A stretch of DNA of 64,000 nucleotides from Bdellovibrionales bacterium. GTDB lineage: Bacteria > Bdellovibrionota > Bdellovibrionia > Bdellovibrionales > JAGQZY01. Position 1 is the stretch's first letter, and every line of letters begins with the position of its first letter. This document shows, one piece after another, positions 1-64,000 of this stretch. The translations under genes and the position numbers were made by a program. The stretch spans positions 11,204-75,203 of the forward strand of contig JBGSNK010000077.1 of the NCBI GenBank assembly GCA_041739665.1. The letters run 5' to 3'. The notes under the pieces are model-generated. The model ran no database searches and was not told where the DNA came from. It saw only the letters and a program-made list of their open reading frames with translations.

Positions 1-1319
1 GATACACAATCTAGAGTGTAGGACAGTTTTGAATCGTTGACGGATTGACCAATTTGACCCAATTGAGCTCCATAATCAGAAGCACAAACTGAACCGATCA
101 CGCCACCTGTCGCGCGGCTTAAATGAGCGTACTCAAGTCCCGGTTGGGCACCATGGCTGGCAAGACAAGCCTCACCTTCGGGACTGAATGGGTTGACGAC
201 AATTGAGTGAAATTTAAAAATTGTGTTGGGAAATGTACTAGCAAATAAGCTGCGCAAGTTATCACCACCGGACTTCTCTGCATCTGGAAGTGGAGCGCCC
301 GAGTTGTCGGTGAGAGTTTCTCTTTCGTCGGAGATCAAGACAACATGTTTGGCTACCCCTTGACGAAGACACTGGGACTCGGGAGAGCCAGCTACAGTTG
401 AACGCTCAACAGCGCGATAGGTAGTGAAGATTCCGCGCTCCCAACCATTGCCTTCGGGATAGTTTTGACCAGTCGACTGATTTACAATGGGTTGCCCGTT
501 GTCATCTAACAGGTACAAGCCACGAACCACATTGGACTGGAGCATATCTTGAGCTTCTTGAGCGGAGTGTTGATCGTGGCGGACACAGAAAGTATCGTTA
601 TTATTCAGTTCTAAGAACTTGCCATCGACATAAGGTAAACTTGGCTTCCAAATTGTGTCCGTACCAACTGGAGATGTGGTGATCACCGAGATGTGATAAT
701 TCTGACCACGAAAAGAGTCCATAAAGGTGGAAATTCGAGAGGCCATACTGCTTTGCTCAAATTCCATTGAACCTGAATTATCCACATTGATGATGATATC
801 CACATCATCGCTAAGCTCATTGACTTGGATCGTCTTGGTTCTTTCACCTATTCTATCATAGACGGTCCAAGTCACAGTCTCGACCACTTGTCTATCGTTG
901 CGATTCGGATCGTCCTCAAAAACATCCACTTCAATACGAAAATCCTGAGGTCCAGCGGTGTCACTAGGAACAGGTATACGTCCCGTTTGTTCACAAGGCA
1001 ATTCAACTCCATTTAAAAAACAACGTATTCGATTCGGAGTTCCCTCTGGAACAATAACCTCATAGTCGACAACACCTCCATCATCTCCAACTATGCGATC
1101 TCCTGGTGTTTCATTAAAACGAATAATCACATCGGCGTCACCACCCACTGTAAATCCATCGGGACGAATATCATTTTCAAAAAACTGTTCGGGTCGGAGC
1201 GTGCTCGGTTGAGAGTCAAAGGCTACCTTTCCAGAACAATTCTGAAAGACAAACAAGGTTGTAAAGCCAAGAATAATTAATATTGGAGCGAAAATAAGCT
1301 GTTTTAGATTAGCTAACAC
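1..1319 (-). CDS. vWA-domain lipoprotein; the C-terminus runs off the window start
   Basis: Absent from the ORF track because it has no stop inside the window. The reverse strand is open from GTG at 1319-1317 (AGGGGG Shine-Dalgarno just upstream) down to base 1. The N-terminus VLANLKQLIFAPILIILGFTTLFVFQNCSGK is a signal peptide with a lipobox Cys. DIIINVDNSGSM is a MIDAS-type DxSGS motif of von Willebrand A domains. Confidence 0.7.
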   Translation of the reverse strand, partial: MLANLKQLIFAPILIILGFTTLFVFQNCSGKVAFDSQPSTLRPEQFFENDIRPDGFTVGGDADVIIRFNETPGDRIVGDDGGVVDYEVIVPEGTPNRIRCFLNGVELPCEQTGRIPVPSDTAGPQDFRIEVDVFEDDPNRNDRQVVETVTWTVYDRIGERTKTIQVNELSDDVDIIINVDNSGSMEFEQSSMASRISTFMDSFRGQNYHISVITTSPVGTDTIWKPSLPYVDGKFLELNNNDTFCVRHDQHSAQEAQDMLQSNVVRGLYLLDDNGQPIVNQSTGQNYPEGNGWERGIFTTYRAVERSTVAGSPESQCLRQGVAKHVVLISDERETLTDNSGAPLPDAEKSGGDNLRSLFASTFPNTIFKFHSIVVNPFSPEGEACLASHGAQPGLEYAHLSRATGGVIGSVCASDYGAQLGQIGQSVNDSKLSYTLDCV

Positions 1320-1629
1320 GAATCCCCCTAAAATTTTTAAATAAGCCCAGTACCATTATTAAACAAGTCGGCCATAGAAACAAAGGTCTTTTGTGAGAAA
1401 GTTAAACAAAACGAATCTAAAGGCTTATTTCCACGTCCAACTTGGAAGACGGTTGTCTCAGAGGGGGACTTTAAGACTCCTAAAACACATTGATGCGATT
1501 ACTCATCTAAAAAAGAGACGTAGAACTCTTTAGCACTTTAAAAAAGTTCGACACTCAAATCAAAATTAGTTGCAAATGAAGTGGCCCCAACTTTGCTTCT
1601 ATATAAAATATCAACAAAAGAGGGCAAAA

Positions 1630-2064
1630 ATGAATCATCTTATCTTGGCAGTAACAATCATGATCACATCCACTGTCTCATTTGCAGATATGGGAACCAA
1701 AACCTGCACCGATAAAAAAATGTACCTCCGAGACATTTGTAAAACACAACAATTAATTGGAGCTGTGACCAAATTTAGTGAGTGTGCCAACGGTTATTCC
1801 TACGAAATCTCCACTCAAGGGATCAACGCAGATGCCGACTTCGTCACGAGCAATGACATTCGCTGTAAAATGGTAGAACTTCGTATGGAAGATGGAATCG
1901 AAACACGCACTGCGTACTTTGATAAAGCGAATCAAAAAGTTGTTGTTTACCAACACGACAATGGTTTAGCCAACGCCTATGTGTATGGTCACACCGGCTA
2001 TTACCATATTACCAAGTTTGCCAGCGGCGACTCAATCTTTAATTTTCACAGTTTTGATAACTAA
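1630..2064 (+). CDS. secreted hypothetical protein
   Basis: Internal ATG of ORF 1570..2064, with GAGGG 5-6 nt upstream. MNHLILAVTIMITSTVSFA looks like a signal peptide. I recognise no family. Confidence 0.55.
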   Translation: MNHLILAVTIMITSTVSFADMGTKTCTDKKMYLRDICKTQQLIGAVTKFSECANGYSYEISTQGINADADFVTSNDIRCKMVELRMEDGIETRTAYFDKANQKVVVYQHDNGLANAYVYGHTGYYHITKFASGDSIFNFHSFDN

Positions 2065-2123
2065 TAAGCAAAACAATTTGCTGATCTAATAGGTTTTAAC
2101 TTGAAGCATTCTAGGGATAAGTT

Positions 2124-2154
2124 AGCCGCGATCACAATGTTCGCGGTTTTTTTT
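2124..2154. terminator. rho-independent terminator between convergent genes
   Basis: Stem CCGCGA 2126-2131 / TCGCGG 2141-2146, followed by a T8 run at 2147-2154. It lies between the stop at 2064 (+) and the stop at 2179 (-). Confidence 0.6.
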
Positions 2155-2178
2155 ATTTAATATTGAAAAGACTTAATA

Positions 2179-3048
2179 CTAAACGCCCACTGGATGCCAA
2201 ACTGTTTTGGACTCAGAAAGTGCCGACAAGGGTTCAACACTGAGTTTGGTAAAATCCCACAAGATAACTCTCTTCATATTGTCTACGGCAAGCTTTTGCA
2301 TCTGACAGAGACGATCTTTGTCTGCTGAGGCCACGACCAAAGCGTGAACCTCCATATGAGAAGCCATAGGGGAAGATAACTCTTCGACCGAGCCTGACAA
2401 CAAATTGATCACTCCGTTGGGAAGATCAGAGGTCTTAAAGATCTCCGCCAAATCAGATAGCAACGCGCAGCCCGGCTTATCAAAAATCATGACCAAAGAA
2501 TTGCCAGCACAAAGGGTGCTCGCGATTTGATGGAAAAACAAGTTGAGATTAAACTCTTGATCGTAAACAATTCCGACGACACCCATCGGTTCCAGGGCTG
2601 TGAAGTTATGATAGGGCCCACTGACTGGGTTAATAGTCCCTAAGACTTGATTGAGCTTATCGGCAAAGCCCGAATAATAAAGAAGAGTCTCGAGACTTTT
2701 ATCGACTTGCTCATGGGCCTGATTTTCTTGGATACCAAGAAGCTCTTGCAACTGAGCCACTAAGTCAAGACGTCGGCTGGAAAGCATTTCAGCCATGCGA
2801 TAAAGAATTTGACCCCGATTGTAGGCTGTTTTTTTCTGCCAGCTTGGCAAACCAGCTTGGGCCGCCGTTACCGCAGTACGCAGGTCTTTTCGCGAAGCAC
2901 GACAAACATAAGAGTGAAGCTTTTGTGAATTGTGCAAATGTACAGGCTCGCTGCGGCCGGATTCACTGCGCGGAAATTCTCCGTTGATAAAAAGCTTGTT
3001 AGTCTTTGGGACGAGAGGTGATGGGGTGGTTGTTCTATTGAAAATCAT
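2179..3048 (-). CDS. aldehyde dehydrogenase-like protein, N-terminal (cofactor-binding) half only
   Basis: KLFINGEF and the GVVGIV...CAGNSLVM region align by eye with residues ~50-300 of the neighbouring 510-aa ALDH. The protein stops where the ELGGKS/catalytic-Cys region would begin. There is an ATGA overlap with the upstream ALDH. Confidence 0.6.
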   Translation of the reverse strand: MIFNRTTTPSPLVPKTNKLFINGEFPRSESGRSEPVHLHNSQKLHSYVCRASRKDLRTAVTAAQAGLPSWQKKTAYNRGQILYRMAEMLSSRRLDLVAQLQELLGIQENQAHEQVDKSLETLLYYSGFADKLNQVLGTINPVSGPYHNFTALEPMGVVGIVYDQEFNLNLFFHQIASTLCAGNSLVMIFDKPGCALLSDLAEIFKTSDLPNGVINLLSGSVEELSSPMASHMEVHALVVASADKDRLCQMQKLAVDNMKRVILWDFTKLSVEPLSALSESKTVWHPVGV

Positions 3049-4577
3049 GATTGCACCTCCACATAGGGCAAAAGGCCATGACGGCCTCCCTCGCGACCCC
3101 AGCCGCTTTCTTTATATCCACCAAATGGTGAAGCAGGATCAAATTTATTGTAAGTGTTCGCCCAAACAATACCGGCTTTAAGACCCAAAGCTGTTTTCTG
3201 AATTTTAGACGCCTTTTCAGACCACACGCCCGCAGCCAAGCCATAAGCGGTGTCATTGGCTTTAACAATGGCCTCTTGTGGAGTGCGAAAGGTGGAGATC
3301 GCCAATACGGGACCAAAAACCTCTTTGCGACAAATAGACGCCGAGGATGATACATTGTTAAAAAAGCAAGGTTTGTGGAAGTATCCCTCTTTAGGAAGGG
3401 TGGTTGCGCTTGCAGAAAAGTACTCTAAACCTTCCATTTGGGCTTCGCGAACAAAACCAGTAATCTTGTCCAACTCCACCTGAGAGTGAATGGCACCGAC
3501 ATCTGTATTTTTATCCAAGGGATTGCCGACTCTAAGAGAAGACATCCGAGCCTTCAATTTTTTAACAAAAAGATTTGCAATGGACTCTTCTAATAAAAGT
3601 CTGGAACCTGCACAGCACACATGACCTTGATTAAAGAAAATACCATTCACCACGCCCTCTACAGCTTGATCGAGCGCCGCATCTTCATAAACAATTTGGG
3701 CGGACTTTCCACCTAACTCCAAAGTCAGCTTGGTGTCTTTGCCAGCCAGGGAGCGGGCAATTATTTTACCCACCTCGGTCGAACCCGTAAATGCCACTTT
3801 GTTAATATCGGGATGATTGGTTAAACGCGCCCCAGTTTCTCCAGCACCAGTGACGATATTGACAACCCCGGGAGGCAATCCGGCCTCTTGGCATATCTCA
3901 GCTAACAAGAGAGCAGTCAGGGATGTGGTCTCAGCAGGCTTGAGAACAACGCAATTTCCAGTCGCCAGTGCAGGTGCAATCTTCCAGGCGGCCATCAAAA
4001 GTGGGAAATTCCACGGAATCACCTGAGCCGCAACACCAAGGGGACGAACATTTTTTCCAGAAAAAGCATAATCCAACTTATCGGCCCAACCCGCATTATA
4101 GAAAAAGTGAGCCGCGGCAAGTGGAATATCCACATCGCGTGATTCTTTGATAGGCTTTCCATTGTCGAGTGTTTCAAGCACAGCCAATTCACGAGAGCGA
4201 TCTTGAATCAATCGGGCAATGCGAAACAAATACTGAGCTCGCTCAGAACCGGTCGTCTTTGACCAAACTTGTTCAAAGGCTTTTCTTGCCGAACGAACCG
4301 CCTTATCCACATCTTGTTCAGTGGATTCCACAACCTTAGATAATGCCAGCCCTGTAGCTGGATTGAGCGTATCAAAAAATTGTTCTCCTGTGGACTCTAC
4401 AAACTCCCCATTGATAAACAATTTTTGTGTCTCGGCAATCTTCACAATATCGGTGGATTCAAGGCTTGGCGCATATTGAAAGGAAAATCCTTTCTTTCCA
4501 CTCTCCTCTGTCTTGTGAGGCTGGTTATCTGAAGACGGGGATACCTTATCTTTTTTTCTCATAAATTTTTCTAGCAT
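3045..4577 (-). CDS. NAD(P)+-dependent aldehyde dehydrogenase
   Basis: 510 aa with ALDH hallmarks: VIPWNFPL, FTGSTEVGK, LELGGKS, FFNQGHVCCAGSRL (catalytic Cys). Confidence 0.9.
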   Translation of the reverse strand: MLEKFMRKKDKVSPSSDNQPHKTEESGKKGFSFQYAPSLESTDIVKIAETQKLFINGEFVESTGEQFFDTLNPATGLALSKVVESTEQDVDKAVRSARKAFEQVWSKTTGSERAQYLFRIARLIQDRSRELAVLETLDNGKPIKESRDVDIPLAAAHFFYNAGWADKLDYAFSGKNVRPLGVAAQVIPWNFPLLMAAWKIAPALATGNCVVLKPAETTSLTALLLAEICQEAGLPPGVVNIVTGAGETGARLTNHPDINKVAFTGSTEVGKIIARSLAGKDTKLTLELGGKSAQIVYEDAALDQAVEGVVNGIFFNQGHVCCAGSRLLLEESIANLFVKKLKARMSSLRVGNPLDKNTDVGAIHSQVELDKITGFVREAQMEGLEYFSASATTLPKEGYFHKPCFFNNVSSSASICRKEVFGPVLAISTFRTPQEAIVKANDTAYGLAAGVWSEKASKIQKTALGLKAGIVWANTYNKFDPASPFGGYKESGWGREGGRHGLLPYVEVQS

Positions 4578-4585
4578 CTCTCACC

Positions 4586-5548
4586 TCAGTCCATTGAAAA
4601 TAAATCGTCGTAAAAGTAGCGACCTGTGTACTGTTTGTAAATTTGTCTTAATACGTCGTTGAGCAAGCTGCTCGCACCAAAGCGAAAAAGATCGGGGTTC
4701 AACCAGTCTTCACCAAGCACCTCATTGACCATGCACAAATAATGGATTGCAGTTTTGGTGTCGCGAATACCACCAGCGGGCTTCATTCCAATTTTACGAC
4801 CCGTTTCTTCAAAATGATCTTTAATCACTTGTAGCATAACCAATGTGACCGGAAGTGTCGCCGCAGGGTTCACCTTGCCGGTGGATGTTTTGATAAAATC
4901 CGCACCCGCCATAATTGCGATTCGTGAAGCGAGGTTGACGTTGTCATAGGTTTGCAATTCACCAGTTTCAAGAATCACTTTTAAATGAGCTGATCCACAA
5001 GCTTCTTTAGTTGCCACAATCTCGTCAAAAACTTTTTGATACTGACCGCTGAGGAAAGCACCACGAGGGATCACCATATCAATTTCAGTGGCACCCATAT
5101 CTACAGCAAACTTCACATCGGCTAACTTTAAGTTCAAAGGCAATTGTCCCGAGGGGAAAGCTGTCGCAACCGAAGCCACTTGAACCAAGCTTCCTTTCAG
5201 TGCATCCACAGCAGTTCCGACGAGTGTTGGATAAACGCAAACCGCCGCAACCGATGGAAGTTCCGGAGCCTTGTAGTCTTGCTGGAGTTCGGCATACAGT
5301 GAACGGGGAACAGGTTGGATAGCTTTGGCACACATTTGACGAACGCGAGCCGGAGTGTCAGCCCCTTCCAGTGTTGTCAGGTCTATCATTTGGATGATGG
5401 CATAAAGAGCATCGAGCTTGCTTTGTTTTTTGATACTTCTTTTTGTAAAAGAGAGGGCCCTTTCCTCAGCTCCCACCTGATCGACAGGTTGATCGTTGAT
5501 GGGAATCCGCTGCCCACCTGATGTGACGACATATCGCGCTTGGATCAT
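4586..5548 (-). CDS. deoC: deoxyribose-phosphate aldolase (long form)
   Basis: 320 aa with DLTTLEG, FIKTSTGK (Schiff-base Lys) and KPAGGIR motifs typical of DeoC. Confidence 0.85.
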   Translation of the reverse strand: MIQARYVVTSGGQRIPINDQPVDQVGAEERALSFTKRSIKKQSKLDALYAIIQMIDLTTLEGADTPARVRQMCAKAIQPVPRSLYAELQQDYKAPELPSVAAVCVYPTLVGTAVDALKGSLVQVASVATAFPSGQLPLNLKLADVKFAVDMGATEIDMVIPRGAFLSGQYQKVFDEIVATKEACGSAHLKVILETGELQTYDNVNLASRIAIMAGADFIKTSTGKVNPAATLPVTLVMLQVIKDHFEETGRKIGMKPAGGIRDTKTAIHYLCMVNEVLGEDWLNPDLFRFGASSLLNDVLRQIYKQYTGRYFYDDLFSMD

Positions 5549-5691
5549 TGAAAAACCTCCCCATGAAGACTAGGTCGTAGCATCGATCTATACCGCGGCC
5601 AATCAATATTTGTCCATATCCTAAGCAGGGGTGGGAAGAACCCCATGTGGGAAAGTTGCTTTGCCCCCGAGGCCAGTGCTAGCATGTTGAT

Positions 5692-7011
5692 ATGACTGAA
5701 AAAAATGGCAAGCCCCCGGCTCTTAAAATGAAATTCACCGAGGCCCTCTTCAACCGTCGCATGCTCATTTGCTTGTTCAATGGGGCTTCTGCCGGTCTTC
5801 CCCTTTTTTACATTTACCACCTTATCCCGGCCTGGTTGCGTTCCGAGGATGTGGATCTTAAAACCATCGGCCTTTTTGCCTTGGTTGGAATCCCCTACAA
5901 CTGGAAGTTTCTTTGGTCCCCTTTGCTCGACCGCTACGCCCCACCCTTTTTAGGTTTACGCCGTGGCTGGATGCTCATCACCCAACTTGGATGCATGCTC
6001 AGCATGTTCGCCATGGCCTTCTTGCAACCCATAACGTCTATTGGTTGGATTGCCTATGGAGCTGCCGCACTGGCCTTCTTCTCCGCCAGCCAAGATATCG
6101 TACTCGATGCCTATCGACGTGAACTTTTAAGTGATCGCGAGTTGGGACTTGGCAACTCCATGTATATGAATGGCTACCGTGCTATGGCTTTTATACCAGG
6201 TGGATTGGGTCTCATACTTGCCGATATTTTGCCCTGGTTTTGGGTGCACATTATCATTGGCAGCTTCATGTTTGTTGGAATTGTGAAGACTCTCTTGATC
6301 GATGAGTTGCACCGCTACACTTCTCGCCCTAAAACTCTGAGAGAGTCTGTTGTCGAACCATTGAAGGAATTTTTTAATCGCAAAGGTGTGACCTCAGCTC
6401 TTCTGGTTATCTCTTTTTTGTTTTTATACAAACTGGGCGACAATATGGCCACCGCTCTCTCCACTCCCTTCTATCTTGATGTTGGTTTTTCTATGACTGT
6501 TATCGGAACCACAGTGAAATTAGTGAACTTTTGGTCCATGTTAATTGGTTCCTTTATCGGGGGCGTGGGCATTTATCGCTACGGAATCAATCGTTGCCTG
6601 TGGCTTTTTGGCTTTGTACAAATGACCTCCATTTTTGGTTTCGCAGTTCTCAACGAAGTAGGTCCTGTGCACTGGGTTTTAGCTACTGTGATTGCTTTTG
6701 AATATTTAGGTGTGGGTCTTGGCGCATCCGCCTTGACCGCTTATATGGCTCGCGCCACCAGTATGAATTTCACCGCTACGCAATTTGCATTGTTCTCGAG
6801 CCTGATTGCATTACCACGTACTTTCGCCAATGCGACAACAGGCTTTTTAATTGAAGGTGTGAACAATAAGGATGGTGTTCTCTACTCGATATTCGGCACC
6901 CTTCCGGGGCTTGGCTACACACAGTTTTTTATTCTCTGCGGACTACTTGCAGTCCCCGGATTATTTCTTCTCTTTTGGGTCGCACCATGGAACGAAACCG
7001 AACACACTTGA
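5692..7011 (+). CDS. ampG: AmpG-family MFS permease (muropeptide transporter)
   Basis: 439 aa, multi-TM. The N-terminal LPLFYIYHLIPAWLRSEDVDLKTIGLFALVGIPYNWKFLWSPLLDRY matches the AmpG signature region as I remember it. Confidence 0.75.
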   Translation: MTEKNGKPPALKMKFTEALFNRRMLICLFNGASAGLPLFYIYHLIPAWLRSEDVDLKTIGLFALVGIPYNWKFLWSPLLDRYAPPFLGLRRGWMLITQLGCMLSMFAMAFLQPITSIGWIAYGAAALAFFSASQDIVLDAYRRELLSDRELGLGNSMYMNGYRAMAFIPGGLGLILADILPWFWVHIIIGSFMFVGIVKTLLIDELHRYTSRPKTLRESVVEPLKEFFNRKGVTSALLVISFLFLYKLGDNMATALSTPFYLDVGFSMTVIGTTVKLVNFWSMLIGSFIGGVGIYRYGINRCLWLFGFVQMTSIFGFAVLNEVGPVHWVLATVIAFEYLGVGLGASALTAYMARATSMNFTATQFALFSSLIALPRTFANATTGFLIEGVNNKDGVLYSIFGTLPGLGYTQFFILCGLLAVPGLFLLFWVAPWNETEHT

Positions 7012-7069
7012 GAGAAATTTCACTCTTTGCTATCCACAAGTTATATAAATGAAAGAGTTCTTCTCCCGC

Positions 7070-7200
7070 TGGAGAGTTTTCAAGTTTCGATTGTATCTTG
7101 AGTCTCTGGCAAGCTGGAAGCGTTTTCACCCGCAGGGTGAAATGCCAGCAAGGGCATGGAGCCCGGCCTCAAGAGACAATCGAAACTTGAAAACTCTCCA
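7070..7200. repeat. structured palindromic element, copy 1 (candidate novel ncRNA or repeat family)
   Basis: 7070-7094 is the exact reverse complement of 7176-7200 (25 bp), extended by 7 bp (7096-7102/7168-7174). The interior holds P2 CTGGCA/TGCCAG with the bulge AGCTGGAAGCGT, the apex TTTCACCC-GCA-GGGTGAAA, and P3 GGGC-ATGGA-GCCC. The architecture is shared with 37291-37410. Confidence 0.7.
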
Positions 7201-7328
7201 CCAAGCAGAAAACTATTTGAGTGTCTCGCTTTGGAACGATCAACTGCTCTATTTTTCAATTGGCAGTATGGGCTTTTTGCAGGCTCAACTCTTTGCTATC
7301 ATTGAGTAAATTGATCGGGGGATGGTCT

Positions 7329-7538
7329 ATGGATTTCTTAGAATTTGTTTATTATGAGTCACTACCTTACGCTTATGCTTCGATTGGAGCCTTTGCATTC
7401 ATGAATCAAGAATTCTCAAAAATAGCCGGAGTGGCTGGTGTCGTACTTGCCTTTTGTAGCTACCAAGTTTTCATGAGAAGATACAAATACCGTATGCGTG
7501 GGCAAAATCATGGCAGAACAATAACTAGGCGAATTTAA
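7329..7538 (+). CDS. small membrane protein (69 aa)
   Basis: Internal ATG of ORF 7221..7538, preceded by GGGGGA. It has two hydrophobic segments (SLPYAYASIGAFAFM, IAGVAGVVLAFCSYQVF) and a basic tail. Its stop overlaps the convergent ABC-F stop by 4 nt. Confidence 0.45.
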   Translation: MDFLEFVYYESLPYAYASIGAFAFMNQEFSKIAGVAGVVLAFCSYQVFMRRYKYRMRGQNHGRTITRRI

Positions 7539-9352
7539 TCCAATTCGGTTAATTGAGACTCAAATTTCTGAAGAGTCTTATCTTGCTGATTAATAAGTTC
7601 ATCGAGCCTTTGATAACTGGTGGCAATTTTCATCTGAACTTCACCAATTTTTTGGAATAAATCTTGTGCCACTGGCGTTCCATACTCCAATTCTGCCATC
7701 ATCCTGTTTTTTTCTTCCAAATCGGACTCAAGATCTATGATACTCAATTCCAGTTTCTCAATTTCTTTTTTTATGGGATTCACCTGCTTGGCTCGGGCTT
7801 GCACAATTTCAGCGCGACGACGTCGCATTTCTTTTTTATCGTGATTGTTTTTTTTGGATTTTTGAACAGGCTCTTCACCCCAACCCTCTTTATTTAAAAA
7901 TTCTTCATAGGTCCCTAAGAAAAGATGGGCGTCTCCATTTTTAAACACGATAAGCTTGTTAGCCAATTTATCGAGAAGATCCTCATCATGACTGACAAAG
8001 AGAACACCACCAGGAAAATTGTCAATCTCTTCACAAAGAGCTTGAATAGACTCCATATCCAAGTGATTGGTGGGCTCATCTAAGAGTAAAAGATTGCAAG
8101 ACTTAGCAATGACTTTGCCCAACAAAACACGTCCTTGTTCGCCACCAGAAAGAACCGAGATTTTTTTTTCAGCATCATCGCCCGAGAACATCATAGCTCC
8201 ACAGATCGAACGCACTTGGCTTATCGAGAGGTTTGGGTTCTCGGAGCCAATCTCTTCATAAACCATTGCGTTGGGACTGAGCTTCTTTTTGTTGGTCTGC
8301 TGGTAGTAGGCAATGCGACTGTCGGGATGCTGGCTGATCTGTCCGTGAGCCGCGACCTGTCCGGCTATGGCGTTGAGTAAAGTCGTTTTACCGTAACCAT
8401 TTTTACCAATGATGGCGATGCGATCCTCGGGCTCTACACGAAAACTCAAGCCCTTGAACAAGGGATTTGCAGGATCATAACCAAACTCAAGATCCTCTAC
8501 AGTCATTAGAACTTTTGCAGGTGTTTCTTTAAAATTAAATCGAAAGCCGAGCTGATCTTCCGCTGAGAGTTTCATCATCGGTTTGATTTTTTCAATTTTC
8601 TTCAATTTTGATTGAGCTTGTTTAGCCTTGGAACTCTTGGCTCGAAAGCGATCCACAAAGGCCTGCATCTCTTTGACTTTTTTCTCTTGATTGACCCTGG
8701 TTTTTTCATAAATCTCCTCGTCAAGAGAGAGTTGCTCATAATACTTGCTTGTGTTGCCTTCGATTTTTCGTAAGCTTTGGCGATGAATACCCATGGTGTG
8801 GGTCACGACCGAGTCCATAAAGTTCCGATCGTGGGTGATGAGGATCACCTCCCCGCTAAAGTTTTTTAGAAACTGCCGCATCCAGTGCAAACTTAAAATA
8901 TCAAGATAGTTGGTCGGCTCGTCGAGTAACAAAAGATCGGGTTCTTGCAAAAGACTTTTCACTAAATTAATACGCAATTGGAAGCCGCCGGAGAATTCAT
9001 GGGGCGAGCGAGTCATATCTTCGGAAGTAAATCCCAGTCCGAAAAGCAGAGCTTCGGCTTTATAGAGATCGTTCTCACTGCCGCGAGGCAGGGCCGTGGC
9101 CGCCTCTTTGAGAACCTGGTCTTCTGTGAAGCGAATATGCTGATCTAAAAAACCGATGCGATAGGATTTGGGACAGTGGATATCGCCGTGATCCGCTTGC
9201 TCTTCCCCACGCATGATCTTAAACAACGTGGACTTTCCACAACCATTGCGCCCGACTAGCCCCACTACCTCGCCAGGACTGACCGAAAAAGACACATCTG
9301 AAAATAAAATACGAGATCCATAGGATTTTTGAAGATTGGCAACTTGTAGCAT
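7535..9352 (-). CDS. ABC-F family ATPase (two ABC domains, no TM domain, coiled-coil C-terminal extension)
   Basis: 605 aa with two Walker A motifs (GRNGCGKST, GKNGYGKTT), two signature motifs (FSGGFQ, LSGGEQ) and a basic/coiled C-terminus. Confidence 0.9.
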   Translation of the reverse strand: MLQVANLQKSYGSRILFSDVSFSVSPGEVVGLVGRNGCGKSTLFKIMRGEEQADHGDIHCPKSYRIGFLDQHIRFTEDQVLKEAATALPRGSENDLYKAEALLFGLGFTSEDMTRSPHEFSGGFQLRINLVKSLLQEPDLLLLDEPTNYLDILSLHWMRQFLKNFSGEVILITHDRNFMDSVVTHTMGIHRQSLRKIEGNTSKYYEQLSLDEEIYEKTRVNQEKKVKEMQAFVDRFRAKSSKAKQAQSKLKKIEKIKPMMKLSAEDQLGFRFNFKETPAKVLMTVEDLEFGYDPANPLFKGLSFRVEPEDRIAIIGKNGYGKTTLLNAIAGQVAAHGQISQHPDSRIAYYQQTNKKKLSPNAMVYEEIGSENPNLSISQVRSICGAMMFSGDDAEKKISVLSGGEQGRVLLGKVIAKSCNLLLLDEPTNHLDMESIQALCEEIDNFPGGVLFVSHDEDLLDKLANKLIVFKNGDAHLFLGTYEEFLNKEGWGEEPVQKSKKNNHDKKEMRRRRAEIVQARAKQVNPIKKEIEKLELSIIDLESDLEEKNRMMAELEYGTPVAQDLFQKIGEVQMKIATSYQRLDELINQQDKTLQKFESQLTELD

Positions 9353-9355
9353 AAA

Positions 9356-9871
9356 TTATTTTTTTTCCTCAAAGGTGCGACGACGTTTGTTTTTCTGCAC
9401 ATGGGGCACCTTAAAGACATGATTGTGGAAGCTGATATAAAAACCGGGACTTAAGAGCTGGCAGGCGATCAGGGCTTCAATAAAATTTTGCGCAGCATCA
9501 GAGTCCTCAAAACCCATGGGTTTCATCGCACCGGTGAAAACGACGGCCACAGGGGGAGTGGGGCACTGGCTTTGGCAGTATTCAGCTGATTTTTCCATGG
9601 TATCCGTCCCATGCAGGATGACTATGGGGCTTTGGTGGGCGAATTCTTCTTCTATATTTTGCCAAATCTTGAGTCGATCCTCATCGGTCATATGCAGGGA
9701 ATCCTTGGCCATGAGCTCACGCAAAGTCACCTGGGTATGGGGCAAGCGCAAGCGGGATAAGAGCCGATTCTTGAGAAAGGACTGGCGGTTTTTGAGGGAC
9801 CCATCCATCTCATTGTAACTTTTTTCAATGGTCCCACCTGTCGTGAGAATTCGAACCTGATTTTGCGGCAT
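9356..9871 (-). CDS. asparaginase-domain protein (short, 171 aa)
   Basis: ILTTGGTIEKSY matches the TGGTI catalytic-Thr motif of the L-asparaginase N-terminal domain, followed by HGTDTM. It is only about half the length of classical asparaginases. Confidence 0.6.
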   Translation of the reverse strand: MPQNQVRILTTGGTIEKSYNEMDGSLKNRQSFLKNRLLSRLRLPHTQVTLRELMAKDSLHMTDEDRLKIWQNIEEEFAHQSPIVILHGTDTMEKSAEYCQSQCPTPPVAVVFTGAMKPMGFEDSDAAQNFIEALIACQLLSPGFYISFHNHVFKVPHVQKNKRRRTFEEKK

Positions 9872-9947
9872 GCAGCCTTTGTAGCACCATTTTTCCAGGG
9901 AGAAAACGGCAAATTTGTGTTAGGACTGCAAGATCCAAGGAGATGGT

Positions 9948-11597
9948 ATGGAATCCGAGAAGTCGCCCAAGAACTTTATTCACAACATTATCGACAGCGA
10001 TCTTAAGGAGAACAAACATCAAGGGCGTGTTCACACCCGCTTTCCCCCCGAACCTAACGGCTACCTCCACATTGGCCATGCGAAGTCCATTTGCCTTAAT
10101 TTTGGTATTAAAGAGACTTACTCGGGACTTTGCAATTTGCGTTTTGACGACACCAATCCAACCACAGAGGATCCCGAATACATTCAAGCGATTAAAGAAG
10201 ACATCAAATGGTTGGGATTTCAGTGGGACCATCTTTGTCATGCCTCCGACTACTTTGATCAGCTTTATGAATTTGCTGTTCAACTTATTAAAAAAGGCAA
10301 GGCCTACGTAGACTCCCTTAATGAAGCTCAGGTCAAAGAATATCGCGGTGATCACAACACTCCTGGTAAAAACAGCCCCTATCGCGACCGTAGCGTGGAA
10401 GAGAATCTGAAACTCTTCCAGGAAATGAAAGATGGTCAGTACAAAGATGGTGAGCATATTTTGCGGGCCAAAATTGATATGACTTCTGGGAATATGAATT
10501 TGCGCGACCCACTGATCTACCGCATCCGTCATACGCCCCACCCCATGACTGGAGACAAGTGGTGCATCTACCCGCTTTATGACTTCACTCATGGTCTTTC
10601 CGACGCCATTGAAGGGATCACCCACTCCATTTGCACCCTTGAGTTTGAGGACCATCGTCCCTTGTACGAATGGTTTCTAAAAGAATTGGATTTTGAACAA
10701 CCACCCCAGCAAATAGAATTTTCTAAACTCTTTTTAAGTCACGTGATTGTATCAAAACGCAATCTCAAAAAGCTTGTGGACGAAAAGCATGTGTCCGGTT
10801 GGGATGACCCACGCATGGCCACCCTTTCTGGATTCAGACGCCGCGGCTACACACCTGAATCCATTCGCGAGCTATGTCGCCAAGTGGGTGTTTCAAAAGC
10901 CTATTCGGTGATCGATTACAGTCTACTTGAAGAGTGTTTGCGCGACGATCTCAATAAAAAGGCGTCTCGACGCATGGTTGTGCTTCGTCCACTTAAAGTG
11001 ACTCTCACTAATTATGATAAGGTCGAAAAACTCAGTTCTCCCAATCACCCCCAAGAGGATACTTTGGGTTCGAGAGAAATTCCAATGAGCTCCTCGCTCT
11101 GGATTGAACAGGATGACTTTCTCGAAGAGGCCCCAAAAAAATTCTTTCGCCTGCGACCGGGAGGCGAAGTTCGCCTTCGCAACTCCTACATTATTCGCTG
11201 TGATGATGTGGTGAAAAATAATTCCGGACAAGTGATAGAGCTTAAGTGCAGCGTAGATTTAGACACTCTTGGTAAAAATCCAGAGGGTCGAAAAGTCAAA
11301 GGCATTATCCACTGGGTTAGCGCTAAGGATTCTGTCCCGGTTGAAGTGCGTCTTTACGACCGTCTGTTTGTTGACGCCAATCCAGGTGGTCATAAAGATA
11401 AAAACTTTCTTGAGTTTTTAAATAAGGATTCCCTGGAAATTTTAGAAAATTGTCAGGCCGAACCCAGTCTTCTCGGTTCAGTGGTCGGCGAATCTTTTCA
11501 GTTTGAGCGTTTGGGTTACTTTTGTGTGGACCCAGATTCAAGCAAAGAAAAGCTCGTATTCAATCGCTCCGTGAACCTTCGCGACACCTGGAAATAG
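9948..11597 (+). CDS. glnS: glutaminyl-tRNA synthetase
   Basis: 549 aa with the class I HIGH motif (PNGYLHIGHAKS), a KMSKS-like VSKRNL motif and the C-terminal GlnRS anticodon-binding region. Confidence 0.9.
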   Translation: MESEKSPKNFIHNIIDSDLKENKHQGRVHTRFPPEPNGYLHIGHAKSICLNFGIKETYSGLCNLRFDDTNPTTEDPEYIQAIKEDIKWLGFQWDHLCHASDYFDQLYEFAVQLIKKGKAYVDSLNEAQVKEYRGDHNTPGKNSPYRDRSVEENLKLFQEMKDGQYKDGEHILRAKIDMTSGNMNLRDPLIYRIRHTPHPMTGDKWCIYPLYDFTHGLSDAIEGITHSICTLEFEDHRPLYEWFLKELDFEQPPQQIEFSKLFLSHVIVSKRNLKKLVDEKHVSGWDDPRMATLSGFRRRGYTPESIRELCRQVGVSKAYSVIDYSLLEECLRDDLNKKASRRMVVLRPLKVTLTNYDKVEKLSSPNHPQEDTLGSREIPMSSSLWIEQDDFLEEAPKKFFRLRPGGEVRLRNSYIIRCDDVVKNNSGQVIELKCSVDLDTLGKNPEGRKVKGIIHWVSAKDSVPVEVRLYDRLFVDANPGGHKDKNFLEFLNKDSLEILENCQAEPSLLGSVVGESFQFERLGYFCVDPDSSKEKLVFNRSVNLRDTWK

Positions 11598-11728
11598 ATT
11601 TTTACTCTAAAATAAATGCTTCAAATCAAATTAAAAGGCATTTCACGCAGCTTTGTCCACTCTCTGCACTTTCCAGTTGTCAGCCCCCATCGGCCTTTAA
11701 TATGTTGAATTAAGCCCTGGGGGGAAAA

Positions 11729-12832
11729 ATGAAGTCTTTATTCTGTTTTATTTTGGTCTGTTTTCCGTTAGCACTTTTAGCCCAAGACCCATGGCCACAG
11801 TCACCTAACGACCAAACTTTGCAAAAAATGGCGGAGCACAATAGGCAACTCTCTTTATTAGAACCTAAGATTGCCAACGCCATACCCCTCCGAGACAAGG
11901 ACATCACTCCTTTTGCTGAATACCAACAAACAGGTTACATATTTTTTAGTGATGACGATTACCGAGGTTACGCAACCGAGATAAAAAATAAAATTGCAAA
12001 AACCCTTCCTCGCGATACAAAACTTGTTGTTTACACTTCTACGAGTCATCCGTCTCAACTTCAAAAAATTAAAGAACGATATATACAATATATTGAGGAA
12101 GATCGCTTAACGGTTGTACGTGTGCCATCTTCAGGCGTGACAGACTTTTGGTCTCGGGATGGGCTACCTGTACCCGTCTGGAATAAAGGTCAGTTTACAC
12201 TTGTCGATGCACGCTACTATTACAATTTTGAGCCCGACAACTTTCTTGCCCAATTATTTAATGTTCTTAAAACAAAACATGATTATTTCTTTGAAGGCGG
12301 TAATTTCATGGCAAACAGCCTTGGAGATTGTATTGTGGTCAATCGCCGCCGCTCTTACTCTGGTGGAACTTCTGACACAGCAGCCATCCCCGATTCTATT
12401 TTTCAAGATCATTATGGCTGCAACCGGTTGCTAAGGCTACGTCATCTTAAAGGAATCGGGCATGCCGATGAAGTTGTTAAATTTATGTCAGATAATATCG
12501 TTGTCACCGACACTGAGGATTATTTAGAACAGCTTAAAGAAGCTGGTTTTGAAGTTCACCTACTGCCCGAGCCGTCCCGTGAATATGAAACCTATGTAAA
12601 TTCCCTGCAGGTCAACGATACACTTTATGTACCACTTTTTGGCGGGCCTGAGGATGCGCAGGCTATCGCCGTTTATGAAAAACTCAATTTAGGTCTGAAA
12701 ATCGTTGCTATTGACACAAAGCTATTAGCCGCCAGGGGACAGGGTGGCATTCATTGCATTACTCAAAATTACCCACCTGTCCCCTTGCATGAACTCTTAA
12801 GGGTTTTAAATGGGAAAATTGTCGACCAATAA
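11729..12832 (+). CDS. agmatine deiminase / Porphyromonas-type peptidylarginine deiminase family protein with a signal peptide
   Basis: 367 aa. The C-terminal GGIHCITQ catalytic-Cys motif belongs to the guanidino-modifying family. The N-terminus MKSLFCFILVCFPLALLAQ looks like a Sec signal. Confidence 0.75.
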   Translation: MKSLFCFILVCFPLALLAQDPWPQSPNDQTLQKMAEHNRQLSLLEPKIANAIPLRDKDITPFAEYQQTGYIFFSDDDYRGYATEIKNKIAKTLPRDTKLVVYTSTSHPSQLQKIKERYIQYIEEDRLTVVRVPSSGVTDFWSRDGLPVPVWNKGQFTLVDARYYYNFEPDNFLAQLFNVLKTKHDYFFEGGNFMANSLGDCIVVNRRRSYSGGTSDTAAIPDSIFQDHYGCNRLLRLRHLKGIGHADEVVKFMSDNIVVTDTEDYLEQLKEAGFEVHLLPEPSREYETYVNSLQVNDTLYVPLFGGPEDAQAIAVYEKLNLGLKIVAIDTKLLAARGQGGIHCITQNYPPVPLHELLRVLNGKIVDQ

Positions 12833-12909
12833 CTTGAATTGATTTTATTTATAAGCCGAATCCGAAATGACTCTCAAGCATGGTCCGAACGGCTGCCCAA
12901 ATGCAGACT

Positions 12910-13890
12910 CTATTCGATACCCAAGTGGACAATCCTGGCCCCTGTCTGACTCACAGGATTCACACTTTTACCGATAACCACACCGTCCTCTGGAGCTAAG
13001 TATTCTTGCTTCATGCTGCCAAAGATATCTGTGATCTGGGCAATGACTTCACCCTTTTTTACCCGCTGTGTAACATGGGGAAAAACTTCGAGAAAGCCTC
13101 CTCGGTCCGTGTAAACCCAATAGGACTTTTCACAAAGAATAGGCTCTTGCTTGGAGTGTTCTTGCTCGACAGGCAACATCTTGAGGTGACTCAGAATATT
13201 GTGAACACCAACTAACGAAAATTTAATCAGCTTTTTTTGAAAACGCTGGGGGTCCCCCACTTCGACTGTTATGGCCGGGATTCCCATCTTGGCCGCAGCT
13301 CCTCTTAAGGACTTATCCTTGCCCTTGTTGTGGACAATAATTTGAGGGTGTTGGAGCAAGGCAAAGCGTTTTGATATAGGGTTTTCCATATCCGCCCGAA
13401 CATACAGAGAATTGACTCGCCCAAAGCTGGCGGTGTGAAGGTCAATGAGATAATCGAACTGGCTGACAATGTTTTTAATAAAACGCCATGAGTACTGCTC
13501 ACTTGAGTTTCCACTGGCTTTACCAGGCATGATTCGGTTGAGATCAATACCATTATTAAACTCGCGCGAATTGGCGATAAGTCCCGGAATATTCACAACC
13601 GGAACAGCAACCACAGTGCCACTTAAAACATCAATATCTTTCTCGATCTCCCGAATCAGATTATGCAGAACTTTGACTCCGTTGAGTTCATTACCATGCA
13701 CTGCAGCCGTGATGCCGACAACCGGCCCATTTTCTAAGCCACGCGCCACAAATACCGGCAACAGAACAGGGTACCCCATCCCATTTTCGGTAATGCGTAG
13801 ATGGTATCTTTGAGTTGTTCCAGGTGTTTGCTTGTGAAACAGAATACGGTCTTTAATTATAATATTGCTACTGGTAATCATAGATCTCAC
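12910..13890 (-). CDS. succinylglutamate desuccinylase/aspartoacylase (AstE/AspA) family zinc hydrolase
   Basis: 326 aa with AAVHGNELNG (HxxE zinc site) and DLHTAS motifs. The start may instead be the second ATG at 13881. Confidence 0.75.
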   Translation of the reverse strand: MRSMITSSNIIIKDRILFHKQTPGTTQRYHLRITENGMGYPVLLPVFVARGLENGPVVGITAAVHGNELNGVKVLHNLIREIEKDIDVLSGTVVAVPVVNIPGLIANSREFNNGIDLNRIMPGKASGNSSEQYSWRFIKNIVSQFDYLIDLHTASFGRVNSLYVRADMENPISKRFALLQHPQIIVHNKGKDKSLRGAAAKMGIPAITVEVGDPQRFQKKLIKFSLVGVHNILSHLKMLPVEQEHSKQEPILCEKSYWVYTDRGGFLEVFPHVTQRVKKGEVIAQITDIFGSMKQEYLAPEDGVVIGKSVNPVSQTGARIVHLGIE

Positions 13891-15316
13891 CGATGAAAGA
13901 GTCGTCTTTGTTTAGAGAGCGGAAAAGCTTTTTCTTTAAACCACCCTTTTCCCCAATTAAGTTTTGCGCCATTTGATCAATTGCGATAGTGGCCATCACT
14001 GTTTGAATGTAAGAGTCGATGAGCTCGTCAATCCCTACACCTAAAATATTAAAATCTTTGCGATCCATCAACATCAATCTGTTGGTCTCGGAGCTCCATT
14101 TGTCTTCGCCTAATTTGACCGAAAGGTTTGTCCCCAGCATATCCCAAGACTCTTCCGCCCCTTTTAAATCTTTGGAAAGGGGTTTGAGAGCTTTGCGAGC
14201 ATAAAAGCCAACCGGCCAAAATCCTTCATCTCCAGAGGTCACCATCAAGCGCATGTCGGCCACATAAATTTCGTTTTTTTTATCTGGCACCGTTCCCACA
14301 TGGTAGAGTTGCCCATCGGGACAAGTCGAGCTCCACTCTGAATTTCCAATTAGGGCTTGCACAATAAATTGATCATAAGCAAACTCGTCTTTCATAAATT
14401 GGTCCAACTCGCGTTCGCTTGTAATCGTAAACACACCTTGCCCCGCATTGCTGTACGGAACCTTAACCACGCCCTTACCACCTAGAGTCTTAATAACTAA
14501 AGGGACCTCTATTTTTGACACATCGTAAACAGTGTGTGGAGTGTTGATCTTCAGCCCATGCTGCAAAGATTGGGCGTTGAACAGCTCGTAAGCTTTGGCC
14601 GCCACCAGTTTATTCCTACCGCCAGCCATACATCCCACCACAGGGTTGAGAATGCGAGTTTTAGTCACCACCGGGATTCTACTCCACGGCTTTTGGGTCA
14701 CATAGCGCATGGCTGCCCGCACAGGTCGCCACTCTTCATTAATCCTAATCTCGAGAACACGATCCTCAGAATAACGCGAAAAATCCATCCAATCATTTTG
14801 AAAACAAGGAACCAGATAAACATCTTCACCGAATACATCTGCCATGGTCGCCGCATACCCCGAAGCTTCCATATGATTCTTGTCATAAAGAACAGCCAAT
14901 AAACCACTTGGATTTTTCTTATTGCGAAGCAAAGAGACAAATGAGTTTTCAAGCACTAAGCGATAACCCTTTTTACCGTCAAACTCGTCACTCATGGGCA
15001 TTGATTTTTGTCCAGAAGGGCAAGAGTTGGTTTCGATGACAACCGTCTGCTTTTGACCACCCGAAGTTGTGACTTGAAATAAATCCGCTCCCGCCCACTT
15101 GAGATAGCGACACTTGTAATTCAAATAATCACTTAGAACATATGCGTTGACACGCGGATTAAGATGGCAATAACGATTGATAATTCGATCTTTGCTTAGG
15201 CTCATAAAGTAGCGAACTAAGGGATGCAACTCTGCATTGAGCACCTTAGGATAAAAGTGATTGTTATTGTCAAAACTACCTGGCGAGAAAACTTCAAGCC
15301 TTCTTGTTTGGGGCAT
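13868..15316 (-). CDS. hypothetical protein, ATP-grasp-like ligase (tentative)
   Basis: 482 aa. GGKGVVKVPYSNAGQGVF and EIYVADMRLMV resemble the ATP-grasp phosphate-binding loop and Mg-site strands. It overlaps the downstream AstE-family gene. Confidence 0.4.
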   Translation of the reverse strand: MPQTRRLEVFSPGSFDNNNHFYPKVLNAELHPLVRYFMSLSKDRIINRYCHLNPRVNAYVLSDYLNYKCRYLKWAGADLFQVTTSGGQKQTVVIETNSCPSGQKSMPMSDEFDGKKGYRLVLENSFVSLLRNKKNPSGLLAVLYDKNHMEASGYAATMADVFGEDVYLVPCFQNDWMDFSRYSEDRVLEIRINEEWRPVRAAMRYVTQKPWSRIPVVTKTRILNPVVGCMAGGRNKLVAAKAYELFNAQSLQHGLKINTPHTVYDVSKIEVPLVIKTLGGKGVVKVPYSNAGQGVFTITSERELDQFMKDEFAYDQFIVQALIGNSEWSSTCPDGQLYHVGTVPDKKNEIYVADMRLMVTSGDEGFWPVGFYARKALKPLSKDLKGAEESWDMLGTNLSVKLGEDKWSSETNRLMLMDRKDFNILGVGIDELIDSYIQTVMATIAIDQMAQNLIGEKGGLKKKLFRSLNKDDSFIGEIYDYQ

Positions 15317-15500
15317 AAGGCCTCCTCAATATCCATTCAAGTGTGCCACACATCAATGTTGATTTTCAGTTATTTTTGTCATCAACCCACAGGATTAGCA
15401 CACTTTTAAAATCATCAATCCAATCCGGTCTTTTTCTTGGACCTCTCCTTAAAAAAGCAGTAACCTCTCTCCAGACAGAGGCCCAAATCGAAGGTGAAAA

Positions 15501-16889
15501 ATGGACAATGCCAAAATCACATTTCTTGGAGCCGCACAGACAGTTACCGGCAGCGCGACTTTAATTGAATACAACGACTATAAGGTCCTCATCGACTGCG
15601 GTATGTTTCAAGGACCTAAAACGATCCGCAAACGCAACTGGGAGCTCTATGACAAAGAGTTCGCGACAGGTCTAGACGCTGTTATTTTGACCCACGCCCA
15701 TGTGGATCATTCGGCAATGATCCCAAAGCTTTATCAGTTTGGCTTTCGTGGTCCTGTCTTTTGCACCCCAAGCACCTATGACCTCTGTCAGATTCTTTTG
15801 CCCGATACTGCGTATTTGCAGTCCGAGGATGTCAGGCGCCAACACGCCCACAAAAAACAAGAATACAAGACTCCTCTGTACACAATTGACGAGGCAAACG
15901 ATTCTTTACACCTCTTCCGAACAGTCGAACGCAACAGGTGGTTTGAGCTCGCCAATGGTTTAAGCTTTCAGCTTATAAGATCAGGGCATATTTTAGGCTC
16001 CAGTATTGTTCAAATATCCCTCAGTCATGACAATGGTGTGCGCCTAATCACATTCAGCGGCGACCTTGGCAATGGCCGTCAACGCATGATCAAGGCCCCT
16101 GAAGATGGACTAGAGACAGACGATCTCATTTTAGAATCCACTTATGGTGATCGAGTGCAAAGTAAAACACCGCCCGAAGAAAAACTGGCGGATTGCATCC
16201 ACCGCATTACAAAAAGTGGTGGAGCTCTTGTTATCCCAGCTTTTGCTGTCGGACGAACCCAAGAAATTTTATATATGATCAAAAGCCTGGAAGAACAGGG
16301 AGCAATCCCCAAAGTTCCTGTTTACCTGGACAGTCCCATGGCCCTTGAAGCGACCTCTCTCTACCTCCAATTTAGCGAAGATCTCAAGCTTGAGGTTAAG
16401 GAAGGGGTCTTAACGAAACCACTCGCCCCATCTCACTTTCAACGTGTGCAAAAAATGGAAGACTCAGTCCGCCTGATGAAAAAGAAAGGCCCCCTGGTGA
16501 TCATTTCGGCGGCGGGCATGCTCACAGGTGGACGCATTCTATACCATCTCAAAGAGCGACTGCCAGAGCCTGAGAATATTGTTCTCTTTGCCGGCTATCA
16601 GGCAGAAGAGACAAAAGGTCGCCTCTTACAGAATGGACTGAATAACATCCGTATTCATAAAGAGAATGTGCCTGTGAAAGCTCACATAGAAACCATTGAG
16701 TCTCTCTCGGCTCATGCCGACTCCGATGAACTTGTGGACTGGGTGCGCAAAATGAAGCGCCCTCCAAAAAGAATCTTTCTCAATCATGGGGAAAGAGCAG
16801 CACAAACGGCCTTAACCTATAGATTAATGCACGAACTTGATTTAAAAGCTATTATACCTGAGCCTGGCGAGAGTTTTGGATTTGAATAA
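15501..16889 (+). CDS. MBL-fold beta-CASP family hydrolase (RNA-metabolising type)
   Basis: 462 aa with the HAHVDHS (HxHxDH) motif, beta-CASP length and layout, and SAHAD near the C-terminus. Confidence 0.8.
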   Translation: MDNAKITFLGAAQTVTGSATLIEYNDYKVLIDCGMFQGPKTIRKRNWELYDKEFATGLDAVILTHAHVDHSAMIPKLYQFGFRGPVFCTPSTYDLCQILLPDTAYLQSEDVRRQHAHKKQEYKTPLYTIDEANDSLHLFRTVERNRWFELANGLSFQLIRSGHILGSSIVQISLSHDNGVRLITFSGDLGNGRQRMIKAPEDGLETDDLILESTYGDRVQSKTPPEEKLADCIHRITKSGGALVIPAFAVGRTQEILYMIKSLEEQGAIPKVPVYLDSPMALEATSLYLQFSEDLKLEVKEGVLTKPLAPSHFQRVQKMEDSVRLMKKKGPLVIISAAGMLTGGRILYHLKERLPEPENIVLFAGYQAEETKGRLLQNGLNNIRIHKENVPVKAHIETIESLSAHADSDELVDWVRKMKRPPKRIFLNHGERAAQTALTYRLMHELDLKAIIPEPGESFGFE

Positions 16890-16902
16890 TAAGGAGTTAA
16901 AG

Positions 16903-17409
16903 ATGAGCGAGTTGAAAAGTGAGAATATTGTTTATGTAAGTCCAGAAGATGATCTTCACACCCTGTTGACTTGTTTTAAGGTCAACCGAATCAGTCATGT
17001 TCCAGTTATTCGCGATAAGAAAGTGGTAGGAATGATTTCGAAAACTGACGTTGTCGAGATGCTCTACACTATCATGGTGGACCGAGGTGACGAGACTTTT
17101 TCTGAAATATGTAAAAACACTTTCGCCAAAAGTATTATGATACAACCCACCATCCAAGCTGATGTGAATGCCCCAGAAGCCGTTATTTTAGAAAAACTTA
17201 TGGATCATCAGGTGAGCTCAGTCGTTTTACAAAAAGATGGTCAGGTCGTTGGAATAGTCACAGAAAAAGACATGCTCTTGTATCTAGCTGACAAACAACA
17301 GGGTAAAGAATTAAGCGTCACCGAATCAATGGGCCTGCAAGTTGTGGAATGGATGGACAAAAATGGTTTAATGCGTCTTTCGCGCATGCTTGCGGACATC
17401 GGTATCTAA
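16903..17409 (+). CDS. CBS-domain pair protein
   Basis: Internal ATG with AAGGAG at 16890-16895. Two CBS-like repeats are present (HVPVIRDKKVVGMISKTD and SSVVLQKDGQVVGIVTEKD). Confidence 0.7.
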   Translation: MSELKSENIVYVSPEDDLHTLLTCFKVNRISHVPVIRDKKVVGMISKTDVVEMLYTIMVDRGDETFSEICKNTFAKSIMIQPTIQADVNAPEAVILEKLMDHQVSSVVLQKDGQVVGIVTEKDMLLYLADKQQGKELSVTESMGLQVVEWMDKNGLMRLSRMLADIGI

Positions 17410-17652
17410 GTTTTGGAAATTTTCTGCACACGCATCTTGTTTTCTAAAAATTGAGTCTTCTCAAATAACTGTTGCTCGAACTGTTTCTGCAAAAAGAAGC
17501 CTGCATTGCTGTCGACCTCGCGCCACCTCTTATTGACTCACTTCGATACAAGCTTGATTTATAATGTCTCATGCTGGGACGTAAAATAGTTCTAAGATCA
17601 TATTATTACTTAAGGTGAGATATATATTATACACTTAAGGCATGGGGGAGTT

Positions 17653-18444
17653 ATGGGCAAAGTAACATCTTTAATTAGTAATAAATCTGGTTTTAGTCTA
17701 GTCGAGCTCGTTATTGTTTCGGGCCTTCTTGGGATTTTGATCGCGGCAAGTGGCTCTATCATTCTCAATTTACAAAAGACTATGAATGGCCTTAATGCTC
17801 AACAAGAATTGACCTCGTTGAGTAGTGAAGTTCAAGGACGTATGATTGCTGAAAAGCTTTGTACGCCTTCTATCGTTCCTGCAAATAAATTTCAAAACTT
17901 TAGTCTCACACAGGCTTCAGCATTGAGCTCAAGCGCTAACGCTGGGATGCCATTCTCGTTTCTGTTAGCAAATGGAGAGAGCATTCAAGCAAACCAAACC
18001 CTTTTAGGCTACCCATTTTTGGTCGAGAGTTTTGAACTTTACGACGCTCAAATTGTTGATTCCTCACCACTTGAACAGACATATATGGCCAATGTTGTAG
18101 GGCGCTTTAAATACAATAGATCGGTAAATGGTCCCTCCGAGTTTCAAAGAAACTTCGGGACCCTTTTCATAAAAGTCAACAATAGCAATCAGATTACAAA
18201 TTGCTCAAAAACTGACTTGAGTTTAAGTGGCAGAGATTGCAAAGCTTGTGGAATAAACAACACCATATCCACACTTATTATGCAAAACCAAACATGCTCT
18301 CCACCAGGCGTTGAAATGATCGCGCCAGAAGGTTCCGTTCGTAGTAAAATTGTTAGCTGCCCGAGTGGACAAGCGAATATTTCTACAATCTGTATTAACG
18401 GCGAATGGAGAAGTATAGGAACTTGTGGCAAAGACAATAACTAA
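17653..18444 (+). CDS. prepilin-type N-terminal cleavage/methylation domain protein with a Cys-rich C-terminal module
   Basis: NKSGFSLVELVIVSGLLGILIA is a class III (type IV pilin) signal. The protein is 263 aa with 7 Cys in the last ~80 aa. GGGGGAG Shine-Dalgarno upstream. Confidence 0.75.
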   Translation: MGKVTSLISNKSGFSLVELVIVSGLLGILIAASGSIILNLQKTMNGLNAQQELTSLSSEVQGRMIAEKLCTPSIVPANKFQNFSLTQASALSSSANAGMPFSFLLANGESIQANQTLLGYPFLVESFELYDAQIVDSSPLEQTYMANVVGRFKYNRSVNGPSEFQRNFGTLFIKVNNSNQITNCSKTDLSLSGRDCKACGINNTISTLIMQNQTCSPPGVEMIAPEGSVRSKIVSCPSGQANISTICINGEWRSIGTCGKDNN

Positions 18445-18468
18445 TAATTAATTGTAAATATAAAATAG

Positions 18469-18696
18469 TCATTTATTGGTTCGAGCTGTTGCGATTGCGA
18501 GATCTATCTCAACCATCCATTGCTCGAGGAGCGTAAAATCGTAAGTTTCTTTACCATAAATCTCTGCCTCGACCATTTTTAATAAATCAGCGTCCATAAT
18601 TCTCACAAACGGATTTACGCTCTGACCGATTGTGTGCGAATCGCTCCAATCTAATAAAACCCAACCTCTTTCTACAAATACGAGGGAACAGATCAC
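18469..18696 (-). CDS. hypothetical ORF (possibly a gene remnant)
   Basis: 75-aa ORF with a GTG start, no convincing RBS and no recognisable family, in an AT-rich accessory stretch. Confidence 0.2.
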   Translation of the reverse strand: MICSLVFVERGWVLLDWSDSHTIGQSVNPFVRIMDADLLKMVEAEIYGKETYDFTLLEQWMVEIDLAIATARTNK

Positions 18697-18771
18697 AAGA
18701 ATGCTCGTGAAGTCTTCGAAAAAATATTCCCTGCCAATAAGGATGGGGTTTACACAACTGATACCGAAGTC

Positions 18772-18963
18772 ATGAAAGTTATCCTACCTGACAAAGAACA
18801 CCTGCTTTTAGGGGCTTTCACAGAAGATGAGGAAACTAAAAAGTTTTTTGAACATGGCAAGAGAGGAAAATTTGATTTTGAAGTTTGCTACTGCTCTCTA
18901 TACGAGCAGTGCTGGTTGCTGCACGGGAAAAATGAACATAAAAAAATAAGCCAATGTGATTGA
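18772..18963 (+). CDS. hypothetical ORF (possibly a 5'-truncated remnant)
   Basis: 63-aa ORF. The frame stays open upstream to 18658 without any start codon, which suggests a decayed larger gene. Confidence 0.2.
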   Translation: MKVILPDKEHLLLGAFTEDEETKKFFEHGKRGKFDFEVCYCSLYEQCWLLHGKNEHKKISQCD

Positions 18964-19023
18964 GGAGCCTGTGATTATTTTGGAGTCGCTGCGGTTTAAC
19001 AACAAATATCTTGGATTAGATTC

Positions 19024-19052
19024 TTGACTATATTGGACCATCATTCCATAAT
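19024..19052 (+). promoter_or_regulatory. sigma-70-type promoter, apparently giving a leaderless mRNA
   Basis: TTGACT (19024-19029), 17-nt spacer, CATAAT (19047-19052). The ATG of the next gene is at 19059, with no Shine-Dalgarno in between. Confidence 0.4.
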
Positions 19053-19058
19053 AGCCAA

Positions 19059-20252
19059 ATGCACATAAAGAGGGACTTTTTTGACACTATTAAAACTGGT
19101 ACCCAGCTCGAGGCCGTTATGGTTTGGGGGCCAAGGCAGGTGGGCAAAACCACTTTACTTGACCAGCTAGACCTTAACTCAAGACTTTTTCTTGATGATC
19201 TAGGTGCCCGGCAGAGCGCTCAAAATGACCCTGCCTTTGTTATTAGCACTCTCAAACTCCCCTGCTTGATTGACGAAGCCCAGTATGCTCCCAATCTTTT
19301 CCCAGAGATTAAACGCCTGATCGATCAGCAGCGTCGTGAGGGACTGAAGGTGGGCTCTAAACCCGCAACCCAATTTTACTTTACTGGCTCCAACCGCACC
19401 CTTTTAGACAAGACTGTGAAAGAATCTTTGGCGGGTCGCTGTCACCTGTTCACTCTGCATGGACTTTCAATTAAAGAGTTGCAACGGGACTTCAACCATT
19501 TAAATATTGGCGATTATTTTGTTAACGGAGGATTCCCAGAGCTTTATACGCGAGAAAATCTGAACCCAAGACACTATATCAATGACTACATAACATCTTT
19601 TGTAGAGAAAGATATAGCCGTCAGTGCAGGCATTGAAAAAATGGAAAGCTTTCACAAAGCAATTCGCCTATTGGCTGCCCGCACAGGACAATTCCTTAAC
19701 ATCAGCGAACTATCTAAACTCGCAGGAGTCGATCAAAAAACATTGGATAGCTGGCTTACTTTGCTACAAAGAAATTCCGTCATTGAGCTTTTACCCACTT
19801 TTGCGACTAATCTAAGTAAACGCATTGTCAAAATGAAAAAACTTTTCTTTTATGATGTTGGTTTATGTTCGCGCCTACAAGGCTTTGTTGAACCTGACTC
19901 AATAATTCATTCTCCCCAGGCTGGCGCCTTGTTTGAAACCTTGGTGTTTTCGGAAATAGTCAAAACGCGAGATAATTTTTTAAAAGAGTGGCAACTTCAT
20001 ACCTGGCGCACAAAAGAGAAAAACGAAATTGACTTCATCCTGACAACTCCAAATCAGACGTTTTTTATCGAAGCAAAGATGGGTGTAAATAGCATCTCAG
20101 ACTTTAAAGTCGATCCAGAAGCCAAAAAGGTATTCAGGCAGAATGTCAAAAAAATTATTGTTTCAGCTGGAGGTGAAATACAAAAAATCTCTACTGATTC
20201 CATCGGTGTCCCTTTGAAAGACTTGGGGGATTACCTCCTTAAGGAGTCGTAA
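19059..20252 (+). CDS. AAA-family ATPase with a DUF4143-like C-terminal domain
   Basis: 397 aa with the Walker A motif GPRQVGKTT and Walker B-like LIDEAQ. The length and layout match the AAA_14/DUF4143 family as I remember it. Confidence 0.7.
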   Translation: MHIKRDFFDTIKTGTQLEAVMVWGPRQVGKTTLLDQLDLNSRLFLDDLGARQSAQNDPAFVISTLKLPCLIDEAQYAPNLFPEIKRLIDQQRREGLKVGSKPATQFYFTGSNRTLLDKTVKESLAGRCHLFTLHGLSIKELQRDFNHLNIGDYFVNGGFPELYTRENLNPRHYINDYITSFVEKDIAVSAGIEKMESFHKAIRLLAARTGQFLNISELSKLAGVDQKTLDSWLTLLQRNSVIELLPTFATNLSKRIVKMKKLFFYDVGLCSRLQGFVEPDSIIHSPQAGALFETLVFSEIVKTRDNFLKEWQLHTWRTKEKNEIDFILTTPNQTFFIEAKMGVNSISDFKVDPEAKKVFRQNVKKIIVSAGGEIQKISTDSIGVPLKDLGDYLLKES

Positions 20253-20318
20253 AACTTATGATAATAAGAAAACACCCTTGGAGAAAATGCTCCAGCGGGA
20301 AATACTGATATTTAAAAG

Positions 20319-20849
20319 TTACATCTCGTTAAAACGGTAATGAGCATAGCCACTCTTGGTCTTAATCCGATAGAACGACCACGAATACTGACGCTTTTCT
20401 GTTACAGAATCAAGAACGCCGTCAATCCCGTTAATACAAAAATATTCCTGGCCCTTTAACACCTTATTAATCTCCGTCAGTAAACCCTCACATACCTCTC
20501 CAGAAACAGCATGGCTTAAACTGTAAAAGTGGTTTTCAGTCTCGGTTCCTATAGCAATGTCCAATAAAGACCCTGATCTATCAAACGGCTCAATGTTATT
20601 ACACTTTATCTTCAAATACTTTTTATTAAAGCACTGCCAGTACGGATATCCCATACTTATTCCATCAAAAGGAGTTGCTTTAAAAGAACCTTTGTCAGAC
20701 TGTTTAAGATCCTCTATAGAAAGGATTCCATAATCATAGTTTACAAGTCCATAATGGCTTTGCTTATAAATAAAACTTTCGATTTCTCTTTGAAAGAAGA
20801 AGATCGCGGCCACGACAATAGTTAAAACAGAAAGAAATATCTTTTTCAT
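20319..20849 (-). CDS. membrane-anchored or secreted hypothetical protein
   Basis: 176 aa. The N-terminus MKKIFLSVLTIVVAAIFFF is hydrophobic. No recognised family. Confidence 0.5.
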   Translation of the reverse strand: MKKIFLSVLTIVVAAIFFFQREIESFIYKQSHYGLVNYDYGILSIEDLKQSDKGSFKATPFDGISMGYPYWQCFNKKYLKIKCNNIEPFDRSGSLLDIAIGTETENHFYSLSHAVSGEVCEGLLTEINKVLKGQEYFCINGIDGVLDSVTEKRQYSWSFYRIKTKSGYAHYRFNEM

Positions 20850-20916
20850 TCCTTGAGTCTCCTATAAATCTTGAGAAACTTATTCCTCTGCCTTATTGCA
20901 CTTTTATTGCCTTTCT

Positions 20917-21585
20917 TTAGCCTGCAGTATAGGCTTTGTATACCATCGCTGCCTCTTCCCATGAAACTGTACGCTTCAACTTGTGTTCCAATAGATATTT
21001 TTTGTGGAATAACCATCGAATACCAGCTGCGATGTTTAGATTCGGATCGAAAGCCTCGTTCTGATCAATATTAACTAAAAAATCCTTAAGCTCGCCCTTT
21101 TCATTTTTGAGGATTTCAATTGTTTCATCTGTCACTTGCATAAGCCCGTGAGCCCAATTACCCTTACTTGCTAAAACCTTAGCTGTTTCTTTAAAATCAG
21201 ACTCAGTTCTTATGAGAGCTTTTATAAGGTTGGCTTCCAAATGGACTTTAGGCTGTAACAGCTCATTCCAATATTTCGTCCATCCCGCGATGACTCTGTC
21301 ATAATTGTTTCCATTGGGCCGATCTAATTTATCAGGAGTGGGTAACTTCCTAAGGCGACCAAAGTTTTTTTGAGCAATTTTTTGAATCTCTTCGGAATAG
21401 ATTTGATCCTTCCTTGAGCGATTAACACGACAATGTCCATCCCGAATCGTCAAACCAGAAGGGTTCTTTTTACTTACAGGAACATGAAGAGGGTGCGCAG
21501 AGACCCAATGCTCATCGTGTGGACACATTCTCCATGGGTGTATTTTTTTTCTTTGTTTTGTTGTTTTTTTCTTTGGCACTAACAA
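20917..21585 (-). CDS. lytic transglycosylase (SLT) domain protein without an obvious signal peptide
   Basis: 222 aa. IRTESDF...GLMQVT...AGIRWL is the SLT catalytic-Glu and GLMQ pattern. The N-terminus is highly basic with a His/Cys cluster (HPWRMCPHDEHWVSAHPLH...GHC). Confidence 0.7.
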   Translation of the reverse strand: MLVPKKKTTKQRKKIHPWRMCPHDEHWVSAHPLHVPVSKKNPSGLTIRDGHCRVNRSRKDQIYSEEIQKIAQKNFGRLRKLPTPDKLDRPNGNNYDRVIAGWTKYWNELLQPKVHLEANLIKALIRTESDFKETAKVLASKGNWAHGLMQVTDETIEILKNEKGELKDFLVNIDQNEAFDPNLNIAAGIRWLFHKKYLLEHKLKRTVSWEEAAMVYKAYTAG

Positions 21586-21773
21586 CCCACACCTTATGAA
21601 GTACTTTTTTTATATTCATTTTTTCAGGATTTGTTCGTTATGTGTTATTGTATACATAATCCTCGTAAAACAACGTCTAGACAAGCTGTCGCTCAGCTAT
21701 TTTCTCTTTTTAATTTTATTTTGAAGCTTTAGGGGAGGGTAGGTCCTTCACTGCGCTCAGGATGACGAAAGTT

Positions 21774-21827
21774 TGGAGGTGGTGAGTGACTTCTCACCCC
21801 TACGGGGATTCGAATTCCTCCACCACC
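21774..21827. repeat. tRNA-Cys-derived chimeric mini-tRNA-like palindrome
   Basis: 21800-21827 is an inverted copy of the 28 nt at 21899-21926 (T-arm plus 3' acceptor strand of tRNA-Cys). 21774-21784 (TGGAGGTGGTG) is a direct copy of 21895-21905 (acceptor 3' strand + discriminator + CCA). Confidence 0.8.
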
Positions 21828-21894
21828 GGAGCGGAGCGACCAAACAAATAGACGGAATGCAAATGGGAAGTGGCAACGACCAGGACTGGTGAAA

Positions 21895-21968
21895 TGGAGG
21901 TGGTGGAGGAATTCGAATCCCCGTAGATGGATTTGCAGTCCACTGCCTAGCCACTCGGCCACACCACC
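21895..21968 (-). tRNA. tRNA-Cys (GCA), CCA encoded
   Basis: Reverse complement: GGTGGTG-TG-GCC..GGC-A-GTGGA-CTGCAAA-TCCAT-CTAC-GGGGA-TTCGAAT-TCCTC-CACCACC-T-CCA. It has a 7-bp acceptor stem, a canonical T-loop and anticodon GCA. 74 nt. Confidence 0.9.
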
Positions 21969-21984
21969 CCTGCAAGAAGCGGAG

Positions 21985-22013
21985 ATACTACTTGTAAGGG
22001 GAGGAGTGGGCAA
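21985..22013 (-). promoter_or_regulatory. candidate sigma-70 promoter for tRNA-Cys
   Basis: On the minus strand: TTGCCC (22013-22008), 17-nt spacer, TAGTAT (21990-21985), about 16 nt upstream of the tRNA 5' end. Confidence 0.35.
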
Positions 22014-22024
22014 GCCTGTGCTTC

Positions 22025-23479
22025 TTAGCGCGCAGCAAAATCATCCTGGGAAAAGCGCTCCAATCGATAAATATCACGTGCCGTCCACATTTGGGCTTCT
22101 TCTAAGTGCTCTTGCAGAATATGTGGGCTGCAATCCAAGTCTGCCAAACTCCTGGCAACTCTCAACAAGCTGAGGCGACGTCGGTGGCTTCGCGAATGGG
22201 GTAAGAAGTCTGCACTAAATCCTGGTTTTAATGTGCCGATCATTTGGGGCCCGCTGAGGTGCTGATTTGGCAGGCTTTGTTTTCGGATCTTTTCTTGGAA
22301 ATTGCGGGCTTTTTGTACCCATTCTTGGATATCCGCGAGAGCCATCGTTTCACTTATACGCGGACGATCATAAATATGGAAGACAGCAAAGCGATCCAAA
22401 AAAGGTCCCGAGAGACGCTCGATATATTGTCGCAAGCGTAGACTGGAACAGCGACAGCGGCTGGTTGCACCCGGCTTGAAGCGCCCACAACCACAAAGGT
22501 TTGTGGTTCCTAAGAATAAACTTTGAGCCGGAAAAACTTGTCTGCGTCCAGCCCTGGATAAATAAATCACTCCCTTTTCCATGGGCTCACGCAATGCACT
22601 TTGAATTTGTGGATGAAACTCAAGAAGCTCATCTAAAACTAATGCCCCCGAATGAGCTAATGAGATTTCTCCCGGCTGCAAGTGAGCTCCTCCCCCAATC
22701 ATGGCCATGGGTGTGATCGAATGGTGAGGAGCCACTACCGGACGAGTTTTTAGGTCTCGCCCCATCAGTCCCCAAATTTTTTTGGCCTGCAAGAATGTCT
22801 CCTTGGAAGGAGCCGGCAACAAAGTTGCCAAATGCTCCACAAGTGTCGTTTTCCCACAACCTGCAGCACCGGCGATGAGAAGTGGGTGCTCTCCGTGGGC
22901 GATAAACGCCATTAAACGGGCCATGGATTTTTCAAAGAGCATCTCTTTGTTAAATAAAAGAGGTTGGCACTCAAAGAGATGTGATTCACCATCACGCTCT
23001 TTGAGTTGAGAAAGTTGTGAGAGAGATTCGCACTGGGCGTTTGTGAAACGAAAAGGCTGCGAGCTGATGCCAGTCAACACACTTTTTTCAAAAATTTCGT
23101 AATTGAGCAGACTCAAATCTTCTGGAACAATCACATCACCTTTGAGACTTAAGCCACCGTAACAATAGTCTTTTTTAAAATTAAAGAAGTCTTGGCTCAC
23201 TTGCTCGGACTCGAGCAATATACCGATAGCAATCGCCAGGTCCAACCCCTGACTTTTTTTACGCACGTAATTGGGATGTAGATTGACGAGTACTTGTTTC
23301 CCCGGCGGAATACGAAAACCTTGGTGCCTGAGCGCAGAAAGAATCCGCTTAGAACTCTCTTTGATCACGGTATCGGCCATACCTAAAATCTGTATTTGAG
23401 ATAAGCCTGGGGTGAGGACCACCTCCACCTTAACCGGTTTTAATCCCATTTCAGAGCGCACAAAAGAATGAATGATCAT
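22025..23479 (-). CDS. comM: YifB/ComM family Mg-chelatase-like ATPase
   Basis: 484 aa with an N-terminal Lon-protease-like domain, Walker A GAAGCGKTT, LVLDELLEF, and a C-terminal zinc-ribbon-like CGCG...CRCS segment typical of ComM/YifB. Confidence 0.85.
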   Translation of the reverse strand: MIIHSFVRSEMGLKPVKVEVVLTPGLSQIQILGMADTVIKESSKRILSALRHQGFRIPPGKQVLVNLHPNYVRKKSQGLDLAIAIGILLESEQVSQDFFNFKKDYCYGGLSLKGDVIVPEDLSLLNYEIFEKSVLTGISSQPFRFTNAQCESLSQLSQLKERDGESHLFECQPLLFNKEMLFEKSMARLMAFIAHGEHPLLIAGAAGCGKTTLVEHLATLLPAPSKETFLQAKKIWGLMGRDLKTRPVVAPHHSITPMAMIGGGAHLQPGEISLAHSGALVLDELLEFHPQIQSALREPMEKGVIYLSRAGRRQVFPAQSLFLGTTNLCGCGRFKPGATSRCRCSSLRLRQYIERLSGPFLDRFAVFHIYDRPRISETMALADIQEWVQKARNFQEKIRKQSLPNQHLSGPQMIGTLKPGFSADFLPHSRSHRRRLSLLRVARSLADLDCSPHILQEHLEEAQMWTARDIYRLERFSQDDFAAR

Positions 23480-23574
23480 GGGCGAACCGATTGCAAGAAG
23501 GGGCCAGTCCCAAAAAGGCTATGATTTGAGGCTGATGAGACCTCCCCCGACAAGCCGAATCTTAAATCCGGAGA

Positions 23575-24450
23575 TTAGTTTTGATCAAGGGGGCGAGACA
23601 AAGGATGATTTTCATCAATGGCTTCTCTCATCTTTTTTGTGCTTACAGATGTGTAAATCTGTGTCGTCTGAATACTAGAGTGTCCCAAAAGTTTTTGGAT
23701 AGAGCGCAAGTCCGCACCAGAGTCGAGAAGAGCCGTGGCACAGCCGTGACGAAACTGATGGGGATGAATAGTTTTTTCAAAACCTGCACGCTTGGACCAA
23801 GCATCCAACCAACGCCAAATATCCACCCTGGAGGGGCGTTTGCCTCGATCGTTGATCAATATAGACTTTTCATTCGTCTTTGCAAGATGGGGCCGAACCT
23901 GCCTTAAATAAATATTCAACTCATGACGGATGTGTTCTGTTAAAGGAACAAGCCTTTCCTTGCCGCCTTTGCCATGAACTTTAAGCCAAGATTCGGATTC
24001 TGAAAAATCGATCAGGTCGAAATCTATCAACTCGGTGACTCGACAGCCGAGGGCAAAAAGTAAAGTCAACGTGATGTGATTTCGCGCCGACTTGTAAGGG
24101 TCCTCAACACGAGAGGCGTCCACAAGAAGATTGTAATCTTCAAATGTGAGGGCTTGGGGCAACTTAGCTGTCACTTTGGGAGGGCGTAACACACTCAGAT
24201 CTGGAATTTTATCGCCCTGTCTTTGGCAAAACTTATAATAGGTTCGAATACTGCTTATCATTCGCGCTTGGGATCTTGTCGAGAGTTTTTGCTTGGTCAT
24301 AAACTGATAGACGGCACGTATGTCTTTCTGCTTTTCTAAAAACTCGGCAAATAATTCGAGATCTCGTCTGTAAGCCATAACAGTGTTCTGAGAGCGACCG
24401 CGAACGTTTTTCAAATCATCAAAAAAATCAACCCAATGAGGTAAAGCCAT
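23575..24450 (-). CDS. tyrosine site-specific recombinase, XerC/XerD family
   Basis: 291 aa with HQFRHGCATALLDSGADLRSIQKLLGHSSIQTTQIYT (the R-H-R-Y catalytic box). XerC and XerD cannot be told apart by eye. Confidence 0.85.
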   Translation of the reverse strand: MALPHWVDFFDDLKNVRGRSQNTVMAYRRDLELFAEFLEKQKDIRAVYQFMTKQKLSTRSQARMISSIRTYYKFCQRQGDKIPDLSVLRPPKVTAKLPQALTFEDYNLLVDASRVEDPYKSARNHITLTLLFALGCRVTELIDFDLIDFSESESWLKVHGKGGKERLVPLTEHIRHELNIYLRQVRPHLAKTNEKSILINDRGKRPSRVDIWRWLDAWSKRAGFEKTIHPHQFRHGCATALLDSGADLRSIQKLLGHSSIQTTQIYTSVSTKKMREAIDENHPLSRPLDQN

Positions 24451-24503
24451 AAATTATTGTTACACGAATGTCTAGAAAAGCAAGTACCCTGTGCATCACA
24501 AAC

Positions 24504-25724
24504 TTAAATGGTTATGGGATCTGTCAACTGAGCCTGCATACGCTGGTAATCTTGAGTGTTCAAAGTTTTCATAACAGCATTGGGATAATAGTGCTTGAGA
24601 ATAAAGCGAAAACCTTTTCCTTGCTTTGCCCAGCGCTGAGCGCCCCACTGACAAAGGCCCACTCCATGTCCAAATCCACGTCCAGAGAAAATAAAAGAGT
24701 CCCACCGTTCTTCAACTTTGAAATGAGCACTGCGCAAGTTGCTAAAACCTAGCAACTGACGCAAATCATTGGCTTGCATACGATGAATATTTTTTTTATC
24801 AAATAAAAAATCCACCCACTGCGAGCGACCTTCCTTATCAGAGCGAGGGTAAATGGCCGATAGCTTAGACTCCTGAGGAACAATAAAAATACTTTTCAAT
24901 GCATTTTGAAGTTTCTCGCGATCCATAGAATAGGTCCAATTGTTAACCTCTGAGTTTTGGCAAAAGGGATCCTTGACTTTCTTGTTCACCGAACTGGGAT
25001 TGCGCCAAACCTCGGACTCAAGTGTCGTCTGCCCCCCACAATCTGCATGAAAATAGGCTGGGAAAATTCCTTGTTTCTCTTTGTGGACCAAGATCAATCC
25101 ACGAGTGTCATCTACTGCTGTGATTAGACTTTTTCTTTTACGAGCATCCAATTGGAAAACCTGATCGAGTGTGTCTGATCTCACATCGTAGTGTTCGTCT
25201 TTTCTTTCTGTCTTTTTATAAAAGAAATAGGTGCGCGAGGCCACAGCTTGCGCCTTCAGAGCCTCCATCGACCAACTGGCCGGCACCTCTGCCGATAAAA
25301 CACCATAGAGATATTCTTGAATAGAAATATGTGCCACCCAGTCCAAGCCTTGTGGCTGACGAAAGGCTTCAAGATGATTCACGGACTGATTTTCAAAAGA
25401 GAAGTTGCCGCTGAATAAAAAGGAAACACCAGGGTAGGTATAGGTCTTAGAAAAACCATGTCGCTGCAACTGGAGTCCAGGAGTTTCATTGCTCTCGAGA
25501 GCTTTCACTAACCAAATACCGCGTGGAATTCGCCAAGTTTGTTTGCGACAGTTTACCGCTGAGGCCAAGCGGACCTCGGTTTTGTCTTCACAACGGACAC
25601 GAAGAAGAAATGTACCTCGCAGCACTTTTGCTTCATCTCCATCGGCCAAAAGGACCCGGGCTTCAAATGCAAAGCTGGGTAGGGCAAAGGCTAAAAAATA
25701 AATGAACAAAACCCAGCGCCCCAA
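24504..25724 (-). CDS. SpoIID/LytB domain protein
   Basis: 406 aa with a signal peptide, AQAVASRTY, FHADCGGQT and GHGVGLCQWGA motifs of the SpoIID amidase-enhancer/lytic transglycosylase family. Confidence 0.8.
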   Translation of the reverse strand: MGRWVLFIYFLAFALPSFAFEARVLLADGDEAKVLRGTFLLRVRCEDKTEVRLASAVNCRKQTWRIPRGIWLVKALESNETPGLQLQRHGFSKTYTYPGVSFLFSGNFSFENQSVNHLEAFRQPQGLDWVAHISIQEYLYGVLSAEVPASWSMEALKAQAVASRTYFFYKKTERKDEHYDVRSDTLDQVFQLDARKRKSLITAVDDTRGLILVHKEKQGIFPAYFHADCGGQTTLESEVWRNPSSVNKKVKDPFCQNSEVNNWTYSMDREKLQNALKSIFIVPQESKLSAIYPRSDKEGRSQWVDFLFDKKNIHRMQANDLRQLLGFSNLRSAHFKVEERWDSFIFSGRGFGHGVGLCQWGAQRWAKQGKGFRFILKHYYPNAVMKTLNTQDYQRMQAQLTDPITI

Positions 25725-25811
25725 AGCCCCTCCCCTTTTGCTTTGTTAGTCTATCAAAAGGGGGTGGCAAATCCAGGGAGTTCTGAACTTCAGACCTAGG
25801 TCTAGTGAGAC

Positions 25812-26558
25812 TTAGTTCTTCTTGAAGAAGTTCCCAATGGTGTCCATGGGTAGAGGGAAGATGATAGTGTTCGTACCTTCTCCAGCAACTTCACTTAAGG
25901 ATTGTAGGTAAGCAAGTTGCATAGATGTGGGTGATTGTGCCAACATATCGGCCGCCTGCTTGAGCTTTTCAGATCTTTGCAATTCCCCTTCGGCACTGAT
26001 CACCTTCGCGCGGCGTTCACGCTCGGCTTCGGCTTGGCGAGCCATGGCCTTTTGCATATTTGCCGGCAGATCAATATGCTTGAGTTCTACATTGGCGACC
26101 TTGACTCCCCACTGTTCTGTGGCCTCATCTAAAATCGTTTGCAGCCGGAGATTGATCTTGTCTCTTTGGGCCAAAATCTCATCCATTTCAAACTGCCCCA
26201 TGATCGAGCGCAAGGTGGTTTGGGTCAACTGGTTGGCGGCGAAATAGTAATCTTCAATTTTTGTAATGGCTGCTTCCGGGTCGGTGACTCGAAAATAAAC
26301 CACAGCATTGACTTTCATACTGACGTTATCAAGGGTGATCACATCTTGAGGTTGAATATCCATTGTCACGGTTCGTGTATCGACTCGGATCATTTTGTCG
26401 ATAACTGGAATCAAGATGATAAGACCAGGTCCTTTCACGCCAATGCTGTGTCCAAGGCGTAAAATCACGCCCCGTTCCCACTCGGCAAGCACTTTAATCA
26501 TGGACATTAAAAATGTGAGGGCAAAAATACCTACAAAAATTAATACTGAAGCTGTCAT
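25812..26558 (-). CDS. SPFH/band-7 (stomatin-like) membrane protein
   Basis: 248 aa with an N-terminal TM segment, then the SPFH core ([21 protein letters not shown]...) and an Ala/Glu-rich coiled segment ([16 protein letters not shown]). Confidence 0.85.
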
Positions 26559-27838
26559 AAATCTCCTTCTTCGACTTTGCTAACGACTAATGTAAAACCT
26601 TTTACTTTCTCGATACGGGCAGAATCACCGGTCATCAAGTTTTTATGCTTTGATTGAATTTTCCAGAGTTCTCCGCGCAAAAAGCCCATACCTTCACCCA
26701 CAACAGGGTCAAAACTACGAACCTCAAGTATTTGCCCTTCCATTCTTTCCTTTGCACGATTTTTTTCTCCTCTACGAATAGCCTTCATTGCGAAGTAAGA
26801 TAAAGAGATCATAAGAGTAAAAAGAACAAAGGATGTAGAGATTAAAAGAGATATTGGCACTTGGTACCCCGATTTTTCGTCAAACAGGAAAATAGAACCC
26901 ACAATAAAAGAGGCCAGTCCTCCTAGGCCGAGAGCTCCAAAGCTTGGCACAAATACTTCGGCGATCATAAAACCCACTCCCAGCAGAATTAAAAGGACTC
27001 CCCCCCACTGCACATCAAGCATATGAAAGTTCATCATAGAAACCACTATACCAATAGCACCGACAACTCCTGGAACCAAAGCGCCGGGATGGGTCAGCTC
27101 AAAGTAAAGAAGACCCAAACTACCCATGAAAATAAGATAGGCCCACTGAGGGTTCGAGAGAATTTGTAAAACATCGTGACGAAGGCCTGGAGCAAAGACC
27201 TCAACTGGCCCCACAGCAACCGGCTGAGTTTCTTCTTTGTTTAAACGGACTGGTTTGTCTTTAGAAAATTCTAAAAATTCGTCAATGTTGGCCACCACCA
27301 CGTCCACTGCTTTTTGCTCCAAAGCTTTTTTGGCGTCCAAGGCTTTGGCGTCCATGACAATTTCTTTAGCAAAATCTGCACTGCGACCGCGATACTCAGC
27401 CAGTCCTTCGACCCAACTGCGTGTGTCTTCAAAAAGCTTTTTGCGTAAATCTTTTGGAATTTCTTGCCCACCACCGGCTACCGGACTGGCAGCTCCGATA
27501 TTAGTCGCCTCCACCATTCCATTGATATGACAAGCTTGCATGATGATGGCGCCCGCACTTCCCGCGTGCCCCCCAGAGGGATGGACTAAACACAAAAAAG
27601 GAACAGGTGACGCCATAATATTCTCGACAATCTTGCGCGTGGATTGCAGGCTGCCGCCCGGGGTGTTGATTCGCACAAGTATTGAAGAACAGTTTTTCTT
27701 TATAACTTCCTCTTGCGCTTGCTCAAGGTAGTCATAAGTAGCCGGCCCAATGGCATCACGGAACTCAATGGATAAGGTGCAATCGGCAAAAGCTTTGGGA
27801 ACCATAATAATAAGCAATGTGAATAAAAACGACTTCAT
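26555..27838 (-). CDS. NfeD-family membrane-bound ClpP-class serine protease
   Basis: Starts at the MKSFLF ATG (ATGA overlap with the upstream gene). It has a ClpP-like N-domain (INTPGG...GSAGA), 4-5 TM segments and a C-terminal NfeD OB-fold. 4-nt overlap with the SPFH gene, which is the classic nfeD-stomatin pair. Confidence 0.8.
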
Positions 27839-28263
27839 CGATCGATCCCTGCAAAATCCTTGAGATGTTGCCATGTTTGTCTTTTTAGATCCGTCTGTTC
27901 CAATAATTTCTGCAAGCTATGGGTTTGACCCATGCGGTGTCCATACCAGTTTTTAATAACTCCAATATCACCAGGGAACTCATCACCAAAAAATAAAATA
28001 GCTTTCGGCTCGGGCCAAACAGTCAAATCGTCGAGCTGTTCTAACTTGATATTCAAAATTTGAACATTGTTTGCCGACCACTTTAAGGCGATCACCATGT
28101 TGTTTAGCATCTCGACCTTTTCGGGCCCCAGAGTTTCAGTAAAAACAAAAACATGGGGAGCCTTAGGGATGGGGAGTTGAGTCTCGATAGACCTGACTTG
28201 CTGGATACGCCAAGGCTTCTGTAAACTCTCTGCTAAAAAGGTGTCCCAGAATACAGTTTCCAT
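27835..28263 (-). CDS. hypothetical protein; possibly DNA polymerase III psi (HolD)-like
   Basis: 142 aa. By-eye similarity to E. coli HolD in length and three blocks: W..Q near the N-terminus, HVFVFTE...VEMLNNMVIAL versus HVRLVMVAND...LVSDVLRAL, and C-terminal DLKRQTWQHL versus ARAALWQQI. This is a memory-based comparison only. Confidence 0.3.
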   Translation of the reverse strand: METVFWDTFLAESLQKPWRIQQVRSIETQLPIPKAPHVFVFTETLGPEKVEMLNNMVIALKWSANNVQILNIKLEQLDDLTVWPEPKAILFFGDEFPGDIGVIKNWYGHRMGQTHSLQKLLEQTDLKRQTWQHLKDFAGIDR

Positions 28264-28456
28264 AAACTTGGTTTTAGTCCAGCCCTTGGCAATTAGCCAG
28301 CCTCGCCTCGAAAATGCTGCATTTAGTTGCCGACGCGTAAAGATACCCCGTCAAGGGACCTAATTTCCCAAAAAAATCCGCAGAAAGCTCAAGGAATGGG
28401 CCTGTTGTCCGATCTATAGAATGTCTCATTTGAATACAGTTGAAGGAGTCGAGGCC

Positions 28457-28657
28457 ATGAATCCACAAAAACGTGCACAAAAATCCCTTTCCAGCCAACA
28501 GGAAGACTATATTGAGGTGGAGCACCATTGTTGCCTGTGTGGGACCGAATTAGAGTTTTATCATCAATTCGACGACTTGACCCTAACTGTGAAAGAAAAG
28601 GCTCAGTGTCCCCGTTGCAATGTGCAACTCAAAGAAAAAGATCATACACTTCACTAA
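28457..28657 (+). CDS. small zinc-ribbon protein (66 aa)
   Basis: ATG with AAGGAG 8 nt upstream. Two CxxC pairs (CCLCG...CPRC). Confidence 0.5.
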   Translation: MNPQKRAQKSLSSQQEDYIEVEHHCCLCGTELEFYHQFDDLTLTVKEKAQCPRCNVQLKEKDHTLH

Positions 28658-29914
28658 TTAAAAATCAGCAATTAATCTTAAGTCCACAGTCATCAAGACA
28701 AGGCTCAGATCCGACGTAAAGGACTGAGCACCTGCTGAGTAACTTGTCTCCATCGACAAATAATGGAGCTGACCATAAACACCGAGAGCCAAACCTTGAG
28801 TCAATGGACGACGAACCCCACCCCCTAACTCAAAGAAAAGAGGAAACGTCGACTCGATATCAAAGTTGTCACCCGCGATCACCGGATAGAGGTAACGAGC
28901 GTAGGCTTCCATGTCCCAAACTTGATTCCATTTTTTCTCATAATGAAGACCAATTTGGAGATTGTAGGTACTTGAAGCAAAGTAGGCCGACTGAATTAAA
29001 AATACACCTTCCTGGCGCAAGCGAAAATAAGGCAAGGTTTGCAACTGAAGACCAAAATCAAATGCCAACCGACCGTATTTTGATTGCAGTCTGTCTGAAA
29101 AGTAAAGAGCCGCGAGTTGCCCTTCAAACCAATTGAAATCACGCCCTTGTGTGTTGCTGTCTCCAATATTGTCGGTGGATCCTGAAGTGCTTCTTATTGC
29201 AACCTTAAATCGTAATTTTTGCGAGTAATCCCATTCACCACCAAATCGAAATGTGGGAATAACGAGAGAGCCATCAGATGTCGCACCCACTGGCAAAGGC
29301 ACATCAATGGAGTTGTGAAAATAGGAAAACCCTAAACCACCCCAAACTTCAATAGCACTTTTATCATAACCTTTTTTTCCACCGCGATCTTGGATCAATA
29401 AACCTTGATCCTGTTTGCGAGTGTAAAAGTCATAATCCATGGTCGCTTTATCCATGCGTTCATCCTGAGCCTTGAAGCTCTCTTCGATGGCTTGAAAATC
29501 GTCGGCTTTCCCAGAATCGGGAACCTTAAAGTTTAGAGTGTGTGAACGCCAAGCTCCCCGCCTCTCTTTGATTTCTAAAGGAATTTCCACAGCGAAAGTT
29601 GGCAAATAAAGATCAAAGGAAAATCGGCCACTTTTGTTGGCCACAACAGGAAATTGCACCCGATTTTTTTGGGGAATCTGAGCCAACCTCGCGCGTCCAT
29701 CAAAAGGATAAATCATAAGACGATTTTTACGAATACGAATCAAAGCCCCTTCTGTTAGAGTTCCTGAAAAACGCACCACACGACGATCCGATCGAGCCAG
29801 TTTCTCGGGAACAACTTCTGGCTCGTCCCAACGGATGCGGGCCCAAGCCGATGTGGCCGAAGTCATAAGACTAAGCAATAGAATAAGACGAAGAGCTAAA
29901 TGCATGGTTGGCAC
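28658..29914 (-). CDS. outer-membrane beta-barrel-like protein
   Basis: 418 aa with signal peptide ...MTSATSAWA, an alternating hydrophobic pattern in the C-terminal half, and a terminal Phe (LIADF). Confidence 0.5.
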   Translation of the reverse strand: MPTMHLALRLILLLSLMTSATSAWARIRWDEPEVVPEKLARSDRRVVRFSGTLTEGALIRIRKNRLMIYPFDGRARLAQIPQKNRVQFPVVANKSGRFSFDLYLPTFAVEIPLEIKERRGAWRSHTLNFKVPDSGKADDFQAIEESFKAQDERMDKATMDYDFYTRKQDQGLLIQDRGGKKGYDKSAIEVWGGLGFSYFHNSIDVPLPVGATSDGSLVIPTFRFGGEWDYSQKLRFKVAIRSTSGSTDNIGDSNTQGRDFNWFEGQLAALYFSDRLQSKYGRLAFDFGLQLQTLPYFRLRQEGVFLIQSAYFASSTYNLQIGLHYEKKWNQVWDMEAYARYLYPVIAGDNFDIESTFPLFFELGGGVRRPLTQGLALGVYGQLHYLSMETSYSAGAQSFTSDLSLVLMTVDLRLIADF

Positions 29915-29984
29915 CCCTTAAGAAGCACAGGTTGTTTCACACTTGATTGTGGCGAAAAGGTCAGCAAGGTTCAACTCTTGCAAA

Positions 29985-30809
29985 TTATTGCTGTGCGGCT
30001 AAATTCAAGACTTGGCTTGTCTCCAGTTCCTCTTGAAGGTCTTTTGGGAGATCACTGTAAAAATCAAAGCCCGTAAGTTCTTCGACTTCGCGGACACTCA
30101 ACCTGAGTTGAGTGATGGGCGTGCCCTTGTAGGATCTGTTCTCAACCCAATAAGCTTCCATAAAACCCGCTTCTGGGAAATAGGCTAATTTGTAATAAAA
30201 TTCAGGAACACTCACTCCCGACGGAATGCGAGGAAGACCTGCTTGTAAAACAGGCGCTGTCACTATGTGGGCCGTACCAAATTTTTGCACCAACTTACGA
30301 ATATGATTCTCAATTTTAGCCCAAGTGTTTTGATTGAGCTGGGGGTGTTGGGGCGACATATTTGTCATATAAAAAGTTTGGCTCATGCTTTGATGATTGA
30401 GTTTCATATCACCAGCTGGAACCATATGACCGCGATCAAAACCCGAACCTCGATAGCCTTTTTCATCGACCGGGTCTTCAACATTAAAATCGGCACGGTA
30501 ATCATTGGTCCGCTTTTGCTTTCCACTTAATAATTCACGATTGAGAGTGTGCTTGGTCCAAACTGCCTGGCGATGTTCTGGCGAGTAGCACAAGGTGTAG
30601 TGAATATAATCGAGCTGCTGCTGACAAGGCCCTTTAGGTAAATGGGACACATTGGCGCTTGCCGAAAAGACAATAAAAGAAAAGCTCAGCACTATTAAAA
30701 ACTTGGGAAGAGTCAAAGAACTCCCTCGCTTGGTTTTAACTCTTTTCAAGCTTAACCCAGCGAAGCAGGGAGGCTGGCTCCTGAACTCTAAAATTAGACC
30801 ATGGTCCAA
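29985..30809 (-). CDS. secreted DNA/RNA non-specific endonuclease (NucA/EndoG family)
   Basis: The DRGHMVPAGD (DRGH) active-site motif and NMSPQ are present. A signal-like LPKFLIVLSFSFIVFSASA lies internal to the ORF, so the true start is probably downstream (TTG near 30749). Confidence 0.8.
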   Translation of the reverse strand: MDHGLILEFRSQPPCFAGLSLKRVKTKRGSSLTLPKFLIVLSFSFIVFSASANVSHLPKGPCQQQLDYIHYTLCYSPEHRQAVWTKHTLNRELLSGKQKRTNDYRADFNVEDPVDEKGYRGSGFDRGHMVPAGDMKLNHQSMSQTFYMTNMSPQHPQLNQNTWAKIENHIRKLVQKFGTAHIVTAPVLQAGLPRIPSGVSVPEFYYKLAYFPEAGFMEAYWVENRSYKGTPITQLRLSVREVEELTGFDFYSDLPKDLQEELETSQVLNLAAQQ

Positions 30810-30889
30810 GTAATCTTAACCAAGCATAAACAATGAATAAACGGGTCATTGACTTAAAAAAGGAGCAAAAATTTTTGCTAGTATAGTTG

Positions 30890-32752
30890 CTAGGTATTGA
30901 GAGTGTTAAGAATTCGCTCTGCAACAGCTTGAGTAAGTCCAGGCAGTTCACAAAGCTCTTCTAAAGAGGTTTTTCGAATCTGATCGACAGAGTCAAACTG
31001 GGTGAGAAGTCTTTTGATCAACGTTGGACCAAGACCTGGAATGCTATCCAGAGCACTGGCAAAACTTTCTTTGCCACGCAACTGGCGGTGAAAGCTAATG
31101 GCAAAGCGATGGGCTTCATCACGTAAGCCGACTAAAATTTTAAAGGCCTCTGAACCTTCTGCAAAAGTCACTGGATTTTGCCGACCTGGCAAATAAAAAC
31201 GCTCGCTACTTTTTTCAATATGTTCGCCCTGAAAGTTTCTTTTAGTTCTTTCTTTAGCAAGTCCTACAATGGGCAAATGTTTTTTACCAGCCGCTTCAAG
31301 GGCCTTCACAGCAGCATTCAACTGCCCCTTGCCGCCATCGATAACTATTAAGTCAGGCTCCGGCCACTCTTCGTGCGCGAGTCGACGTGATAAAACCTCG
31401 TGAAGCGCGGCATAGTCATCCCCATTGGTTTTACTTTTAATTTTGTAGCGACGGTAGTGATCCTTGCTCAAAACACCATTTTCGTTGACCACTTGCGAAC
31501 CAACACTATGTCCACCTTGAAAATGTGAGATATCGTAACACTCTATCCTTTGCGGCGGCTCCTTGAGTTTCAATTTTCGCGCGATCATATCGAGCCCACC
31601 TTGCAACTTCAGCGTTTTTGAAACCTGATTTTCAAATTGGCTCTGGGCGTTTTTATTAGCCATCTCGATGAGTTTTTGTCCCTGCACATGGGTTGGAAAA
31701 AGAATATTCACATTGGGGTATCCTCGGAAGCGAAACACCTCTTCTAGAAGTTTGATGATCTCACGACCTAGATCGACGGGTAAGAATATCTCATCTGGAA
31801 CTACGTTGTCCTCATAGTATTGGTTGATGAAAGATGTCAGCCACTCGCGCGCATCCTCGCCTTCACTATTGGGATTGATTTCACTAAAAAATTGTTGCCT
31901 TTTGCCAATCACTCGCCCCTGACGAATATGTAGAGTTTGGATAAGAGTTCCACGTTCATCGCCAAAAAAACCAATGGCATCTTGATTGTTGGTAGATTGA
32001 CTGTTGACCACAGCTTGTTTCTCTAACACACGCTCTATAGCCTGAATGTTATCGCGAAACTTAGCCGCCAACTCAAAGTTCTCGTTTTCAGCCAATTGAA
32101 TCATCTGTGCTTTCAATTTTCCAATAATAGAACTTGTTTCTTGTTCTAAAAAAAGCTTCGCTTTGCGGACGTCTTTGCCATAGCCTTTTTCATCAATCAA
32201 ACCGACACAAGGAGCAGTGCAATTCCCAATTTGATGAGTCATGCACGGACGCTTGCGAGACCGCATAAAATGATCGGCGCAATCGCGCAGCTTAAAAGAT
32301 TGATTTAAAAAACGTATGGTGTGCTTGACCACGTAGCCACTTGTGTAGGGACCAAAATACTGAGAGCCGTCGTTGATAACTTTACGAGCTAAATAAAGAC
32401 GCGGAAAAGTATCGTTAAAACTAAAGCGAATGTAGGGATAGGCTTTATCGTCTTTTAAGCGGATATTGTAGCGCGGACGGTGCTTTTTAATCAACGAGGC
32501 TTCGAGTAAAAAAGCCTCGGCCTCGGTTTCGGTTAAGATATAGTCTATGGATTCAATGTTACGAACCAAAAGTTGAGTTTTGCCATGCTCTATGTTGGGA
32601 TTGAAGTAACTGCGCACCCGATTGCGTAAGCGCTTGGCTTTCCCCACGTATATAATTTTACTTGCTGTATTTTTCATCAAGTAAACGCCAGGCGACTGAG
32701 GAAAGTCGGCCACTTTTGCAATTATATTCTCAAGCTGTTGCGCACGATTCAT
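30890..32752 (-). CDS. uvrC: excinuclease ABC subunit C
   Basis: 620 aa with an N-terminal GIY-YIG domain (GVYLM...IIYVGKA), a UvrBC domain and a C-terminal (HhH)2. Confidence 0.95.
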   Translation of the reverse strand: MNRAQQLENIIAKVADFPQSPGVYLMKNTASKIIYVGKAKRLRNRVRSYFNPNIEHGKTQLLVRNIESIDYILTETEAEAFLLEASLIKKHRPRYNIRLKDDKAYPYIRFSFNDTFPRLYLARKVINDGSQYFGPYTSGYVVKHTIRFLNQSFKLRDCADHFMRSRKRPCMTHQIGNCTAPCVGLIDEKGYGKDVRKAKLFLEQETSSIIGKLKAQMIQLAENENFELAAKFRDNIQAIERVLEKQAVVNSQSTNNQDAIGFFGDERGTLIQTLHIRQGRVIGKRQQFFSEINPNSEGEDAREWLTSFINQYYEDNVVPDEIFLPVDLGREIIKLLEEVFRFRGYPNVNILFPTHVQGQKLIEMANKNAQSQFENQVSKTLKLQGGLDMIARKLKLKEPPQRIECYDISHFQGGHSVGSQVVNENGVLSKDHYRRYKIKSKTNGDDYAALHEVLSRRLAHEEWPEPDLIVIDGGKGQLNAAVKALEAAGKKHLPIVGLAKERTKRNFQGEHIEKSSERFYLPGRQNPVTFAEGSEAFKILVGLRDEAHRFAISFHRQLRGKESFASALDSIPGLGPTLIKRLLTQFDSVDQIRKTSLEELCELPGLTQAVAERILNTLNT

Positions 32753-32779
32753 TGTATAAGGATCTGTCTCCCAAAAGAT

Positions 32780-34798
32780 TTAAGAACTCAAAGCTCCATC
32801 TAGAATTTGCAATTGCAGTATCTCCAGTCTTTTAATCTTATCACGAAAACGAGCCGCCTCTTCAAATTCTAGGTTCTCTGAAGCTTTCTTCATTTTCTTT
32901 TTCAGTTCTTTAATCTCTTGAGTCAGATGACCTGGCTGTTGCAGGAGCTGCTGAAGATCCTCGTGCTGACTCTTACCGTGGGTCGAGTGGGATTCGTAAA
33001 TTTCAAACAATCCATCCGAGATCCTTTTCTTGATCGTCTGAGGCGTGATATTGTGTTTTTTATTGTGATCGATCTGGATTTGGCGACGACGGGCCGTCTC
33101 GTCCATGGCTTTCTTCATAGAGTCCGTGACACGGTCTCCGTAAAGAATCACTCGTCCCTCAGAGTTACGAGCCGCTCGACCAATGGTTTGTATCAAGGAT
33201 CTTTCAGAGCGCAAAAAACCCTCTTTATCGGCATCGGTGATGGCCACTAAGCTCACCTCGGGGATATCTAAGCCTTCACGTAGCAAGTTGATTCCCACCA
33301 AAACGTCAAATAATCCTAAGCGTAGATCGCGAATGATTTCACTGCGCTCCACCGTCTTGATATCGCTGTGTAAATATTTAACTTTGATTCCCACACTGCT
33401 CAAATAAGAGGTCAAGTCTTCAGAACTTTTTTTAGTGAGCGTGGTGACTAATACTCGTTCCTTGAGGCGAACCCGTTTGCGAATTTCACCTAATAAGTCA
33501 TCGACCTGGGTTGTCGCAGGCCGCACTTCCACAAGCGGGTCTAAAAGCCCGGTAGGACGGATGATTTGTTCCACAATATGTGACTCACTGACCTGGCGCT
33601 CGTACTCTCCGGGAGTGGCCGAAACATAGATCACTTTATCTGTGAGTTTCTCGAACTCCTGAAAGTTGAGGGGACGGTTATCAAGAGCTGAGGGCAGGCG
33701 AAAGCCATGTTCAACAAGCGTCGTCTTGCGCGCGCGGTCACCGCGGTACATGCCTCCAATTTGTGGAACTGTCACATGGGACTCGTCAATAAAAGTCAAA
33801 AAGTCATCGGGAAAATATTCGAGCAAGGTAGGCGGGGCCTCGCCCTCTGCACGTCCGGTGAAGTGTCGTGAGTAGTTTTCGATACCCGAACAAAAACCCA
33901 GCTCTTCGATCATTTCAATATCGTAATAGGTGCGCTGCTCAAGTCTTTTCGCCTCGTCGTAGCGCATATTCTCTGTTAAGAAAGCCAAACGCTCTTGCAA
34001 CTCTTTTTGAATGGCTTTGACGGCCACTTTTTGCCTCTCCTCGGTGTTCACGTGGTGACTTCCTGGATAAATGGCAATTTGGTCCAACTCGTCAAACATT
34101 TCGCCTGTGAGAGGATCAAACCAACAGATTTTCTCAACAAAGTCGCCAAAAAATTCAATGCGTATCACCTTAGAATCTTCGTAGGGCGGAAAAATATCCA
34201 CCACGTCACCTCGCACCCGAAATGTGCCTCGATGAAAATCGTGGTCGCCACGTGTGTATTGAATCCGGACTAATTCATGCAAAAGCTGATCGCGCTTCAT
34301 CTCTTTGTTGCTGACGATTTGCACCAACATTCCCTCATAGGCTTCAGGGCTGCCTAAGCCATAGATACAAGAAACCGAGCTGACGATGATCACGTCACGA
34401 CGGTCTAGAAGGGAATGGGTGGCCGAGTGGCGCATTCGATCGATCTGTTCGTTGATTGCCGAGTCTTTTTCGATATAAGTATCCGTGGATGGAATATAAG
34501 CCTCTGGCTGATAATAATCATAGTAACTAACAAAGTACTCCACCGCATTGTTGGGAAACAGATCTTTAAATTCCACAAAAAGTTGAGCAGCTAAGGTTTT
34601 GTTGGGCGCCAGAATTAAAGCTGGTCGATCCAACTCGGAGATGACGTGGGCCATGGTGAATGTTTTTCCACTCCCGGTCACACCCAGCAGTGTCTGCTGT
34701 TTTTTACCTTGCCGAAAATTACGAACCAAAGTTTCTATAGCTTGGGGTTGGTCTCCGGCAGGCTGAAATGAGCTGGTGAGTTGAAAGGGTTTTTTCAT
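32780..34798 (-). CDS. uvrB: excinuclease ABC subunit B
   Basis: 672 aa with [10 protein letters not shown] Walker A, the DESH box, helicase motifs and a C-terminal UVR domain (FEEAARFRD). Confidence 0.95.
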
Positions 34799-36255
34799 TA
34801 GGTATGACTCAAGACCTTTTCAACTCGGGCTAATAAAGATTTTAAACTGAGCAGTGGAATTAAAATTTTTAACTCAGGACCATGGGGTTTGCCGATAATG
34901 GCCACACGGATAGGCATAAAAAGTTGTTTGCCCTTCACAGCGGCTTGATCTTTGACCTCATTAACAGCCTGATCAAAATCTTCTTCCGTTAAAGTTTTGC
35001 CATCGCGTTTTTCTAAAAGTGATTTCCAGACTTCAAAAACTTTACGGCTGGTAGGCCAACTGAGAACTTCTTTGGCCTCATCGCTAATAAAAAAGGACTG
35101 GTCATCTAAGGGAGAGTAAAGATCGATGGCATCATTTAAAGTTTCCATTTTGGGTTTAAAGGCCGTCAAAGAATTATGGATAAAATCATTGTCGTTTGGT
35201 ACTTTGATTTGAGCGGCATTTAAGCGCGGCTCAATAAGGGACCAAAGTTTATCGTAAGGCAAAGCTCGCAAGTGTGTCGCATTCATCCACTTGAACTTTT
35301 CTTGATCAAAAACTGCTCCCGCTTTTTGCAAACGTTCGATGCTGAATTTTTCAATAAGCTCTTGGGGAGTGAGGATCTCTTGATCGCCACCAGGAGACCA
35401 TCCCAAAAGCGCCACAAAGTTCAAAAGGGCTTGCGGCAAATAACCCAGTTCATTGTATTGATGACAACTAGTTGCCCCATGACGCTTGCTCAGCTTTTGT
35501 TTGTCCTCGCCCAAAATTAAGGAAAGGTGACCAAATTGTGGTGCTTCAAAACCCAAGGCTTCCAAAATCATCTTTTGCCTAAGAGTGTTACTTAAGTGTT
35601 CTTCGGCTCGAAAAACATGACTAATCTGCATCAGTGCATCGTCGACTGCACAGCAAAAATTGTAAACAGGCATGCCGTTCGAGCGCATTAAAATAAAATC
35701 ACCTACCATATCTTCGGGAAAAGTGACTTCACCACGGACTAAATCATGAATCATGTGATCTTTATTTCCTTCCACTTTGAAGCGAACCGCCGCCGGTTCG
35801 CCCAGAGAAAAGCGCTTTCGAGCTTCTACAAGAGAGGGTAAGTTTTCAGGTCGGGGGATACGGGTGAATTTTTCTCCCGAATTTTTAATCTGTTCGAGCT
35901 CCTCATCGGTGCGGAAGTCGTAGTAAGCTAAGTCTTTTTCAAGAAGTTGATTCACATACTTGTTGTAGATTTCAAGCCTCTGACTTTGTCGATAGGGACC
36001 ATACTCACCCACCGACTCTAATGTTCGTGGATCCACCCCCTCATCCCAGTTCAGTCCCAACCATTGTAAGTCGGCAATTTGCATACGTAGAGACTCTTCG
36101 GTGCTGCGCTCTAAATCTGTGTCTTCAATGCGAAGAATAAACTGGCCACCTTTTTGTTTGGCAAAAAGATAATTATAGAGTGCGGTGCGAGCTCCCCCAA
36201 CATGGAGATATCCGGTGGGACTTGGGGCAAATCGGACTCGAACAGGCTTAGACAT
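34798..36255 (-). CDS. gltX: glutamyl-tRNA synthetase
   Basis: Start moved to [21 protein letters not shown] (GGAG 5 nt upstream). HVGG (HIGH) and KLSKR (KMSKS) motifs are present. Its stop overlaps the uvrB ATG by 1 nt. Confidence 0.9.
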
Positions 36256-36341
36256 TTTCTCTCCAGGGAAAAGATCAGTAGAATCTGTCCAAGCTACACC
36301 CAAGGCCGATTGGGGACAAGGCCTGGGGCTTTGGAGCAGCA

Positions 36342-36375
36342 AATAAAAAAAAACCAGATCGAAAAGACCTGGTTT
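36342..36375 (-). terminator. rho-independent terminator after carD
   Basis: On the minus strand: AAACCAG-(11 nt)-CTGGTTT followed by TTTTTTATTT, 33 nt after the carD stop. Confidence 0.55.
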
Positions 36376-36407
36376 GGGTAAATTAATAAAAAAATCTATG
36401 AAAAGGC

Positions 36408-36914
36408 TTAGGCTTCAATTCCAAAGATGGCTTTGACTTCGTCGCTTTCCAATTCTTTCTTGGTGGTAGCTAATGAAAGCTCGGTGATGAGCAGGGTACG
36501 AGCTGTGTCTAGCATCTTACGCTCCCCAAAACTCAACTCCTTATCCACTTTAAGTAAGAACAAATCGCGAAGAACCTCAGCGATTTCATAGACAGATCCT
36601 GTTTTGATTTTTTCCATGTACTCGCGATAACGACGGTTCCAGGTTTGATTGTCAATTTTGACATTTTTTTCCTGGAGGATACCCAAAACCTTAGAGGCCT
36701 CTGTTTTAGAAATGATCGGACGTAATCCCACATTTCTCACATTGTTTCGGGGAACCATAATTTTCATACCAGTTTCAAGGATGCGTATAGAGTAAAAAAC
36801 TTGTGTACACCCCATCATCTCTTTAGTATCGACAGCGACGACTTCACCTACTCCATGACCGGGATAAACCGCATTGTCCCCTACTACAAAAACATCGTCC
36901 TTCTCTTGACCCAT
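36408..36914 (-). CDS. carD: CarD-family RNA polymerase-binding transcription regulator
   Basis: Start at MGQEKDDVF (GGAGG upstream). GDNAVYPGHGVGEV... is the CarD/TRCF RID-like N-domain. 168 aa. Confidence 0.85.
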   Translation of the reverse strand: MGQEKDDVFVVGDNAVYPGHGVGEVVAVDTKEMMGCTQVFYSIRILETGMKIMVPRNNVRNVGLRPIISKTEASKVLGILQEKNVKIDNQTWNRRYREYMEKIKTGSVYEIAEVLRDLFLLKVDKELSFGERKMLDTARTLLITELSLATTKKELESDEVKAIFGIEA

Positions 36915-37132
36915 GGATCCTCCATTTAGCGAATGCGACTTTATAACATTTATGACACACTTCGACAACAACAAAAGTGACAATTCTTGCTCCATTGCAC
37001 CTTTGATTTCTGTAATTATTTCAGCAGTGTAGAAGACTTAATCAACTTCTCACTCCAACTCAAAGCAGCACCCTCGCCGCCCTGGCACAAAATTTAAAAA
37101 GCTCAATCTCAAAACAAATATTTGTGATCACT

Positions 37133-37171
37133 TTTTTAACAAGCCTGTAGGAACTTCAGGCTTGTTAAAAA
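37133..37171. repeat. 15-bp perfect hairpin (T5-led, A5-trailed), not a canonical terminator
   Basis: TTTTTAACAAGCCTG 37133-37147 and CAGGCTTGTTAAAAA 37157-37171 with a 9-nt loop. Neither strand has a U-tract after the stem. Confidence 0.6.
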
Positions 37172-37290
37172 GAGATCGTCATTTAAAACAGTGACTCACT
37201 TGAAATGACATCAAGGCATAGGGGCTTGAGATTTTGCTGCAACAACATCCTTTCTACCGAACACCCAGGATAAGCTTTTTTATTTAAGGT

Positions 37291-37410
37291 AGGTTGTGAA
37301 GCTGTGAGTTCTTGCGAGGCTCCAGGAAGCAGGATGCGTTTTTTGCCCGTAGGGCAAAAATCCTGGCTGGCAGGAGCCTGTCCTTGCAAGAACTCACAGC
37401 TTCACAACCT
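37291..37410. repeat. structured palindromic element, copy 2 (candidate novel ncRNA or repeat family)
   Basis: 37291-37315 is the exact reverse complement of 37386-37410 (25 bp). The interior holds P2 CCAGGA/TCCTGG with the bulge AGCAGGATGCGT, the apex TTTTTGCCC-GTA-GGGCAAAAA, and P3 (CT)GGC-AGGA-GCC(TG). An extra outer inverted repeat lies at 37268-37282 / 37421-37434. Confidence 0.7.
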
Positions 37411-37428
37411 GGCAGCAAACTAAAAAAA

Positions 37429-39516
37429 TTATCCAATAAGGTCTTTGTTTTTTTCTGTGAGGTGTTGGCGCAAAGACGCATTGTCTTTGCGGCGCAACTC
37501 GGGGTCTTGTTCAATAATGGTGAAGGCCGCCTCGCGCGCCTGCTTAAGAATATCGATGTCGCGAATGAGGTTCGCCATTCTGAAGCCAGGCAAGCCGGAC
37601 TGGCGTGACCCTAAAAATTCGCCAGGGCCACGAATTTCCAAATCCGCTTCTGAGATTTGAAACCCATCTTGACAGGTTTCCATCATATCAATGCGCGCTT
37701 TGGATTCGGGCGATACAGCAAAGCCCAAAGATAAAATACAATAACTTTTGTGTTCGCCACGCCCCACTCGTCCGCGCAATTGATGCAATTGGGACAAACC
37801 AAATCTCTCGGCATGATCAATCCAAATGATATTGGCGTTAGGCACATCCACGCCCACTTCGATCACAGTTGTAGCCACAAGAATTTGATATTCGCCAGAG
37901 TAAAAGGCCAACATCACTTCGTCTTTTTGTTCGCTCTTCATCTTGCCGTGGACCAATCCCATTTTGTACTGGGGCAATTCTTTAGAAAGTTTCTCGAACT
38001 CTTGAACGGCCGAGGTCAGTTCGATTTTTTCGCTCTCATCGACAAGGGGAAACACAATATAAGCTTGCCGACCCTTTTCAATTTGTTCGCCGATAAATTT
38101 TAGAATCTGAGCTCGCTTACTTTGAAAGGTCACTCGGGTTTGTACGGGTTGTCTTCCAAGCGGCATTTCGTTAATAATAGACACATCCAGATCCCCATAG
38201 ACAGTCATAGCCAAACTGCGAGGAATCGGAGTGGCAGTCATCAATAAAAAGTGAGGGCTGAGGCCTTTGTTCTTCAACTTTTTTCTTTGTTCCACACCAA
38301 AGCGGTGTTGCTCGTCGACGATTACCAATCCTAAGTTATGAAACTGCACACCCTCTTGGATCAGCGCGTGGGTGCCCACCACTAAATCAAACTCACCCAA
38401 AGCGATTTTTTCTTGAACCTCTGTTTTCTCTTTGGCTTTCATGTGGCCACTGATAAAACCAACTCTCACCCCAAGGGGTCCGAGGAGTTTTATTGCTCCT
38501 TTAAAATGCTGTTTGGCTAAAATTTCTGTGGGCACCATAAGAGCGACTTGATAGCTATTTTCTATGGCCAGCAATGAGGCCATCAACGCCACCAAAGTTT
38601 TTCCACTGCCCACATCCCCTTGTACTAAACGGTGCATGGGGTGCGAACTGGTCAGGTCTGTGCAAATTTCATCAAAGGCACGAGTCTGAGCTCCTGTGAG
38701 CGAAAAGGGCAGTTTGGACTTCATTTGCTCTACTAAATGGGTGCGTTTTTCAAATTGAAGAGCCTTATCTTTGCGAACGCCCCGTCTTTTTGCAGCCAAA
38801 AGCAATTCAAGCCAAAAAAACTCTTCAAAGATCACTCGACGATGAAAGGAAGAGCGCAGCTCTATAAAGTCCTCGCCAGCCCCTTCGGGGGGCATATGGA
38901 TATGTTTGATTGTCTCCTCATATCCTGGGAGATTGTACTTCTTTAAAACCCATTGGGGAATTCGCTCTTGAACGCCCTTCACTTCACCACTTTCTATGGC
39001 CAAAGTGGCCTGGCTCAATATTTTACGCCATCTTGTCGTGCTCAGACCGTCCGTTTCCGAGTAGATCGGCACCAGTTCGTCTTTGAGATCTTCATCATGA
39101 CGAATGTCCTGAATATCGGGATGATTGAATTCGATTTGCCCTCTGTAATGGGAAACCTTTCCAATCACACGGACCTGTTGGCGAGGCTGAAAGCGTTCAA
39201 AATAGCCACGGTAGGGGACGCGAAAAAATTTGCAGTGGATCACTCCAGAGCCGTCGCGCAGAGTCACGTCCCAGACCTTTTTTCGCGTACGCCCCAATTG
39301 ATAGCTGCTGACTCCCACAACTTCGGCTTGAATGCTGACAATTTCATCGGGGCGAAGGGAGGCTATATTTCGAGCCACTCTGCGGTCTTCATAGGCACGG
39401 GGGTAGTTTTGCAAAAGGTCTCCCAATGTGGAAACACCTTTTTTACGCAAAAGTGCACCAAGTTTTGGACCAACCCCTTTTAGAAACTGAATCGGAGTGT
39501 CAATATGAAGAGACAT
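37429..39516 (-). CDS. recG: ATP-dependent DNA helicase RecG
   Basis: 695 aa with a wedge/OB N-domain, GDVGSGKT Walker A, the DEQH box and the TATPIPR motif. Confidence 0.95.
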   Translation of the reverse strand: MSLHIDTPIQFLKGVGPKLGALLRKKGVSTLGDLLQNYPRAYEDRRVARNIASLRPDEIVSIQAEVVGVSSYQLGRTRKKVWDVTLRDGSGVIHCKFFRVPYRGYFERFQPRQQVRVIGKVSHYRGQIEFNHPDIQDIRHDEDLKDELVPIYSETDGLSTTRWRKILSQATLAIESGEVKGVQERIPQWVLKKYNLPGYEETIKHIHMPPEGAGEDFIELRSSFHRRVIFEEFFWLELLLAAKRRGVRKDKALQFEKRTHLVEQMKSKLPFSLTGAQTRAFDEICTDLTSSHPMHRLVQGDVGSGKTLVALMASLLAIENSYQVALMVPTEILAKQHFKGAIKLLGPLGVRVGFISGHMKAKEKTEVQEKIALGEFDLVVGTHALIQEGVQFHNLGLVIVDEQHRFGVEQRKKLKNKGLSPHFLLMTATPIPRSLAMTVYGDLDVSIINEMPLGRQPVQTRVTFQSKRAQILKFIGEQIEKGRQAYIVFPLVDESEKIELTSAVQEFEKLSKELPQYKMGLVHGKMKSEQKDEVMLAFYSGEYQILVATTVIEVGVDVPNANIIWIDHAERFGLSQLHQLRGRVGRGEHKSYCILSLGFAVSPESKARIDMMETCQDGFQISEADLEIRGPGEFLGSRQSGLPGFRMANLIRDIDILKQAREAAFTIIEQDPELRRKDNASLRQHLTEKNKDLIG

Positions 39517-39619
39517 AATCCCCCGTGGAAAGGCATTATCCTAAAGAAAAGCCCTCTTGAAGTCAAAAAAGCAAAAAAGCAGGCTTTCAATAACACCTCG
39601 CCCATGGCAGAATTTCGAT

Positions 39620-40540
39620 ATGGCGATGGATTTTTTTAATGTACGCGTCGGATGCTTAAGCGCCGATTTAAATCTCCCCTTTGATCTTTATGTACAGATC
39701 AAAGATCGCCAAGTTCACTACCTGCGATCTGGCGACAAACTCAGCCCCGATCGCTTCGAAAAATTTGTAAACTCCGACAGGTTTTATATCCCCAATGATC
39801 AACGCCAAAGTTTTAAAGACTTTATTTCAAAGCGCTTAGATGACGAAAATCTCCACTTCAAAAATAAGGCTGAGCTGCTCAGAGAAAGCTCTTTGTCCCT
39901 AGTCGAAGAGATTTATGAAAATCCCGATGTGGGCAAAGCTCTCGATGACTCTAAAAAGATTATACATGAGTTTGTCAAATTTATGGAGCAAGAGCCCGAG
40001 GGCATGGATCACTTGATCAGCCTTTCGAACCACGACTTCTACACTTACAATCACTCTTTAGATGTGGGTGTCTATGCTCTAGGGCTGGGACGCCTGATTG
40101 GACTCTCCACAGTTGAGCTCGAAGAGCTGGGTCGAGGGGCCCTTTTTCACGATGTGGGTAAACGTTGGGTTGATGTGGATATCATCTGCAAAAAGGGAGC
40201 TCTCGACGAAGTGGAGTGGGCTCAAATGAAGAAACATCCTGAGTTTGGCTTACAAATACTCAATGAATACGATGTCAGCGAAGCCATTAAAGCCTGTTGC
40301 TTTGAACATCACGAAAGCTTTCTTGGCAATGGCTACCCCCAAGAACTACCCGGAAAAGATATCCATCCAATGGCACGCATCATCGCCATTTCCGACACCT
40401 ATGATGCCATGACAACCCAACGTTCTTACAATCAGCCCATGACACCTAAAGACGCCATAAAGTTCATGACAACAAAACTTAAAGACCGATATGATCCCGA
40501 GTACCTTCGCGTACTTCGCGAAGTGATGTTTCAACTTTAA
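39620..40540 (+). CDS. HD-GYP domain protein (c-di-GMP phosphodiesterase family)
   Basis: HSLDV...HDVGK...HHESFLGNGYP...ISDTYDAMT is the HD-GYP pattern. The start is uncertain (39557 TTG, or 39620/39626 ATG). Confidence 0.8.
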   Translation: MAMDFFNVRVGCLSADLNLPFDLYVQIKDRQVHYLRSGDKLSPDRFEKFVNSDRFYIPNDQRQSFKDFISKRLDDENLHFKNKAELLRESSLSLVEEIYENPDVGKALDDSKKIIHEFVKFMEQEPEGMDHLISLSNHDFYTYNHSLDVGVYALGLGRLIGLSTVELEELGRGALFHDVGKRWVDVDIICKKGALDEVEWAQMKKHPEFGLQILNEYDVSEAIKACCFEHHESFLGNGYPQELPGKDIHPMARIIAISDTYDAMTTQRSYNQPMTPKDAIKFMTTKLKDRYDPEYLRVLREVMFQL

Positions 40541-40551
40541 AAAGGATTTTT

Positions 40552-41253
40552 ATGAAAAAGCAAATGGGCCGTTTGTTTGTGGTCATCTTACTCATCAGCA
40601 CACTTTTTACATTCTTCTATTTTGGACTGTATCGATACTTTGATCTGGAGTATCTCAAAAGCCAACAGGATAATTTTCAAAATTATTACGAGCAGTCCCC
40701 TCTCAGTACAATTTTTATCTTTATGTTCATTTATATCGTCAGCACAGCCCTCTCCTTACCTGGAGCTGCTCTGCTCACTTTATTAGGAGGAGCCTTATTT
40801 GGCTTGTTTGCGGGCACGATCATAGTTTCGTTTGCCAGCACCATTGGGGCCACCCTAGCTTTTCTAGTTGCACGCTTCTTAATGCGAGAATGGGTGCAGG
40901 CCAAATTTAGCAAGTCACTGGATAAGTTGAATAAGGGCGTTCGCGAAGAAGGAAACTTTTATCTGTTCACTTTGCGCCTGATTCCCATCGTCCCTTTCTT
41001 CGTCATCAACTTAGTGATGGGTCTGACACCCATGAGAACCCTCTCTTTTTTTATTGTCAGCCAAATCGGAATGCTTCCCGGCACTGTCGTTTTCGTCAAT
41101 GCTGGGACGGAGCTAGCCAAAATAGAAGCCCTCGGCGACATTCTCTCTCTCCGGCTTTGGCTCTCTTTTGCTCTTCTTGGTGTCTTTCCCATCTTGATGA
41201 AAAAAATCATGTCTTTTGTGAATTCTAAACTAGGAGCCGTATCCCGTGGCTAA
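40552..41253 (+). CDS. TVP38/TMEM64 (DedA-related) family membrane protein
   Basis: 233 aa, multi-TM, with RLIPIVPFFVINLVMG typical of the SNARE-associated/TVP38 family. Confidence 0.75.
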   Translation: MKKQMGRLFVVILLISTLFTFFYFGLYRYFDLEYLKSQQDNFQNYYEQSPLSTIFIFMFIYIVSTALSLPGAALLTLLGGALFGLFAGTIIVSFASTIGATLAFLVARFLMREWVQAKFSKSLDKLNKGVREEGNFYLFTLRLIPIVPFFVINLVMGLTPMRTLSFFIVSQIGMLPGTVVFVNAGTELAKIEALGDILSLRLWLSFALLGVFPILMKKIMSFVNSKLGAVSRG

Positions 41254-42685
41254 GTACGATTTCAATATGGTGGCCATAGGTGCCGGCGCAGCTGGTCTTG
41301 TGACCTCTTACATTTGTGCCGCGACTCAGGGTAAGGTGGCTTTAATTGAAAAACACAAAATGGGTGGAGATTGCCTTAACACTGGATGCGTTCCCAGCAA
41401 GGCTTTAATTCGCACTGCTAAATTTATGAATGATATTAAGAACGCTCAAAAATTGGGAATTCAAGAGGCCCATGCCACTTTGGATTTCAAACAAGTTATG
41501 GATCGCGTGCAAAGAGTGATTCAAACTATCGAACCCCACGACTCGGTAGAACGCTACCAGTCTCTAGGTGTGGATTGTTTTATTGGAGAGGCTAAAATTT
41601 TGTCACCTCACCATGTGGAGGTCAATGGCCAAACCCTGACTACCAAAAATATCACGATCGCAACCGGAGCAAGACCACTGATTCCCAATATCCCTGGGCT
41701 CAAAGACGTTAACCCGCTAACTTCGGACAACTTGTGGCAACTTCGTGAGGCTCCCAAACACTTGGTGATCTTAGGCGGCGGTCCTATTGGCTCGGAATTG
41801 GCCCAAGCCTTTTCTCGCCTCGGAGTTAAAGTCACACAAGTGGAAATGGCTGATCGGCTTTTGCAAAAAGAGGATTCGGACGTTTCCCAAATAGTCTTAG
41901 AGAAATTTCAAAAAGAAGGAATTGAAGTTTTATTACAACACCGCCTCGTATCGGCAAGAAAAGAAGGCTCACAAATCCATCTTGAGTGTGAGGCCCCAGA
42001 AGGACCGCGAACCATCAACTGTGATCAAGTGCTTGTGGCTCTTGGGCGACAAGCCAACACCCGTGGCTTTGGTTTAGAGGAATTAGGAGTGGAAACACAT
42101 CCCAATGGCACTGTTAAAGTCGACCCCTATTTGCGAACCCTTAAGTATAAAAATATTTATGCTTGCGGCGATGTGGCTGGCCCTTACCAGTTCACCCATG
42201 TGGCAGCCCACCAAGCCTGGTTTTGCTCAGTCAACTCCATGGTTCTCCCCTTTTGGGGATTCAAAGCAAACTATGATGTGATTCCATGGGCCACATATAC
42301 GGATCCGGAAGTGGCACGGGTTGGAATCAATGAACAAGAGGCAAAAGAGAAAAATATTCCCTATCAGTTGACCACCTATGAATTAAAAGGTCTTGATCGA
42401 GCAGTCACCGACGAAGCCGCCTATGGTTTGGTCAAAGTCCTCACCCCTCCTAAAAAAGATAAAATTTTGGGAGTCACAATAGTGGGTCTACATGCCGGAG
42501 ATATAATGGCCGAATATGTCCTCGCCATGAAGCATGGACTGGGACTCAATAAAATATTGGGCACCATCCACATCTATCCCACTCTAGCTGAAGCCAATAA
42601 ATATGCAGCTGGAAATTGGAAAAAATCACAGGTCAGCCCCGCCACCCTTAAATGGGGAGAACGCCTCAATCGTTGGCGTCGCTAA
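41246..42685 (+). CDS. FAD-dependent pyridine nucleotide-disulfide oxidoreductase (mercuric reductase / dihydrolipoamide dehydrogenase-like)
   Basis: 479 aa with GAGAAG, the redox-active GGDCLNTGCVPSK motif, a second GGGPIG NAD site and a dimerisation domain. It overlaps the TVP38 gene by 8 nt. The TVP38 + reductase pairing is, to my knowledge, a recurring association. Confidence 0.85.
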   Translation: MAKYDFNMVAIGAGAAGLVTSYICAATQGKVALIEKHKMGGDCLNTGCVPSKALIRTAKFMNDIKNAQKLGIQEAHATLDFKQVMDRVQRVIQTIEPHDSVERYQSLGVDCFIGEAKILSPHHVEVNGQTLTTKNITIATGARPLIPNIPGLKDVNPLTSDNLWQLREAPKHLVILGGGPIGSELAQAFSRLGVKVTQVEMADRLLQKEDSDVSQIVLEKFQKEGIEVLLQHRLVSARKEGSQIHLECEAPEGPRTINCDQVLVALGRQANTRGFGLEELGVETHPNGTVKVDPYLRTLKYKNIYACGDVAGPYQFTHVAAHQAWFCSVNSMVLPFWGFKANYDVIPWATYTDPEVARVGINEQEAKEKNIPYQLTTYELKGLDRAVTDEAAYGLVKVLTPPKKDKILGVTIVGLHAGDIMAEYVLAMKHGLGLNKILGTIHIYPTLAEANKYAAGNWKKSQVSPATLKWGERLNRWRR

Positions 42686-43652
42686 AATGGGAAAAACCTT
42701 TGCTAGTCGGTTGCCAGACCTTCCCGTGCAATAAATACCTGGGTTTCTGATCTTCTGACTTTGGGGCAATATAGCCAATGGGAAAAATTTTATCCCCAAA
42801 CTTAGATTCAAAAGCATGGTTGATTTGATGCAAATATTTTTCGCGGACTCCAAACAAAAGACGATAATCCTCGCCGCCATTTACCGCAAAGTCATAAGGG
42901 TTCAAATGCTGATTGCGACACAACTCTTGAACCTCAAGACTCAAAGGTATGTCTTGAACCCATACTTGATAATCCACGCCTTCAATTCGCTGTAAATCGC
43001 TCCAAAGTCCGTCAGAGAGATCAATCATCCCATGAACCCCTTTTTGTTTGGCTAAGAACTGAGCCTTGGTCCACTCGATGGGGGGGCGATGGTGACGTTG
43101 GACGAGAGTCTTCACAAGGGGGTGTTCCACATTATTTTGTAAAGTCCACAATCCCAAAGCAGAGTCACCCAAGGAGCCCGTCACACATAGCAAATCAGCT
43201 TTAACAAAGTCCTGCCGATACTGGACCGACTTTTTTTTCACAATCCCACTGATATTCACGTTGATAAAAAGGTCGTGACGAGAGCGGCTCAGATCCCCTC
43301 CCAAGAGGTGAACCCCTTGTTTTCGCGCTTCTTTCTTAAAGCCATTAAAGAAAGTCTCCAATGACGTCTCGTCCACTTTTGGAGGAACGGCTAAACTCAA
43401 ATGCACCCAGAGAGGCTGCCCTCCCATAGCTGCAATATCGCTGATGTTCACAGCCAAGGCTTTATAGGCGAGGTCTTCAAAAGAAATATTTTCCAAATTG
43501 AAGTGAACCCCCTCAATCATAAGATCTGAAGATTGAATGAGCAGTTGTTTACGCCCCCACGGGACCGTACTACAGTCGTCACCGACAGCCATGATGGCCA
43601 GATCAGAATGGCCTCCCTTTATAACTCTGTTTATAAAATCAAATTCGTTCAT
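42666..43652 (-). CDS. thiL: thiamine-monophosphate kinase
   Basis: 328 aa with an AIR-synthase-like fold (GDDCS...DLMIEGVHF...ISDIAAMGG...GGDL). Confidence 0.85.
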   Translation of the reverse strand: MNEFDFINRVIKGGHSDLAIMAVGDDCSTVPWGRKQLLIQSSDLMIEGVHFNLENISFEDLAYKALAVNISDIAAMGGQPLWVHLSLAVPPKVDETSLETFFNGFKKEARKQGVHLLGGDLSRSRHDLFINVNISGIVKKKSVQYRQDFVKADLLCVTGSLGDSALGLWTLQNNVEHPLVKTLVQRHHRPPIEWTKAQFLAKQKGVHGMIDLSDGLWSDLQRIEGVDYQVWVQDIPLSLEVQELCRNQHLNPYDFAVNGGEDYRLLFGVREKYLHQINHAFESKFGDKIFPIGYIAPKSEDQKPRYLLHGKVWQPTSKGFSHFSDAND

Positions 43653-43916
43653 AATGATTTAAACACCCCTTCTATCTCTATTCAAACATTGTGACCAATA
43701 AAGGATCTAATATAAGAATAGCTCAAATAAGGTCCACTTGGTCTACTAAAAATAAAGCACCAACCTCCCATCCTGAACCCCAAACGTTTGCAACAGCAAC
43801 TATCAATATTGTTACAACTTGTTTCAAAAGATACGATCAAATTCGAATCCGAAGAACATTAGTGCAAATCAGATAGTTTTGGGCCCCAAATGAACTCAAT
43901 TTTAAGCAAATTCTAG

Positions 43917-43932
43917 CGGCACGCTCCTTGCT
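43917..43932 (+). promoter_or_regulatory. sigma-54 (-24/-12) promoter
   Basis: cGGCACGctccTTGCt. GG is at 43918-43919 and GC at 43930-43931, exactly the TGGCACG-N4-TTGC spacing. It lies about 30 nt upstream of a strong RBS and ATG. Confidence 0.6.
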
Positions 43933-43960
43933 CATTAGGTATTCAACAACCAAGGAGGAA

Positions 43961-44011
43961 ATGTGGAAGTCATTGGGAATAACGCAAAAGAGATTTTTAA
44001 CTCTGTTCTAA
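43961..44011 (+). CDS. 16-aa micro-ORF (MWKSLGITQKRFLTLF)
   Basis: AAGGAGG sits 2 nt upstream of the ATG, just downstream of the sigma-54 promoter. Below the ORF-track length cutoff. Confidence 0.3.
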   Translation: MWKSLGITQKRFLTLF

Positions 44012-44168
44012 CCCCCTACCAGGCTCATTATTTGCTGAAAGTTCTGGATAGCAATTCATCAAATCAGTTTGCCCAACATTTTATGAGTAAACGACATCAA
44101 AAAAAGGACTTTATGATTATTCAAAGATCAGAAGATTAATAAACCAATAAGCCAAAGGAGACATCATT

Positions 44169-44294
44169 ATGGAACAAAAAAAGACGAATAAAACGCCACG
44201 AGATCAGTCCGCAGCAAAGACTGATTCGGACAGAAAAAATGAGGAAAAGGATCGAAAAACTGCCCAAGGTCAGGGTAAGGAGAGGTCTAGATAA
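44169..44294 (+). CDS. 41-aa highly charged small protein (MEQKKTNKTPRDQSAAKTDSDRKNEEKDRKTAQGQGKERSR)
   Basis: AAAGGAGA is 7 nt upstream of the ATG, and a clean terminator follows. Below the ORF-track length cutoff. Confidence 0.45.
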   Translation: MEQKKTNKTPRDQSAAKTDSDRKNEEKDRKTAQGQGKERSR

Positions 44295-44337
44295 CACCAA
44301 TTCATTTGGTGGAACCTGAGCGAACCTGACTAGGGAA

Positions 44338-44369
44338 CCGCATACAGAGTGATTTGTATGCGGTTTTTT
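44338..44369 (+). terminator. rho-independent terminator
   Basis: CCGCATACA 44338-44346 / TGTATGCGG 44355-44363, then T6 at 44364-44369. Confidence 0.75.
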
Positions 44370-44520
44370 AAGATCTTTGGAGCCACTTTTGTTTCTATCT
44401 AAGCAAGGTCTACACAGTTGCTACACAATTTAAAGAGACGACTGTGCAAAAATAGGGTGACCGGAATCTCCAAAGACTAAAAAAATGACATAATTATAAA
44501 ACTTATCTTGACCTCATAAG

Positions 44521-44549
44521 TTGCTGTAAAGAATTCCCATTGTTATAAT
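44521..44549 (+). promoter_or_regulatory. candidate sigma-70 promoter of the regulator-kinase operon
   Basis: TTGCTG (44521-44526), 17 nt, TATAAT (44544-44549), about 57 nt upstream of the ATG at 44607. Confidence 0.4.
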
Positions 44550-44606
44550 TAATTAAGTCATATAAATTACAATTGTTTGGTGGAGAGATAAAGGAAGGAT
44601 TGCTGA

Positions 44607-46016
44607 ATGCCCTCTTCGATATTGATCCTAGATGACGACATCGACATCTGTCGCCTGTTTAAAACAGGCTTCGAGAATAAAGATTTTACAGCCGATATTG
44701 CAAACTCCCTTAAAGAAGCAAAAGCACTTGTCGAGAAAAAGCACTACGATGCTGTCCTTGCTGACATTTTTCTTGGCGAAGAAGACGGCCTTAACGGTTT
44801 ACAAGAACTGATCCAAATCAGTCCACGCACTCGCTACTTTTCGTTCACCAGCCAAGAAACTATACCATTAGCTGTTGGAGCCATGGAAAAGGGGGCAGCG
44901 AACTTCTTCCCAAAATCCCTGGGGTTAGATAAAATCATTGAACTTGTTAAATCAAAATTAGATCTTGAAATTGAAGTTACACCTCAAGATATCTGCGCCC
45001 ATCCAGACCTTATTGGACAGTCGCAAGAGATGTTTAAGGTCATGAGTCGCATTCAACAGTTTAGTCAGGTCGATTCAACAGTACTTATCACCGGTGAGTC
45101 GGGTACAGGTAAAGAAATTATTGCCAAAGCTATTCATGAAACTGGCTCACGTAATGAAGGAACTTTTCAAGCTATCAACTGCGGCGCAATTCCAGAAAAT
45201 CTTTTAGAGTCTGAATTCTTTGGACATACTAGAGGTGCTTTCACCGATGCTAAAAGTGATAAAAAAGGTCTCTTTGAAATCTGCACTAATGGCACACTCA
45301 TGTTAGACGAAATTGGCGACATGCCCCTTTCTTTACAAGTGAAACTCCTGCGCGTATTACAAGAGAAAGAAATTCGCCCCATCGGGGCAACACGATCTAT
45401 ATCAGTCAACCCACGCATAATTGCTTGCACTCACAGAGACCTTGGGGAAATGGTTCAGAATGGCACTTTTCGACAAGATCTATTGTTTCGTCTTTCAGTT
45501 TTACGTCTTGATGTTCCACCTCTGAGGCAAAGAAAAGAAGACATTCCCCTGCTTGCACAAGAATTTATTAATCGCTTTAATAAACGCTTCAAAAAAAATA
45601 TCTCACTCCCCTCACCTGAACTTTTAGTTCGATTGCAAAATTACGATTGGCCTGGAAATGTTCGCGAGTTACAGAATTCTTTGGAACGGGCTGTTGTTCT
45701 CGCTCATAAAAACGAACTCAGCCCCGAAGATATCTTCAATTCCAATCATCCTGCCACCCCAGATGCAGAAAAATCGGCACAAGATATCCCTCTGACACAT
45801 GAAATTGCTAAAAGTGAATTTGAAAAAAACTACACTCGCCATCTTCTAGAGGAGTCGCATGGGAATATTACTTTAGCTGCCAAAATGTCTGGCAAACACA
45901 GAGTAGAAATTTACCGTCTTATGAAAAAATTTGATTTCCATAGAGAAGACTTCTTTCCAAACAAAAAAAAAACTAACTATCAGGAGATCGCAGGTGGCTA
46001 CACCACTTCGAATTAA
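44607..46016 (+). CDS. sigma-54-dependent response regulator (NtrC family enhancer-binding protein)
   Basis: 469 aa with a REC domain (DDD...LADIFL), an AAA+ domain with GESGTGKE, the GAFTDA variant of GAFTGA, and a C-terminal HTH. Confidence 0.9.
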   Translation: MPSSILILDDDIDICRLFKTGFENKDFTADIANSLKEAKALVEKKHYDAVLADIFLGEEDGLNGLQELIQISPRTRYFSFTSQETIPLAVGAMEKGAANFFPKSLGLDKIIELVKSKLDLEIEVTPQDICAHPDLIGQSQEMFKVMSRIQQFSQVDSTVLITGESGTGKEIIAKAIHETGSRNEGTFQAINCGAIPENLLESEFFGHTRGAFTDAKSDKKGLFEICTNGTLMLDEIGDMPLSLQVKLLRVLQEKEIRPIGATRSISVNPRIIACTHRDLGEMVQNGTFRQDLLFRLSVLRLDVPPLRQRKEDIPLLAQEFINRFNKRFKKNISLPSPELLVRLQNYDWPGNVRELQNSLERAVVLAHKNELSPEDIFNSNHPATPDAEKSAQDIPLTHEIAKSEFEKNYTRHLLEESHGNITLAAKMSGKHRVEIYRLMKKFDFHREDFFPNKKKTNYQEIAGGYTTSN

Positions 46017-46021
46017 TTGAT

Positions 46022-48625
46022 TTGTCGGTAACCCATTTTAAACGCTCGCAAAACTATACCTTTCCTCTCATCATATCGTTTTTGGTTGCTACAGGAATTT
46101 TATTTGCTAGCCTTTATGAGAACTACCTCTCTGTCTATAAAGAAAAACAAAAGAGTTTAGTCTCACTTCTAAAACTTAACGTTCGCCTTATAGAACAAAT
46201 CGACTCAGGACAATTAGACCGAGACAGAGCCTATAAAAAATTGATGGGTAACAACCAATACCTCACCCAGGTCGACCCGGAGATTCTTTTCGAGTGGATA
46301 TACACTTCCCCTAAAGGAGTTCATGTCAATTCTTGGGGACCTCACCCTGGCCTAAGCCAGAAAGTCTACGCGTTTGACAGCCCTGATTTAGGTTCTCTGG
46401 CTAAACTGGCCTTAACAGAGAGAAACGGCTTTAAATCGACTAGGGATCGTAAAAATGCCCCAGTTTTAGCAGCCTACCAATATATTGAGCCTCTTGATGT
46501 CATTTTAGTTGGGAAGATTAAAGTTCACGATATTCAAAATACTTTTCTCTCTCTAGCACGAAGGATGCTTGTTATTTCTTTATTGTTTATTGTGGCAGGT
46601 CTAATTAGCTTTAGCCTATACAAACGTCACTACAGAAACCTTGAGGCCAAACACGCCAAACAACTTAAACATACAATCGACACTCTCAATGCTTACAAAA
46701 AGGGTATGGACACCCACTCCATGCTTTGTTTGACCAACAAAAAGGGTCGAATTATCGAAGCAAACAAACGCTTCCTCAAAAATACTGGCTACTCACTTGA
46801 AGAAATTGTTGGGAAATCGTTTGCAATATTTAAATCGGAAGAACATCCCCCTGAATTTTTTAAAAACTTGTGGGACACGATCCTATCAAACAGAGTTTGG
46901 CATGGTCAGATCAAAAACAAACGCAAGAACGGAACTTTTTTTTGGGTCGACACCACTATAACCCCTGTTAAGCAAGACAATATCGATGGTTTTATATGTA
47001 TTCAAACAGAAATTACAGATAAAAAATTATTTGAAGAAAAGCTTATTCTGGCAAAAGCATATGCCGAGGTTGCTAGTGAACGTAAAAGCTCTTTCTTGTC
47101 TCATATGAGTCATGAAATCCGCACTCCCCTGTCTTCAATTATTGGCTATATAGAACTTATTGAAAAAGACGACTCATTGAGCCCAAGAACCAAACAATAT
47201 ATGCAGACTATCAGAACAAACTCACAGCATTTATCGGCGTTGGTGGGCGAGGTCCTGGATTTCTCGAAAATCGAAGCTGGTCAGCTGGAAATTAAAAAGG
47301 CGTGGATGTCTTTTGAAGGCTTAGTCCAAAAAATTGTCAACCTCTTTCAAAATAAATCACCCCATATTGAACTTAAGGTTCATTTCCAGACGCCCCTTCC
47401 CCTCCGAATATTAACTGACCCTTTACGTTTTCAGCAGATCTTAATTAACCTATTAAGCAATGCCTTTAAGTTTACAAAGAAAGGTGAGATTCAGTTAACT
47501 TTTAGACTTTCAGACCCAAGCATTGATGATTTTAAAAATAAATTAGTTATTGAAGTAGAAGATTCTGGGATAGGTATAGAAAAAAAATATATTGGTAACA
47601 TTTTTAAGCCCTTTGCCCAAGCGGCCCCCTTCCATCAACGCAAAACAAGCGGGACCGGCTTAGGTCTTTCTTTATCAAAAGAGCTTGCCCATCTATTGGG
47701 TGGTGATTTGATTTTAGTGAAAACTGAACCAGAAAAAGGGTCCACTTTTAGAGCCTATATTGATTTCGGTGGAAGCAGCCAAAGCAATATGAGTTGGAAG
47801 CCACCACAATTGCTTCCAAATAACCAAACTAATAACCATCCTCAGGTCGCTCGTCTTCCTGTGGCAGCGCCCCTTGTTTCTATGAATGTTCTTGTTGTGG
47901 AAGACTCTGAGGATATTAGTGAGTTGATTCGTATCAACCTCGTTGAGGCCGGGGCGAATGTGGATGTGGCTAGTACGGCCAAGCAAGCTCTTCGTCGCTT
48001 AGATAAGAAACAATATGACGTGGTGGTTCTCGATATCCAACTACCACGTATGTCAGGTCATCAGTTGGTCCAAATTATTCATACCAGATCACCTCGCCTA
48101 CCTGTCTTAGCACTGACTGCTCATTCGACAAAAACAGAAAAAGAAGCCTGCTTTAGTAGTGGTTTTAATGATTTCCTAACCAAACCTATAGACTTTGATT
48201 GCTTAATTAATACGATTGCCAAATATCGAGATACTTTTCCCCAACATATCGAGAACGGATGCCTCGATGAGAATCTACCTCCTCTTTTCTCATTACTTGC
48301 AGAGAATCCTCGAGTGCAAGATCAACTAGAACTTTTTGCGAATACAATGTTAGTAAAAATTACTGACTGTATTAAGATGACAGAAAAAGCGGAGTGGTCC
48401 GATTTAAAAAGTTACTGCCACAAAATCAAAGGGGCCTTCGGAACCTATGGTTATCCAGAACTACAAAATGAGGCTCATAAGATCGAAGACCTCTGTCACT
48501 CCGCCCTCGACGACACAAAAAAACAAGGGGCTATATCCCTACATATCGAGAACATGAAGAAACTGGCGATCCGCAGTGCTTTGCCCTTCGAAGTTACTGA
48601 GCCCTTCACGATCGACCAAATCTAA
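46022..48625 (+). CDS. hybrid sensor histidine kinase (TM sensor-PAS-HisKA-HATPase-REC-HPt)
   Basis: 867 aa with the H-box SHMSHEIRTPL, N/G boxes (LLSNAFKFT, DSGIGI, GTGLGLS), REC (VVVLDIQLPRMSG) and an HPt-like HKIKGAFGTYG. Confidence 0.9.
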   Translation: MSVTHFKRSQNYTFPLIISFLVATGILFASLYENYLSVYKEKQKSLVSLLKLNVRLIEQIDSGQLDRDRAYKKLMGNNQYLTQVDPEILFEWIYTSPKGVHVNSWGPHPGLSQKVYAFDSPDLGSLAKLALTERNGFKSTRDRKNAPVLAAYQYIEPLDVILVGKIKVHDIQNTFLSLARRMLVISLLFIVAGLISFSLYKRHYRNLEAKHAKQLKHTIDTLNAYKKGMDTHSMLCLTNKKGRIIEANKRFLKNTGYSLEEIVGKSFAIFKSEEHPPEFFKNLWDTILSNRVWHGQIKNKRKNGTFFWVDTTITPVKQDNIDGFICIQTEITDKKLFEEKLILAKAYAEVASERKSSFLSHMSHEIRTPLSSIIGYIELIEKDDSLSPRTKQYMQTIRTNSQHLSALVGEVLDFSKIEAGQLEIKKAWMSFEGLVQKIVNLFQNKSPHIELKVHFQTPLPLRILTDPLRFQQILINLLSNAFKFTKKGEIQLTFRLSDPSIDDFKNKLVIEVEDSGIGIEKKYIGNIFKPFAQAAPFHQRKTSGTGLGLSLSKELAHLLGGDLILVKTEPEKGSTFRAYIDFGGSSQSNMSWKPPQLLPNNQTNNHPQVARLPVAAPLVSMNVLVVEDSEDISELIRINLVEAGANVDVASTAKQALRRLDKKQYDVVVLDIQLPRMSGHQLVQIIHTRSPRLPVLALTAHSTKTEKEACFSSGFNDFLTKPIDFDCLINTIAKYRDTFPQHIENGCLDENLPPLFSLLAENPRVQDQLELFANTMLVKITDCIKMTEKAEWSDLKSYCHKIKGAFGTYGYPELQNEAHKIEDLCHSALDDTKKQGAISLHIENMKKLAIRSALPFEVTEPFTIDQI

Positions 48626-48853
48626 GTATAAAAAAGATGAGCTTGGAATCAAGGCCGGAACAGATACCCTGGAAAAGATATTTTTCTTGAGAATCTGGCG
48701 ACAGCCAATAGTGCGCTCTAGCAATCCGCAAAAAAAGTAAAACGCAGCGACGGAACCTGCGAATAAATAAACAAAAAAAATGAAGAGTGGTGTGCCTGCA
48801 ATCATTAACCATGGCAAAGCCATTAACCCACAAATTAGACCCAACAGTAGCAT
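48539..48853 (-). CDS. small two-TM membrane protein
   Basis: 104 aa. AAGGAGG is 5 nt upstream of the ATG. It has two hydrophobic helices. Its 3' end overlaps the convergent kinase gene by 87 nt. Confidence 0.5.
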   Translation of the reverse strand: MLLLGLICGLMALPWLMIAGTPLFIFFVYLFAGSVAAFYFFCGLLERTIGCRQILKKNIFSRVSVPALIPSSSFLYLDLVDREGLSNFEGQSTADRQFLHVLDM

Positions 48854-49185
48854 AAAATCCTCCTTTATCAGCCCTCCCTAAACAAAGTATTTCAAAAGCT
48901 ATGCCACAAAACATTGGGTTTTATTGGATCTGAATCGAAGTAGGTTGGATTATATGCCCTTATCAAGGAAGCAAAAGAAGGCCGTGTTACCTCCGAATAC
49001 AACGTAACAAGATGTTTCACTCTCTGGGTAAAATTTATGAATCAGATGAACCGCTCAAAACTCCCAGAGATCAAGACGTTGAGAAAAACTCTGAAGAAGA
49101 GCGTGCGGAAATACTAAATTATTTTAAAACAGGGCGAGTAGAACTCGTTGATGCTGTGCTTCTGCAAAAAGAAGCAGGTACTTAA

Positions 49186-49262
49186 TGGGGCGATCGACGG
49201 GGCTTGAACCCGCGACAACAGGAATCACAATCCTGGGCTCTACCAACTGAGCTACGACCGCC
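49186..49262 (-). tRNA. tRNA-His (GUG) with encoded G-1 and CCA
   Basis: Reverse complement: G-GCGGTCG-TA-GCTC-AGTTGGTA-GAGC-C-CAGGA-TTGTGAT-TCCTG-TTGTC-GCGGG-TTCAAGC-CCCGT-CGATCGC-C-CCA. Confidence 0.9.
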
Positions 49263-49366
49263 ATAGAAGCTAGAGTTATGACAATAAATACGTCAGGGAT
49301 CAATGAAAAATTGTAAAATCGAGAGGAGAACCGGCAACTCCAAGGGATTGACTAAAATCAAGGCTT

Positions 49367-50746
49367 TTAGGGCCCGCAATCCCCGACTCGGACCCCTTGG
49401 GCAGGGCATAAATCTCGATAGGAGCTAGCAAATGGTGTGGGTGAACCCCACTGACCAGCGGCATTGCACTGCCTGCGCACGCAATGAATATTTGCTTTCT
49501 CCGCCTGACACTGAGTGGCCCCATTGGGGTTACCTTCACAAGTCCAAGCGCATTGGGAATAGGCTGCACTTGGTGACTGACAAAGCTCTCCACCCAAAGA
49601 AGCCAATCCACGCTCGACTCCGGTCAATTCTCGAGTTTGTCTTTGTGTCCAGTCAGCAAACAAAGGAGCCTCCTGAACAGGCAAAACACCCAACTCCTTT
49701 TTTCTCTGGGGAGTCATGACAAAAACGGGAGTGATAAATCCTTCACCAATTAAGGCCATTTTTTCATCACGATCGAAAAGATAGTTTGGTGTTTCGCTAA
49801 TCCACGAAACAAACTGTCCGGCTTCAACAGTAATAGACTGCCCCGACAAATCTCGAGCCCGGATCACTTGCAAGCCACCTTTAAGACTCTCCACTCGAAC
49901 CGTGAGGCCACGCTCTTCCATTTGGTAGGAGACTTGCTGATGTCCCTCTTGGGCACGAACCAAGACTTGACCTGCAAGCAAATCGAACGAACCTTTTTTT
50001 AGGTCGAGCTTAAAATCCAAACCACCATGAACCAAATAAGCAAAAGGTTGAAAGTGACCTAAGATAGAGTGAGGATCCTCGATCGTAATTTTAGTCTTAT
50101 CGTGGAGCTCTAGATGAACCTGCCCGTTTTCCACATTCAATGTAAACCTCTGCACACTGCCAGAGCTGTTGCTCACTTCATCCCCGACATAAAGTTTTTC
50201 ATTATTTTTTAGAGATCGAGTTTGTCCTCGATGAAAAACCTTCAGTCCTGCTGTGCTTTTTTCTATTCTTCCAATAAGAACGTTGGAAAATATTCCTTCA
50301 CCCATCACTCGCGATGTATTACCCACTTCTTTTCGTCCAAGTGCTTTTAAGCTTTGGACTCTTTTTTTGATAAGCTTTTTTACAGATGCGATTTTGCGTT
50401 GTTTGGGCATAGGGACTGTTTTTTCCTGACTCTTGCGATCCTCTTCGTAATCCAGAGTGAGCTGATTCTTTGTAGCCCCTGTATCCGTGTTTTTTTCTTT
50501 TTCTTCGAGTTTCGAAAGACAACTGAAGTAAAAACTCACATTTTCACAAACGATCTCGCGACAGACGTTGATATCGCCCCAATCACAGAATTTAACATTG
50601 GTTCCGACGGTGACCGCCTTTTGACAGGGTCCACACTCTGTTTTTTCACAGACGCAACTATTGTCATCTGCCCAAACAACGGAATGATTGAAAAGTATAA
50701 AAATCAGTATTAAAATAAGTCTTATCATCGGCGATCCACTCATCAT
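49367..50746 (-). CDS. secreted Cys-rich protein with a FecR-like central region (tentative)
   Basis: 459 aa with a signal peptide (IRLILILIFILFNHSVVWA), Cys clusters at both ends and a central beta-rich segment resembling FecR-type domains. Confidence 0.55.
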   Translation of the reverse strand: MMSGSPMIRLILILIFILFNHSVVWADDNSCVCEKTECGPCQKAVTVGTNVKFCDWGDINVCREIVCENVSFYFSCLSKLEEKEKNTDTGATKNQLTLDYEEDRKSQEKTVPMPKQRKIASVKKLIKKRVQSLKALGRKEVGNTSRVMGEGIFSNVLIGRIEKSTAGLKVFHRGQTRSLKNNEKLYVGDEVSNSSGSVQRFTLNVENGQVHLELHDKTKITIEDPHSILGHFQPFAYLVHGGLDFKLDLKKGSFDLLAGQVLVRAQEGHQQVSYQMEERGLTVRVESLKGGLQVIRARDLSGQSITVEAGQFVSWISETPNYLFDRDEKMALIGEGFITPVFVMTPQRKKELGVLPVQEAPLFADWTQRQTRELTGVERGLASLGGELCQSPSAAYSQCAWTCEGNPNGATQCQAEKANIHCVRRQCNAAGQWGSPTPFASSYRDLCPAQGVRVGDCGP

Positions 50747-50952
50747 TCAGGGTTGTCAGGGATTAAAAGAGATCCACAATTGTATTTTTTCATAAGTTGT
50801 TCTTGAAATAAAATGAAAGGGATAAGTCTGGTCCTTTTGATGGCGCCCGCTTTTAGCGCGCGACTCGTCAATTCCAGAAAGCTTCTCCGTCCTAAGCTTG
50901 CACCGTGACCATTGTCCAGATACCCTATGGGTGTTTTAAAAAGGAGAATAAG

Positions 50953-51561
50953 ATGAAATTTCAATTCCCCCTACTGGCCCTTGTTCTTGGGTTCAGCTGT
51001 CAGAGCTTGGCTTATTTTAGTCTTATGGATACCGGTGAAATTAAAGCCAAAGGTGAATACCGAGTCCTCGGAGAGGCCCAAGTGCTTTTTGACGACCCCA
51101 ATGGTATGAATCTCAACGGACGTTTTGCCACTGGATTAAGCGAAGAATCCGAAATGCAGTTTGAGGCCGGAGTGGGTTCTATTGATTACTATCTTGCCGC
51201 TTTTTGGAAATGGGTTCCATTCCCAGACACTTTTGATCAACCTGCCATTGGATTGCGCTCTGGACTGACCTTTGCTGATGTCGCCGGATACTCAACCTAT
51301 GGATTCAATGTCACTCCTTTTATTAGCAAGCTGTTTGACACAAGTATTGGTGGGATTTCCCCTTATGCGGGTCTTCAAATCGGATTGCAAAGCAATACGA
51401 ACGATAGCTTCTCGACCATGCAGTTTGTCCTGGGTACAGAGTGGAAGCCGAGCGAGTGGGATTTTCGCGAACTCAAAGATTTTAGATTTTTGGTTGAATA
51501 CGGGATCGACATTGACGGCGCATTCGACTATTTAAGCCTCGGCGCATCCTACAACTTTTAA
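50953..51561 (+). CDS. small outer-membrane beta-barrel-like protein
   Basis: Start at MKFQFPLLALVLGFSCQSLA (AAGGAG upstream). About 200 aa, ending in ...GASYNF (terminal Phe). Confidence 0.55.
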   Translation: MKFQFPLLALVLGFSCQSLAYFSLMDTGEIKAKGEYRVLGEAQVLFDDPNGMNLNGRFATGLSEESEMQFEAGVGSIDYYLAAFWKWVPFPDTFDQPAIGLRSGLTFADVAGYSTYGFNVTPFISKLFDTSIGGISPYAGLQIGLQSNTNDSFSTMQFVLGTEWKPSEWDFRELKDFRFLVEYGIDIDGAFDYLSLGASYNF

Positions 51562-51587
51562 ATCTTTTCTCCAAAATACCGAGACAT

Positions 51588-51617
51588 AAAAAAACCGAAG
51601 CTCTGGGCTTCGGTTTT
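51588..51617. terminator. bidirectional rho-independent terminator
   Basis: A7, CCGAAGC 51595-51601, loop, GCTTCGG 51607-51613, TTTT. It lies between the convergent OMP gene and dnaK. Confidence 0.75.
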
Positions 51618-51657
51618 CTTAATGCAGGACTCATTTTAGAGTTTTGCAATTTGTAGG

Positions 51658-53586
51658 TTAATTAACGTCTTTGAAATCCACATCAATGGTGTCGTCGCCA
51701 CCGTCTTTTTGATCCTCTGCTGGAGAGGCCGTCTCATCAGCACCTGGAGCCGCACCTGATCCGGACTGGGTCTGCTGACTATAGAGCTCGGAACTCAAAG
51801 CCTGAGCGGCGTTCTGCAATCTCTCAAAAGTCCCTTTGATTTCATCAATATCAGCCTCAGACCCTTTGACAGAGACTTTTTTGGCCTCGTCCAAAGCTTC
51901 TTCAGCGGTCTTTACAGACTCGTCCTTGAACTTGTCTTTGTTATCGCTAATCATTTTTTCTGTTTGATAACAAAGATTATCTAAGTCGTTGCGGAGCATG
52001 ACTTTCTCTTTTTTAGCCTTATCCACATCGGCATTGGCCTCTGCTTCTTGAACCATGCGATTGATTTCGTCATCACTCAAGCCCGACTTCGCTTTGATCT
52101 GGATGGCCTGCTCTTTGCCCGTGCCAAGATCCTTAGCTGAGACATTCAAGATACCATTGGCATCGATATCAAAAGTGACTTCGATTTGCGGCACACCACG
52201 AGGCGCTGGCGGCAAACCGACCAATTCAAATGTACCAAGAGACTTGTTGTCACTTGCCATTTCGCGCTCGCCCTGAAGAACATGAACTTGAACGCTGCTT
52301 TGATTGTCACCGGCAGTTGAGAAAACCTGGGCCTTCTTAACTGGGATTGTCGTGTTGCGCTCAATAAGTCGAGTCATCACTCCACCTAAGGTTTCCAATC
52401 CGAGAGAAAGAGGTGTGACATCCAAGAGAAGAACATCTTTGACATCCCCAGAGAGAACGCCACCCTGAATAGCAGCACCAAGTGCGACCACTTCATCAGG
52501 GTTCACAGACTTATTCGGTGCGCGACCAAAAAAATCACTCACTGCTTTTTGAATAGCAGGGATACGAGTTGATCCGCCCACCAAAATCACTTCATCGATA
52601 TCTTTAATGGACCAGCCAGCATCGGCCAAAGCTTTCTTACAGGGCTCAAGGGAGCGCTTAACAAGGGATTCGGTCAGTTGCTCGAACTTAGAACGAGTCA
52701 GCTTCACATTCATATGTTTAGGACCACTTTGATCAGCCGTGATGAAAGGAAGATTGATTTCTGTTTCTTGAGTCGAACTCAACTCGATCTTCGCTTTTTC
52801 GGCCGCCTCTTTAAGGCGCTGCAATGCCATTTTATCATTATGAAGATCAATACCTTGGTCTTTTTTAAACTCACTCACGAGCCAGTCTAAAATAAGTTCG
52901 TCAAAATTATCTCCACCCAAGTGAGTGTCACCATTCGTCGCTTTCACCTCGACAACATTGTCGCCCACTTCCAAGACAGAGATATCAAAGGTACCACCAC
53001 CTAGATCGTAAACTGCGATTTTTTCGTCTTTCTTTTTATCTGAACCATAGGCAAGAGCGGCCGCAGTGGGCTCGTTGATAATTCGTTGAACATTAAGACC
53101 CGCAATTTTACCGGCATCTTTCGTCGCCTGGCGCTGAGCATCGTTGAAATAGGCAGGAACCGTAACAACAGCATCCGTCACTTCGTGACCTAAATAGTCT
53201 TCTGCAACTTTTTTAAGTTTTGCTAAAACTGCGGCACCCATTTCTTCGGGGGAGACAACTTTTTCAACGCCTCCGTCTTTGACACTAAATCCGCAATCGT
53301 TATTGCCTTTCTTGACAACTTTGTAAGGAACACGTTTGATCTCTTCTTGGGCTTCGTCGAAACGACGACCGATGAATCTTTTGGCAGAGTAGATGGTGTT
53401 TTCTGGGTTCGTCACGGCCTGTCGTTTTGCCACCTGACCCACAAGTTTTTCACCATCTTTGAATGCAATAATGGATGGCGTGGTGCGATTTCCCTCTTCG
53501 TTGACAATAACCTTAGCTTCACCACCCTCCATCACGGCCACACAAGAGTTTGTAGTTCCTAAATCAATACCTATTACTTTTCCCAT
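51658..53586 (-). CDS. dnaK: molecular chaperone DnaK (Hsp70)
   Basis: [21 protein letters not shown] and other unmistakable Hsp70 motifs. The start is set at MGKV (AAGGAG 9 nt upstream). Confidence 0.97.
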
Positions 53587-53682
53587 CTTCACTTTCTCCT
53601 TATGAGCCTCTGTTCAAGGGATATTTATATTCTTACTCGTTCAATTTGAGGCCCATTGAGCCTCTGTCAAGGTCTTGGGGGC

Positions 53683-54792
53683 TTAGTTAAAAAGTCCTTT
53701 CTTTTCAGTGACTTTCTCACCTCGCAACTCAGCGAGTTCACGCAGGAGCTTCTCCTCTTGGCGTTTCAATTTTTTTGGGAACTCCACATCAAGCCTGAGA
53801 CAAATGTCTCCACGGGTCCCACCACGCAAGTCGGGAACTCCCAAGCCCTGTAAACGCAGAATTCGGCCGGGCTGACTCCCCTCTGGTATTCTCACAGATT
53901 TTTTGCCATCGAAGGTTTCCACTTCAACCTCTGTTCCCAGCAACATTTGAGTGTAGGATATTTTCAGATTGCCGAGCAAATCTCGTCCCTGTCGGTCGAA
54001 TTTATTGTGACCACGCACACGGATTTCCACAAACAAGTCCCCCGGTGGACCATTGCGAAGACCACCTTCGCCTTCACCGGCCACGCGTAAGCGCGTCCCA
54101 TTATCCACACCTTTAGGTATTGTCACTGTGATCTTTTTCGTCACAGACTTGCGCCCGCGACCTGAACACTCGCGACAAGGATTTTTAATAATTTGCCCAG
54201 CACCACGACAACTGGGACAAGTGGTTGCCACCGAGAAAAAACCTTGGCTGTTCACAACTTGACCAGCTCCCCCACAGGTGGGACAGGCAGAGGCCTCCGA
54301 TCCAGGCTCACTCCCCTTGCCAGAGCAGCGGTTACAACCTTCTTCAGTTTCGAACTCCAAATTTTTATCTGTACCTGAAATCACTTCACTGAGCTCGACC
54401 TCTAGCATATAGCGAAGATCGGCTCCTCGCCTGGCACCATTGGGTCGACGGCGCGAACGTCCGCCACCCATGCCACCCATTCCAAAAAAATCGCTAAAAA
54501 TATCCCCAAAGCTAGAGAATATGTCTTCCACATTGTCAAAACCTTGGCCGCCGCCAAAACCACCGCCGCCCTGAAAAGCAGCATGACCAAACTGGTCGTA
54601 CTTGGCCTTTTTTTCAGAATCTCCAAGAACTCCGTAGGCTTCCGCCGCTTCTTTAAAGCGATCTTCAGCCTCCTTGTTCCCCGGATTTTTATCTGGGTGG
54701 AACTTCATGGCCAACTTACGATAAGCTTTTTTGATCTCGTCTGGGGTTGCAGAGCGCTCGACACCTAGTACTTTATAGTAATCTTGATTCAT
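53683..54792 (-). CDS. dnaJ: molecular chaperone DnaJ
   Basis: Start at [11 protein letters not shown]. It has a J-domain with HPDKN, a G/F-rich region and four CxxCxGxG zinc-finger repeats. Confidence 0.95.
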
Positions 54793-54964
54793 CGCAGATA
54801 TGTCCTGTTTTAAGAAACATGTGGCCTCAAACTCAGGCGTCAAGGTGTAATGGAAGGAGAATGATTGGGGCAAGGTCCGAATATTCTGCGACGCAACACT
54901 AAAGCCCCAATCAGAGTTTCCCTGGAATTCGATTTCTTAGATTTTCTGACTTAAACTAGAGTGA

Positions 54965-55699
54965 TTACTTTGTTTCTTGAAGGGCTTTATTGATAGCCTC
55001 CAGCTGAATGCGCACCCGCTCTACTGTGGCCGCCTCTGGTTTTCTAACCAAGACAGCTTCTAATACCGTTTTGGCAAACTCTGCTCGGCCAAGACGGGTA
55101 TAAAGTTTAGCCGAGAGGGCGTAGACCCAGGGGGGAGCCCCAAACTCACCAGCTCTCCTTAAAAGATCAGCTGCTTGCTCAGGATTTTGCATTTCGAAAA
55201 GCTCATGATAAGCCGCACGGTAAAGAATTTGCCAGTCTTCTGGAAAAGCTGTCGCAGCCTTTTCAAATAGAATACTAGCACCGATCCTGTCATCCACAAG
55301 AACGCTTAGCATGGTTGCTCCGTCTGCATAAGCCGTATAAAAATTTGGCGCTAAATCTGTGATCGTATCTAGCATTTGGAATACCCAACCCATCTCACAA
55401 CGTGGAGCTGGCATTTGACGCTCCAGAATTTCTGAGAGAGGATCGTCGCCATTTTTCAACGGGGCTAAGGTGCCCTGCTCACGTTCTTGGTCACAAATAT
55501 GGATATCTTGCAGGAGACGAACCCAAAGCAGGCTAGAAAAAAGATCATTGAATCCGAACGTAAAAAGCTTCATGTCTTTCGGGGGGGGGATAAAAATCTT
55601 TTTTTGCTCAAGCGTTCTGAGGTCTAACGAAAGCAAACTTTGCAGTAAGACAAAGATAATTAAGGTGGTAATTAAAACTTTATACGAGCCAGATTTCAC
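54965..55699 (-). CDS. membrane-anchored helical-repeat (TPR-like) protein
   Basis: 244 aa with an N-terminal TM segment (VLITTLIIFVLLQSLLSL) and a C-terminal Ala/Leu-rich helical-repeat region. Confidence 0.55.
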   Translation of the reverse strand: MKSGSYKVLITTLIIFVLLQSLLSLDLRTLEQKKIFIPPPKDMKLFTFGFNDLFSSLLWVRLLQDIHICDQEREQGTLAPLKNGDDPLSEILERQMPAPRCEMGWVFQMLDTITDLAPNFYTAYADGATMLSVLVDDRIGASILFEKAATAFPEDWQILYRAAYHELFEMQNPEQAADLLRRAGEFGAPPWVYALSAKLYTRLGRAEFAKTVLEAVLVRKPEAATVERVRIQLEAINKALQETK

Positions 55700-55890
55700 A
55701 CCGTAAGGTTAGAGTAAAGACTCTTCGTAGGCAAAAAAATAATGATTGAATTCTAAAATCAGGCACACAGCTCTGTTTTTGCAAATTACAAAACCCTATA
55801 AGGCCAAAGCAGAATCTGCTTTGCCTGCCACATTGAGTTAATGACGTTCGGACTTAGTTCTTCCATCTTTGTGCATTTGTCGTTAGCATT

Positions 55891-58854
55891 TTGCCTGAAA
55901 TTGGAAATCAACAGTATCGGGGAACAAAAATGGCAGCATTGGTATTAGTGATGGTTTTTTTGTCAGGTTTAACGGGGCTGATGTATCAGGTCACCTGGCA
56001 TAAATATCTTTCCATCTATCTTGGTAGTCATGCACTCTCTACATCTCTCACGTTAAGTGTTTTTTTTCTCTTCCTCGCCTTTGGCTACCATCTTTTTGGA
56101 CGCTTTGGTCATCGACTCGGTCACAACCGAATATTAACTTACGGATACGTAGAGGCCATCATTGGCGTGTACGCCATTGCCTCCCCAACTCTTTTCAACT
56201 TTCTTTATGAAATTTGGCCCAACTACCCCACCGGTTCGACTCTACACATCCTCAGCAGTGCTGGCTTTGCTCTGTTACTGATGGGCTTGCCCACCTTTCT
56301 TATGGGAGGGACAATTCCTTTATTGACTCAAGGGCTGAGCGAGAAGCTCGAGGAGAGTCATAAAATTCACGCCTATGTCTACGGGCTCAACACCTTCGGG
56401 GCTGTCGTCGGAACTCTTCTTGCGGGTTTTTATTTCCTTGAGTCCTTTGGTTTAGAACAAACTCTGAATTTGACCGGGATAATCAACTGCCTGATCTGTA
56501 TTTTTTTAATCGTGTATTGCAAGCTCACCCGCCTGTCCTTCAGTGGATATGAACCTCCTCAGGAAGAAGTGGTTCGTTCCAGCTCCTATCAACCCCAATA
56601 TCGTCTGCTTACAATAGCTTTCTTGTCTGGGCTCTTAAGCTTCGGTCTAGAGAGCTTGATGATACGTATGGCCGGGATTTCGATCGGAAGCTCAGAATAT
56701 ACTTACACTGTCATCGTCGCCTCTTTCATTGTCTCAATAGCTTTTGGCAGTATTTTGGCTTCAAAAATTTCGGAAGAAAAGTGCCTGAAAGCGCTTATTG
56801 CGACACAGGGGCTACTCATAGTTTCTTTGTTGATTCTTTATCTGATTATTCCAAAATGGCCCGATTTTTTTATGCGGGTTCGAGCCATGTTCTCAAGCTC
56901 TGATTTAAATTTTACCCCCTATTGGATTGTCGTATTTACCTGTTTCTTTCTATTCCTCGCTGTCCCTGTCACGCTTTTGGGCATGACCCTGCCCCTTCTC
57001 TTCCAACAGCTCAAGAGCCGAGGCCAATTCCTCAATCAAACTGCTGGGAAAATGTATAGCTACAATTCTATTGGCGCCACTTTTGGAGCTATTCTTCTCG
57101 GCTATCTTATGTTTTTATTCTTGAGCGGCGATCAGATTTTTGCAGTGTTGATACTTCTTTCTACTCTAAGTTTTCTGCTGGTTCTCGATCTAAAAGTCGT
57201 AAAGAACTCTTTTGTCTTTCGCTTTGGTCCTATTTTGGCCGTCGCTGTCTTTATGGTGATTATGCCGGGGTGGGAAGATTATAATTTTGTTCCAAGTCGA
57301 TTCTTTTCCTCACCTACACCCTTCAATAAAGAGAGTTTGCAAAAGTTCATTCAGCGCACCAAACCCGGCCATCCCGAAGGAGAAAAAATTATCTACTCTA
57401 ACTTTGGAGTCAACACCTACACGGTCGTGACAGAGGACCCCAAAGGGGATCGATCTCTTTTTGTTAACGGGAAGCCCGATGCTAGCACCTCTGGGGATAA
57501 GTTCACTCGGACTCTGACAGCACTGATCCCCTTAACCCTTGCTGAAAAGAACGAGGATATTTTTATCGTTGGATTGGGAACTGGAATGAGTGCCGGTATT
57601 GCCACCAGCTTCCAGGGGACAAAGAAAGTAAAAGTGGCTGAAATTGCCTCTGGAGTCATCGACTCACTTCCTTATTTTAGCAAATGGAACTTTGGTTTAG
57701 ATGAAAAGTTGGACCAAGTGGAAATCATCAACGACGATGCTTACAAAGTGCTTCGAACCGAAGAGCAAACCTACGATCTTATTTTTTCCGAACCTAGCAA
57801 CACCTGGGTCACTGGAGTTGAAAAAATATACACACCTGAGTTCCTGAACCAAGCTGCCCAGAAACTGCGCCCCCATGGAATCTACTCACAATGGTTTCCT
57901 CTTTTTGCTATGACAGAGGAATCCCTGCTCAGTATCCTCGCCAACTTTAAGTCTTCTTTTGAGCATGTGACCCTCTGGAGTGCTGGCGGCAATGCAACAG
58001 TTATCCTCGCCAGCCACCAAGCTTTGTCGACGGATTTGGAATCCCTTGAAAGAAAGACCAAGGGAATGACTGAAATTTATAATTCTATTCAGAAAGAAAG
58101 TGCCCAAGAAATTCTTTATCATCAGATTTGGTCGGATCCAGCCGTCACAGAGCTTGCCAATAGCTCACAACTTTCACACAGCCTCTATCAGCCCTCCCTG
58201 GCTTACCAGAGTGGTCGAGCCTATTTTTACAACAATTCTCTTGATTTCGAAGAGTTGGCTAAGAAATATTTTTTGCACTCCCCTCTAGAAGAGAATCTCC
58301 AACAGGACAATGGGATCAAGCCGGTGGGACCTGATAAATTGCTTTGGCAAGAGTTTGCTGAGCAACTTCCCAAGTCCTTCTACGAAAAAGCTTTAGCCTA
58401 CACCATGAAAGTCCACCCCATGGTGGCAGGTAAAGTCTCCCTCGCAAAAGTCCGCTTTTATCCCGATGACGACCAGAAAATGATCGCAAATTCTGTAAAT
58501 GAAAATCAACTGAAAACCAGACAATTTATGTATTTGTTAGGAAATGAATCAGAAAAGAAATTAAAGCCAAGCCAGGAGAAGGCTTATTTAGCCCAAGAGC
58601 TTTTTAGTCGATATCTTTATCTGCGCTCCATGCGAGAGCCAGCAGAGCTTGAGAAAGTTCTCGTCAAGGTTCCCGATATCTGTGACATCAATGATCAGGC
58701 TTGTTTCAAGTTAAAGTTTGAACTTCTTCTTTATTTAAAGGGTAAAAAGGCTTCCGATGATATAAAAAAAATGACTCAGCTCTTTATAAAAAAAGAGTCA
58801 GAAGCTCTTAGGATGCTAGAAATCGGCTTTCGTGAGGCCAGTCAAAAGCTCTAA
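55891..58854 (+). CDS. fused MFS-like membrane domain / spermidine synthase-like protein with a long C-terminal extension
   Basis: 987 aa. The first ~450 aa are polytopic. They are followed by a SpeE-like methyltransferase-fold region (IFIVGLGTGMSAG, DLIFSEPSNTW) and ~300 further residues. The start may be at MAALV (55930). Confidence 0.7.
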   Translation: MPEIGNQQYRGTKMAALVLVMVFLSGLTGLMYQVTWHKYLSIYLGSHALSTSLTLSVFFLFLAFGYHLFGRFGHRLGHNRILTYGYVEAIIGVYAIASPTLFNFLYEIWPNYPTGSTLHILSSAGFALLLMGLPTFLMGGTIPLLTQGLSEKLEESHKIHAYVYGLNTFGAVVGTLLAGFYFLESFGLEQTLNLTGIINCLICIFLIVYCKLTRLSFSGYEPPQEEVVRSSSYQPQYRLLTIAFLSGLLSFGLESLMIRMAGISIGSSEYTYTVIVASFIVSIAFGSILASKISEEKCLKALIATQGLLIVSLLILYLIIPKWPDFFMRVRAMFSSSDLNFTPYWIVVFTCFFLFLAVPVTLLGMTLPLLFQQLKSRGQFLNQTAGKMYSYNSIGATFGAILLGYLMFLFLSGDQIFAVLILLSTLSFLLVLDLKVVKNSFVFRFGPILAVAVFMVIMPGWEDYNFVPSRFFSSPTPFNKESLQKFIQRTKPGHPEGEKIIYSNFGVNTYTVVTEDPKGDRSLFVNGKPDASTSGDKFTRTLTALIPLTLAEKNEDIFIVGLGTGMSAGIATSFQGTKKVKVAEIASGVIDSLPYFSKWNFGLDEKLDQVEIINDDAYKVLRTEEQTYDLIFSEPSNTWVTGVEKIYTPEFLNQAAQKLRPHGIYSQWFPLFAMTEESLLSILANFKSSFEHVTLWSAGGNATVILASHQALSTDLESLERKTKGMTEIYNSIQKESAQEILYHQIWSDPAVTELANSSQLSHSLYQPSLAYQSGRAYFYNNSLDFEELAKKYFLHSPLEENLQQDNGIKPVGPDKLLWQEFAEQLPKSFYEKALAYTMKVHPMVAGKVSLAKVRFYPDDDQKMIANSVNENQLKTRQFMYLLGNESEKKLKPSQEKAYLAQELFSRYLYLRSMREPAELEKVLVKVPDICDINDQACFKLKFELLLYLKGKKASDDIKKMTQLFIKKESEALRMLEIGFREASQKL

Positions 58855-58962
58855 CAACCTAGATCCACTCTCCTGTTGAGGTCGCGTTCAGTGACTATAA
58901 ATTTGCAAAGATATTGCTTTGTTATCCAGACATGAATTCATGTGTCCAAGCATCGGGAGCTC

Positions 58963-59002
58963 AAAAAAAAACTCCTTGGAATTGAGTCCAAGGAGCTTTT
59001 TT
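58963..59002. terminator. bidirectional rho-independent terminator
   Basis: A8, CTCCTTGGA 58972-58980, loop, TCCAAGGAG 58987-58995, T6. It lies between convergent genes. Confidence 0.75.
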
Positions 59003-59026
59003 AAATTATTAGGTCCAATTTTAAAC

Positions 59027-59596
59027 TTATTTAGAACCGTCTGTAATTTGAGTCAATTGCTTCAATTCATTCATAGACCACTCATCCTGACTTGCAGAGC
59101 GAGTCTCGATCACACCCGCTGTGAAGATGGTGAAGGTTTGGGCTGTCGCCACCCCAGCCATTGGAGCGATCCAACCAATCATGCCCCCAACGACTCCTTG
59201 GCGACCCACAGGTTGTCTCCATTGTTTAAACTGAGCACACATACCACCGCAGTTGCACAGAGTGGCATCCAAAGTGTCGATACAAGCCGCATCGTTAGAA
59301 AATCCAGCATAGGTCGGTACAATCCCAGTATCTGCAGCGTTGAGCTGGTAACCCAGTTCTCCAGAGGGAGAAAAACCTGTTAAAACAAAATTTCCAGGAA
59401 AACCACCCAGTTCTGCACGGGACGCGTGAGCTGAGGTGTAGTAACTGCTCAATAAGGATAAACCTTCTTTTTGACGCGCTTTTGCCTGAAAACTTTGATA
59501 GCTTGGAATAGCGATTGTTGAAAGAATTGCAATAATGGCGACAACCACCATTAGCTCGATTAATGAGAAACCTTTATTATTTGATAACACGTTCAC
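59027..59596 (-). CDS. pilA: type IV pilin
   Basis: 189 aa. [28 protein letters not shown] is a canonical type IVa prepilin leader plus N-methyl-Phe helix. Confidence 0.9.
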
Positions 59597-59626
59597 CCCT
59601 TATGGTTTAGTTTTTAACACCTCACT

Positions 59627-59656
59627 ATTATATCGACGCATTTTGATTAAGCTCAA
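59627..59656 (-). promoter_or_regulatory. candidate sigma-70 promoter of pilA
   Basis: On the minus strand: TTGAGC (59656-59651), 18 nt, TATAAT (59632-59627). Confidence 0.4.
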
Positions 59657-59782
59657 GTCTAAAGTTATCGACTTCTCCAAACCCCGTACCTTGACCTTGA
59701 GTATATAAAAATGAGATTGGGCTTTTGTCCTACAATGAATTTTGAATTTGAGAGTTGTGGTATAAAGGAACAAGGAGTCTAT

Positions 59783-60109
59783 ATGAGTGATTCAAATCAA
59801 GACAAAGACCTGGACGAAGGTATAGACTCGGGCCTTTTAGAGAAACCCGAGGTCAAAGAGCCCTCTTTTTACAAGGTGCTTTTAATCAACGATGATTTTA
59901 CCCCTATGGACTTTGTCACCCATGTCTTGCAAAAGTTTTTTAATAAGAGTCCTGACGAGGCTAAAAAAATCATGCTCGATGTCCACCAAATGGGTCAGGG
60001 TATCGCAGGTATTTACAGTTTTGAGGTGGCCGAAACAAAAGTTTTTTTAACTAGCAATTTAGCAAAACAAAACAAGTATCCACTGAAATGTATCATGGAA
60101 AAGGATTAA
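59783..60109 (+). CDS. clpS: ATP-dependent Clp protease adaptor ClpS
   Basis: Start at MSDSNQ (AAGGAG upstream). YKVLLINDDFTPMDFV...VHQMGQGI is the ClpS core. Confidence 0.9.
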   Translation: MSDSNQDKDLDEGIDSGLLEKPEVKEPSFYKVLLINDDFTPMDFVTHVLQKFFNKSPDEAKKIMLDVHQMGQGIAGIYSFEVAETKVFLTSNLAKQNKYPLKCIMEKD

Positions 60110-60110
60110 G

Positions 60111-62378
60111 ATGCTCAATCAAGAAGTTGAAGTTGCTCTCAATCAGTCAATCAGTCTTGCACAAAAAAAAGGGCAAGAGTACGTCAGTCTTGAACATTTG
60201 ATGCACTCTTTGCTGGCTTCCCCCCCTATTTTGCAACTGTGTAAAGAACTCGGTGTGGACCCAAACACAATTCGCAAAGACCTCATTCATTTTATCGATC
60301 AACACGCTCCCCCCATGAACAACCCCGAACAAACTAAACCTGAGTTCACCATTGCTGTTCACCGCGTTTTGCAACGAGCCGTCATACAAGTTCAAAACTC
60401 AGGTAAAAATCAAGTTTTCCCCGAACACATTCTGATTTCAATACTAGAAGAGAAAAGCTCCCATGCCCGTTACTTTTTCTTAAAAACGGGAGTGGATACC
60501 TTTGATATCGTCAATGCCATCGCCCACGGACGCCTCAACGACCTCAATAAAACAAATATGCCCGTAACGACTCAAAATGAAGAGCCACAAAAGAAAACAA
60601 GTTTGCACCAATTCACCACCAACTTGAATGAAAAGGCACGCAAAGGCAAAATCGATCCCATCGTGGGTCGCGAAGATGTTCTGGAACGCATGATTCAAGT
60701 ACTAAGCCGGCGAACCAAAAACAATCCCCTCTTGGTTGGCGAACCTGGTGTTGGAAAAACAGCCCTTGCAGACGGTCTAGCATTGAAGATTGTTAACAAA
60801 GAGGTTCCTAAAGTCTTACTAGATGCGGTGATATACTCATTAGACCTTGGTTCCCTCATTGCTGGCTCTAAATATCGCGGCGATTTTGAGCAGCGCCTTA
60901 AAAAAGTGCTGAACGATCTGAATAACGAAAAACATGCCATCTTGTTTATTGATGAAATTCATACTCTTATGGGAGCTGGCGCTACGGGCGGTGGAAGCTT
61001 GGACGCTTCAAACCTACTCAAACCCGTGCTCGCCAGTGGTGAATTGAGCTGCATTGGCTCGACAACTTATAAAGAGTATCGTCAGCACCTTGAAAAAGAT
61101 CGTGCCTTTGCCCGTAGATTTCAGAAAATCGATATAGCTGAACCTAGTGCCGATGAAACTTATCAAATTCTTCTTGGACTTAAAGACAATTATGAAAAGT
61201 TTCATAATGTGATTTACACCCCACAAGTTTTAAAGTTAGCTGTTGAGCTTTCTGAAAAATATATTTTTGATAAACATCTTCCCGACAAGGCCATCGATAT
61301 TATCGATGAAGTTGGGGCGCGTATTAATCTGAAACGAACCAGTGACGACCAAATTGAAGTCCTTGCTGAACATGTGGAAAACGTTGTGGCCCAAATGGGA
61401 CAAGTCCCCTCTCACACAGTCTCTTCCACTGATATCGACAAGCTTAAAAATCTAGAATTGCGCCTAAAATCTTTAATCTTTGGTCAAGATCCTGCGATCG
61501 CAGCCCTTGTCTCGGCTATTAAAATGAATCGAGTGGGACTGGGACGTGACCGAAAGCCGGTGGGCTCCTTTTTATTTGCCGGCCCCACAGGCGTGGGTAA
61601 AACAGAGGTGGCCAAACAACTCTCGGATCACCTCGGCAACAAATTCATTCGTTTTGATATGAGTGAATATATGGAAAAACATACTGTGGCCCGACTCATC
61701 GGTGCTCCTCCCGGCTATGTAGGCTTTGAAGAGGGAGGTCTTTTGACAGAGGCTATCACCAAGTCTCCCTACTGCGTGCTGCTGCTTGATGAAATCGAGA
61801 AGGCCCACCCCGACCTTCTCAACATTTTGCTACAAGTCTTTGACCATGGGAGTCTGACCGACCCACACGGCAAAAAAGCCGATTTCACCCACGCCACAAT
61901 TATTATGACAACCAATTGTGGTGCTCGCGATGCAGCCAAGGGCTCGATTGGCATTAACCCTGGAGATCCAGGCTTGATTTCAGATGAAGCAATCAAGCGT
62001 CATTTCTCTCCAGAATTCCTTAACCGTCTGGATCAAGTGGTGCACTTTTCCCCTCTCAACAATCTGATTTGTGAGCGTGTTCTAGATAAATTTTTACTGG
62101 AACTAGCTGAGCAACTCAAAACCAAGAAAGTCGAAATGGACTTGTCTGATGATGCGCGCAACTGGCTCATGGAAAAAGGTTTTGATCCAGTATATGGAGC
62201 TCGCCCACTGGCTAGAGTGATTAATGATGAAATCAAAAAAATTCTCTCCGAAGAAATTTTATTTGGACAGCTTAAGAACGGTGGCCAAGTTAAAATTAGT
62301 CTTAAAGAGAATAAGCTGAATTTTGATTACAAGAAAGCTGCCAGTAAGAGAAAACGCAAACTGGCCGTCAAAAACTAA
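60111..62378 (+). CDS. clpA: ATP-dependent Clp protease ATP-binding subunit ClpA
   Basis: 755 aa with a Clp N-domain and two AAA+ modules ([18 protein letters not shown]). No middle-domain insert of the ClpB type. It directly follows clpS. Confidence 0.92.
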
Positions 62379-62387
62379 AAACGGCCT

Positions 62388-62834
62388 CTATGGAGTCGTA
62401 CAAAGATTGCGTAAGGAAAATTTCTTGATAATAGTTTTTTCTGAACATTTGAGCTCTGGCTCTTTTTGACCATCGGAAATTTGATCGTAATAGGTTTTCA
62501 AATCCGCCTGCTTGACCTTCATCGCCAGTGCAGTTTTTTGTTTGTTCATTTTGACAGAAGACGGGTCCACGTCGCAAACGGAGAAGGAATCCTTTACGGG
62601 GAGCGAAACAATATCAGCTGACTGCCCAGGACACTGCACTCGAAGTTCCACTTGAAAAGGCTGCCCGACAACATGCCCACCCTCATGGACGAGGACTTTG
62701 ACCTCGGCCCTCTCTAAAAGAGTTTGGTAGACAACTCTGTAATCGTGCCTTGCTTTAAGCTCATAGCCTTCTTCATGGGCTCGAGAACTATCCGGATAAA
62801 TAAAAATCAAAAGAATGAGTTTTAGAAACTTCAT
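62388..62834 (-). CDS. small secreted hypothetical protein
   Basis: Start at MKFLKLILLIFIY (ATGA overlap with the upstream peptidase-like gene). About 148 aa with 4 Cys. Confidence 0.5.
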   Translation of the reverse strand: MKFLKLILLIFIYPDSSRAHEEGYELKARHDYRVVYQTLLERAEVKVLVHEGGHVVGQPFQVELRVQCPGQSADIVSLPVKDSFSVCDVDPSSVKMNKQKTALAMKVKQADLKTYYDQISDGQKEPELKCSEKTIIKKFSLRNLCTTP

Positions 62835-63610
62835 GAAGCACCTGCGCAAAGTGGGTACGACAAATGAATATGATCATTGTGTAAAGAGTTTCCACCCAAA
62901 CGTGAGGAGTTATGACCAATAGACCCTTGGTATTCTGTTTCTCCTGCAACACACGAGCTGGGAAGGGACTCCTGCCAGCAGTCGCGAAACTCGTCATAAA
63001 ACGCGGCCTGACGCCCTTTGTACTGACTGAGGTGAGTGGAAATCCGATGGTTCTGACCATTGCTATCCACTAAATTAAAATTCGCTATATCGAGTGCTCT
63101 TGCGTAGGCGTGGTGACTTAATCGTGTGGAATTGCGAGCCGTGCGATCGTTGTAAGACCCGAGATGGTTGATGAATATTCTCGACGGCTGAGGGTAGCCA
63201 GCCACGCGAGCTGCGTCCGTAATACAAATAAAAAACACCTCGTTGAGATTATTGGCAAAAAGACGATGAAAAAAGGCGCGCCCACATTGTGAGTCTGAGT
63301 TGTATCCACCGCGACTTTCTTTTTCTGGACTACATCCATCCCAACGTAAAGCACTATTGTGGGCTAACTGAAAGCTTTGGTCTTCGATGTAAAATGTATT
63401 TTTCAATGAAACTTCCACGGGTGGTGGAAGTGTGGGATCCGGATTTGCAACAGCTTCATCGGCATTTTCATCTTCAGGCGCTGGAAAATCATCTGGAATT
63501 TCAACATCAGAAAAACTAGATGAAGAGCCAAGCTGACTCAGCCCCGGCTGATACTTGGCACAAGCGGAAAGAAAAAAAATACACATGCTGAGAAGACCAA
63601 GCCATTTCAT
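62831..63610 (-). CDS. lipoprotein with LAS-superfamily (M15-like) zinc-peptidase motifs
   Basis: 259 aa with the lipobox FFLSAC. SHHAYARALD (Hx6D) plus HNDHIHLS (HxH) is the LAS metallopeptidase pattern. Confidence 0.5.
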   Translation of the reverse strand: MKWLGLLSMCIFFLSACAKYQPGLSQLGSSSSFSDVEIPDDFPAPEDENADEAVANPDPTLPPPVEVSLKNTFYIEDQSFQLAHNSALRWDGCSPEKESRGGYNSDSQCGRAFFHRLFANNLNEVFFICITDAARVAGYPQPSRIFINHLGSYNDRTARNSTRLSHHAYARALDIANFNLVDSNGQNHRISTHLSQYKGRQAAFYDEFRDCWQESLPSSCVAGETEYQGSIGHNSSRLGGNSLHNDHIHLSYPLCAGAS

Positions 63611-63761
63611 TGCTCTTGTCTTCTCGGAAGCGCTAGAATTTATTCGATATCTTTTTTCTTTTTTAAAATTCTCGAATCACGAAATACGAGCTAAGCCCAT
63701 TGCAATCAAAAAAAACATCTCGACACTTCATCAAAAAGAGAACTGTTTATTATTATGACAA

Positions 63762-64000
63762 TTAGGCGTAAATTTCGGCGAAAGTTTTAAAAGTCCCATC
63801 ACCTTGGCGTTGGCAGACGTCCTCTAGCCCAAGGTCTCGTGGACTGCTTTTGCCCATAGCACTTAATAGGGACTCCACAACTTTTATTGTCTCTTCATGA
63901 TAATTAGCCACTCGCTGCGCTTTAGAAGGCACATGTAAGCCGCCCATTAAACCCTCTTGGTTGGTTGTGATGCCAACAGGACAGTGATTGGTGTGACAAC
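63762..64000 (-). CDS. FMN-dependent glutamate synthase-family protein, C-terminal part (N-terminus beyond the window end)
   Basis: The frame is open to base 64000. The translation ..CHTNHCPVGITTNQEGLMGGLHVPSKAQRVANYHEE.. contains the CHTNxCPVG(I/V)xTQ-type motif of GltB domain-2-like proteins. Confidence 0.7.
   Translation of the reverse strand, partial: CHTNHCPVGITTNQEGLMGGLHVPSKAQRVANYHEETIKVVESLLSAMGKSSPRDLGLEDVCQRQGDGTFKTFAEIYA

Follow-up and report, generated by a model that had tools for sequence, protein, structure and literature searches.

The long palindrome downstream of ampG belongs to a dispersed repeat family of Bdellovibrio-like bacteria that has not been catalogued, with no entry in Rfam or in the repeat catalogues that we searched. 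Two copies are found in the window, by which we mean the whole stretch of 64,000 nt analysed here, and in both of them a long outer helix of free sequence closes a small core whose fold is selected. We consider a small mobile DNA element more probable than an ordinary RNA gene. Our preferred explanation, to which we assign a probability of roughly 0.45, is that of a non-autonomous foldback element whose core would be a recognition module working as a folded single strand.

Two copies of the element in the window

The features of both copies and of their neighbouring genes are listed in Table 1. The original prediction described an exact inverted repeat between 7070-7094 and 7176-7200, and a base-by-base check found the two segments to be perfect reverse complements. 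The A/G mismatch at 7095/7175, beyond which the helix resumes (7096-7102/7168-7174), was recovered by inverted-repeat search and by folding, and P2, its 12-nt bulge, the apical stem capped by GCA and P3 all occupy the coordinates that had been assigned to them. The bulge had been correctly located but is not merely unpaired, as it forms a mini-hairpin of 2-3 bp. The same architecture had been reported to recur at 37291-37410, where we confirmed a second copy of equivalent layout. Its helix sequences are, however, not "entirely different" from those of copy 1, since the outer arms of the two copies align at ~55-60%.

Table 1. Positions of the two copies, their structural parts and the adjacent genes in the window
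Feature	Positions	Strand	Details
ampG-like MFS permease gene, 5' of copy 1	5692..7011	+	Pfam MFS_1 and Acatn
Copy 1, full imperfect palindrome	7052..7218	.	extended arms and core; between ampG and small ORF
Copy 1, P1 outer helix, 5' arm	7070..7102	+	25 bp perfect, A/G mismatch, 7 bp
Copy 1, conserved core	7103..7167	+	J1 = UCU
Copy 1, P2	7106-7111/7143-7148	+	CTGGCA/TGCCAG
Copy 1, bulge mini-hairpin	7112-7123	+	AGCTGGAAGCGT (RNA form AGCUGGAAGCGU)
Copy 1, apical hairpin	7124-7142	+	8-bp stem 7124-7131/7135-7142, loop GCA
Copy 1, P3	7152-7164	+	GGGC-ATGGA-GCCC, loop AUGGA
Copy 1, P1 outer helix, 3' arm	7168..7200	+	
Conserved 69-aa ORF, 3' of copy 1	7329..7538	+	without Pfam family
carD, downstream of copy 2 on minus strand	36408..36995	-	Pfam CarD_C and CarD_TRCF_RID
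Copy 2, full imperfect palindrome	37268..37434	.	termini GGATAA...TTATCC
Copy 2, P1 outer helix, 5' arm	37291..37319	+	29 bp including one G-T
Copy 2, conserved core	37320..37381	+	A-type subfamily
Copy 2, P2	37322-37327/37361-37366	+	CCAGGA/TCCTGG
Copy 2, bulge mini-hairpin	37328-37339	+	AGCAGGATGCGT (RNA form AGCAGGAUGCGU)
Copy 2, apical hairpin	37340-37360	+	9-bp stem, loop GTA
Copy 2, P3	37369-37378	+	GGC-AGGA-GCC, loop AGGA
Copy 2, P1 outer helix, 3' arm	37382..37410	+	
recG	37429..39516	-	Pfam RecG_wedge, DEAD and Helicase_C; stop codon within copy 2 terminal repeat

The full palindrome of copy 1 consists of arms of 51 nt that are 82% complementary and separated by 65 nt. Copy 1 has the ends TGGAGAG...CTCTCCA and copy 2 the ends AGGTTGT...ACAACCT. 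Similarity to the terminal repeat of A-type relatives (defined below) was observed for the T/C-rich outer segment of copy 1 and for the left flank of copy 2, and the right end of the copy 2 palindrome overlaps the stop codon of recG (37429-37431, minus strand). Copy 1 has the same orientation as ampG, a name that the sources give to homologues of this permease, and copy 2 is antisense to both of its neighbouring genes. Copy 1 is also present, and identical, in an independent Logan assembly (L061), which rules out an artefact of assembly.

Both strands of both copies fold with z-scores of -10 to -13, and none of 200 shuffles folded as well as the copies. The minimum-energy fold of copy 2 favours a GGCUCC/GGAGCC pairing over the 3-bp P3; a compensatory GGU/ACC variant found in a relative (L078) supports P3 rather than this pairing. 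Within the window, no 25-nt arm occurs anywhere but at its own pair of positions, where no such match is expected by chance, and no second match was detected with up to three mismatches. When the 64-kb window was searched with the covariance model and without filters, copies 1 and 2 were the only ones recovered. Using Rfam 15 on the whole window with gathering thresholds, only two tRNAs reached threshold and neither copy matched any family. In E-value mode, both copies yielded only sub-threshold matches to miRNA precursors (30 bits, compared to thresholds of 63-85), which we attribute to the long helix. BLAST searches of both copies against phage and plasmid collections returned no match. Finally, no sigma-70-like promoter was found at either window copy, nor any intrinsic terminator beyond what is expected from shuffles. 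Because T-runs precede the hairpin and A-runs come after it on both strands, the hairpin is not a terminator.

The family, its conserved core and its dispersal

Relatives were identified by scanning metagenomes for the core motif, and a covariance model (R1) was built from seven of them. This model recovered further, more diverged copies, extending the family to at least 23 non-redundant members; it scored the core of copy 1 at 64.6 bits (E 4e-14) and copy 2 at 109.6 bits. Family copies are ~120-300 bp long, non-coding and located between ORFs, on contigs with a G+C content of 0.42-0.47. The nearest named homologues of the flanking proteins belong to Bdellovibrionaceae or Bdellovibrionales MAGs, which suggests that the hosts are Bdellovibrio-like. 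Scanning 185,579 species genomes for the core motif (the organism of the window is not among them) returned mostly chance matches in high-G+C genomes. One repeat of Planctomycetota (GAGCCGGAAGCGTTAGCGCCCGGAG) initially appeared promising and was judged unrelated because it does not fit the covariance model, and none of the 11 loci found by scanning viral contigs fitted the model either. The window also contains a 28-bp perfect inverted copy of the 3' half of tRNA-Cys, which is unrelated to the family: we considered it as a third member and rejected it, since its spacer is unrelated and its R1 match (E = 0.15) comes from the helix alone.

The architecture common to the family comprises an outer helix that is 23-77 bp long and free in sequence, P2 (6 bp), a bulge of 12 nt, an apical hairpin characterized by a U-run/GCCC and P3. 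The bulge forms a mini-hairpin with an N-GGA-N loop in all copies but one (L062, which presents GUGAC), and the P3 loop contains GGA in every copy. The conservation of the unpaired core motifs, first noticed between the two copies of the window, thus holds across the family. Three subtypes were distinguished. The c1-type consists of copy 1 and L083. The A-type includes copy 2 together with nine or more distinct loci, which have ~190 bp in common, including near-identical terminal inverted repeats of ~60 nt. The B-type is found on marine MAG contigs and every one of its copies (six distinct loci in different contexts) is located 30-40 nt 3' of the stop codon of an HNH endonuclease gene. Terminal repeats are common within the A-type and differ between subfamilies.

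The pairing pattern indicates that the fold is selected, as had been proposed, and is not an accident. Across 16 distinct sequences, 95.5% of the cells are paired compared to 72% in shuffles, the former value being somewhat inflated because the alignment was fitted to the model, and 26 of the 36 pairs vary on both sides. The covariation score reached 0.615, against 0.18 for shuffles and 0.08-0.14 for controls in which the partners were slid by 1-3 columns. Compensatory changes are also visible in the raw sequences. In the set of 23 copies, the positions of P2 present three or four pair types each; P3 occurs as GGC/GCC, GGU/ACC, CUC/GAG, CCC/GGG and UUC/GAA, and the closing pairs of the mini-hairpin vary between G-C, A-U and G-U.

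The core is constrained and the arms are free. The cores of copy 1 and L083 are ~94% identical, and their arms are different. Among the six HNH-linked B-type loci (four full-length copies were compared), the 75-nt core is 93-97% identical, whereas the third codon positions of the HNH gene are 59-69% identical and the first and second positions 88-91%. The arms of B-type copies are only 71-92% identical between copies, yet they are 83-100% self-complementary within a copy. The longest arms were found in L062, with 77 perfect pairs, where an imperfect palindrome of ~300 bp fills an entire convergent intergenic gap. Mismatches within arms are 21 of the G-U type and 13 of the A-C type, which gives no clear signature of an RNA strand. 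Relative to the HNH gene, the core of L070 has the opposite orientation to that of L068 and L072, with the arms in place. We also considered that the arms might be anti-phage spacers or guides, and this was rejected: a search of 2.9 million viral contigs found no exact match to 20-mers from three different arms.

Template switching during replication is reported to homogenise the arms of inverted repeats, to invert their spacer and to create perfect stems (PMC8604942, PMC8794818), and published work including a third source (PMC13100816) reports that switching between inverted repeats can also extend the arms. Since arms can be homogenised in this way and spacer inversion is seen in the family, perfect arms alone do not demonstrate selection on RNA pairing. 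Template switching would produce near-perfect arms of free sequence, their growth into intergenic gaps and a flipped core without selection on each base pair of the arms. It does not explain a conserved, covarying and asymmetric core, and we infer that the core is read as a folded single strand.

Every copy lies in intergenic DNA, with many of them adjoining or overlapping a stop codon or placed between convergent genes. Relative to the nearest gene, five copies are co-oriented and eight are anti-oriented, and some elements are paired, either in tandem or in inverted arrangement. A relation of orientation to replication was rejected: no consistent link to GC skew was detected, and both orientations are present on one contig. 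The site downstream of ampG is occupied differently in relatives. In the window, a c1-type copy in plus orientation lies in a gap of 318 nt. A relative that is 95% identical (L066) carries an A-type copy in minus orientation that begins at the stop codon, on a contig that terminates within the element. In a syntenic relative at 85% identity (L062), the site is devoid of the element, with 121 nt separating ampG from the 69-aa ORF, and a copy is found 9.7 kb away. No precise empty site was recovered among the relatives compared. The right arm of copy 1 was evaluated as an ancestral flank in L065 and discarded, as the local alignment score of 23 is not significant (null of 17.4 +/- 2.1, maximum 26).

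The original prediction had argued against a simple MITE. This argument does not agree with the A-type copies at nine or more loci, the presence and absence of the element at the ampG site and its occurrence in either orientation: the family is dispersed and has the behaviour of mobile DNA. The ends of A-type copies lack consistent direct repeats; a single 7-nt repeat, CACGTTG, flanks L078 and may be due to chance. None of the window ORFs that we scanned encodes a transposase, an integrase or the HNH nuclease, and no such gene adjoins any solo copy. Likewise, no insertion sequence with ends matching the element was found in the sequences examined.

Explanations for the element

As a foldback family, the elements (~120-300 bp) would include copies 1 and 2 as solo, non-coding members. 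Whenever a strand turns single (as lagging-strand template, during repair or possibly as a transcript), the arms would snap into a long duplex and would present the asymmetric core of ~65 nt as a three-way junction with three hairpins: the GGA mini-hairpin, the one with the U-run/GCCC and the one with the GGA loop. In this folded state, the core would then serve as a sequence- and structure-specific site for an enzyme that acts in trans to copy or move the element. For the arms, pairing would be the sole requirement; intramolecular template switching would keep them near perfect, lengthen them into intergenic space and occasionally flip the core. Several observations count against a foldback element: no transposase, integrase or HNH gene was found among the window ORFs scanned or beside solo copies, neither a target-site duplication nor a precise empty site was recovered, and HNH homologues occur without the element. 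The core is also conserved in situ above the non-synonymous sites of the neighbouring gene, as expected of an RNA or DNA site that benefits the host and not of dead selfish copies.

The main alternative, unlikely but credible, is that the element is a structured RNA, serving the host or the element itself and transcribed by read-through or from its own promoter. The duplex would be a substrate of RNase III or a stabiliser of 3' ends, and the core a putative protein-binding module. Such an RNA is suggested by the covariation of the short helices (P2, P3 and the mini-hairpin) together with the conservation of loop nucleotides, and by a GGA that every P3 loop contains and that all but one of the copies also carry in the bulge loop; the L062 copy, however, does without the bulge GGA, and no Rfam family matches. 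The two GGA loops are ~45 nt apart and resemble CsrA/RsmA-type sites (following the rule of A(N)GGA in a loop), as candidates for binding only. The core is more conserved than the adjoining coding sequence, as an RNA might be, but it can flip in place. Copy 1 has the orientation of ampG, and transcription of both strands would be expected for the many copies between convergent genes, although orientations are mixed across the family (5 against 8) and both genes next to copy 2 run antisense to it. Moreover, no promoter-like or terminator-like signals were found and U-runs come before the hairpins rather than after them. The arms do not show a clear excess of G-U over A-C, and RNA genes seldom have perfect arms of 57-77 bp or spread in MITE-like bursts.

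The B-type copies raise the question of an enzyme partner. The linked HNH endonuclease has 266 aa, and its gene is multi-copy in marine Bdellovibrionaceae MAGs. The protein presents a helical N-terminal region with a weak ParB/Noc-like resemblance and a C-terminal HNH domain, whose best NCBIfam match is the HNH region of IscB at 32-42 bits (cutoff of 175); a structure search with the protein matched HNH domains only. The linkage is real and restricted to one marine clade, and no HNH gene was found next to any A-type or c1-type copy. We rejected the idea that it is general to the protein family: eight loci encoding homologues with 51-69% identity have no element nearby. The HNH family does not generally need the element, therefore, and hitch-hiking could explain the linkage. 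In this clade, either the element serves the HNH unit in cis, or it was acquired in a single event and then retained. A single acquisition, too, requires selection on the core. As the element is an integral 3' part of the HNH unit in this clade, the nuclease is the leading, albeit unproven, candidate for a partner. It seems quite unlikely, nevertheless, that the core is a dedicated folded ssDNA or RNA partner of this small nuclease, with its helical ParB-like region and HNH domain. The family would then represent an undescribed class of structure-targeted, HNH-driven mobile elements, the solo copies would be non-autonomous riders and the arms would be made from local DNA by hairpin-templated synthesis.

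Very unlikely, in our view, is a DNA site of the host that acts as an extruded cruciform or as a folded lagging-strand hairpin and has spread by duplication, for instance a switch for recombination or inversion, a signal in replication or repair or a site for a nucleoid protein. The pairing statistics are symmetric and strand-neutral, as they would be for such a site, and the element is orientation-independent, has a core that inverts between its arms and is located at gene ends. Yet no recombinase or invertase is encoded nearby among the ORFs scanned, the core is devoid of any promoter-like motif that inversion could switch, and a spacer of 62-65 bp is very short for site-specific inversion. 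The near-identical copies at nine or more unrelated loci also argue against this explanation and imply that a mechanism of dispersal is needed.

The least probable explanation, already disfavoured, is a functionless by-product of mutation in which template switching, reported (PMC8794818, PMC8604942) to make perfect stems, homogenise arms and invert spacers, creates or perfects palindromes around an old shared spacer: the unrelated inverted copy of tRNA-Cys suggests that such events happen in this genome, but the core retains 93-97% identity alongside linked synonymous sites that are close to saturation, the same core is found at many unrelated loci in different genera-level lineages and covariation is confined to a consistent register when compared to the slid controls.

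Comparison with known systems

The closest parallels are found among small repeats. REPINs, which are mobilised by RAYT/TnpA-REP (PMC3116915, PMC3337134), resemble the element in being short, non-coding, intergenic and multi-copy, and in forming a long hairpin as a single strand. Their arms (the REPs) are conserved and recognised and their spacer is variable, whereas the element presents the opposite pattern with a conserved centre and free arms. Two conserved inverted REPs around a variable spacer are not found in the element. No RAYT or Y1 transposase was detected among the selected ORFs scanned, and the linked enzyme gene, in one clade only, encodes an HNH nuclease.

MITEs such as Correia/NEMIS of Neisseria and ERIC of enterobacteria are, like the element, imperfect intergenic palindromes of 100-200 bp that abut genes in either orientation. 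When transcribed, Correia/NEMIS and ERIC form hairpins that can be cut by RNases. The element is likewise short, non-coding, multi-copy and intergenic, and the A-type copies resemble a MITE subfamily in having terminal inverted repeats in common. In MITEs, the terminal repeats define the family and bind the transposase, with duplication of the target; in the element, by contrast, termini differ by subfamily, no duplicated target could be demonstrated and the family is defined by an internal folded core that covaries. A general review is available (PMC3184786). Overall, the element shares the size, location, hairpin nature and non-autonomy of REPINs and MITEs, with an inverted design and without an identified transposase.

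Structure-defined sites provide a second set of comparisons. The attC sites of integrons are recombination-type sites of similar size that depend on structure more than on sequence and function as a folded single strand with bulged or extrahelical bases. In attC, the base holds the conserved R''/L''-L'/R' boxes and the top varies, and the sites are found in cassette arrays adjacent to an integron integrase, whereas the base of the element is variable and its top conserved. We rejected attC, as GTTRRRY/RYYYAAC ends, an array and an integrase are all absent, and the two window copies are found singly between housekeeping genes. A retron msr-msd was also rejected: the neighbouring genes are ampG, the 69-aa ORF, an ABC-F ATPase, carD and recG, and no reverse transcriptase is present. 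The ends of IS200/IS605, the omega RNA (HEARO) of IscB and the reRNA of TnpB are similar to the element in that a structured module accompanies a small nuclease gene, with scattered solo copies. Unlike IscB, the linked HNH protein has no RuvC or PLMP part, and unlike omega RNA, the element follows the gene on its 3' side and varies in a closed duplex rather than in a free guide. The omega RNA of IscB/IsrB (HEARO) was thus discarded: Rfam gave no match, and the HNH protein falls below the cutoff and matches in the HNH region only. Sponge RNAs of the CsrB/RsmZ type also carry GGA in the loops of short hairpins. These RNAs have many GGA hairpins, their own promoter and terminator and no long perfect outer helix, whereas the element carries two or three GGA sites, is devoid of transcription signals and has one member in which one GGA is missing. 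Finally, hammerhead, twister and inverton readings do not fit the sequence and its neighbours.

If our preferred explanation is correct, the family would be a repeat built in the opposite way to REPINs and MITEs, with a folded three-way-junction core as the recognised part, and this would imply a mobilising enzyme that reads structure. It would also offer a natural system for the origin, upkeep and extension of long perfect palindromes in bacteria, as well as for the flipping of their centre and the acquisition of an element by a small HNH gene. If the element is an RNA instead, it would represent a new conserved GGA-loop motif in a poorly studied lineage of predatory bacteria. Demonstrating a partnership with the HNH nuclease or a defined RNA product would sharply increase its importance.

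The element also leaves traces in public data. Short-read assemblies are broken by it, several contigs terminating within a copy, and in at least one public annotation it has been miscalled as a small gene (L062, 278-388).

Copies in other contigs and neighbours of the window copies

In the contig of an 85% syntenic relative (L062), the element takes the form of an imperfect palindrome of ~300 bp, of which the inner 77 bp are perfect. This palindrome occupies the whole gap between two convergent genes, its G+C content is 0.63 vs 0.44 for the genome, and a 36-aa gene is annotated within it in the source record. Several metagenome contigs terminate within the element, among them L066 (a 95%-identical relative at the ampG site), L071 and L073, and this suggests that short-read assemblies break at it.

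Copy 1 in the window lies next to a 69-aa ORF without a Pfam family. Relatives with 77-85% ampG identity keep this ORF at the same place, with ampG on one side and the ABC-F ATPase gene on the other. Between carD and copy 2 stands a separate 18-bp hairpin (TTTTTAACAAGCCTGTAG / CTTCAGGCTTGTTAAAAA) with a 3-nt loop and T- and A-runs on its flanks. This hairpin resembles a conventional bidirectional terminator more closely than the element does.

HNH genes and a Planctomycetota repeat

In the marine contig L068, an IS30-like transposase gene (HTH_38 + rve) adjoins the HNH unit, the multi-copy HNH endonuclease gene that is followed by the element. Two more diverged elements, which face opposite ways, flank the transposase gene, such that four elements are found in 3 kb. 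A 255-aa HNH gene encodes an identical protein at three sites of one assembly, within a repeated unit of ~2.3 kb that has long non-coding flanks and, downstream, an array of ~72-75-nt tandem repeats. No palindromic element is present in this unit (L111, L112, L113).

A repeat of ~25 nt, GAGCCGGAAGCGTTAGCGCCCGGAG, fitted the search pattern for relatives of the element and failed the covariance model. Planctomycetota MAGs from several orders carry it in many copies, with ~19 loci in a single MAG, and these are often inverted pairs that give REPIN-like hairpins.

Composition and tRNA genes in the window

Two stretches of the window drop to a G+C content of 0.40 vs 0.44-0.47 in the rest, and each adjoins a tRNA gene (Cys and His). 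No integrase or transposase was found among the ORFs scanned in these stretches, namely a pilin-like N_methyl protein, an AAA_14/DUF4143 ATPase, an SLT transglycosylase and a two-component system. The 3' half of the tRNA-Cys gene (T-arm and acceptor strand) is repeated perfectly over 28 bp as an inverted copy, which lies downstream of the gene at a distance of 71 nt, and the spacer bears no relation to the element core. A read-through transcript would allow the inverted copy to base-pair with the 3' half of the tRNA itself. Template switching may have produced this copy, or it may be what is left of an integration site.

Coordinates of the features described in this part
Feature	Contig	Positions
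Imperfect palindrome	L062	177-475
Annotated 36-aa gene	L062	278-388
69-aa ORF	window	7329-7538
18-bp hairpin	window	37133-37171
Two diverged elements flanking the IS30-like transposase gene	L068	6776-7086 and 7172-8125
255-aa HNH gene unit	L111	2119-4463
255-aa HNH gene unit	L112	2190-4481
255-aa HNH gene unit	L113	245-1820
Tandem repeat array	L111	~4159-4463
Planctomycetota repeat	L001-L059	e.g. L043 3704-3790, L051 3458-3540
Low-G+C stretches	window	18000-22000 and 44000-48000
tRNA-Cys inverted repeat	window	21800-21827 and 21899-21926
tRNA-Cys gene (minus strand)	window	21895-21968

Follow-up and report, generated by a model that had tools for sequence, protein, structure and literature searches.

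The RtT family of repeats is known mainly from enterobacterial tRNA-Tyr loci, and in tyrT a Rho-dependent terminator lies within the repeats. To our knowledge, the E. coli rtT RNA has been on record since the early 1990s and still has no settled function. One of the repeat units in the tyrT operon encodes the RNA rttR (PMC3318445); the same article, citing Bosl and Kersten (1991), reports that rttR is set free from the primary transcript of the tRNA as a separate RNA. The rtT RNA has also been linked to the processing of the tyrT transcript and possibly to the stringent response (bioRxiv 10.1101/2024.07.17.603846).

The tyrT/tyrV locus of E. coli K-12 was analysed alongside the locus described below. 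Three tandem units of 178 nt follow tyrV, and one more is found between tyrT and tyrV. The units start directly after the CCA with a 59-nt spacer (C/G 3.2). They contain GGGGAAGGAUGAGAAGCUUCGA, a 22-nt inverted copy (86%) of the T-arm and acceptor of tRNA-Tyr located 64-67 nt from the tRNA arm, and their last 19 nt repeat the tRNA 3' end in direct orientation. They score 133-137 bits against RF00391, that is, as RtT. In the RF00391 consensus, the inverted copy pairs with the direct copy to form the closing helix, and the tail ends in CCA. The first K-12 unit is annotated, on the tRNA strand, as the ncRNA rttR, from 8 nt after tyrV to the CCA of the unit. In place of the T-loop core, E. coli RtT has UGAGAAG (GGAUGAGAAGC).

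Other RNAs also exploit tRNA ends. The tRNA-like minihelices and t-elements of plant mitochondria and of some viral and long non-coding RNAs are RNase P/Z processing signals, in which an acceptor-like helix with a discriminator, and sometimes CCA, recruits tRNA-end enzymes. They usually retain a real T-arm, whereas at the present locus the T-arm copy is antisense and is one strand of a long hairpin. The 3'ETS sRNAs, which come from the 3' external transcribed spacer of tRNA operons, are functional small RNAs freed from a tRNA trailer by the cuts of tRNA processing (PMC6191717). The element described here shares a tRNA-trailer location with them (e.g. 3'ETS-leuZ of E. coli) but differs in having no proposed target pairing. 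As far as we know, 3'ETS-leuZ is not made of tRNA copies and does not carry a CCA-tailed end mimicking an acceptor.

Inverted and direct copies of the tRNA-Cys 3' end

The window, i.e. the whole 64-kb stretch of DNA that was analysed, comes from a Bdellovibrionales bacterium. On its minus strand, a ComM/YifB-type ATPase gene (23479-22025) is followed by tRNA-Cys, by the element studied here and by an SLT-domain ORF (21585-20917). ARAGORN finds only two real tRNAs in the window. ARAGORN and Rfam agree on tRNA-Cys(GCA), at the place and on the strand given in an earlier note on this DNA. No comparable arrangement accompanies the tRNA-His of the window. The nearest Phage_integrase ORF (23575-24450) lies on the upstream side of comM. 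Because the relatives examined have it in synteny, it looks chromosomal.

A search for repeats in the window recovered an inverted repeat of 28 nt with 100% complementarity, which mirrors the variable loop, the T-arm and the 3' acceptor strand of the tRNA in the left half (E-left) of a 54-nt element, E. No further copy of this 28-mer was found in the window with three mismatches allowed, and 0 are expected in shuffled sequences. The 11-nt direct repeat CACCACCTCCA (minus strand) occurs in the window at two sites only, 121 nt apart, the downstream one being the end of E and the other the 3' end of the tRNA itself (21895-21905). The 7-bp helix GGTGGTG/CACCACC that the note drew between the copies is also present. 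In view of the repeat coordinates, identities and chance expectations as computed, the earlier description was correct, and the observation of tRNA-derived inverted and direct copies is confirmed. Two details have to be amended. A spacer does separate the tRNA (end at 21895) from the element (start at 21827), but it measures 67 nt; the 71 nt given before is how far apart the arms of the inverted repeat lie. The 15-nt stretch 21785-21799 is where it was said to be, but the label 'filler' does not suit it, because it contains the invariant block GGGUGAGAAG. The features of the locus are collected in Table 1.

Table 1. Features of the tRNA-Cys locus (window coordinates)
Feature	Position	Strand	Basis or remark
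Putative promoter-like site for tRNA-Cys	21985-22013	-	-35 TTGCCC (22013-22008), 17-nt spacer, -10 TAGTAT (21990-21985); read from the sequence
tRNA-Cys(GCA), U73, encoded CCA	21895-21968	-	ARAGORN; Rfam tRNA model, 61.7 bits
Mirrored part of the tRNA: variable loop CTAC, T-arm, 3' acceptor strand	21899-21926	-	inverted repeat, 28/28
Spacer S, 67 nt, first part of the repeat unit	21828-21894	-	homology to L018 and L005
Element E, 54 nt, imperfect 17-pair hairpin with 3' UCCA tail	21774-21827	-	predicted fold and consensus structure
E-left, exact reverse complement of tRNA variable loop, T-arm and 3' acceptor strand	21800-21827	-	
Invariant block GGGUGAGAAG	21790-21799	-	invariant in 4/4 copies
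Direct copy of the tRNA 3' end, CACCACC-U-CCA	21774-21784	-	0.01 expected

The promoter-like site agrees with the consensus at 8 of 12 positions, under the threshold of the scan, and an alignment shows a conserved GTAGTATC block upstream of the tRNA in the window, L007, L010 and L011; the -10 is conserved in relatives. In E, positions 21778-21785 pair with 21820-21827 to form the closing helix, and 21774-21777 make the UCCA tail; AACUUUCGUC follows downstream. The terminator scan found no terminator-like site on the minus strand in 21586-21894. E was also considered as an intrinsic terminator and rejected as such, since no U-tract follows it.

The repeat unit and its copies in relatives

The relatives of the window ComM are Bdellovibrionales and Pseudobdellovibrionaceae MAGs. 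A tRNA-Cys gene follows comM in L005, L006/L007/L010, L011, L012, L013/L014 and L018; its 74 nt are identical to those of the window in L005, L006, L007, L010 and L011, and differ by 1-3 nt in L012, L013/L014 and L018. The comM relatives L001-L004 and L015-L017 have no tRNA-Cys at this locus. Alignment of the tRNA flanks shows that the sequences diverge directly after the CCA in every lineage. L007 and L010, from the same species, are identical up to the CCA and different beyond, and the L006 contig stops exactly at the CCA. In L011, synteny with the window is regained only at a CBS-domain gene (window 17409-16876), from which we take the window segment 17410-21773 (GC 0.40) to be a variable islet. 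This islet gave the first hint of an integration scar.

Comparison of the locus in relatives, a check proposed in the earlier note, uncovered homologous units in L018 and L005. L018 is a 521-nt metagenomic contig that was retrieved with a spurious ORF spanning the tRNA and the element as protein query (match P0052); a second frame of this kind, used in the same way, found nothing. The contig carries the end of comM, tRNA-Cys (177-250) and two tandem units. Unit 1 consists of a 69-nt spacer (251-319) and a 53-nt element ending at 372; unit 2 has the same layout, with its spacer at 373-441 and its end at 494. Both spacers are homologous to the window spacer S. Each L018 unit starts with CTTCAC and ends with CCACCTCCA, which is invariant in all 4 copies; the sequence after the CCA starts with TTTCAC in the window and CTTCAC in L013.

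In L005, a distant Bdellovibrionia MAG, blastn of the tRNA flanks identified a copy of E (8079-8132, 45/54 identical) on the strand of its tRNA-Cys and 2.49 kb downstream of it. A terminator follows the L005 tRNA, and then come 2.4 kb of foreign DNA, where a truncated resolvase (PF00239) and an IS3-OrfA-like remnant precede E. This debris is positioned inside S and therefore interrupts the unit. A probable second copy, at about 8160-8208, is decayed.

An HMM of the whole unit retrieved the four copies with nhmmer E-values of 1e-24 to 5e-36, the L005 match reaching back to unit position 27. In 243 kb of compared sequence, R1, a covariance model built for E, gave hits of 74-85 bits to these four copies and to nothing else. 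The tandem units of L018, together with the HMM and covariance-model matches, indicate that the feature is a repeat unit of about 121 nt made of S and E. The window has one copy of it and L018 a tandem pair; L005 has one, with a possible second that is decayed. At least three genomes, belonging to Bdellovibrionales lineages that diverged deeply, are thereby shown to carry the unit. All four copies of E are made from the 3' part of the tRNA itself, as the earlier note had it for the window, and have kept the acceptor-like helix and the discriminator-CCA tail.

The unit is not found everywhere. It is absent in L011 between tRNA-Cys and the syntenic CBS gene, and the tRNA-Cys loci L020 and L021 have no S-E unit. 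In L013, it is cut down to 27 nt: the first 27 nt of the window S match the sequence after the L013 tRNA-Cys, with a score that 0 of 2000 shuffles reach. The absence in L011, the remnant in L013 and the split and decayed copies in L005 suggest that the unit is dispensable in some lineages. Pattern, nhmmer and covariance-model searches found one copy only in the 64-kb window, hence no dispersed repeat of the REP or MITE kind. A metagenome scan for GGTGGTG-N5-30-CTACGGGG...CACCACC found nothing, and no copy was recovered in two scans of viral contigs or in a BLAST search of plasmids.

The copies are 74-91% identical to one another in E and 59-86% in S. For comparison, the four-fold degenerate sites of comM are 32.8% identical between the window and L005, which amounts to saturation, and the ComM proteins are 62% identical. 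Downstream of E, the two loci cannot be aligned. Upstream of E, a shuffle test of the local alignment was not significant, and nhmmer extends the L005 match into S. Judged against the comM sites, the unit is shown to be far more conserved than neutral DNA. The blocks GGGUGAGAAG and CCACCUCCA are invariant across the copies. E-left departs from the tRNA complement by 2, 3 and 5 substitutions in the other three copies, 10 in total, with no position shared. As all 10 substitutions are private to single copies, the ancestral E-left was a perfect complement, which the window has retained.

Predicted fold and comparison with RtT

On the sense strand, i.e. that of the tRNA, E has an MFE of -25.3 kcal/mol (z = -2.7). 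In the consensus of the four copies, this strand forms a single imperfect hairpin with 17 pairs, from which the UCCA tail hangs free; within the hairpin the T-arm copy pairs with the right half of the element. On this strand 65 of 68 cells are paired (95.6%), as compared with 81.8% in the antisense mirror. The alignment contains 11 G.U cells, at five pairs, and 0 A.C cells. The wobble pairs all favour the tRNA-sense strand, with a p of roughly 0.03 for the bias by our own count. There is one compensatory change, from A-U to C-G, and covariation is not significant, as 138 of 500 shuffles reach the observed value (four sequences from three genomes). The idea that the T-arm copy forms a hairpin of its own does not hold on the tRNA-sense strand, where 13 of 20 cells pair (hand count); the long hairpin is found instead. 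Within it, UGAGAA of the invariant block faces UUCGAA of E-left and yields tandem G.A/A.G. Modelling thus shows that E, the last 54 nt of the unit, can fold in tRNA sense into a hairpin with a closing helix of acceptor sequence and a U73-CCA end.

S has no consensus pairs among the copies and is predicted to be unstructured. It is C-rich and G-poor (C/G 1.9 in the window, i.e. about 2), with 68-73% pyrimidines (73% in the window). For a read-through transcript comprising the tRNA, S and E, an alternative MFE fold is predicted at -100.7 kcal/mol (z = -5.1). In this fold, E-left and the 3' half of the tRNA form 28 bp, and the 5' strand of the tRNA pairs with the terminal CACCACC of E.

The earlier note regarded an inverted T-arm combined with a direct CCA end as atypical, but the RtT repeats of E. 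coli tyrT have the same arrangement. In both cases, the unit lies in the tRNA trailer, on the tRNA strand, and begins right behind the CCA (21894-21774 in the window; 251-494 in L018). Both have a spacer rich in C and poor in G, of 59 nt in E. coli and 67 nt at the present locus, and an inverted copy of the T-arm and acceptor is found at a similar arm distance (64-67 nt in E. coli, 71 nt here). A direct copy of the tRNA 3' end including the CCA closes the unit (21774-21784 in the window). The inverted copy is the 5' strand of a closing helix whose other strand is the direct copy, the hairpin having a CCA tail. The T-loop core UUCGAA is changed to UGAGAA in both. As to tandem repetition, it is seen in E. 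coli and in L018; the window has a single unit, and L005 one with a possible decayed second.

The two systems also differ. The association of RtT with enterobacterial tRNA-Tyr is not found here, where the tRNA is tRNA-Cys and the host belongs to the Bdellovibrionales (Bdellovibrionota). The unit has 121 nt instead of 178 nt, and the interior of the hairpin about 15 nt instead of about 85 nt with two inner stems. The direct copy has 11 nt against 19 nt in E. coli, the tail is UCCA against CACCACCA, and the inverted copy is perfect whereas that of E. coli reaches 86%. RF00391 (gathering threshold 45 bits) gives no hit at E <= 10, either in L018 or in the searched segment 21600-22030 of the window, and model R1 has no match to the E. 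coli RtT units. Since neither model detects the other's sequences, the window element is to be considered an RtT analogue rather than a member of the family. The relation to RtT, as judged from this comparison, is architectural; homology is not demonstrated.

Because the design is that of the E. coli RtT repeats, the element is best read neither as a mini-tRNA gene nor as a one-off scar. We consider it probable that S and E together, about 121 nt, are an RtT-like repeat unit of the tRNA trailer that is co-transcribed with the tRNA and processed like a tRNA end. The favoured reading of E is a tRNA-end mimic that would be handled by tRNA enzymes. Several observations weigh against this explanation: the covariation is not significant with four copies in three genomes, RF00391 and R1 fail to cross-match, L011 lacks the unit, L013 keeps 27 nt of it, and in L005 a terminator and foreign DNA part E from the tRNA. 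Moreover, a perfect E-left could be maintained with no selection acting, by recurrent gene conversion or template switching that uses the adjacent tRNA.

Possible origins and fate of the unit

Partial tRNA genes resulting from integration are well documented (PMC9897764), and a functionless scar of an integrative element has to be weighed. The 11-nt repeat would then be an attR, and the inverted copy either a leftover of attP or the outcome of recombination in the wrong orientation at the palindromic T-loop. The locus does resemble attR tRNA fragments in having a short direct 3'-end repeat (here 121 nt downstream, as expected of an attR) behind an intact tRNA at a variable site. The 3' end of tRNA-Cys is a variable junction, at which L007 and L010 differ and the L006 contig ends; the low-GC islet 17410-21773 lies just beyond E, and L005 has its truncated resolvase and IS3-like remnant between the tRNA and E. 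However, the direct repeats enclose 110 gene-free nt, with no island or integrase and with an extra inverted copy. A scar does not account for equal-sized tandem units such as those of L018, nor for intervening S and E sequences that are 59-91% conserved while neutral sites are saturated. In addition, the mobile debris of L005 sits within S and interrupts the unit, the viral contigs and plasmids searched contain no copy, and the E. coli RtT units, which have the same layout, are not island ends. An attL/attR island scar was our first working model; three things weakened it, namely the equal-sized tandem units of L018, the fact that S and E are conserved, and the parallel in E. coli. A CTX-like folded ssDNA att site, or a wrong-orientation crossover in the T-loop, was rejected since it predicts junctions that consist of a palindrome around the T-loop or of a disrupted tRNA, and the sequence fits neither. 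The nested or inverted recombination scar imagined in the earlier note gives way, as a one-off event, to a conserved unit of about 121 nt that is found in tandem and is kept far above the neutral level. We hold a scar to be distinctly unlikely as an explanation of the unit; an attR-type scar is a possible ultimate origin of the direct repeat.

That the unit is a neutral or selfish by-product of replication appears rather unlikely to us. By this account, a template switch or fold-back copied the 3' part of the tRNA in reverse, the unit was amplified when CCA-end repeats crossed over unequally, and conversion with the tRNA as template keeps it similar, all without function. Template switching creates hairpin arms and homogenises them (PMC8794818, PMC7202029), and the window arm is identical at 28/28 positions and only 71 nt from its template; a perfect inverted copy at such a distance, about 70 nt, is in keeping with hairpins made by short-range template switching (PMC8794818). 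The copy numbers (1, 2, and 1 with a remnant) and the losses in L011 and L013 point the same way. Such a process may explain the origin of the arm but not the conservation of S, GGGUGAGAAG and the right arm, which have no template in the tRNA. It leaves the wobble-only strand bias unexplained, and likewise the fact that E. coli, in an independent family, has the same UC-to-GA change in the T-loop core. A plus-strand mini-tRNA gene, expressed as its own small RNA with an acceptor stem, a 15-nt connector and a true T-arm, would fit 18 of 20 paired cells in the T-stem, including one G.U to U.G double change (partly counted by hand), and an acceptor helix is present. It is nevertheless very improbable. 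No tRNA is called in 21774-21827 by ARAGORN, nor by the Rfam tRNA model with hits accepted up to E <= 10, so that a mini-tRNA or pseudo-tRNA is not borne out. On the plus strand, there is no upstream promoter-like site and no CCA or conserved discriminator. Acceptor pairs number 23/28 there against 26/28 in sense, the mirrored long hairpin falls to 81.8% of cells paired, and the fold is no better than shuffles (z = -1.5 to -1.8). The probability that a chimeric inverted join, from assembly or amplification, produced the arrangement is negligible. The assembly is of metagenome type and is the sole record of this exact genome, but both arms lie in the interior of a contig some 100 kb long. Unique sequence separates them, their flanks are not complementary, and the complementarity ends sharply at 28 nt. 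Furthermore, two independent assemblies contain homologous units with the same arrangement and substitutions of their own, which disposes of the artefact that the note had named as a possible refutation.

Some further candidates were tried and rejected. For an invertible promoter (inverton), the 71-bp segment is too short, and inversion would strip U73-CCA from the tRNA. A REP/RAYT-type element (GTAG followed by a hairpin) is at odds with a single copy in 64 kb. A MITE with 28-nt terminal inverted repeats inserted in the tRNA is contradicted by the lack of dispersed copies and by the 'degenerate' right arm, which is the same in every copy. Lastly, a small antisense ORF (GGAGG-N6-ATG/GTG, 'MTSHP...') has a frame that varies between copies, and L005 has no start codon.

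Returning to the RtT-like reading, it can be proposed that the unit is co-transcribed with tRNA-Cys from the tRNA promoter, there being no intrinsic terminator between them. The tRNA would fold first, and an endonucleolytic cut behind its CCA would create the 5' end of an S-E RNA. E would then fold into a CCA-tailed mimic of an acceptor end. Since E resembles a tRNA acceptor end, 3' trimming may halt at ...CACCACC-UCCA / CACCACCUCCA (window 21774). Indeed, RNase T is stopped by ends made of a duplex plus CC, which gives the 4-nt overhang of tRNAs (PMC3439924). A stable RNA some 115-121 nt long would result or, should RNase P make a further cut ahead of G1 of E, the 54-nt hairpin. S, being C-rich and predicted to be unstructured, may load Rho. 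Pairing of E-left with the 3' half of the unprocessed tRNA (28 bp) could act as a fate or quality switch and may trap or mark precursors. Copy number would probably change by unequal exchange between CCA-end repeats. The perfect arm may stem from template switching, which may also refresh it (PMC8794818, PMC7202029).

Taken together, the locus is a second example of the RtT blueprint, with an unrelated sequence, a different tRNA and a host of a distant phylum, and an element of this kind is thus not unprecedented. The recurring features are the start right after the CCA, a C-rich spacer of about 60-70 nt, an antisense copy of the T-arm and acceptor, a CCA-tailed closing helix, and UGAGAA. Since they recur, they are the features most likely to be functional. 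A broader proposal, to which we give a low probability, is that RtT-like 'tRNA echo' RNAs form a recurrent class that has evolved independently, with possible roles as decoys or sensors in trans, as a switch in cis and as carriers of a protein site at UGAGAA. If so, trailers with antisense and direct copies of the 3' end of their own tRNA would produce a CCA-tailed acceptor mimic. Decoys or sensors in trans could face RelA and the stringent response, the CCA-adding enzyme, RNase P or 3' exonucleases. The switch in cis could capture the 3' half of the unprocessed pre-tRNA, and the shared change of UUCGAA to UGAGAA, with its tandem G.A motif, would be a protein-recognition site. For annotation, the locus is a caution that a repeat of a tRNA 3' end beside a tRNA is not always the boundary of an island. 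A second family makes the question of RtT function testable by comparison.

Antisense strand of the tRNA-derived element

On the strand antisense to E, the 54-nt element partly copied from tRNA-Cys, a GGAGG motif is followed, after a gap of 6 nt, by GTG or ATG and then by codons for T-S-H-P. The frame of this mini-ORF varies among copies as a result of a 1-nt indel, and in the relative's contig L005 the start codon is absent. Most likely, the mini-ORF is no gene and merely reflects the CCTCC present in the tRNA end.

The 5′ arm of RtT in Escherichia coli

In E. coli (L019, the tyrT/tyrV locus), every RtT unit opens with the tRNA-Tyr T-arm copied imperfectly and in inverted orientation. Two of the copy's three mismatches to the tRNA convert UUCGAA into UGAGAA, so that pairing with tRNA-Tyr would place tandem G.A/A.G oppositions in the helix; the third is a G.G. 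No statement that the RtT 5′ arm originated as an inverted tRNA copy was found in the literature searched.

Sequence turnover behind tRNA-Cys

In the window, E and the syntenic CBS-domain gene bound a variable islet of low GC content (0.40). The corresponding interval measures 1.45 kb in one relative's contig, L011, and extends over about 8 kb in another, L013; in both, its gene content differs from that of the islet. The intergenic stretch separating E from the SLT-domain ORF carries a plus-strand hairpin that resembles a terminator and has a T-run; upstream of it, that strand bears no gene.

The repeat unit itself, spacer S plus E, is also altered in relatives. In L013, S is kept for its first 27 nt and then gives way to other sequence, in which a C-terminal piece of an HNH nuclease ORF seems recognisable by eye; the 8 kb up to the CBS-domain gene contain no E. 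In L005, where a terminator lies directly 3′ of tRNA-Cys, the spacer houses an IS3-OrfA-like remnant together with a resolvase truncated to 63 aa (PF00239), and a decayed second E-like stretch (TTTTCGAAAAGAGCCTAGGGGTGAAAAGCCATTTCCTGGCTCCG) is found about 30 nt past E. Directly behind tRNA-Cys, the place of the S-E unit is taken in L012 by a different repeat family: a pair of direct units, each about 96 nt long, with a 37-nt inverted repeat (92%; GTACCAAGT..TTTTCCGTAAAA..TACCAAGCT) and no derivation from tRNA. At another tRNA-Cys locus (L021), no inverted tRNA-Cys copy was found, although the tRNA end is directly repeated over 10 nt (CCACCTCCAC), 42 nt downstream. The end of this public metagenome contig in CTGTCTCTTATACACA, the Nextera/Tn5 mosaic-end adapter, is adapter contamination.

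Location of the features considered
Feature	Sequence	Positions	Strand
Antisense of E	window	21775-21850	plus
Antisense of E (two tandem units)	L018, metagenomic contig	320-372; 442-494	
Variable islet	window	17410-21773	
Pseudopilin-like ORF, N-methylation motif	islet	17653-18444	
DUF4143/AAA_14 ATPase	islet	19059-20252	
176-aa ORF, no family	islet		
SLT-domain ORF	islet	20917-21585	
Terminator-like hairpin, T-run (AGCTGTCGCTCAGCT ATTTTCTCTT)	window	21684-21698	plus
RtT inverted-copy arms	L019, K-12 NC_000913.3 1286000-1288200	1164-1185 vs 1253-1274	
Spacer remnant and HNH-like sequence	L013	11585-11980	
Mobile debris, decayed E-like stretch	L005	7699-8045; 8160-8208	
Other repeat family	L012	11587-11810	
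Adapter	L021	1024-1040	
tRNA-Cys junction	L006	2924-2997	
tRNA-Cys junction	L007	from 2262	
tRNA-Cys junction	L010	from 3103	

The tRNA-Cys 3′ junction within one species

L006, L007 and L010 belong to one species, whose ComM is 86% identical to that of the window, and their comM-to-tRNA sequences are identical. Divergence between L007 and L010 begins shortly past the CCA of tRNA-Cys, and the L006 contig ends exactly at this CCA, which together point to a junction that varies at the strain level. In this species, the 3′ junction of tRNA-Cys is probably an insertion hotspot.

Follow-up and report, generated by a model that had tools for sequence, protein, structure and literature searches.

What is the long palindrome that lies in the spacer between carD and recG and runs into the stop codon of recG: an ordinary 3' feature of the recG transcript, or a unit that is independent of its neighbours? 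The window (the whole stretch of 64,000 nucleotides analysed here) holds two such elements, both solitary and 30 kb apart. Copy 2, at recG, is the locus under study, while copy 1 is situated between a gene for an AmpG-like MFS protein on the plus strand and a convergent ABC-F gene on the minus strand, and scores 102 bits with model R1. The parts of both copies and their surroundings are as follows.

7052-7218, plus strand: copy 1, with perfect arms at 7070-7094 / 7176-7200 and its core at 7103-7167.
37133-37171, no strand assigned: separate 18-bp hairpin with T and A runs at its flanks, between the element and carD.
37225-37267, plus strand: asymmetric 5' extension of copy 2, weakly conserved, with its best block ACCGAACACCCA at 37256-37267.
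37268-37290, plus strand: outer left arm GGATAAGCTTTTTTATTTAAGGT, A/T-rich, imperfectly paired.
37291-37315, plus strand: P1b 5' arm (25 nt), fully complementary to 37386-37410.
37316-37319, plus strand: P1a 5' strand GAGG, with the non-Watson-Crick G37316/T37385 just below the junction.
37320-37321, plus strand: junction J1/2, CT, invariant in 14 of 14 aligned copies (columns C26 and T27).
37322-37327, plus strand: P2 5' strand CCAGGA, pairing with 37361-37366.
37328-37339, plus strand: asymmetric bulge AGCAGGATGCGT, conserved, with GGA at 37332-37334.
37340-37360, plus strand: apex hairpin TTTTTGCCC-GTA-GGGCAAAAA, with 97.6% of alignment cells paired.
37361-37366, plus strand: P2 3' strand TCCTGG, partner of 37322-37327.
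37367-37381, plus strand: J2/3 (CT), P3 hairpin GGC-AGGA-GCC (37369-37378) and J3/1 (TGT).
37382-37385, plus strand: P1a 3' strand CCTT, partner of GAGG.
37386-37410, plus strand: P1b 3' arm, 25 nt, perfectly paired.
37411-37434, plus strand: outer right arm GGCAGCAAACTAAAAAAATTATCC, whose final 6 nt are the last Gly codon and the TAA stop codon of recG (minus strand).
37429-39516, minus strand: recG open reading frame, whose stop codon (37429-37431) abuts the element.

The anatomy of copy 2 is as the preliminary description had drawn it. The segments 37291-37315 and 37386-37410 are exact reverse complements over 25 bp at the coordinates given before, and the sequence likewise contains P2, the 12-nt bulge, the apex, P3 and the outer A/T-rich repeat. 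Within the window the 25-mer occurs at those two sites only (0 matches in 100 shuffles, with up to 3 mismatches allowed). Including GAGG and CCTT, the arms extend to 29 nt with 97% complementarity, G37316 opposite T37385 being the sole exception. In the bulge, GC at 37329-37330 and GC at 37336-37337 can form a 2-bp mini-hairpin with AGGAT as its loop, a pairing that RNAalifold adds as well, and a T/T mismatch sits just outside P3. The outer repeat (37268-37285 / 37417-37434) is 78% complementary over 18 nt. Its reported overlap with the recG stop codon is real, and the repeat belongs to the element, since copies situated at unrelated loci end in the same way. The GGA-TAA at the end of recG is ancestral, as homologues keep this RecG C-terminus (..IG*). 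On the 5' side, positions 37225-37267 align with the corresponding sequence of the copies on metagenome contigs L170 (copy A), L173 and L164, e.g., AACCAAACACCCA, and the inverted copies A and B of L170 have about 56 nt beyond the hairpin in common on this side only. Copy 2 spans 37268-37434, perhaps together with a short extension on its 5' side that begins near 37225. The plus strand folds at -83.1 kcal/mol (z -9.3 against shuffled sequences) and the minus strand at -76.6 kcal/mol (z -10.7). The hairpin at 37133-37171 is not part of the element and scores only 14 bits with R1; the T and A runs beside it give it the look of a bidirectional terminator. Similarly, the third long inverted repeat of the window (21800-21927, at tRNA-Cys) is scored by R1 as a generic hairpin only and was not taken into the family.

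Copy 2 is not a unique structure. Pattern scans recovered six copies in a single metagenome-assembled genome (MAG) and 12 metagenome contigs with seven distinct copies, to which a search with R1 added one full and one degenerate copy. The family amounts to 15 full copies plus two that are partial or degenerate (two in the window, six in the Bdellovibrionales MAG GFS_7426, the others on metagenome contigs), the full copies stemming from at least three genomic sources; these counts cover genome fragments only and are not per-genome copy numbers. The search patterns demanded letters of the bulge and of P3 and supplied all but two of the members, so that the conservation of these letters, including the invariance of AAGC-GGA-GCG-TTTT in the bulge across the alignment, arises partly by construction. 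The bulge motif is also kept in copy B of L170, which was detected by R1 and not by a pattern. The family is an undescribed dispersed palindromic repeat of about 170 nt, and all members known so far come from a clade of uncultured Bdellovibrionota. Nothing similar was found in the plasmids, phages and viral contigs scanned; in the viral scan, the 14-base bulge pattern gave nothing but chance matches among the matches listed, none of them with flanking inverted repeats. At the gathering scores of Rfam 15, only two tRNAs pass in the window, and copies in four other loci gave no Rfam match. A permissive search of 37000-37700 yielded mir-498 (30 bits, cut-off 85) and SSRC8_2 (21 bits, cut-off 72) at the element, both of which are generic long-hairpin matches. 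A description of such a Bdellovibrio repeat or RNA motif was not found in the literature.

All copies consist of a core of about 70 nt closed by a long stem. In the 14-sequence alignment 93.3% of cells are paired, compared to just 35-49% in slid-alignment controls, and 36 of the 44 pairs change on both sides, a value reached by 0 of 500 shuffles. RNAalifold independently predicts the same three-way junction. Two-sided changes affect all 25 modelled pairs of P1, four of six in P2 (96% of cells paired) and six of nine in the apex. The GGC/GCC pairs of P3 show no or hardly any variation, yet its closing pair (columns 78/90), which is T/T in copy 2, alternates elsewhere in the family between G-C and A-U. 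Most copies have a mismatch that lies 4-8 bp below the junction. The long stem, P2, apex and P3 proposed earlier are each maintained by such two-sided changes, and the numbers demonstrate that the fold is kept up, whether through selection or through a mechanism of copying. The idea that the two window copies share one fold with different helices holds for the fold, which now extends to 15 full copies; the helices, however, are diverged homologues and not unrelated sequences. The equal length of the perfect arms in copies 1 and 2, taken before as a trait of exactly 25 bp, is a coincidence of the window, as perfect runs measure 10-32 bp elsewhere. From the outside inwards, a single strand of the element would form an imperfect outer stem, a usually perfect stem of 17-32 bp, one mismatched position, 4-7 more pairs and then the conserved three-way junction. 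This junction would bear P2, a bulge of 11-12 nt (AGC-N-GGA-N-GCG), an apex hairpin of A/U plus G/C pairs, and P3 (GGC-A(U)GGA-GCC). Single-strand folding is favoured because the inner hairpins P2, apex and P3 covary, for which recognition of double-stranded DNA gives no reason. The alignment supports the view that the element is a structured palindrome and not a plain terminator or 3'-UTR feature.

Core and stem evolve differently. Among the GFS_7426 copies, core identity is 0.74-0.94 versus an arm identity of 0.32-0.60, every copy carrying different arms, and copy 1 and the copy of contig L168 agree at 0.94 in the core and 0.48 in the arms. Arm identity among the metagenome copies is 76-96%, and 60-68% between those and copy 2. 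Diverging arms nevertheless remain complementary, which indicates that the stem sequence is free to vary provided that pairing stays, while the junction sequence is constrained. Ordinary compensatory evolution poorly explains arms that diverge fast and are still perfect over 24-32 bp, and a copying mechanism may be needed. Copy 2 and the metagenome subgroup have recurring ends (GGAK.../...ATCC) and A/T-rich outer arms in common, the metagenome copies showing an end of the type GGAKS-T-rich-TAAA like the outer left arm of copy 2; these ends are not found in the GFS_7426 copies or in copy 1. The 5' arm is G-rich in 13 of 14 copies, but this is silent on the folding strand because the symmetry of a palindrome produces it on both strands.

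The genomic context points to insertion. Copies occupy the spacers between convergent, tandem and divergent genes and point either way relative to these genes, and those with 76-96% identical arms adjoin different flanks. By BLAST of the flanks, only the left flanks of L170 copy A and L173 match; L170 copy B and L163, and the cut left flank of L164, look orthologous too. Orthology of the metagenome copies to the recG or ampG loci was rejected, as tblastn finds no adjoining recG, carD or AmpG-like gene; the "flanks" that seemed similar are ends of the element itself. In 87 kb around recG of four relatives (RecG identity 70-81%), R1 gives no match, although recG and carD remain syntenic there; the spacer of contig L188, which can be compared directly, measures 248 nt versus 433 nt here. 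Since the recG-carD region of these four relatives is without the element, the comparison identifies copy 2 as a lineage-specific insertion. The preliminary description had considered that such spacers, together with a lack of further genomic copies, would make the palindrome a mere lineage-specific accident; the relatives' spacers indeed have no element, but many other copies exist. No direct repeat common to both flanks, i.e., no target-site duplication, was found in the eight copies compared.

Among known repeats, REPINs are comparable in several respects. They carry conserved REP sequences at both ends (the base of the hairpin) around a variable middle and are believed to function in a folded, single-stranded form (PMC3116915). 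Like REPINs, the element is extragenic and forms a long hairpin of two inverted halves with compensatory stem changes, an asymmetric 5' tail and no target-site duplication. It has the opposite layout, however, with a conserved tip on a variable stem; it measures about 170 nt compared to roughly 70-110 nt for REPINs, its tip is a branched three-way structure and its copies within one genome form no near-identical cloud. REPINs are mobilised by RAYT transposases (Y1 HUH enzymes), whose genes the repeats often flank, whereas no RAYT gene was found for the element in the approximately 170 kb of sequence searched, where tblastn with approximate RAYT and IS608 TnpA query sequences gave chance-level matches only. 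The best of these, a weak IS608-TnpA-like match near the L165/L166 copy, is spurious and lies within a family-2 glycosyltransferase gene. Hairpin-forming MITEs such as the Correia elements of Neisseria, ERIC/IRU of enterobacteria and YPAL of Yersinia are intergenic palindromic repeats of 100-170 bp, often located directly 3' of stop codons and co-transcribed with their neighbours, and their long RNA hairpins alter mRNA stability or are cleaved by RNase III. Their copies share conserved terminal inverted repeats and similarity over the whole length, and usually have a TA or similar target duplication. The element likewise is an intergenic palindrome with a long hairpin, yet it has no visible duplication, its arms diverge faster than its centre and this centre is a conserved three-way junction.

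Does the conserved tip act in RNA or in single-stranded DNA? A multi-copy structured ncRNA or cis-RNA module with a cellular role, whose two GGA loops form a bipartite site for a dimeric protein, e.g., CsrA, is a tentative and rather unlikely alternative; its long duplex would then serve as a rigid handle or be processed by RNase III. The loop motif GC-N-GGA-(N)-GC occurs twice inside the conserved junction (bulge mini-hairpin and P3 loop, about 46 nt apart), the core is better conserved than the arms and the structure covaries strongly. Moreover, CsrA/RsmE are established to recognise GGA presented in the loop of a short hairpin, and the CsrB/RsmZ-type protein-sponge RNAs display such motifs in the same manner. 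Unlike those RNAs, however, the element has just two such sites, a long perfect duplex, no promoter or terminator of its own (scans around both window copies gave chance level only) and no fixed orientation to transcription; transcripts reading through from recG and ftsY would bear the strand opposite to that of the bulge. In addition, the GGA letters were demanded by the search patterns, csrA was not found in the sequence searched, and close relatives are without the element. A single G-T pair in copy 2 had been taken as weak evidence for folding of the plus strand, but family-wide G.U and A.C mismatches are about equally common (14 versus 8 in the modelled helices, about 24 versus 30 in the full arms). 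Such rare G.U pairs, no commoner than A.C, fit purely RNA-level selection poorly. The almost exclusive use of Watson-Crick pairs would agree with folded single-stranded DNA as the working form, e.g., a structure-specific recombination or priming site, or a substrate of an HUH-type enzyme, analogous to integron attC sites, IS200/IS605 ends and REP sequences, with perfect arms kept through templated correction within the hairpin. The covarying inner hairpins, an orientation independent of transcription and the location of both window copies in the same orientation on the C-rich strand agree with such a site. Orientation relative to local GC skew is mixed, though (5 versus 2 when only clearly skewed loci of 6 kb or more are counted, not significant), and no integrase, recombinase or HUH gene adjoins any copy. 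Integron attC sites are imperfect palindromes of similar size that fold as single strands, are recognised by structure over sequence and in some cases have branched variable tips. Their conserved part, with the R and L boxes and extrahelical bases, is the base of the hairpin, as it is in REPIN sites, and they stand in arrays between cassettes beside an integrase, whereas the element is solitary and conserved at its tip. We therefore regard a dedicated site of this kind as improbable.

The remaining alternatives fare worse. That the core derives from, or is targeted by, an IS110-family element of the bridge-RNA/seekRNA type was suggested by contig L170, in which a Transposase_20 gene (2579-3220) lies between the inverted copies A and B, and a degenerate hairpin (2072-2255) with the core-like AAGCGGATGCGTTTTCGCCCAAAGGGCGAAAT is found just upstream of it. 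RNAs of this type lie in the non-coding end of an IS110/IS1111 element, adjacent to the gene for its recombinase. This transposase copy is 5'-truncated, though, the contig is possibly repeat-rich or chimeric, and no such gene occurs near any other copy, those of the window included. At 11 loci with intact relatives of the transposase (63-77% identical), R1 has no match at E up to 10 and the ends look unrelated, so that an IS110 origin or targeting is largely refuted and very improbable. Another thought is that the arms are acquired sequences, either spacer-like guides or inverted copies of a target, on a constant scaffold. A first look at the window and GFS_7426 copies shows no kinship of their arms, the recG end (GGATAA..TTTTTTTA) has its mirror image in the outer left arm, and part of the left arm of the degenerate L170 hairpin is present in L173, which has no such hairpin. 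However, this mirror image is a property of the element itself, because the ends GGAK.../...ATCC recur, and the window and viral contigs contain no further arm matches. Acquired arms are refuted for the well-sampled subgroup by the cross-locus arm homology (the 76-96% and 60-68% identities given above) and seem scarcely credible overall. An ordinary intrinsic terminator or a chance palindrome would account for a very stable hairpin right after a stop codon. An intrinsic terminator requires a U-tract behind its G+C-rich hairpin, and a reading of copy 2 bears out the earlier observation that there is no T-run on either strand; furthermore, a 25-mer repeat is not expected by chance, and some copies lie between divergent genes. 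The existence of a family with a conserved branched core refutes this explanation and leaves it a negligible chance.

We propose, with a probability of about 50%, that the element is a dispersed, non-autonomous, REPIN/MITE-like selfish hairpin repeat, in which a conserved, branched tip sits on a stem that evolves freely, and not a gene-specific regulator. The tip would be the module recognised by a trans-acting protein, either a host factor or a mobilising enzyme whose substrate is the folded single strand, and the stem would be needed only to keep the tip in position. No transposase or other partner protein for the element was found in the sequence searched, and the different arms of each GFS_7426 copy are unlike a recent classical MITE burst or a REPIN population. 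For the host, recG transcripts would pass from the stop codon directly into a hairpin of about -77 kcal/mol, which should block exonucleases at the 3' side and/or be cut by RNase III. Actual termination would then be left to the separate hairpin at 37133-37171.

In summary, we describe a new structured motif, with 36 of 44 pairs covarying and not in Rfam, from a poorly studied phylum known mainly from metagenomes. Its layout is unusual compared to REPINs and MITEs, which have conserved ends and a variable middle, in that a conserved branched tip is carried on a fast-evolving paired stem, and it raises the question of how arms can change at half of their positions and yet match over 24-32 bp. 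In practice, assemblies break inside the element, its position flush with stop codons can mislead the annotation of 3' ends, and it likely affects the stability of neighbouring mRNAs such as that of recG. A bolder reading, to which we give a small chance, is that of a new structured module in which a three-way junction with two identical GGA loops on a long duplex recruits a dimeric protein and one arm is regenerated from the other, so that the stem stays perfectly complementary. If true, this regeneration would happen during mobilisation or by repair within the hairpin, and the module would represent a new mechanism of single-strand transposition or repair, or a new RNA-protein system across the intergenic regions of predatory bacteria.

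Re-reading of the sequence bears out the perfect inverted repeat of the palindromic element next to recG (copy 2), and a second element in the window (copy 1) has an interior recognisably like it. The features concerned are as follows.

37268-37434: copy 2; 37291-37315 is the exact reverse complement of 37386-37410
37268-37285 / 37417-37434: outer A/T-rich inverted repeat of copy 2, 78% complementary
37429-39516, minus strand: recG ORF, with its last codon and stop inside the outer right arm of copy 2
7052-7218: copy 1, perfect arms 7070-7094 / 7176-7200

Adding GAGG/CCTT lengthens the arms of copy 2 to 29 nt, 97% complementary, with G37316 opposite T37385 as the one departure. Direct reading also recovers the interior as first described, namely the inner helices, the 12-nt bulge AGCAGGATGCGT, the apex hairpin and the GGC-AGGA-GCC hairpin. 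The folding energies of the two strands, -83.1 kcal/mol (z -9.3) and -76.6 kcal/mol (z -10.7), lie far below those of shuffled controls. The 25-mer arm has no further occurrence in the window and none in shuffles at ≤3 mismatches, and a covariance model of the element family (R1), run over the whole window with filters off, finds two copies only. According to Pfam, copy 1 is neighboured by an AmpG-like MFS transporter and a convergent ABC-F gene, and the surroundings of recG encode CarD, GltX and an HD-domain protein.

The three-way junction proposed in the preliminary description is backed by covariation in an alignment of 14 distinct copies (A2), trimmed to the core with 25 bp of its stem. 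Standard pairs fill 93.3% of the cells, compared to 65.9% expected from shuffling and 35-49% when partners are slid by 1-3 columns. Changes on both sides are seen in 36/44 pairs, and none of 500 shuffles attained any of the five measures. All 25 pairs of the long stem have changed on both sides, as have 4/6 in P2, 6/9 in the apex and one of four in P3, where the other pairs hardly vary. An independent RNAalifold run on A2 returned the same structure and predicted an additional 2-bp GC...GC pairing within the bulge, presenting N-GGA-N as a small loop. In this predicted fold two loops of like form sit on the junction: the bulge contributes GC-N-GGA-N-GC, and P3 contributes GGC-A(U)GGA-GCC. The search patterns demanded the letters of the bulge and of P3, so that the invariance of these letters is in part a product of the search. 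The single full copy that came from the covariance model instead of a pattern (3645-3760 of JGI contig Ga0210009_1013627, hereafter L170) keeps both GGA motifs, with one letter changed outside them.

Comparison of the copies with their flanks extends the hairpin past its perfect part into an outward stem with scattered mismatches, giving arms of ~45-57 nt and a total length of ~170 nt (range ~127-182 nt). Copy 2 and the subgroup of copies on JGI metagenome contigs share ends of the form GGAK-T-rich-TAAA ... TAAA-A/G-rich-ATCC, so the outer inverted repeat noted earlier is part of the element; on the 5' side of these same copies a further ~45 nt is weakly conserved. In most copies one position of the stem, 4-8 bp below the junction, is mismatched, and the perfect run beyond it usually measures 17-32 bp. 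The length of exactly 25 bp in both window copies, to which attention had been drawn, is thus a coincidence.

The family was sought well beyond the window. Rfam gave no match at gathering scores, and permissive E-values yielded only generic long-hairpin matches on the element. A scan of one genome per species, using the letters common to both window copies (AAGCNGGANGCGTTTT, gap, GGAGCC), returned 38 loci, 32 of which are chance matches without a flanking inverted repeat. The remaining six all lie in a single MAG, Bdellovibrionales GFS_7426. They have the ~75-nt core in common, and each closes it with a perfect inverted repeat of its own, 18-32 bp long; a contig end interrupts one of them. Neither window copy was returned; the window's own genome is therefore absent from the species collection. 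That genome belongs to an uncultured bacterium of the Bdellovibrionota, whose RecG is 60% identical to that of Bdellovibrio, 81% to that of the nearest relative and ~70% to those of a group of relatives. A tighter pattern on JGI metagenomes gave 14 contigs, 12 of them real and representing seven distinct copies. Nothing like the element occurs in the viral contigs, phage genomes and plasmids scanned. A short-read Logan contig (SRR28170464_23153) with a recG identical to the window's stops inside the element core, ~100 nt past the stop codon, and a GFS_7426 contig (L153) and several metagenome contigs start or end within copies: assemblies are broken by the repeat. We rate the finding as real and as new at the family level.

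The arms diverge much faster than the core. Within GFS_7426 core identity is 0.74-0.94 and arm identity 0.32-0.60; for copy 1 against the metagenome copy L168 the values are 0.94 and 0.48. Arm identity in the metagenome subgroup is 76-96%, between copies whose flanks for the most part differ, and the arms of copy 2 are 60-68% identical to those of the subgroup. By BLAST, left flanks match only between copy A of L170 and L173; copy B of L170 and L163, and the cut left flank of L164, also look orthologous. This homology between copies rules out that the arms are picked up in the manner of spacers or templated by the target on insertion, and the arms match nothing elsewhere in the window or in viral contigs. 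Closely related copies differ by double changes that keep the pair, some of them transversions (e.g., G-C to C-G). Perfect pairing over 24-32 bp despite such change could be kept by either of two routes: strong selection acting on old copies or master copies, or a copying step by which one arm is regenerated from the other. Some copies carry single mismatches (e.g., L164, L165), so any correction of the arms is not instantaneous. The 5' arm (A2 columns 1-25) is G-rich and C-poor in 13/14 copies (G 122, C 45); in a palindrome this holds for either strand, with the G-rich arm first and the C-rich arm second.

Comparison with relatives identifies copy 2 as an insertion. Four relatives (RecG identity 70-81%) keep the neighbourhood recG ... 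carD-gltX-uvrB-uvrC, and in 87 kb around recG in these genomes R1 has no hit. The recG-carD spacer measures 248 nt in L188, a relative in which the genes are directly adjacent, versus 433 nt in the window. The conserved RecG C-terminus (..IG*) in homologues makes the GGA-TAA beneath the outer right arm ancestral; the usual ..ATCC end of the element merely coincides with it, and the insertion is flush with the recG stop codon. The carD ORF as listed (36408-36995, minus strand) encodes 195 aa versus 168-172 aa in relatives; its true start probably lies ~25 codons downstream, which would give a spacer of ~500 nt. The interval is a variable spot in the clade, with zero to four unrelated genes inserted in different relatives (L002 12113-16436; L187 12089-14693; L189 10712-12046), encoding a ParB-like nuclease, a methyltransferase, a DUF3419 protein and a subtilisin-type peptidase. 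The spacer of the window also holds a further hairpin:

37133-37171: 18-bp hairpin AACAAGCCTG.../...CAGGCTTGTT, with a T-run on one side and an A-run on the other, located between carD and the element

It resembles a terminator acting in both directions and is probably the one that really serves recG.

Across loci, the genes on either side of a copy are convergent at copy 1 and L149, tandem at copy 2, L144 and copy A of L170 (after ftsY), and divergent at L142 and L150. Scans for promoter or terminator signals around the window copies gave none above chance level. A cis-regulator of one gene class would not be spread in this way; a dispersed repeat would. Read-through from recG and ftsY would yield the strand opposite to that bearing the AGC-N-GGA-N-GCG bulge, and read-through from the AmpG-like gene would yield the bulge strand itself. 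The inner hairpins covary, which implies that the element is selected, or copied, as a folded single strand, which may be RNA or DNA. The modelled helices contain 14 G.U pairs versus eight A.C mismatches, the full arms ~24 versus ~30, and transversions are the commonest kind of mismatch; the wobble tolerance typical of RNA helices is thus absent. Given these counts, the single G-T pair once offered as weak evidence for a folded plus strand carries no weight. Orientation relative to local GC skew is mixed (5 vs 2 among informative loci), the bulge strand being the C-rich strand for both window copies. Plus-strand skew is negative in every 8-kb block of the window (-0.02 to -0.09), and recG, carD and gltX lie on the minus strand, which is therefore probably the leading strand throughout. 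Genes for csrA, RNase III or RAYT were not found in the ~170 kb searched, a stretch that says little on whole genomes.

No transposase could be tied to the family. On L170 an IS110-family transposase gene, truncated at its 5' end, lies between two inverted copies and beside a degenerate third hairpin with core-like sequence; 11 loci with intact relatives gave no R1 match and have unrelated ends. The association looks incidental, or the contig repeat-rich or chimeric. These two full copies and the degenerate one (2072-2255) fall within 2 kb (1700-3763), the IS1111-like gene being bracketed by a 50-bp, 96% inverted repeat (2242-2291 / 3523-3572), and L173 shares the flank up to mid left arm of the degenerate hairpin before diverging; the region may represent nested repeats, a rearrangement or a chimeric assembly. 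A weak IS608-type match near another copy falls in a glycosyltransferase gene. The window also contains a perfect 28-bp inverted repeat, its arms 71 nt apart (21800-21927):

21895-21968, minus strand: tRNA-Cys gene
21899-21926: one arm, the 3' part (T arm and acceptor strand) of this gene
21800-21827: inverted copy of 21899-21926

R1 scores it as a generic hairpin only (~30 bits on both strands), and it is rejected as a family member; it may have been left behind when something integrated or rearranged at the tRNA gene.

The best-supported reading is that of a non-autonomous, REPIN/MITE-like palindromic repeat. A trans-acting protein would recognise its conserved branched tip, and the stem would need only to pair. 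Less likely rivals are a true protein-binding RNA module, e.g., for a CsrA-type dimer, and a site working as single-stranded DNA. In REPINs the conserved sequences lie at the hairpin ends and the spacer varies with compensatory changes (PMC3116915), whereas here the layout is reversed. Unlike classical MITEs, the element has no visible target duplication, and its arms are less conserved than its centre. For recG itself, the very stable hairpin right after the stop codon is predicted to form a 3' barrier and would be a likely substrate of RNase III.

Follow-up and report, generated by a model that had tools for sequence, protein, structure and literature searches.

A probable sigma-54-dependent operon for two lineage-specific small proteins beside an NtrC-type two-component system in a Bdellovibrionota-like bacterium

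Organization of the locus and its promoter

The window, which is the whole 64-kb stretch of DNA that was analysed, derives from a poorly studied, uncultured, Bdellovibrionota-like lineage and contains a 954-nt gap between a thiL-like gene and the gene of an NtrC-family response regulator. Within this gap lie a sigma-54-type promoter with putative activator sites upstream of it, two small open reading frames (ORF1 and ORF2), an intrinsic terminator and a sigma-70-type promoter. The regulator gene is followed by a gene for a hybrid sensor kinase, and the other flank of the regulator-kinase operon carries a gene for a 104-aa membrane protein. All features of the gap and both genes of the operon are read from the plus strand. 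The close comparison comprised three species only, namely that of the window and two relatives, L082 and L084.

The sigma-54-type promoter cGGCACGctccTTGCt (43917-43932) is correctly oriented, with its -24 GG at 43918-43919 and its -12 GC at 43930-43931, and agrees with TGGCACG-N4-TTGCW at 11 of the 12 specified positions. Its core GGCACGctccTTGC (43918-43931) is the sole exact match to GGCACG-N4-TTGC in the window, for which shuffling gave an expectation of 0.10 (one exact match in 10 of 100 shuffled windows); looser promoter patterns were no commoner in the window than expected by chance. The counterparts are CGGCACAGTCCTTGCT in L082 and CGGCATAATCCTTGCT in L084, and all three species agree in 13 of the 16 promoter columns, as compared with 38% of those in the upstream spacer that flanks the promoter. 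The GG and the TTGC are themselves invariant, while the surrounding non-coding DNA is 31-38% invariant. The -12 element is located approximately 32 nt 5' of the GTG start codon of ORF1, and transcription is predicted to start near 43943, from the usual distance between -12 and +1. No plus-strand sigma-70 site upstream of ORF1 was reported by a consensus scan. The rpoN gene was not found among the window ORFs that were scanned, and we infer its presence in the genome from that of the enhancer-binding protein (EBP) described below.

A dyad, TTGCAACA-N14-TGTTACAA, is present at 43788-43817, with complementarity at seven of eight positions. Together with a TGTTTCA at 43820, it makes up a group of three TGTTNCA half-sites, and no second such group occurs in the 64 kb. 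The most fitting reading of the dyad is that it belongs to two putative 17-bp sites related to the palindrome TGAAACA-N3-TGTTTCA. Putative activator site A (TGCAACA-gca-ACTATCA, 43789-43805) resembles this family palindrome and combines a conserved left half, which reads TGCAACA, TGAAACA and TGCAACA across the three species, with a degenerate right half. Putative activator site B (TGTTACA-act-TGTTTCA, 43810-43826), whose centre lies 21 bp from that of site A, is one of only two matches to the family palindrome in the window at two or fewer mismatches; it is kept in L082 and L084 and lies 91-107 nt upstream of the promoter element. The two putative sites together occupy the positions 91-128 nt upstream of this element, and in the three species the half-sites are conserved and the intervening spacers variable. 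A second copy of the palindrome, likewise kept in L082, lies on the other side of the regulator-kinase operon. A candidate sigma-54 site upstream of the membrane-protein gene, CACGGCCTTCTTTTGCT, was rejected, as its spacing deviates by one position and the element is not kept in L082.

In more distant relatives, the palindrome adjoins homologous regulators and stands upstream of sigma-54-type promoters, and the recognition helix of those regulators is nearly invariant. The distance from TGAAACA-N3-TGTTTC(A) to the sigma-54-type element is 66-119 nt in L085 and L091. In L087, copies of GAAACA are found upstream of an ORF1-like gene, only 21-56 nt from the promoter element, and the arrangement of sites varies among lineages. 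At the window locus, sites A and B would be bound by the adjoining regulator.

Small open reading frames and terminator

ORF1 (43963-44139) starts with GTG and encodes an orphan small protein of 58 aa (MEVIGNNAKEIFNSVLTPYQAHYLLKVLDSNS...), which is predicted to be helical. Its Shine-Dalgarno sequence AAGGAGG (43951-43957) ends 5 nt before the GTG and is invariant in the three species. The dN/dS ratio is 0.05-0.11 in this frame only, third codon positions account for 25 of the 39 variable columns, and ORF1 is called as a gene in L082 and L084 and is a predicted protein on the source record. ORF1 is the first cistron, a protein gene under strong purifying selection. Profile searches of Pfam, NCBIfam and PDB gave no significant match, and hydropathy indicated no transmembrane segment. 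The AlphaFold2 model consists of three helices at low confidence (pLDDT 61, pTM 0.31), and at this pLDDT it provides no structural support for any proposed function. Our guess, made with low confidence, is that ORF1 might act as a cytoplasmic effector or feedback partner of the two-component system.

The original prediction had placed a 16-codon ATG ORF (43961-44011) behind the same AAGGAGG, and had asked for a check of frame conservation in relatives. The AAGGAGG was confirmed, and the 16-codon ORF was rejected as a gene kept among the relatives. At the position of its ATG start in the window, L082 reads AAG and L084 reads GTG. Most substitutions in its frame are non-synonymous (pN exceeds pS in the non-ORF1 frames), and the only reason that it stays open is its overlap with ORF1. 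Conservation by dN/dS was found for the 58-codon GTG frame and for the predicted 41-codon ORF, described next. The gene model is thereby corrected to a 58-aa, GTG-initiated protein instead of a 16-codon peptide.

ORF2 (44169-44294) encodes a protein of 41 aa that is very hydrophilic and basic (pI ~10, GRAVY -2.5), ends in an invariant PAQGQGKERSR and is probably disordered. Its Shine-Dalgarno sequence AAGGAG (44155-44160), 8 nt before the ATG, is invariant, although the rest of the inter-ORF spacer shows little conservation and has indels. ORF2 shows a dN/dS of 0.13-0.32, with 17 of 34 variable columns at third positions and a one-codon in-frame indel between relatives; it is called as a gene in the relatives and predicted on the source record. 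As for ORF1, there was no significant match in Pfam, NCBIfam and PDB profile searches and no transmembrane segment by hydropathy. An ORF2 profile recovered no sequence homologue from the distant loci, and a 69-aa ORF in L087 was rejected as a homologue, with a likeness in composition only. ORF2 might be a hydrophilin-like or a nucleic-acid- or ribosome-associated peptide, which is again a guess of low confidence.

The predicted fold of the intrinsic terminator (44336-44369) is a 13-bp stem followed by U6. An 86-nt stretch containing it (44290-44375) has a folding energy of -31 kcal/mol (z = -6.1), and the stem includes one compensatory pair between species, C:G to U:A, which is the sole covarying pair. 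A simple terminator scan missed this hairpin, probably through its limit on loop length.

The preceding segment (44263-44335), comprising the end of ORF2 and the 3' UTR, is conserved and predicted to be structured, with a long-range stem GGUCAGG/CCUGACU enclosing a CACCAA/UUGGUG hairpin (z = -2.3 without the terminator). The third positions of the last 13 ORF2 codons are invariant in 11 of 13 cases, against 46 of 86 elsewhere (p = 0.04). Within the 3' UTR and terminator, 59 of 77 columns are invariant, against 84 of 251 in the other non-coding segments (p = 3e-11). Segment 44263-44335 lacks covariation because the paired bases do not vary. Rfam searches at the gathering threshold and at E up to 1 gave no match, and a covariance model of the 3' element had no matches outside the three close species in searches that included the more distant loci. 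When the 3' element was paired in silico with the 5' UTRs of the regulator gene, ORF1, ORF2 and the membrane-protein gene, the predicted duplexes were no better than shuffled controls.

Regulator-kinase genes and their relatives

A sigma-70-type promoter, TTGCTG-N17-TATAAT with an extended -10 TG (44521-44549), precedes the regulator gene and is invariant in the three species; it was read directly from the sequence, the consensus scan having not reported it. The block 44496-44606 is 81% invariant; of the preceding spacer, 9% is invariant, and L084 lacks most of it through deletion. The regulator (44607-46016) is an NtrC-family response regulator and EBP, in which Pfam identified REC, Sigma54_activat (E = 4.5e-67) and HTH_8 domains. 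Its AAA+ domain for sigma-54 interaction is intact and carries a GAFTDA loop, and G[AS]FTDA was found in 120 of the 120 best regulator homologues. For DVU2106, an EBP to which sigma-54-dependent targets are ascribed, GAFTDA is documented as a tolerated loop variant (PMC4641369). Hardly any variation is seen in the recognition helix SGKHRVEIYRLM across the regulators of relatives. The regulator scores below every NCBIfam equivalog cut-off, and is the probable activator of the sigma-54 promoter. The hybrid sensor kinase (46022-48625, read from TTG, with an uncertain start codon) has PAS, HisKA, HATPase, REC and Hpt domains according to Pfam. By hydropathy, two transmembrane segments flank a sensor domain of ~140 aa before the PAS domain. 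The protein as translated from the TTG has no identical entry on record.

Although genes have been rearranged, ORF1-like genes adjoin the orthologous regulator-kinase pair in each of three lineages. An HMM built from the three close sequences only placed the ORF1-like genes of L085 and L087 in the top two ranks of 720 six-frame segments (E = 9e-4 and 9e-3). The regulator-kinase orthologues beside these genes have 65% and 60% identity, and the place of the gene varies: the L087 gene precedes the regulator and has its own TGGCACaaagcTTGC element, whereas the L085 gene comes third in a cluster that follows the kinase and begins with the weaker sigma-54-like TGGCTTtgcatTTGC. The evidence that ORF1 is homologous to the proteins of L085 and L087 consists of an N-terminal motif of ~15 residues. 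Word-indexed protein searches with ORF1 and with the ORF1-family alignment revealed no members beyond the three lineages. A full HMMER scan of 1.84 billion representatives returned the query family only, in addition to two repeat-protein artefacts (P0126 and P0127), which were rejected as family members on account of their repeat-inflated scores. A metagenome scan with the ORF1 alignment yielded two contigs only, with a region around ORF1 identical to that of L084.

A search of genome contigs with the regulator gave generic NtrC-family matches only, whose best segments were 35-50% identical, and revealed no relative with synteny. Within the DNA retrieved for the distant regulator homologues L089-L093 (51-59% identity), a full hybrid kinase adjoins the regulator in none, and no ORF1-like gene was found in the three that were checked for it (L089-L091). 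L089-L093 were used only for comparison of the binding-site motif and the helix.

Discussion

From the arrangement and conservation of these elements, we conclude that the region from approximately 43943 to 44369 is probably a sigma-54-dependent, enhancer-activated bicistronic operon of ~430 nt, encoding two lineage-specific small proteins. The original prediction had claimed a sigma-54 promoter with exact -24/-12 spacing, an upstream dyad, an RBS-led and highly charged 41-aa ORF, a clean terminator, a sigma-70-like promoter of the regulator's own and, downstream, an NtrC-family activator (GAFTDA) with a hybrid kinase. All of these were borne out: the promoter is unique as an exact match in 64 kb, and it, the dyad and the terminator are conserved in the two related species; ORF2 is conserved with a coding pattern, the sigma-70-type promoter is invariant in the three species and Pfam confirmed the domains of both downstream proteins. 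It had also presented the transcript as the target of the adjoining two-component system. The kept linkage and the shared half-sites support this as a probable link; of its further suggestions, a leader-peptide device did not hold, and a dual-function sRNA keeps a minor probability.

In the mechanism that we propose, the membrane-bound hybrid kinase would sense a periplasmic and/or PAS-domain signal, and phosphate would pass through its HisKA, REC and Hpt domains to the receiver domain of the adjoining NtrC-type regulator. The regulator would assemble on the two 17-bp sites, ~90-130 bp upstream of the -24 element, and by DNA looping and ATP hydrolysis would open the closed sigma-54 complex at GGCACG-N4-TTGC. 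The small-protein message would stop at the strong intrinsic terminator, and the downstream regulator-kinase operon would be transcribed from its own sigma-70-type promoter.

Several other explanations have to be weighed. The frequency of looser promoter patterns, which is that of chance, and the single exact matches in 10 of 100 window shuffles would be in line with a -24/-12 match that arose by chance in an AT-rich intergenic region, the ORFs being transcribed from an unrecognised sigma-70 promoter. However, the GG and TTGC have stayed invariant across three species amid far more variable non-coding DNA, the orientation of the element and its distance to the ORF are correct, sigma-54-like elements also lie 5' of the ORF1-like genes of L087 and L085, and the scan upstream of ORF1 gave no plus-strand sigma-70 site, so that we regard a chance match as highly improbable. 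Quite unlikely, too, is a true sigma-54 promoter that is activated by an EBP encoded elsewhere and lies beside this regulator by coincidence. Many NtrC-family proteins were recovered from Bdellovibrionota-like sources, and other candidate activators are therefore likely, but the ORF1-family gene has remained beside the regulator-kinase orthologues of three lineages through rearrangement, a shared half-site core accompanies the nearly invariant recognition helix, and the second palindrome copy, kept in L082, lies across the same regulator-kinase operon.

The two remaining alternatives concern the product of the transcript. One of them takes the 16-codon micro-ORF for a leader peptide or attenuator, in which case the regulator-kinase genes would be controlled through terminator read-through. 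This might be suggested by the ATG that follows AAGGAGG in the window and by the strong terminator between the small ORFs and the regulator gene. We give this explanation hardly any weight: L082 has AAG in place of the start codon, only the overlapping 58-codon frame accounts for the pattern of substitutions, and the ATG is only 3 nt from the Shine-Dalgarno sequence, while the GTG is 5 nt from it. Moreover, an alternative antiterminator pairing is absent from the predicted folds, an invariant promoter block of its own precedes the regulator gene, and the spacer between terminator and promoter is hardly conserved and largely deleted in L084. The main functional product might instead be an RNA. 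The message would then be a dual-function mRNA, or its 3' UTR and the last part of ORF2 (~44258-44369) would be processed to a small RNA, and the ORFs would be secondary. Here the near invariance of the last 13 ORF2 codons even at synonymous sites, the excess conservation of the 3' UTR and terminator, and the multi-stem fold predicted 5' of the terminator are suggestive, and GlmY, a sigma-54- and GlrR-dependent small RNA beside its own two-component system, is a precedent (PMC3045617). This explanation is nevertheless rather unlikely in view of the clear protein-coding signatures of both ORFs, the absence of an Rfam match even at E up to 1 and of covariance-model matches in the more distant loci, the stems without covariation and with a modest z once the terminator is left out, and the pairing with nearby 5' UTRs, which did not exceed that of shuffled controls. 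A message for two small proteins, transcribed from a sigma-54 promoter under the adjoining regulator, thus remains our preferred reading.

The activation of an adjoining sigma-54 promoter by an EBP is textbook logic, and the arrangement found here is ordinary. The locus resembles generic EBP-adjacent sigma-54 operons, such as those of the D. vulgaris EBP regulons and pspF-pspA, in having the EBP gene beside its presumed target and dyads ~100 bp upstream of the promoter. It differs from them in that the target comprises nothing but the 58- and 41-aa orphan proteins, neither of which has a recognisable domain, and in that the family occurs only in a few related lineages. Given the textbook logic, the value of the locus lies in annotation and regulon mapping and not in a new concept. 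An uncharacterised two-component system is provided with a concrete candidate target, comprising a promoter, candidate binding sites and two small proteins. In addition, ORF1 defines a tiny orphan family of small proteins with the motif FNxVL[TS]xxQA, whose genes lie behind sigma-54-type elements in three lineages.

MgrB, SafA and PmrD are small proteins that are induced by a two-component system and feed back on, or connect, such systems. ORF1 and ORF2 would be comparable in logic only, both having less than 100 aa and being encoded by genes under the direct control of a two-component regulator. They have no sequence similarity to MgrB, SafA or PmrD and, unlike MgrB and SafA, have no transmembrane segment. 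A broader reading is that orphan small proteins (ORF1, ORF2 and the 104-aa membrane protein on the other flank) are the dedicated outputs of the two-component system and feed back on or connect the kinase and the regulator, and that the message is dual-function, with a regulatory RNA arising from the ORF2 end and 3' UTR. The membrane-protein gene would then use a conserved sigma-54-like promoter, which lacks the canonical -12 C. We consider this reading rather unlikely; if it were true, the locus would be a compact, lineage-specific signalling module.

The closest parallel in arrangement is the GlrK/GlrR (QseE/QseF)-glmY system of Enterobacteriaceae, where a short sigma-54 transcript likewise lies directly upstream of NtrC-type two-component genes that are transcribed independently (PMC3045617, PMC8745638). 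In that system, the activator occupies multiple repeated sites located >100 bp upstream (PMC3045617, PMC8745638), and the putative sites described here are comparable in this respect. They are of the TGAAACA-N3-TGTTTCA type, in contrast to those of GlrR, and a TGTCN10GACA site is absent from 43653-43917 with one mismatch allowed. The product also differs from glmY, as it would be an mRNA for two conserved small proteins and not the GlmY sRNA. The regulator scores 371 bits against NF011695, well below the GlrR equivalog cut-off of 763, and models for PEP-CTERM response regulators, AtoC and NtrC score it similarly to the GlrR equivalog. The gene order is regulator then kinase, which distinguishes the pair from GlrK/GlrR, and, in contrast to GlrK, the kinase is of the hybrid kind and contains PAS, REC and Hpt domains. 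In some sources, homologues of the regulator are labelled 'GlrR'.

Locus layout and conservation

The 954-nt intergenic region 43653–44606 is flanked by an AIR-synthase-related gene, probably thiL (42666–43652, minus strand), and by the gene for an NtrC-type response regulator (44607–46016, plus strand), which is followed by a hybrid histidine kinase gene (46022–48625). The source names of the closest regulator homologues include Bdellovibrionales, Pseudobdellovibrionaceae and Oligoflexales. Gene order is the same in two related species (loci L082 and L084, regulator identity 91% and 87%, respectively), and two metagenome contigs, L094 and L095, are identical to L084 in the part around ORF1, a 58-codon ORF preceding the 41-codon ORF2.

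The three intergenic regions were aligned and invariant columns were counted per segment, which revealed conserved islands set in fast-changing DNA. The values were 31% for the thiL-proximal spacer, 62% for three half-sites, 38% for the spacer from these activator sites to the −24 element, 81% for the sigma-54 element (GG and TTGC invariant), 78% for ORF1, 33% for the inter-ORF spacer (with indels, AAGGAG kept), 62% for the first 29 codons of ORF2 and 90% for its last 13, 75% for the 3' UTR, 79% for the terminator, 9% for the post-terminator spacer, which is mostly deleted in L084, and 81% for the promoter and 5' UTR of the regulator (44496–44606, plus strand). Since the islands stand out from the DNA between them, we conclude from the alignment that promoter, activator sites, both ORFs and terminator are under selection. 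The promoter-to-terminator unit is, judged by its sequence, separate from the regulator operon, and the regulatory architecture had been read correctly in the original prediction.

Two small protein-coding genes

A 16-codon micro-ORF had been proposed as the first reading frame of the transcript. Its ATG (43961) is AAG in L082 and GTG in L084 and its frame is open only through overlap with a 58-codon gene, so it was rejected as a gene. The GTG at 43963, overlapping this ATG by one base, opens the 58-codon frame, which ends at 44139. This ORF is called by gene callers in both relatives, and its 58-aa product is among the protein predictions recorded for the source contig. Its frame has a dN/dS of 0.05–0.11 (Nei–Gojobori counts, three species), with 25 of 39 variable columns at third codon positions, and pN exceeds pS in both other frames. 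The Shine–Dalgarno sequence AAGGAGG is better spaced for the GTG (5 nt) than for the ATG (3 nt). Start-codon conservation, gene calls, the frame pattern of dN/dS and this spacing lead us to conclude that the first cistron is the 58-aa protein. The idea of a leader peptide was wrong, as the first cistron is this gene and the regulator operon has its own promoter.

ORF2 (44169–44294), in contrast to the micro-ORF, was confirmed by a dN/dS of 0.13–0.32 and a one-codon in-frame indel between relatives. The suggested Ka/Ks comparison in relatives thus favoured ORF2 and went against the 16-codon ORF, where the substitutions fit the overlapping 58-codon frame instead. The ORF2 product is very hydrophilic and basic (pI about 10, GRAVY −2.5), and its C-terminus PAQGQGKERSR is invariant in the three species.

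Searches against PDB sequences, NCBIfam and Pfam gave no match for ORF1 or ORF2. In a word-indexed search (5.8 billion clusters) and in a full HMMER scan (1.84 billion representatives), homologues were limited to the window clade and to P0124 and P0125; two further matches were rejected as repeat-protein artefacts. P0124 and P0125 are more distant small proteins whose genes adjoin orthologues of the regulator–kinase pair (loci L085, 65% identity, and L087, 60%). They share the N-terminal motif FNxVL[TS]xxQA with ORF1, and an HMM built from the three close sequences only ranked them first and second (E = 9e-4 and 9e-3) among 720 six-frame segments of five loci. Judged by motif and ranks, they are likely, though thinly supported, homologues of ORF1. 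AlphaFold2 models ORF1 as three helices, at low confidence (pLDDT 61).

Predicted promoter, activator sites and terminator

Most of the listed features, namely the sigma-54 motif, the dyad and the terminator, were present at the positions given in the original prediction. The sigma-54-type motif cGGCACGctccTTGCt lies at 43917–43932. Its core GGCACG-N4-TTGC matches once in 64 kb, against 0.10 expected, and 10 of 100 shuffles had one match; with one mismatch allowed, the pattern is no commoner in the window than chance, so that a match to the core alone is weak evidence. A second strong sigma-54-like match, TGGCACTGTGGTTGCT (13606–13621, minus strand, 11 of 12 specified positions), sits within a succinylglutamate desuccinylase/aspartoacylase-like ORF (12910–13890, minus strand); it may have arisen by chance or act as a promoter inside that ORF.

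The two arms of the dyad TTGCAACA-N14-TGTTACAA can pair at 7 of 8 positions; a third half-site at 43820 makes this the one place in the window where three TGTTNCA half-sites cluster. Putative site B (43810–43826, TGTTACA-act-TGTTTCA) aligns with the regulator palindrome described below, with the same 3-nt spacing, and putative site A (43789–43805) keeps only its left half; their centres are 21 bp, or two helical turns, apart. The stretch 44290–44375, which holds the terminator (44336–44369), folds at −31 kcal/mol (z = −6.1). A simple terminator scan did not report this terminator, probably owing to its loop-length limit.

The separate sigma-70-like promoter of the regulator operon was borne out by TTGCTG-N17-TATAAT with a TG extension (44521–44549), invariant in the three species. 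The invariance of the surrounding block 44496–44606 exceeds the need of promoter hexamers alone. It contains an inverted repeat, CTTAT-N9-ATAAG, just 5' of the −35 element, shares the 9-mer TTTGGTGGA with the ORF2 3' UTR and has no match to the regulator palindrome at up to 3 mismatches; the block possibly serves as an operator or as an element of the 5' UTR.

The adjacent regulator as candidate activator

Gene linkage, a shared DNA motif together with the recognition helix, and a competent-looking regulator are three observations that support the adjacent regulator as candidate activator. An ORF1-family gene adjoins the regulator–kinase pair in three lineages, with varying placement. It lies upstream of the regulator in the window clade and also in L087, where it has its own TGGCACaaagcTTGC element; the ORF that follows it in L087 encodes a hydrophilic product of 69 aa and comes with a second sigma-54-like element. 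In L085 the gene occupies third place in a cluster that lies downstream of the kinase and has the weaker sigma-54-like TGGCTTtgcatTTGC at its head. In L085 and in L091, a more distant regulator homologue locus, sigma-54-type elements are preceded at a distance of 66–119 nt by the palindrome TGAAACA-N3-TGTTTC(A), and the L087 promoter has GAAACA copies on its upstream side. The regulators of these loci and of the window share a nearly invariant HTH recognition helix, SGKHRVEIYRLM.

The NtrC-family activator and hybrid kinase named in the original prediction were confirmed downstream. The AAA+ sigma-54 interaction domain of the regulator is intact, and its contact loop reads FGHTRGAFTDAK (GAFTDA). 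The best 120 homologues have G(A/S)FTDA (GAFTDA 85, GSFTDA 30, 5 unparsed) and not the canonical GAFTGA, from which we conclude that the Gly-to-Asp change is a fixed trait of a large enhancer-binding protein clade and not a defect of one gene. GAFTDA is among the tolerated loop variants in D. vulgaris, where the enhancer-binding protein DVU2106 carries it and has sigma-54-dependent targets attributed to it (PMC4641369). In the kinase, two predicted transmembrane segments enclose a sensor domain of ~140 aa; PAS, HisKA, HATPase, REC and Hpt domains follow, and this architecture makes a complete phosphorelay to the regulator plausible.

What we observed are the sequence elements with their conservation, the coding signatures and the linkage, whereas sigma-54 dependence, activator identity, transcription start site and protein function are inferred. 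A signal would act through the kinase phosphorelay to yield phosphorylated regulator, which would assemble on sites A and B and contact the closed sigma-54 complex at 43917–43932 by looping. An mRNA of ~430 nt would start near 43943, encode ORF1 and ORF2 and stop at the terminator.

The over-conserved 3' end

Nucleotide conservation at 44256–44369 (plus strand) is far above that of synonymous sites or other non-coding DNA of the locus. Synonymous sites are invariant at 11 of 13 positions in the last 13 codons of ORF2 and at 46 of 86 elsewhere (Fisher p = 0.04); in 3' UTR and terminator 59 of 77 columns are invariant, compared with 84 of 251 in the remaining non-coding segments (p = 3e-11). This excess, and a multi-stem structure predicted before the terminator, would suit a 3'-derived regulatory RNA. 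RNAalifold and single-sequence folding predict that a long-range stem, GGUCAGG/CCUGACU, encloses a small hairpin immediately 5' of the terminator (z = −2.3 for the fold without the terminator). The stems have no variable pairs in the three species; no covariation was found, and covariation therefore gives no measure of the fold. We nevertheless consider a reading centred on RNA unlikely: the region has no Rfam match at either of two thresholds, a covariance model of the element matches in the three close species only, and its pairing with nearby 5' UTRs is no better than random. A regulatory RNA or an mRNA-stability element are possible roles of the 3' element.

Relation to known systems

In layout, the locus comes closest to enterobacterial glmY, a sigma-54/GlrR-dependent short transcript just upstream of the independently transcribed glrK/glrR, with repeated activator sites >100 bp upstream (PMC3045617). 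Membership in that system was rejected on all three features compared: the regulator scores 371 bits where the GlrR equivalog cut-off is 763, and it stays below the cut-off of every named NCBIfam equivalog, the product is protein-coding and not GlmY, and no TGTCN10GACA occurs upstream of the promoter. The locus is best filed as a sigma-54 target operon adjacent to a bacterial enhancer-binding protein, with two orphan small proteins as cargo. Three features add slightly to its interest: this orphan family, the excess conservation of the 3' end and, on the other flank, a gene that is probably a further target and has an atypical −12 element.

Second probable target and wider regulon

The kinase gene is overlapped at its 3' end by a gene (48539–48853, minus strand) for a 104-aa membrane protein, which has an N-terminal (A/V)(L/I)PW motif and two predicted transmembrane segments. 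Similar genes adjoin the regulator–kinase pair in L082 (7933–8247), L085 (3240–3602) and L087 (8026–8364), all on the minus strand. Its upstream region (48854–49019) contains the regulator-type palindrome TGAAACAtctTGTTACG (49019–49003, minus strand), conserved in L082, about 110 nt upstream of the promoter-like element TGGCATagcttTTGAA (48906–48891). The −24 of this element is perfect, but its −12 reads 'GA' in place of the expected 'GC'. It corresponds to TGGCACagcttTTGAA in L082, to TGGCACGgtgtTTGTA in L087 and, in L085, to TGGCATgctccTTGAA, which is preceded at about 109 nt by TGTTACAtaaTGTTTCA. By these sequence features, the same regulator probably controls this gene as well, and the sigma-54-type element would have an atypical −12 that is conserved across the four lineages.

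Genes for CBS-domain proteins adjoin regulator homologues in L087 (1380–1838, minus strand), L091 (3107–3589, minus strand), L096 (4199–4678, plus strand) and L085 (8163–8495, plus strand), preceded by the sigma-54-like elements TGGCCTATTGCTTGCT, TGGTATGTTACTTGCT, TGGACTCTAGTTTGCA and TGGCTTTGCATTTGCA; their recurrence in several relatives suggests that a CBS protein belonged to an ancestral regulon. The L087 locus (60% regulator identity) sits in a mobile-element-rich region, where a group II intron-type reverse transcriptase and genes for IS66-family transposases border the module (1–922, 9061–9410).
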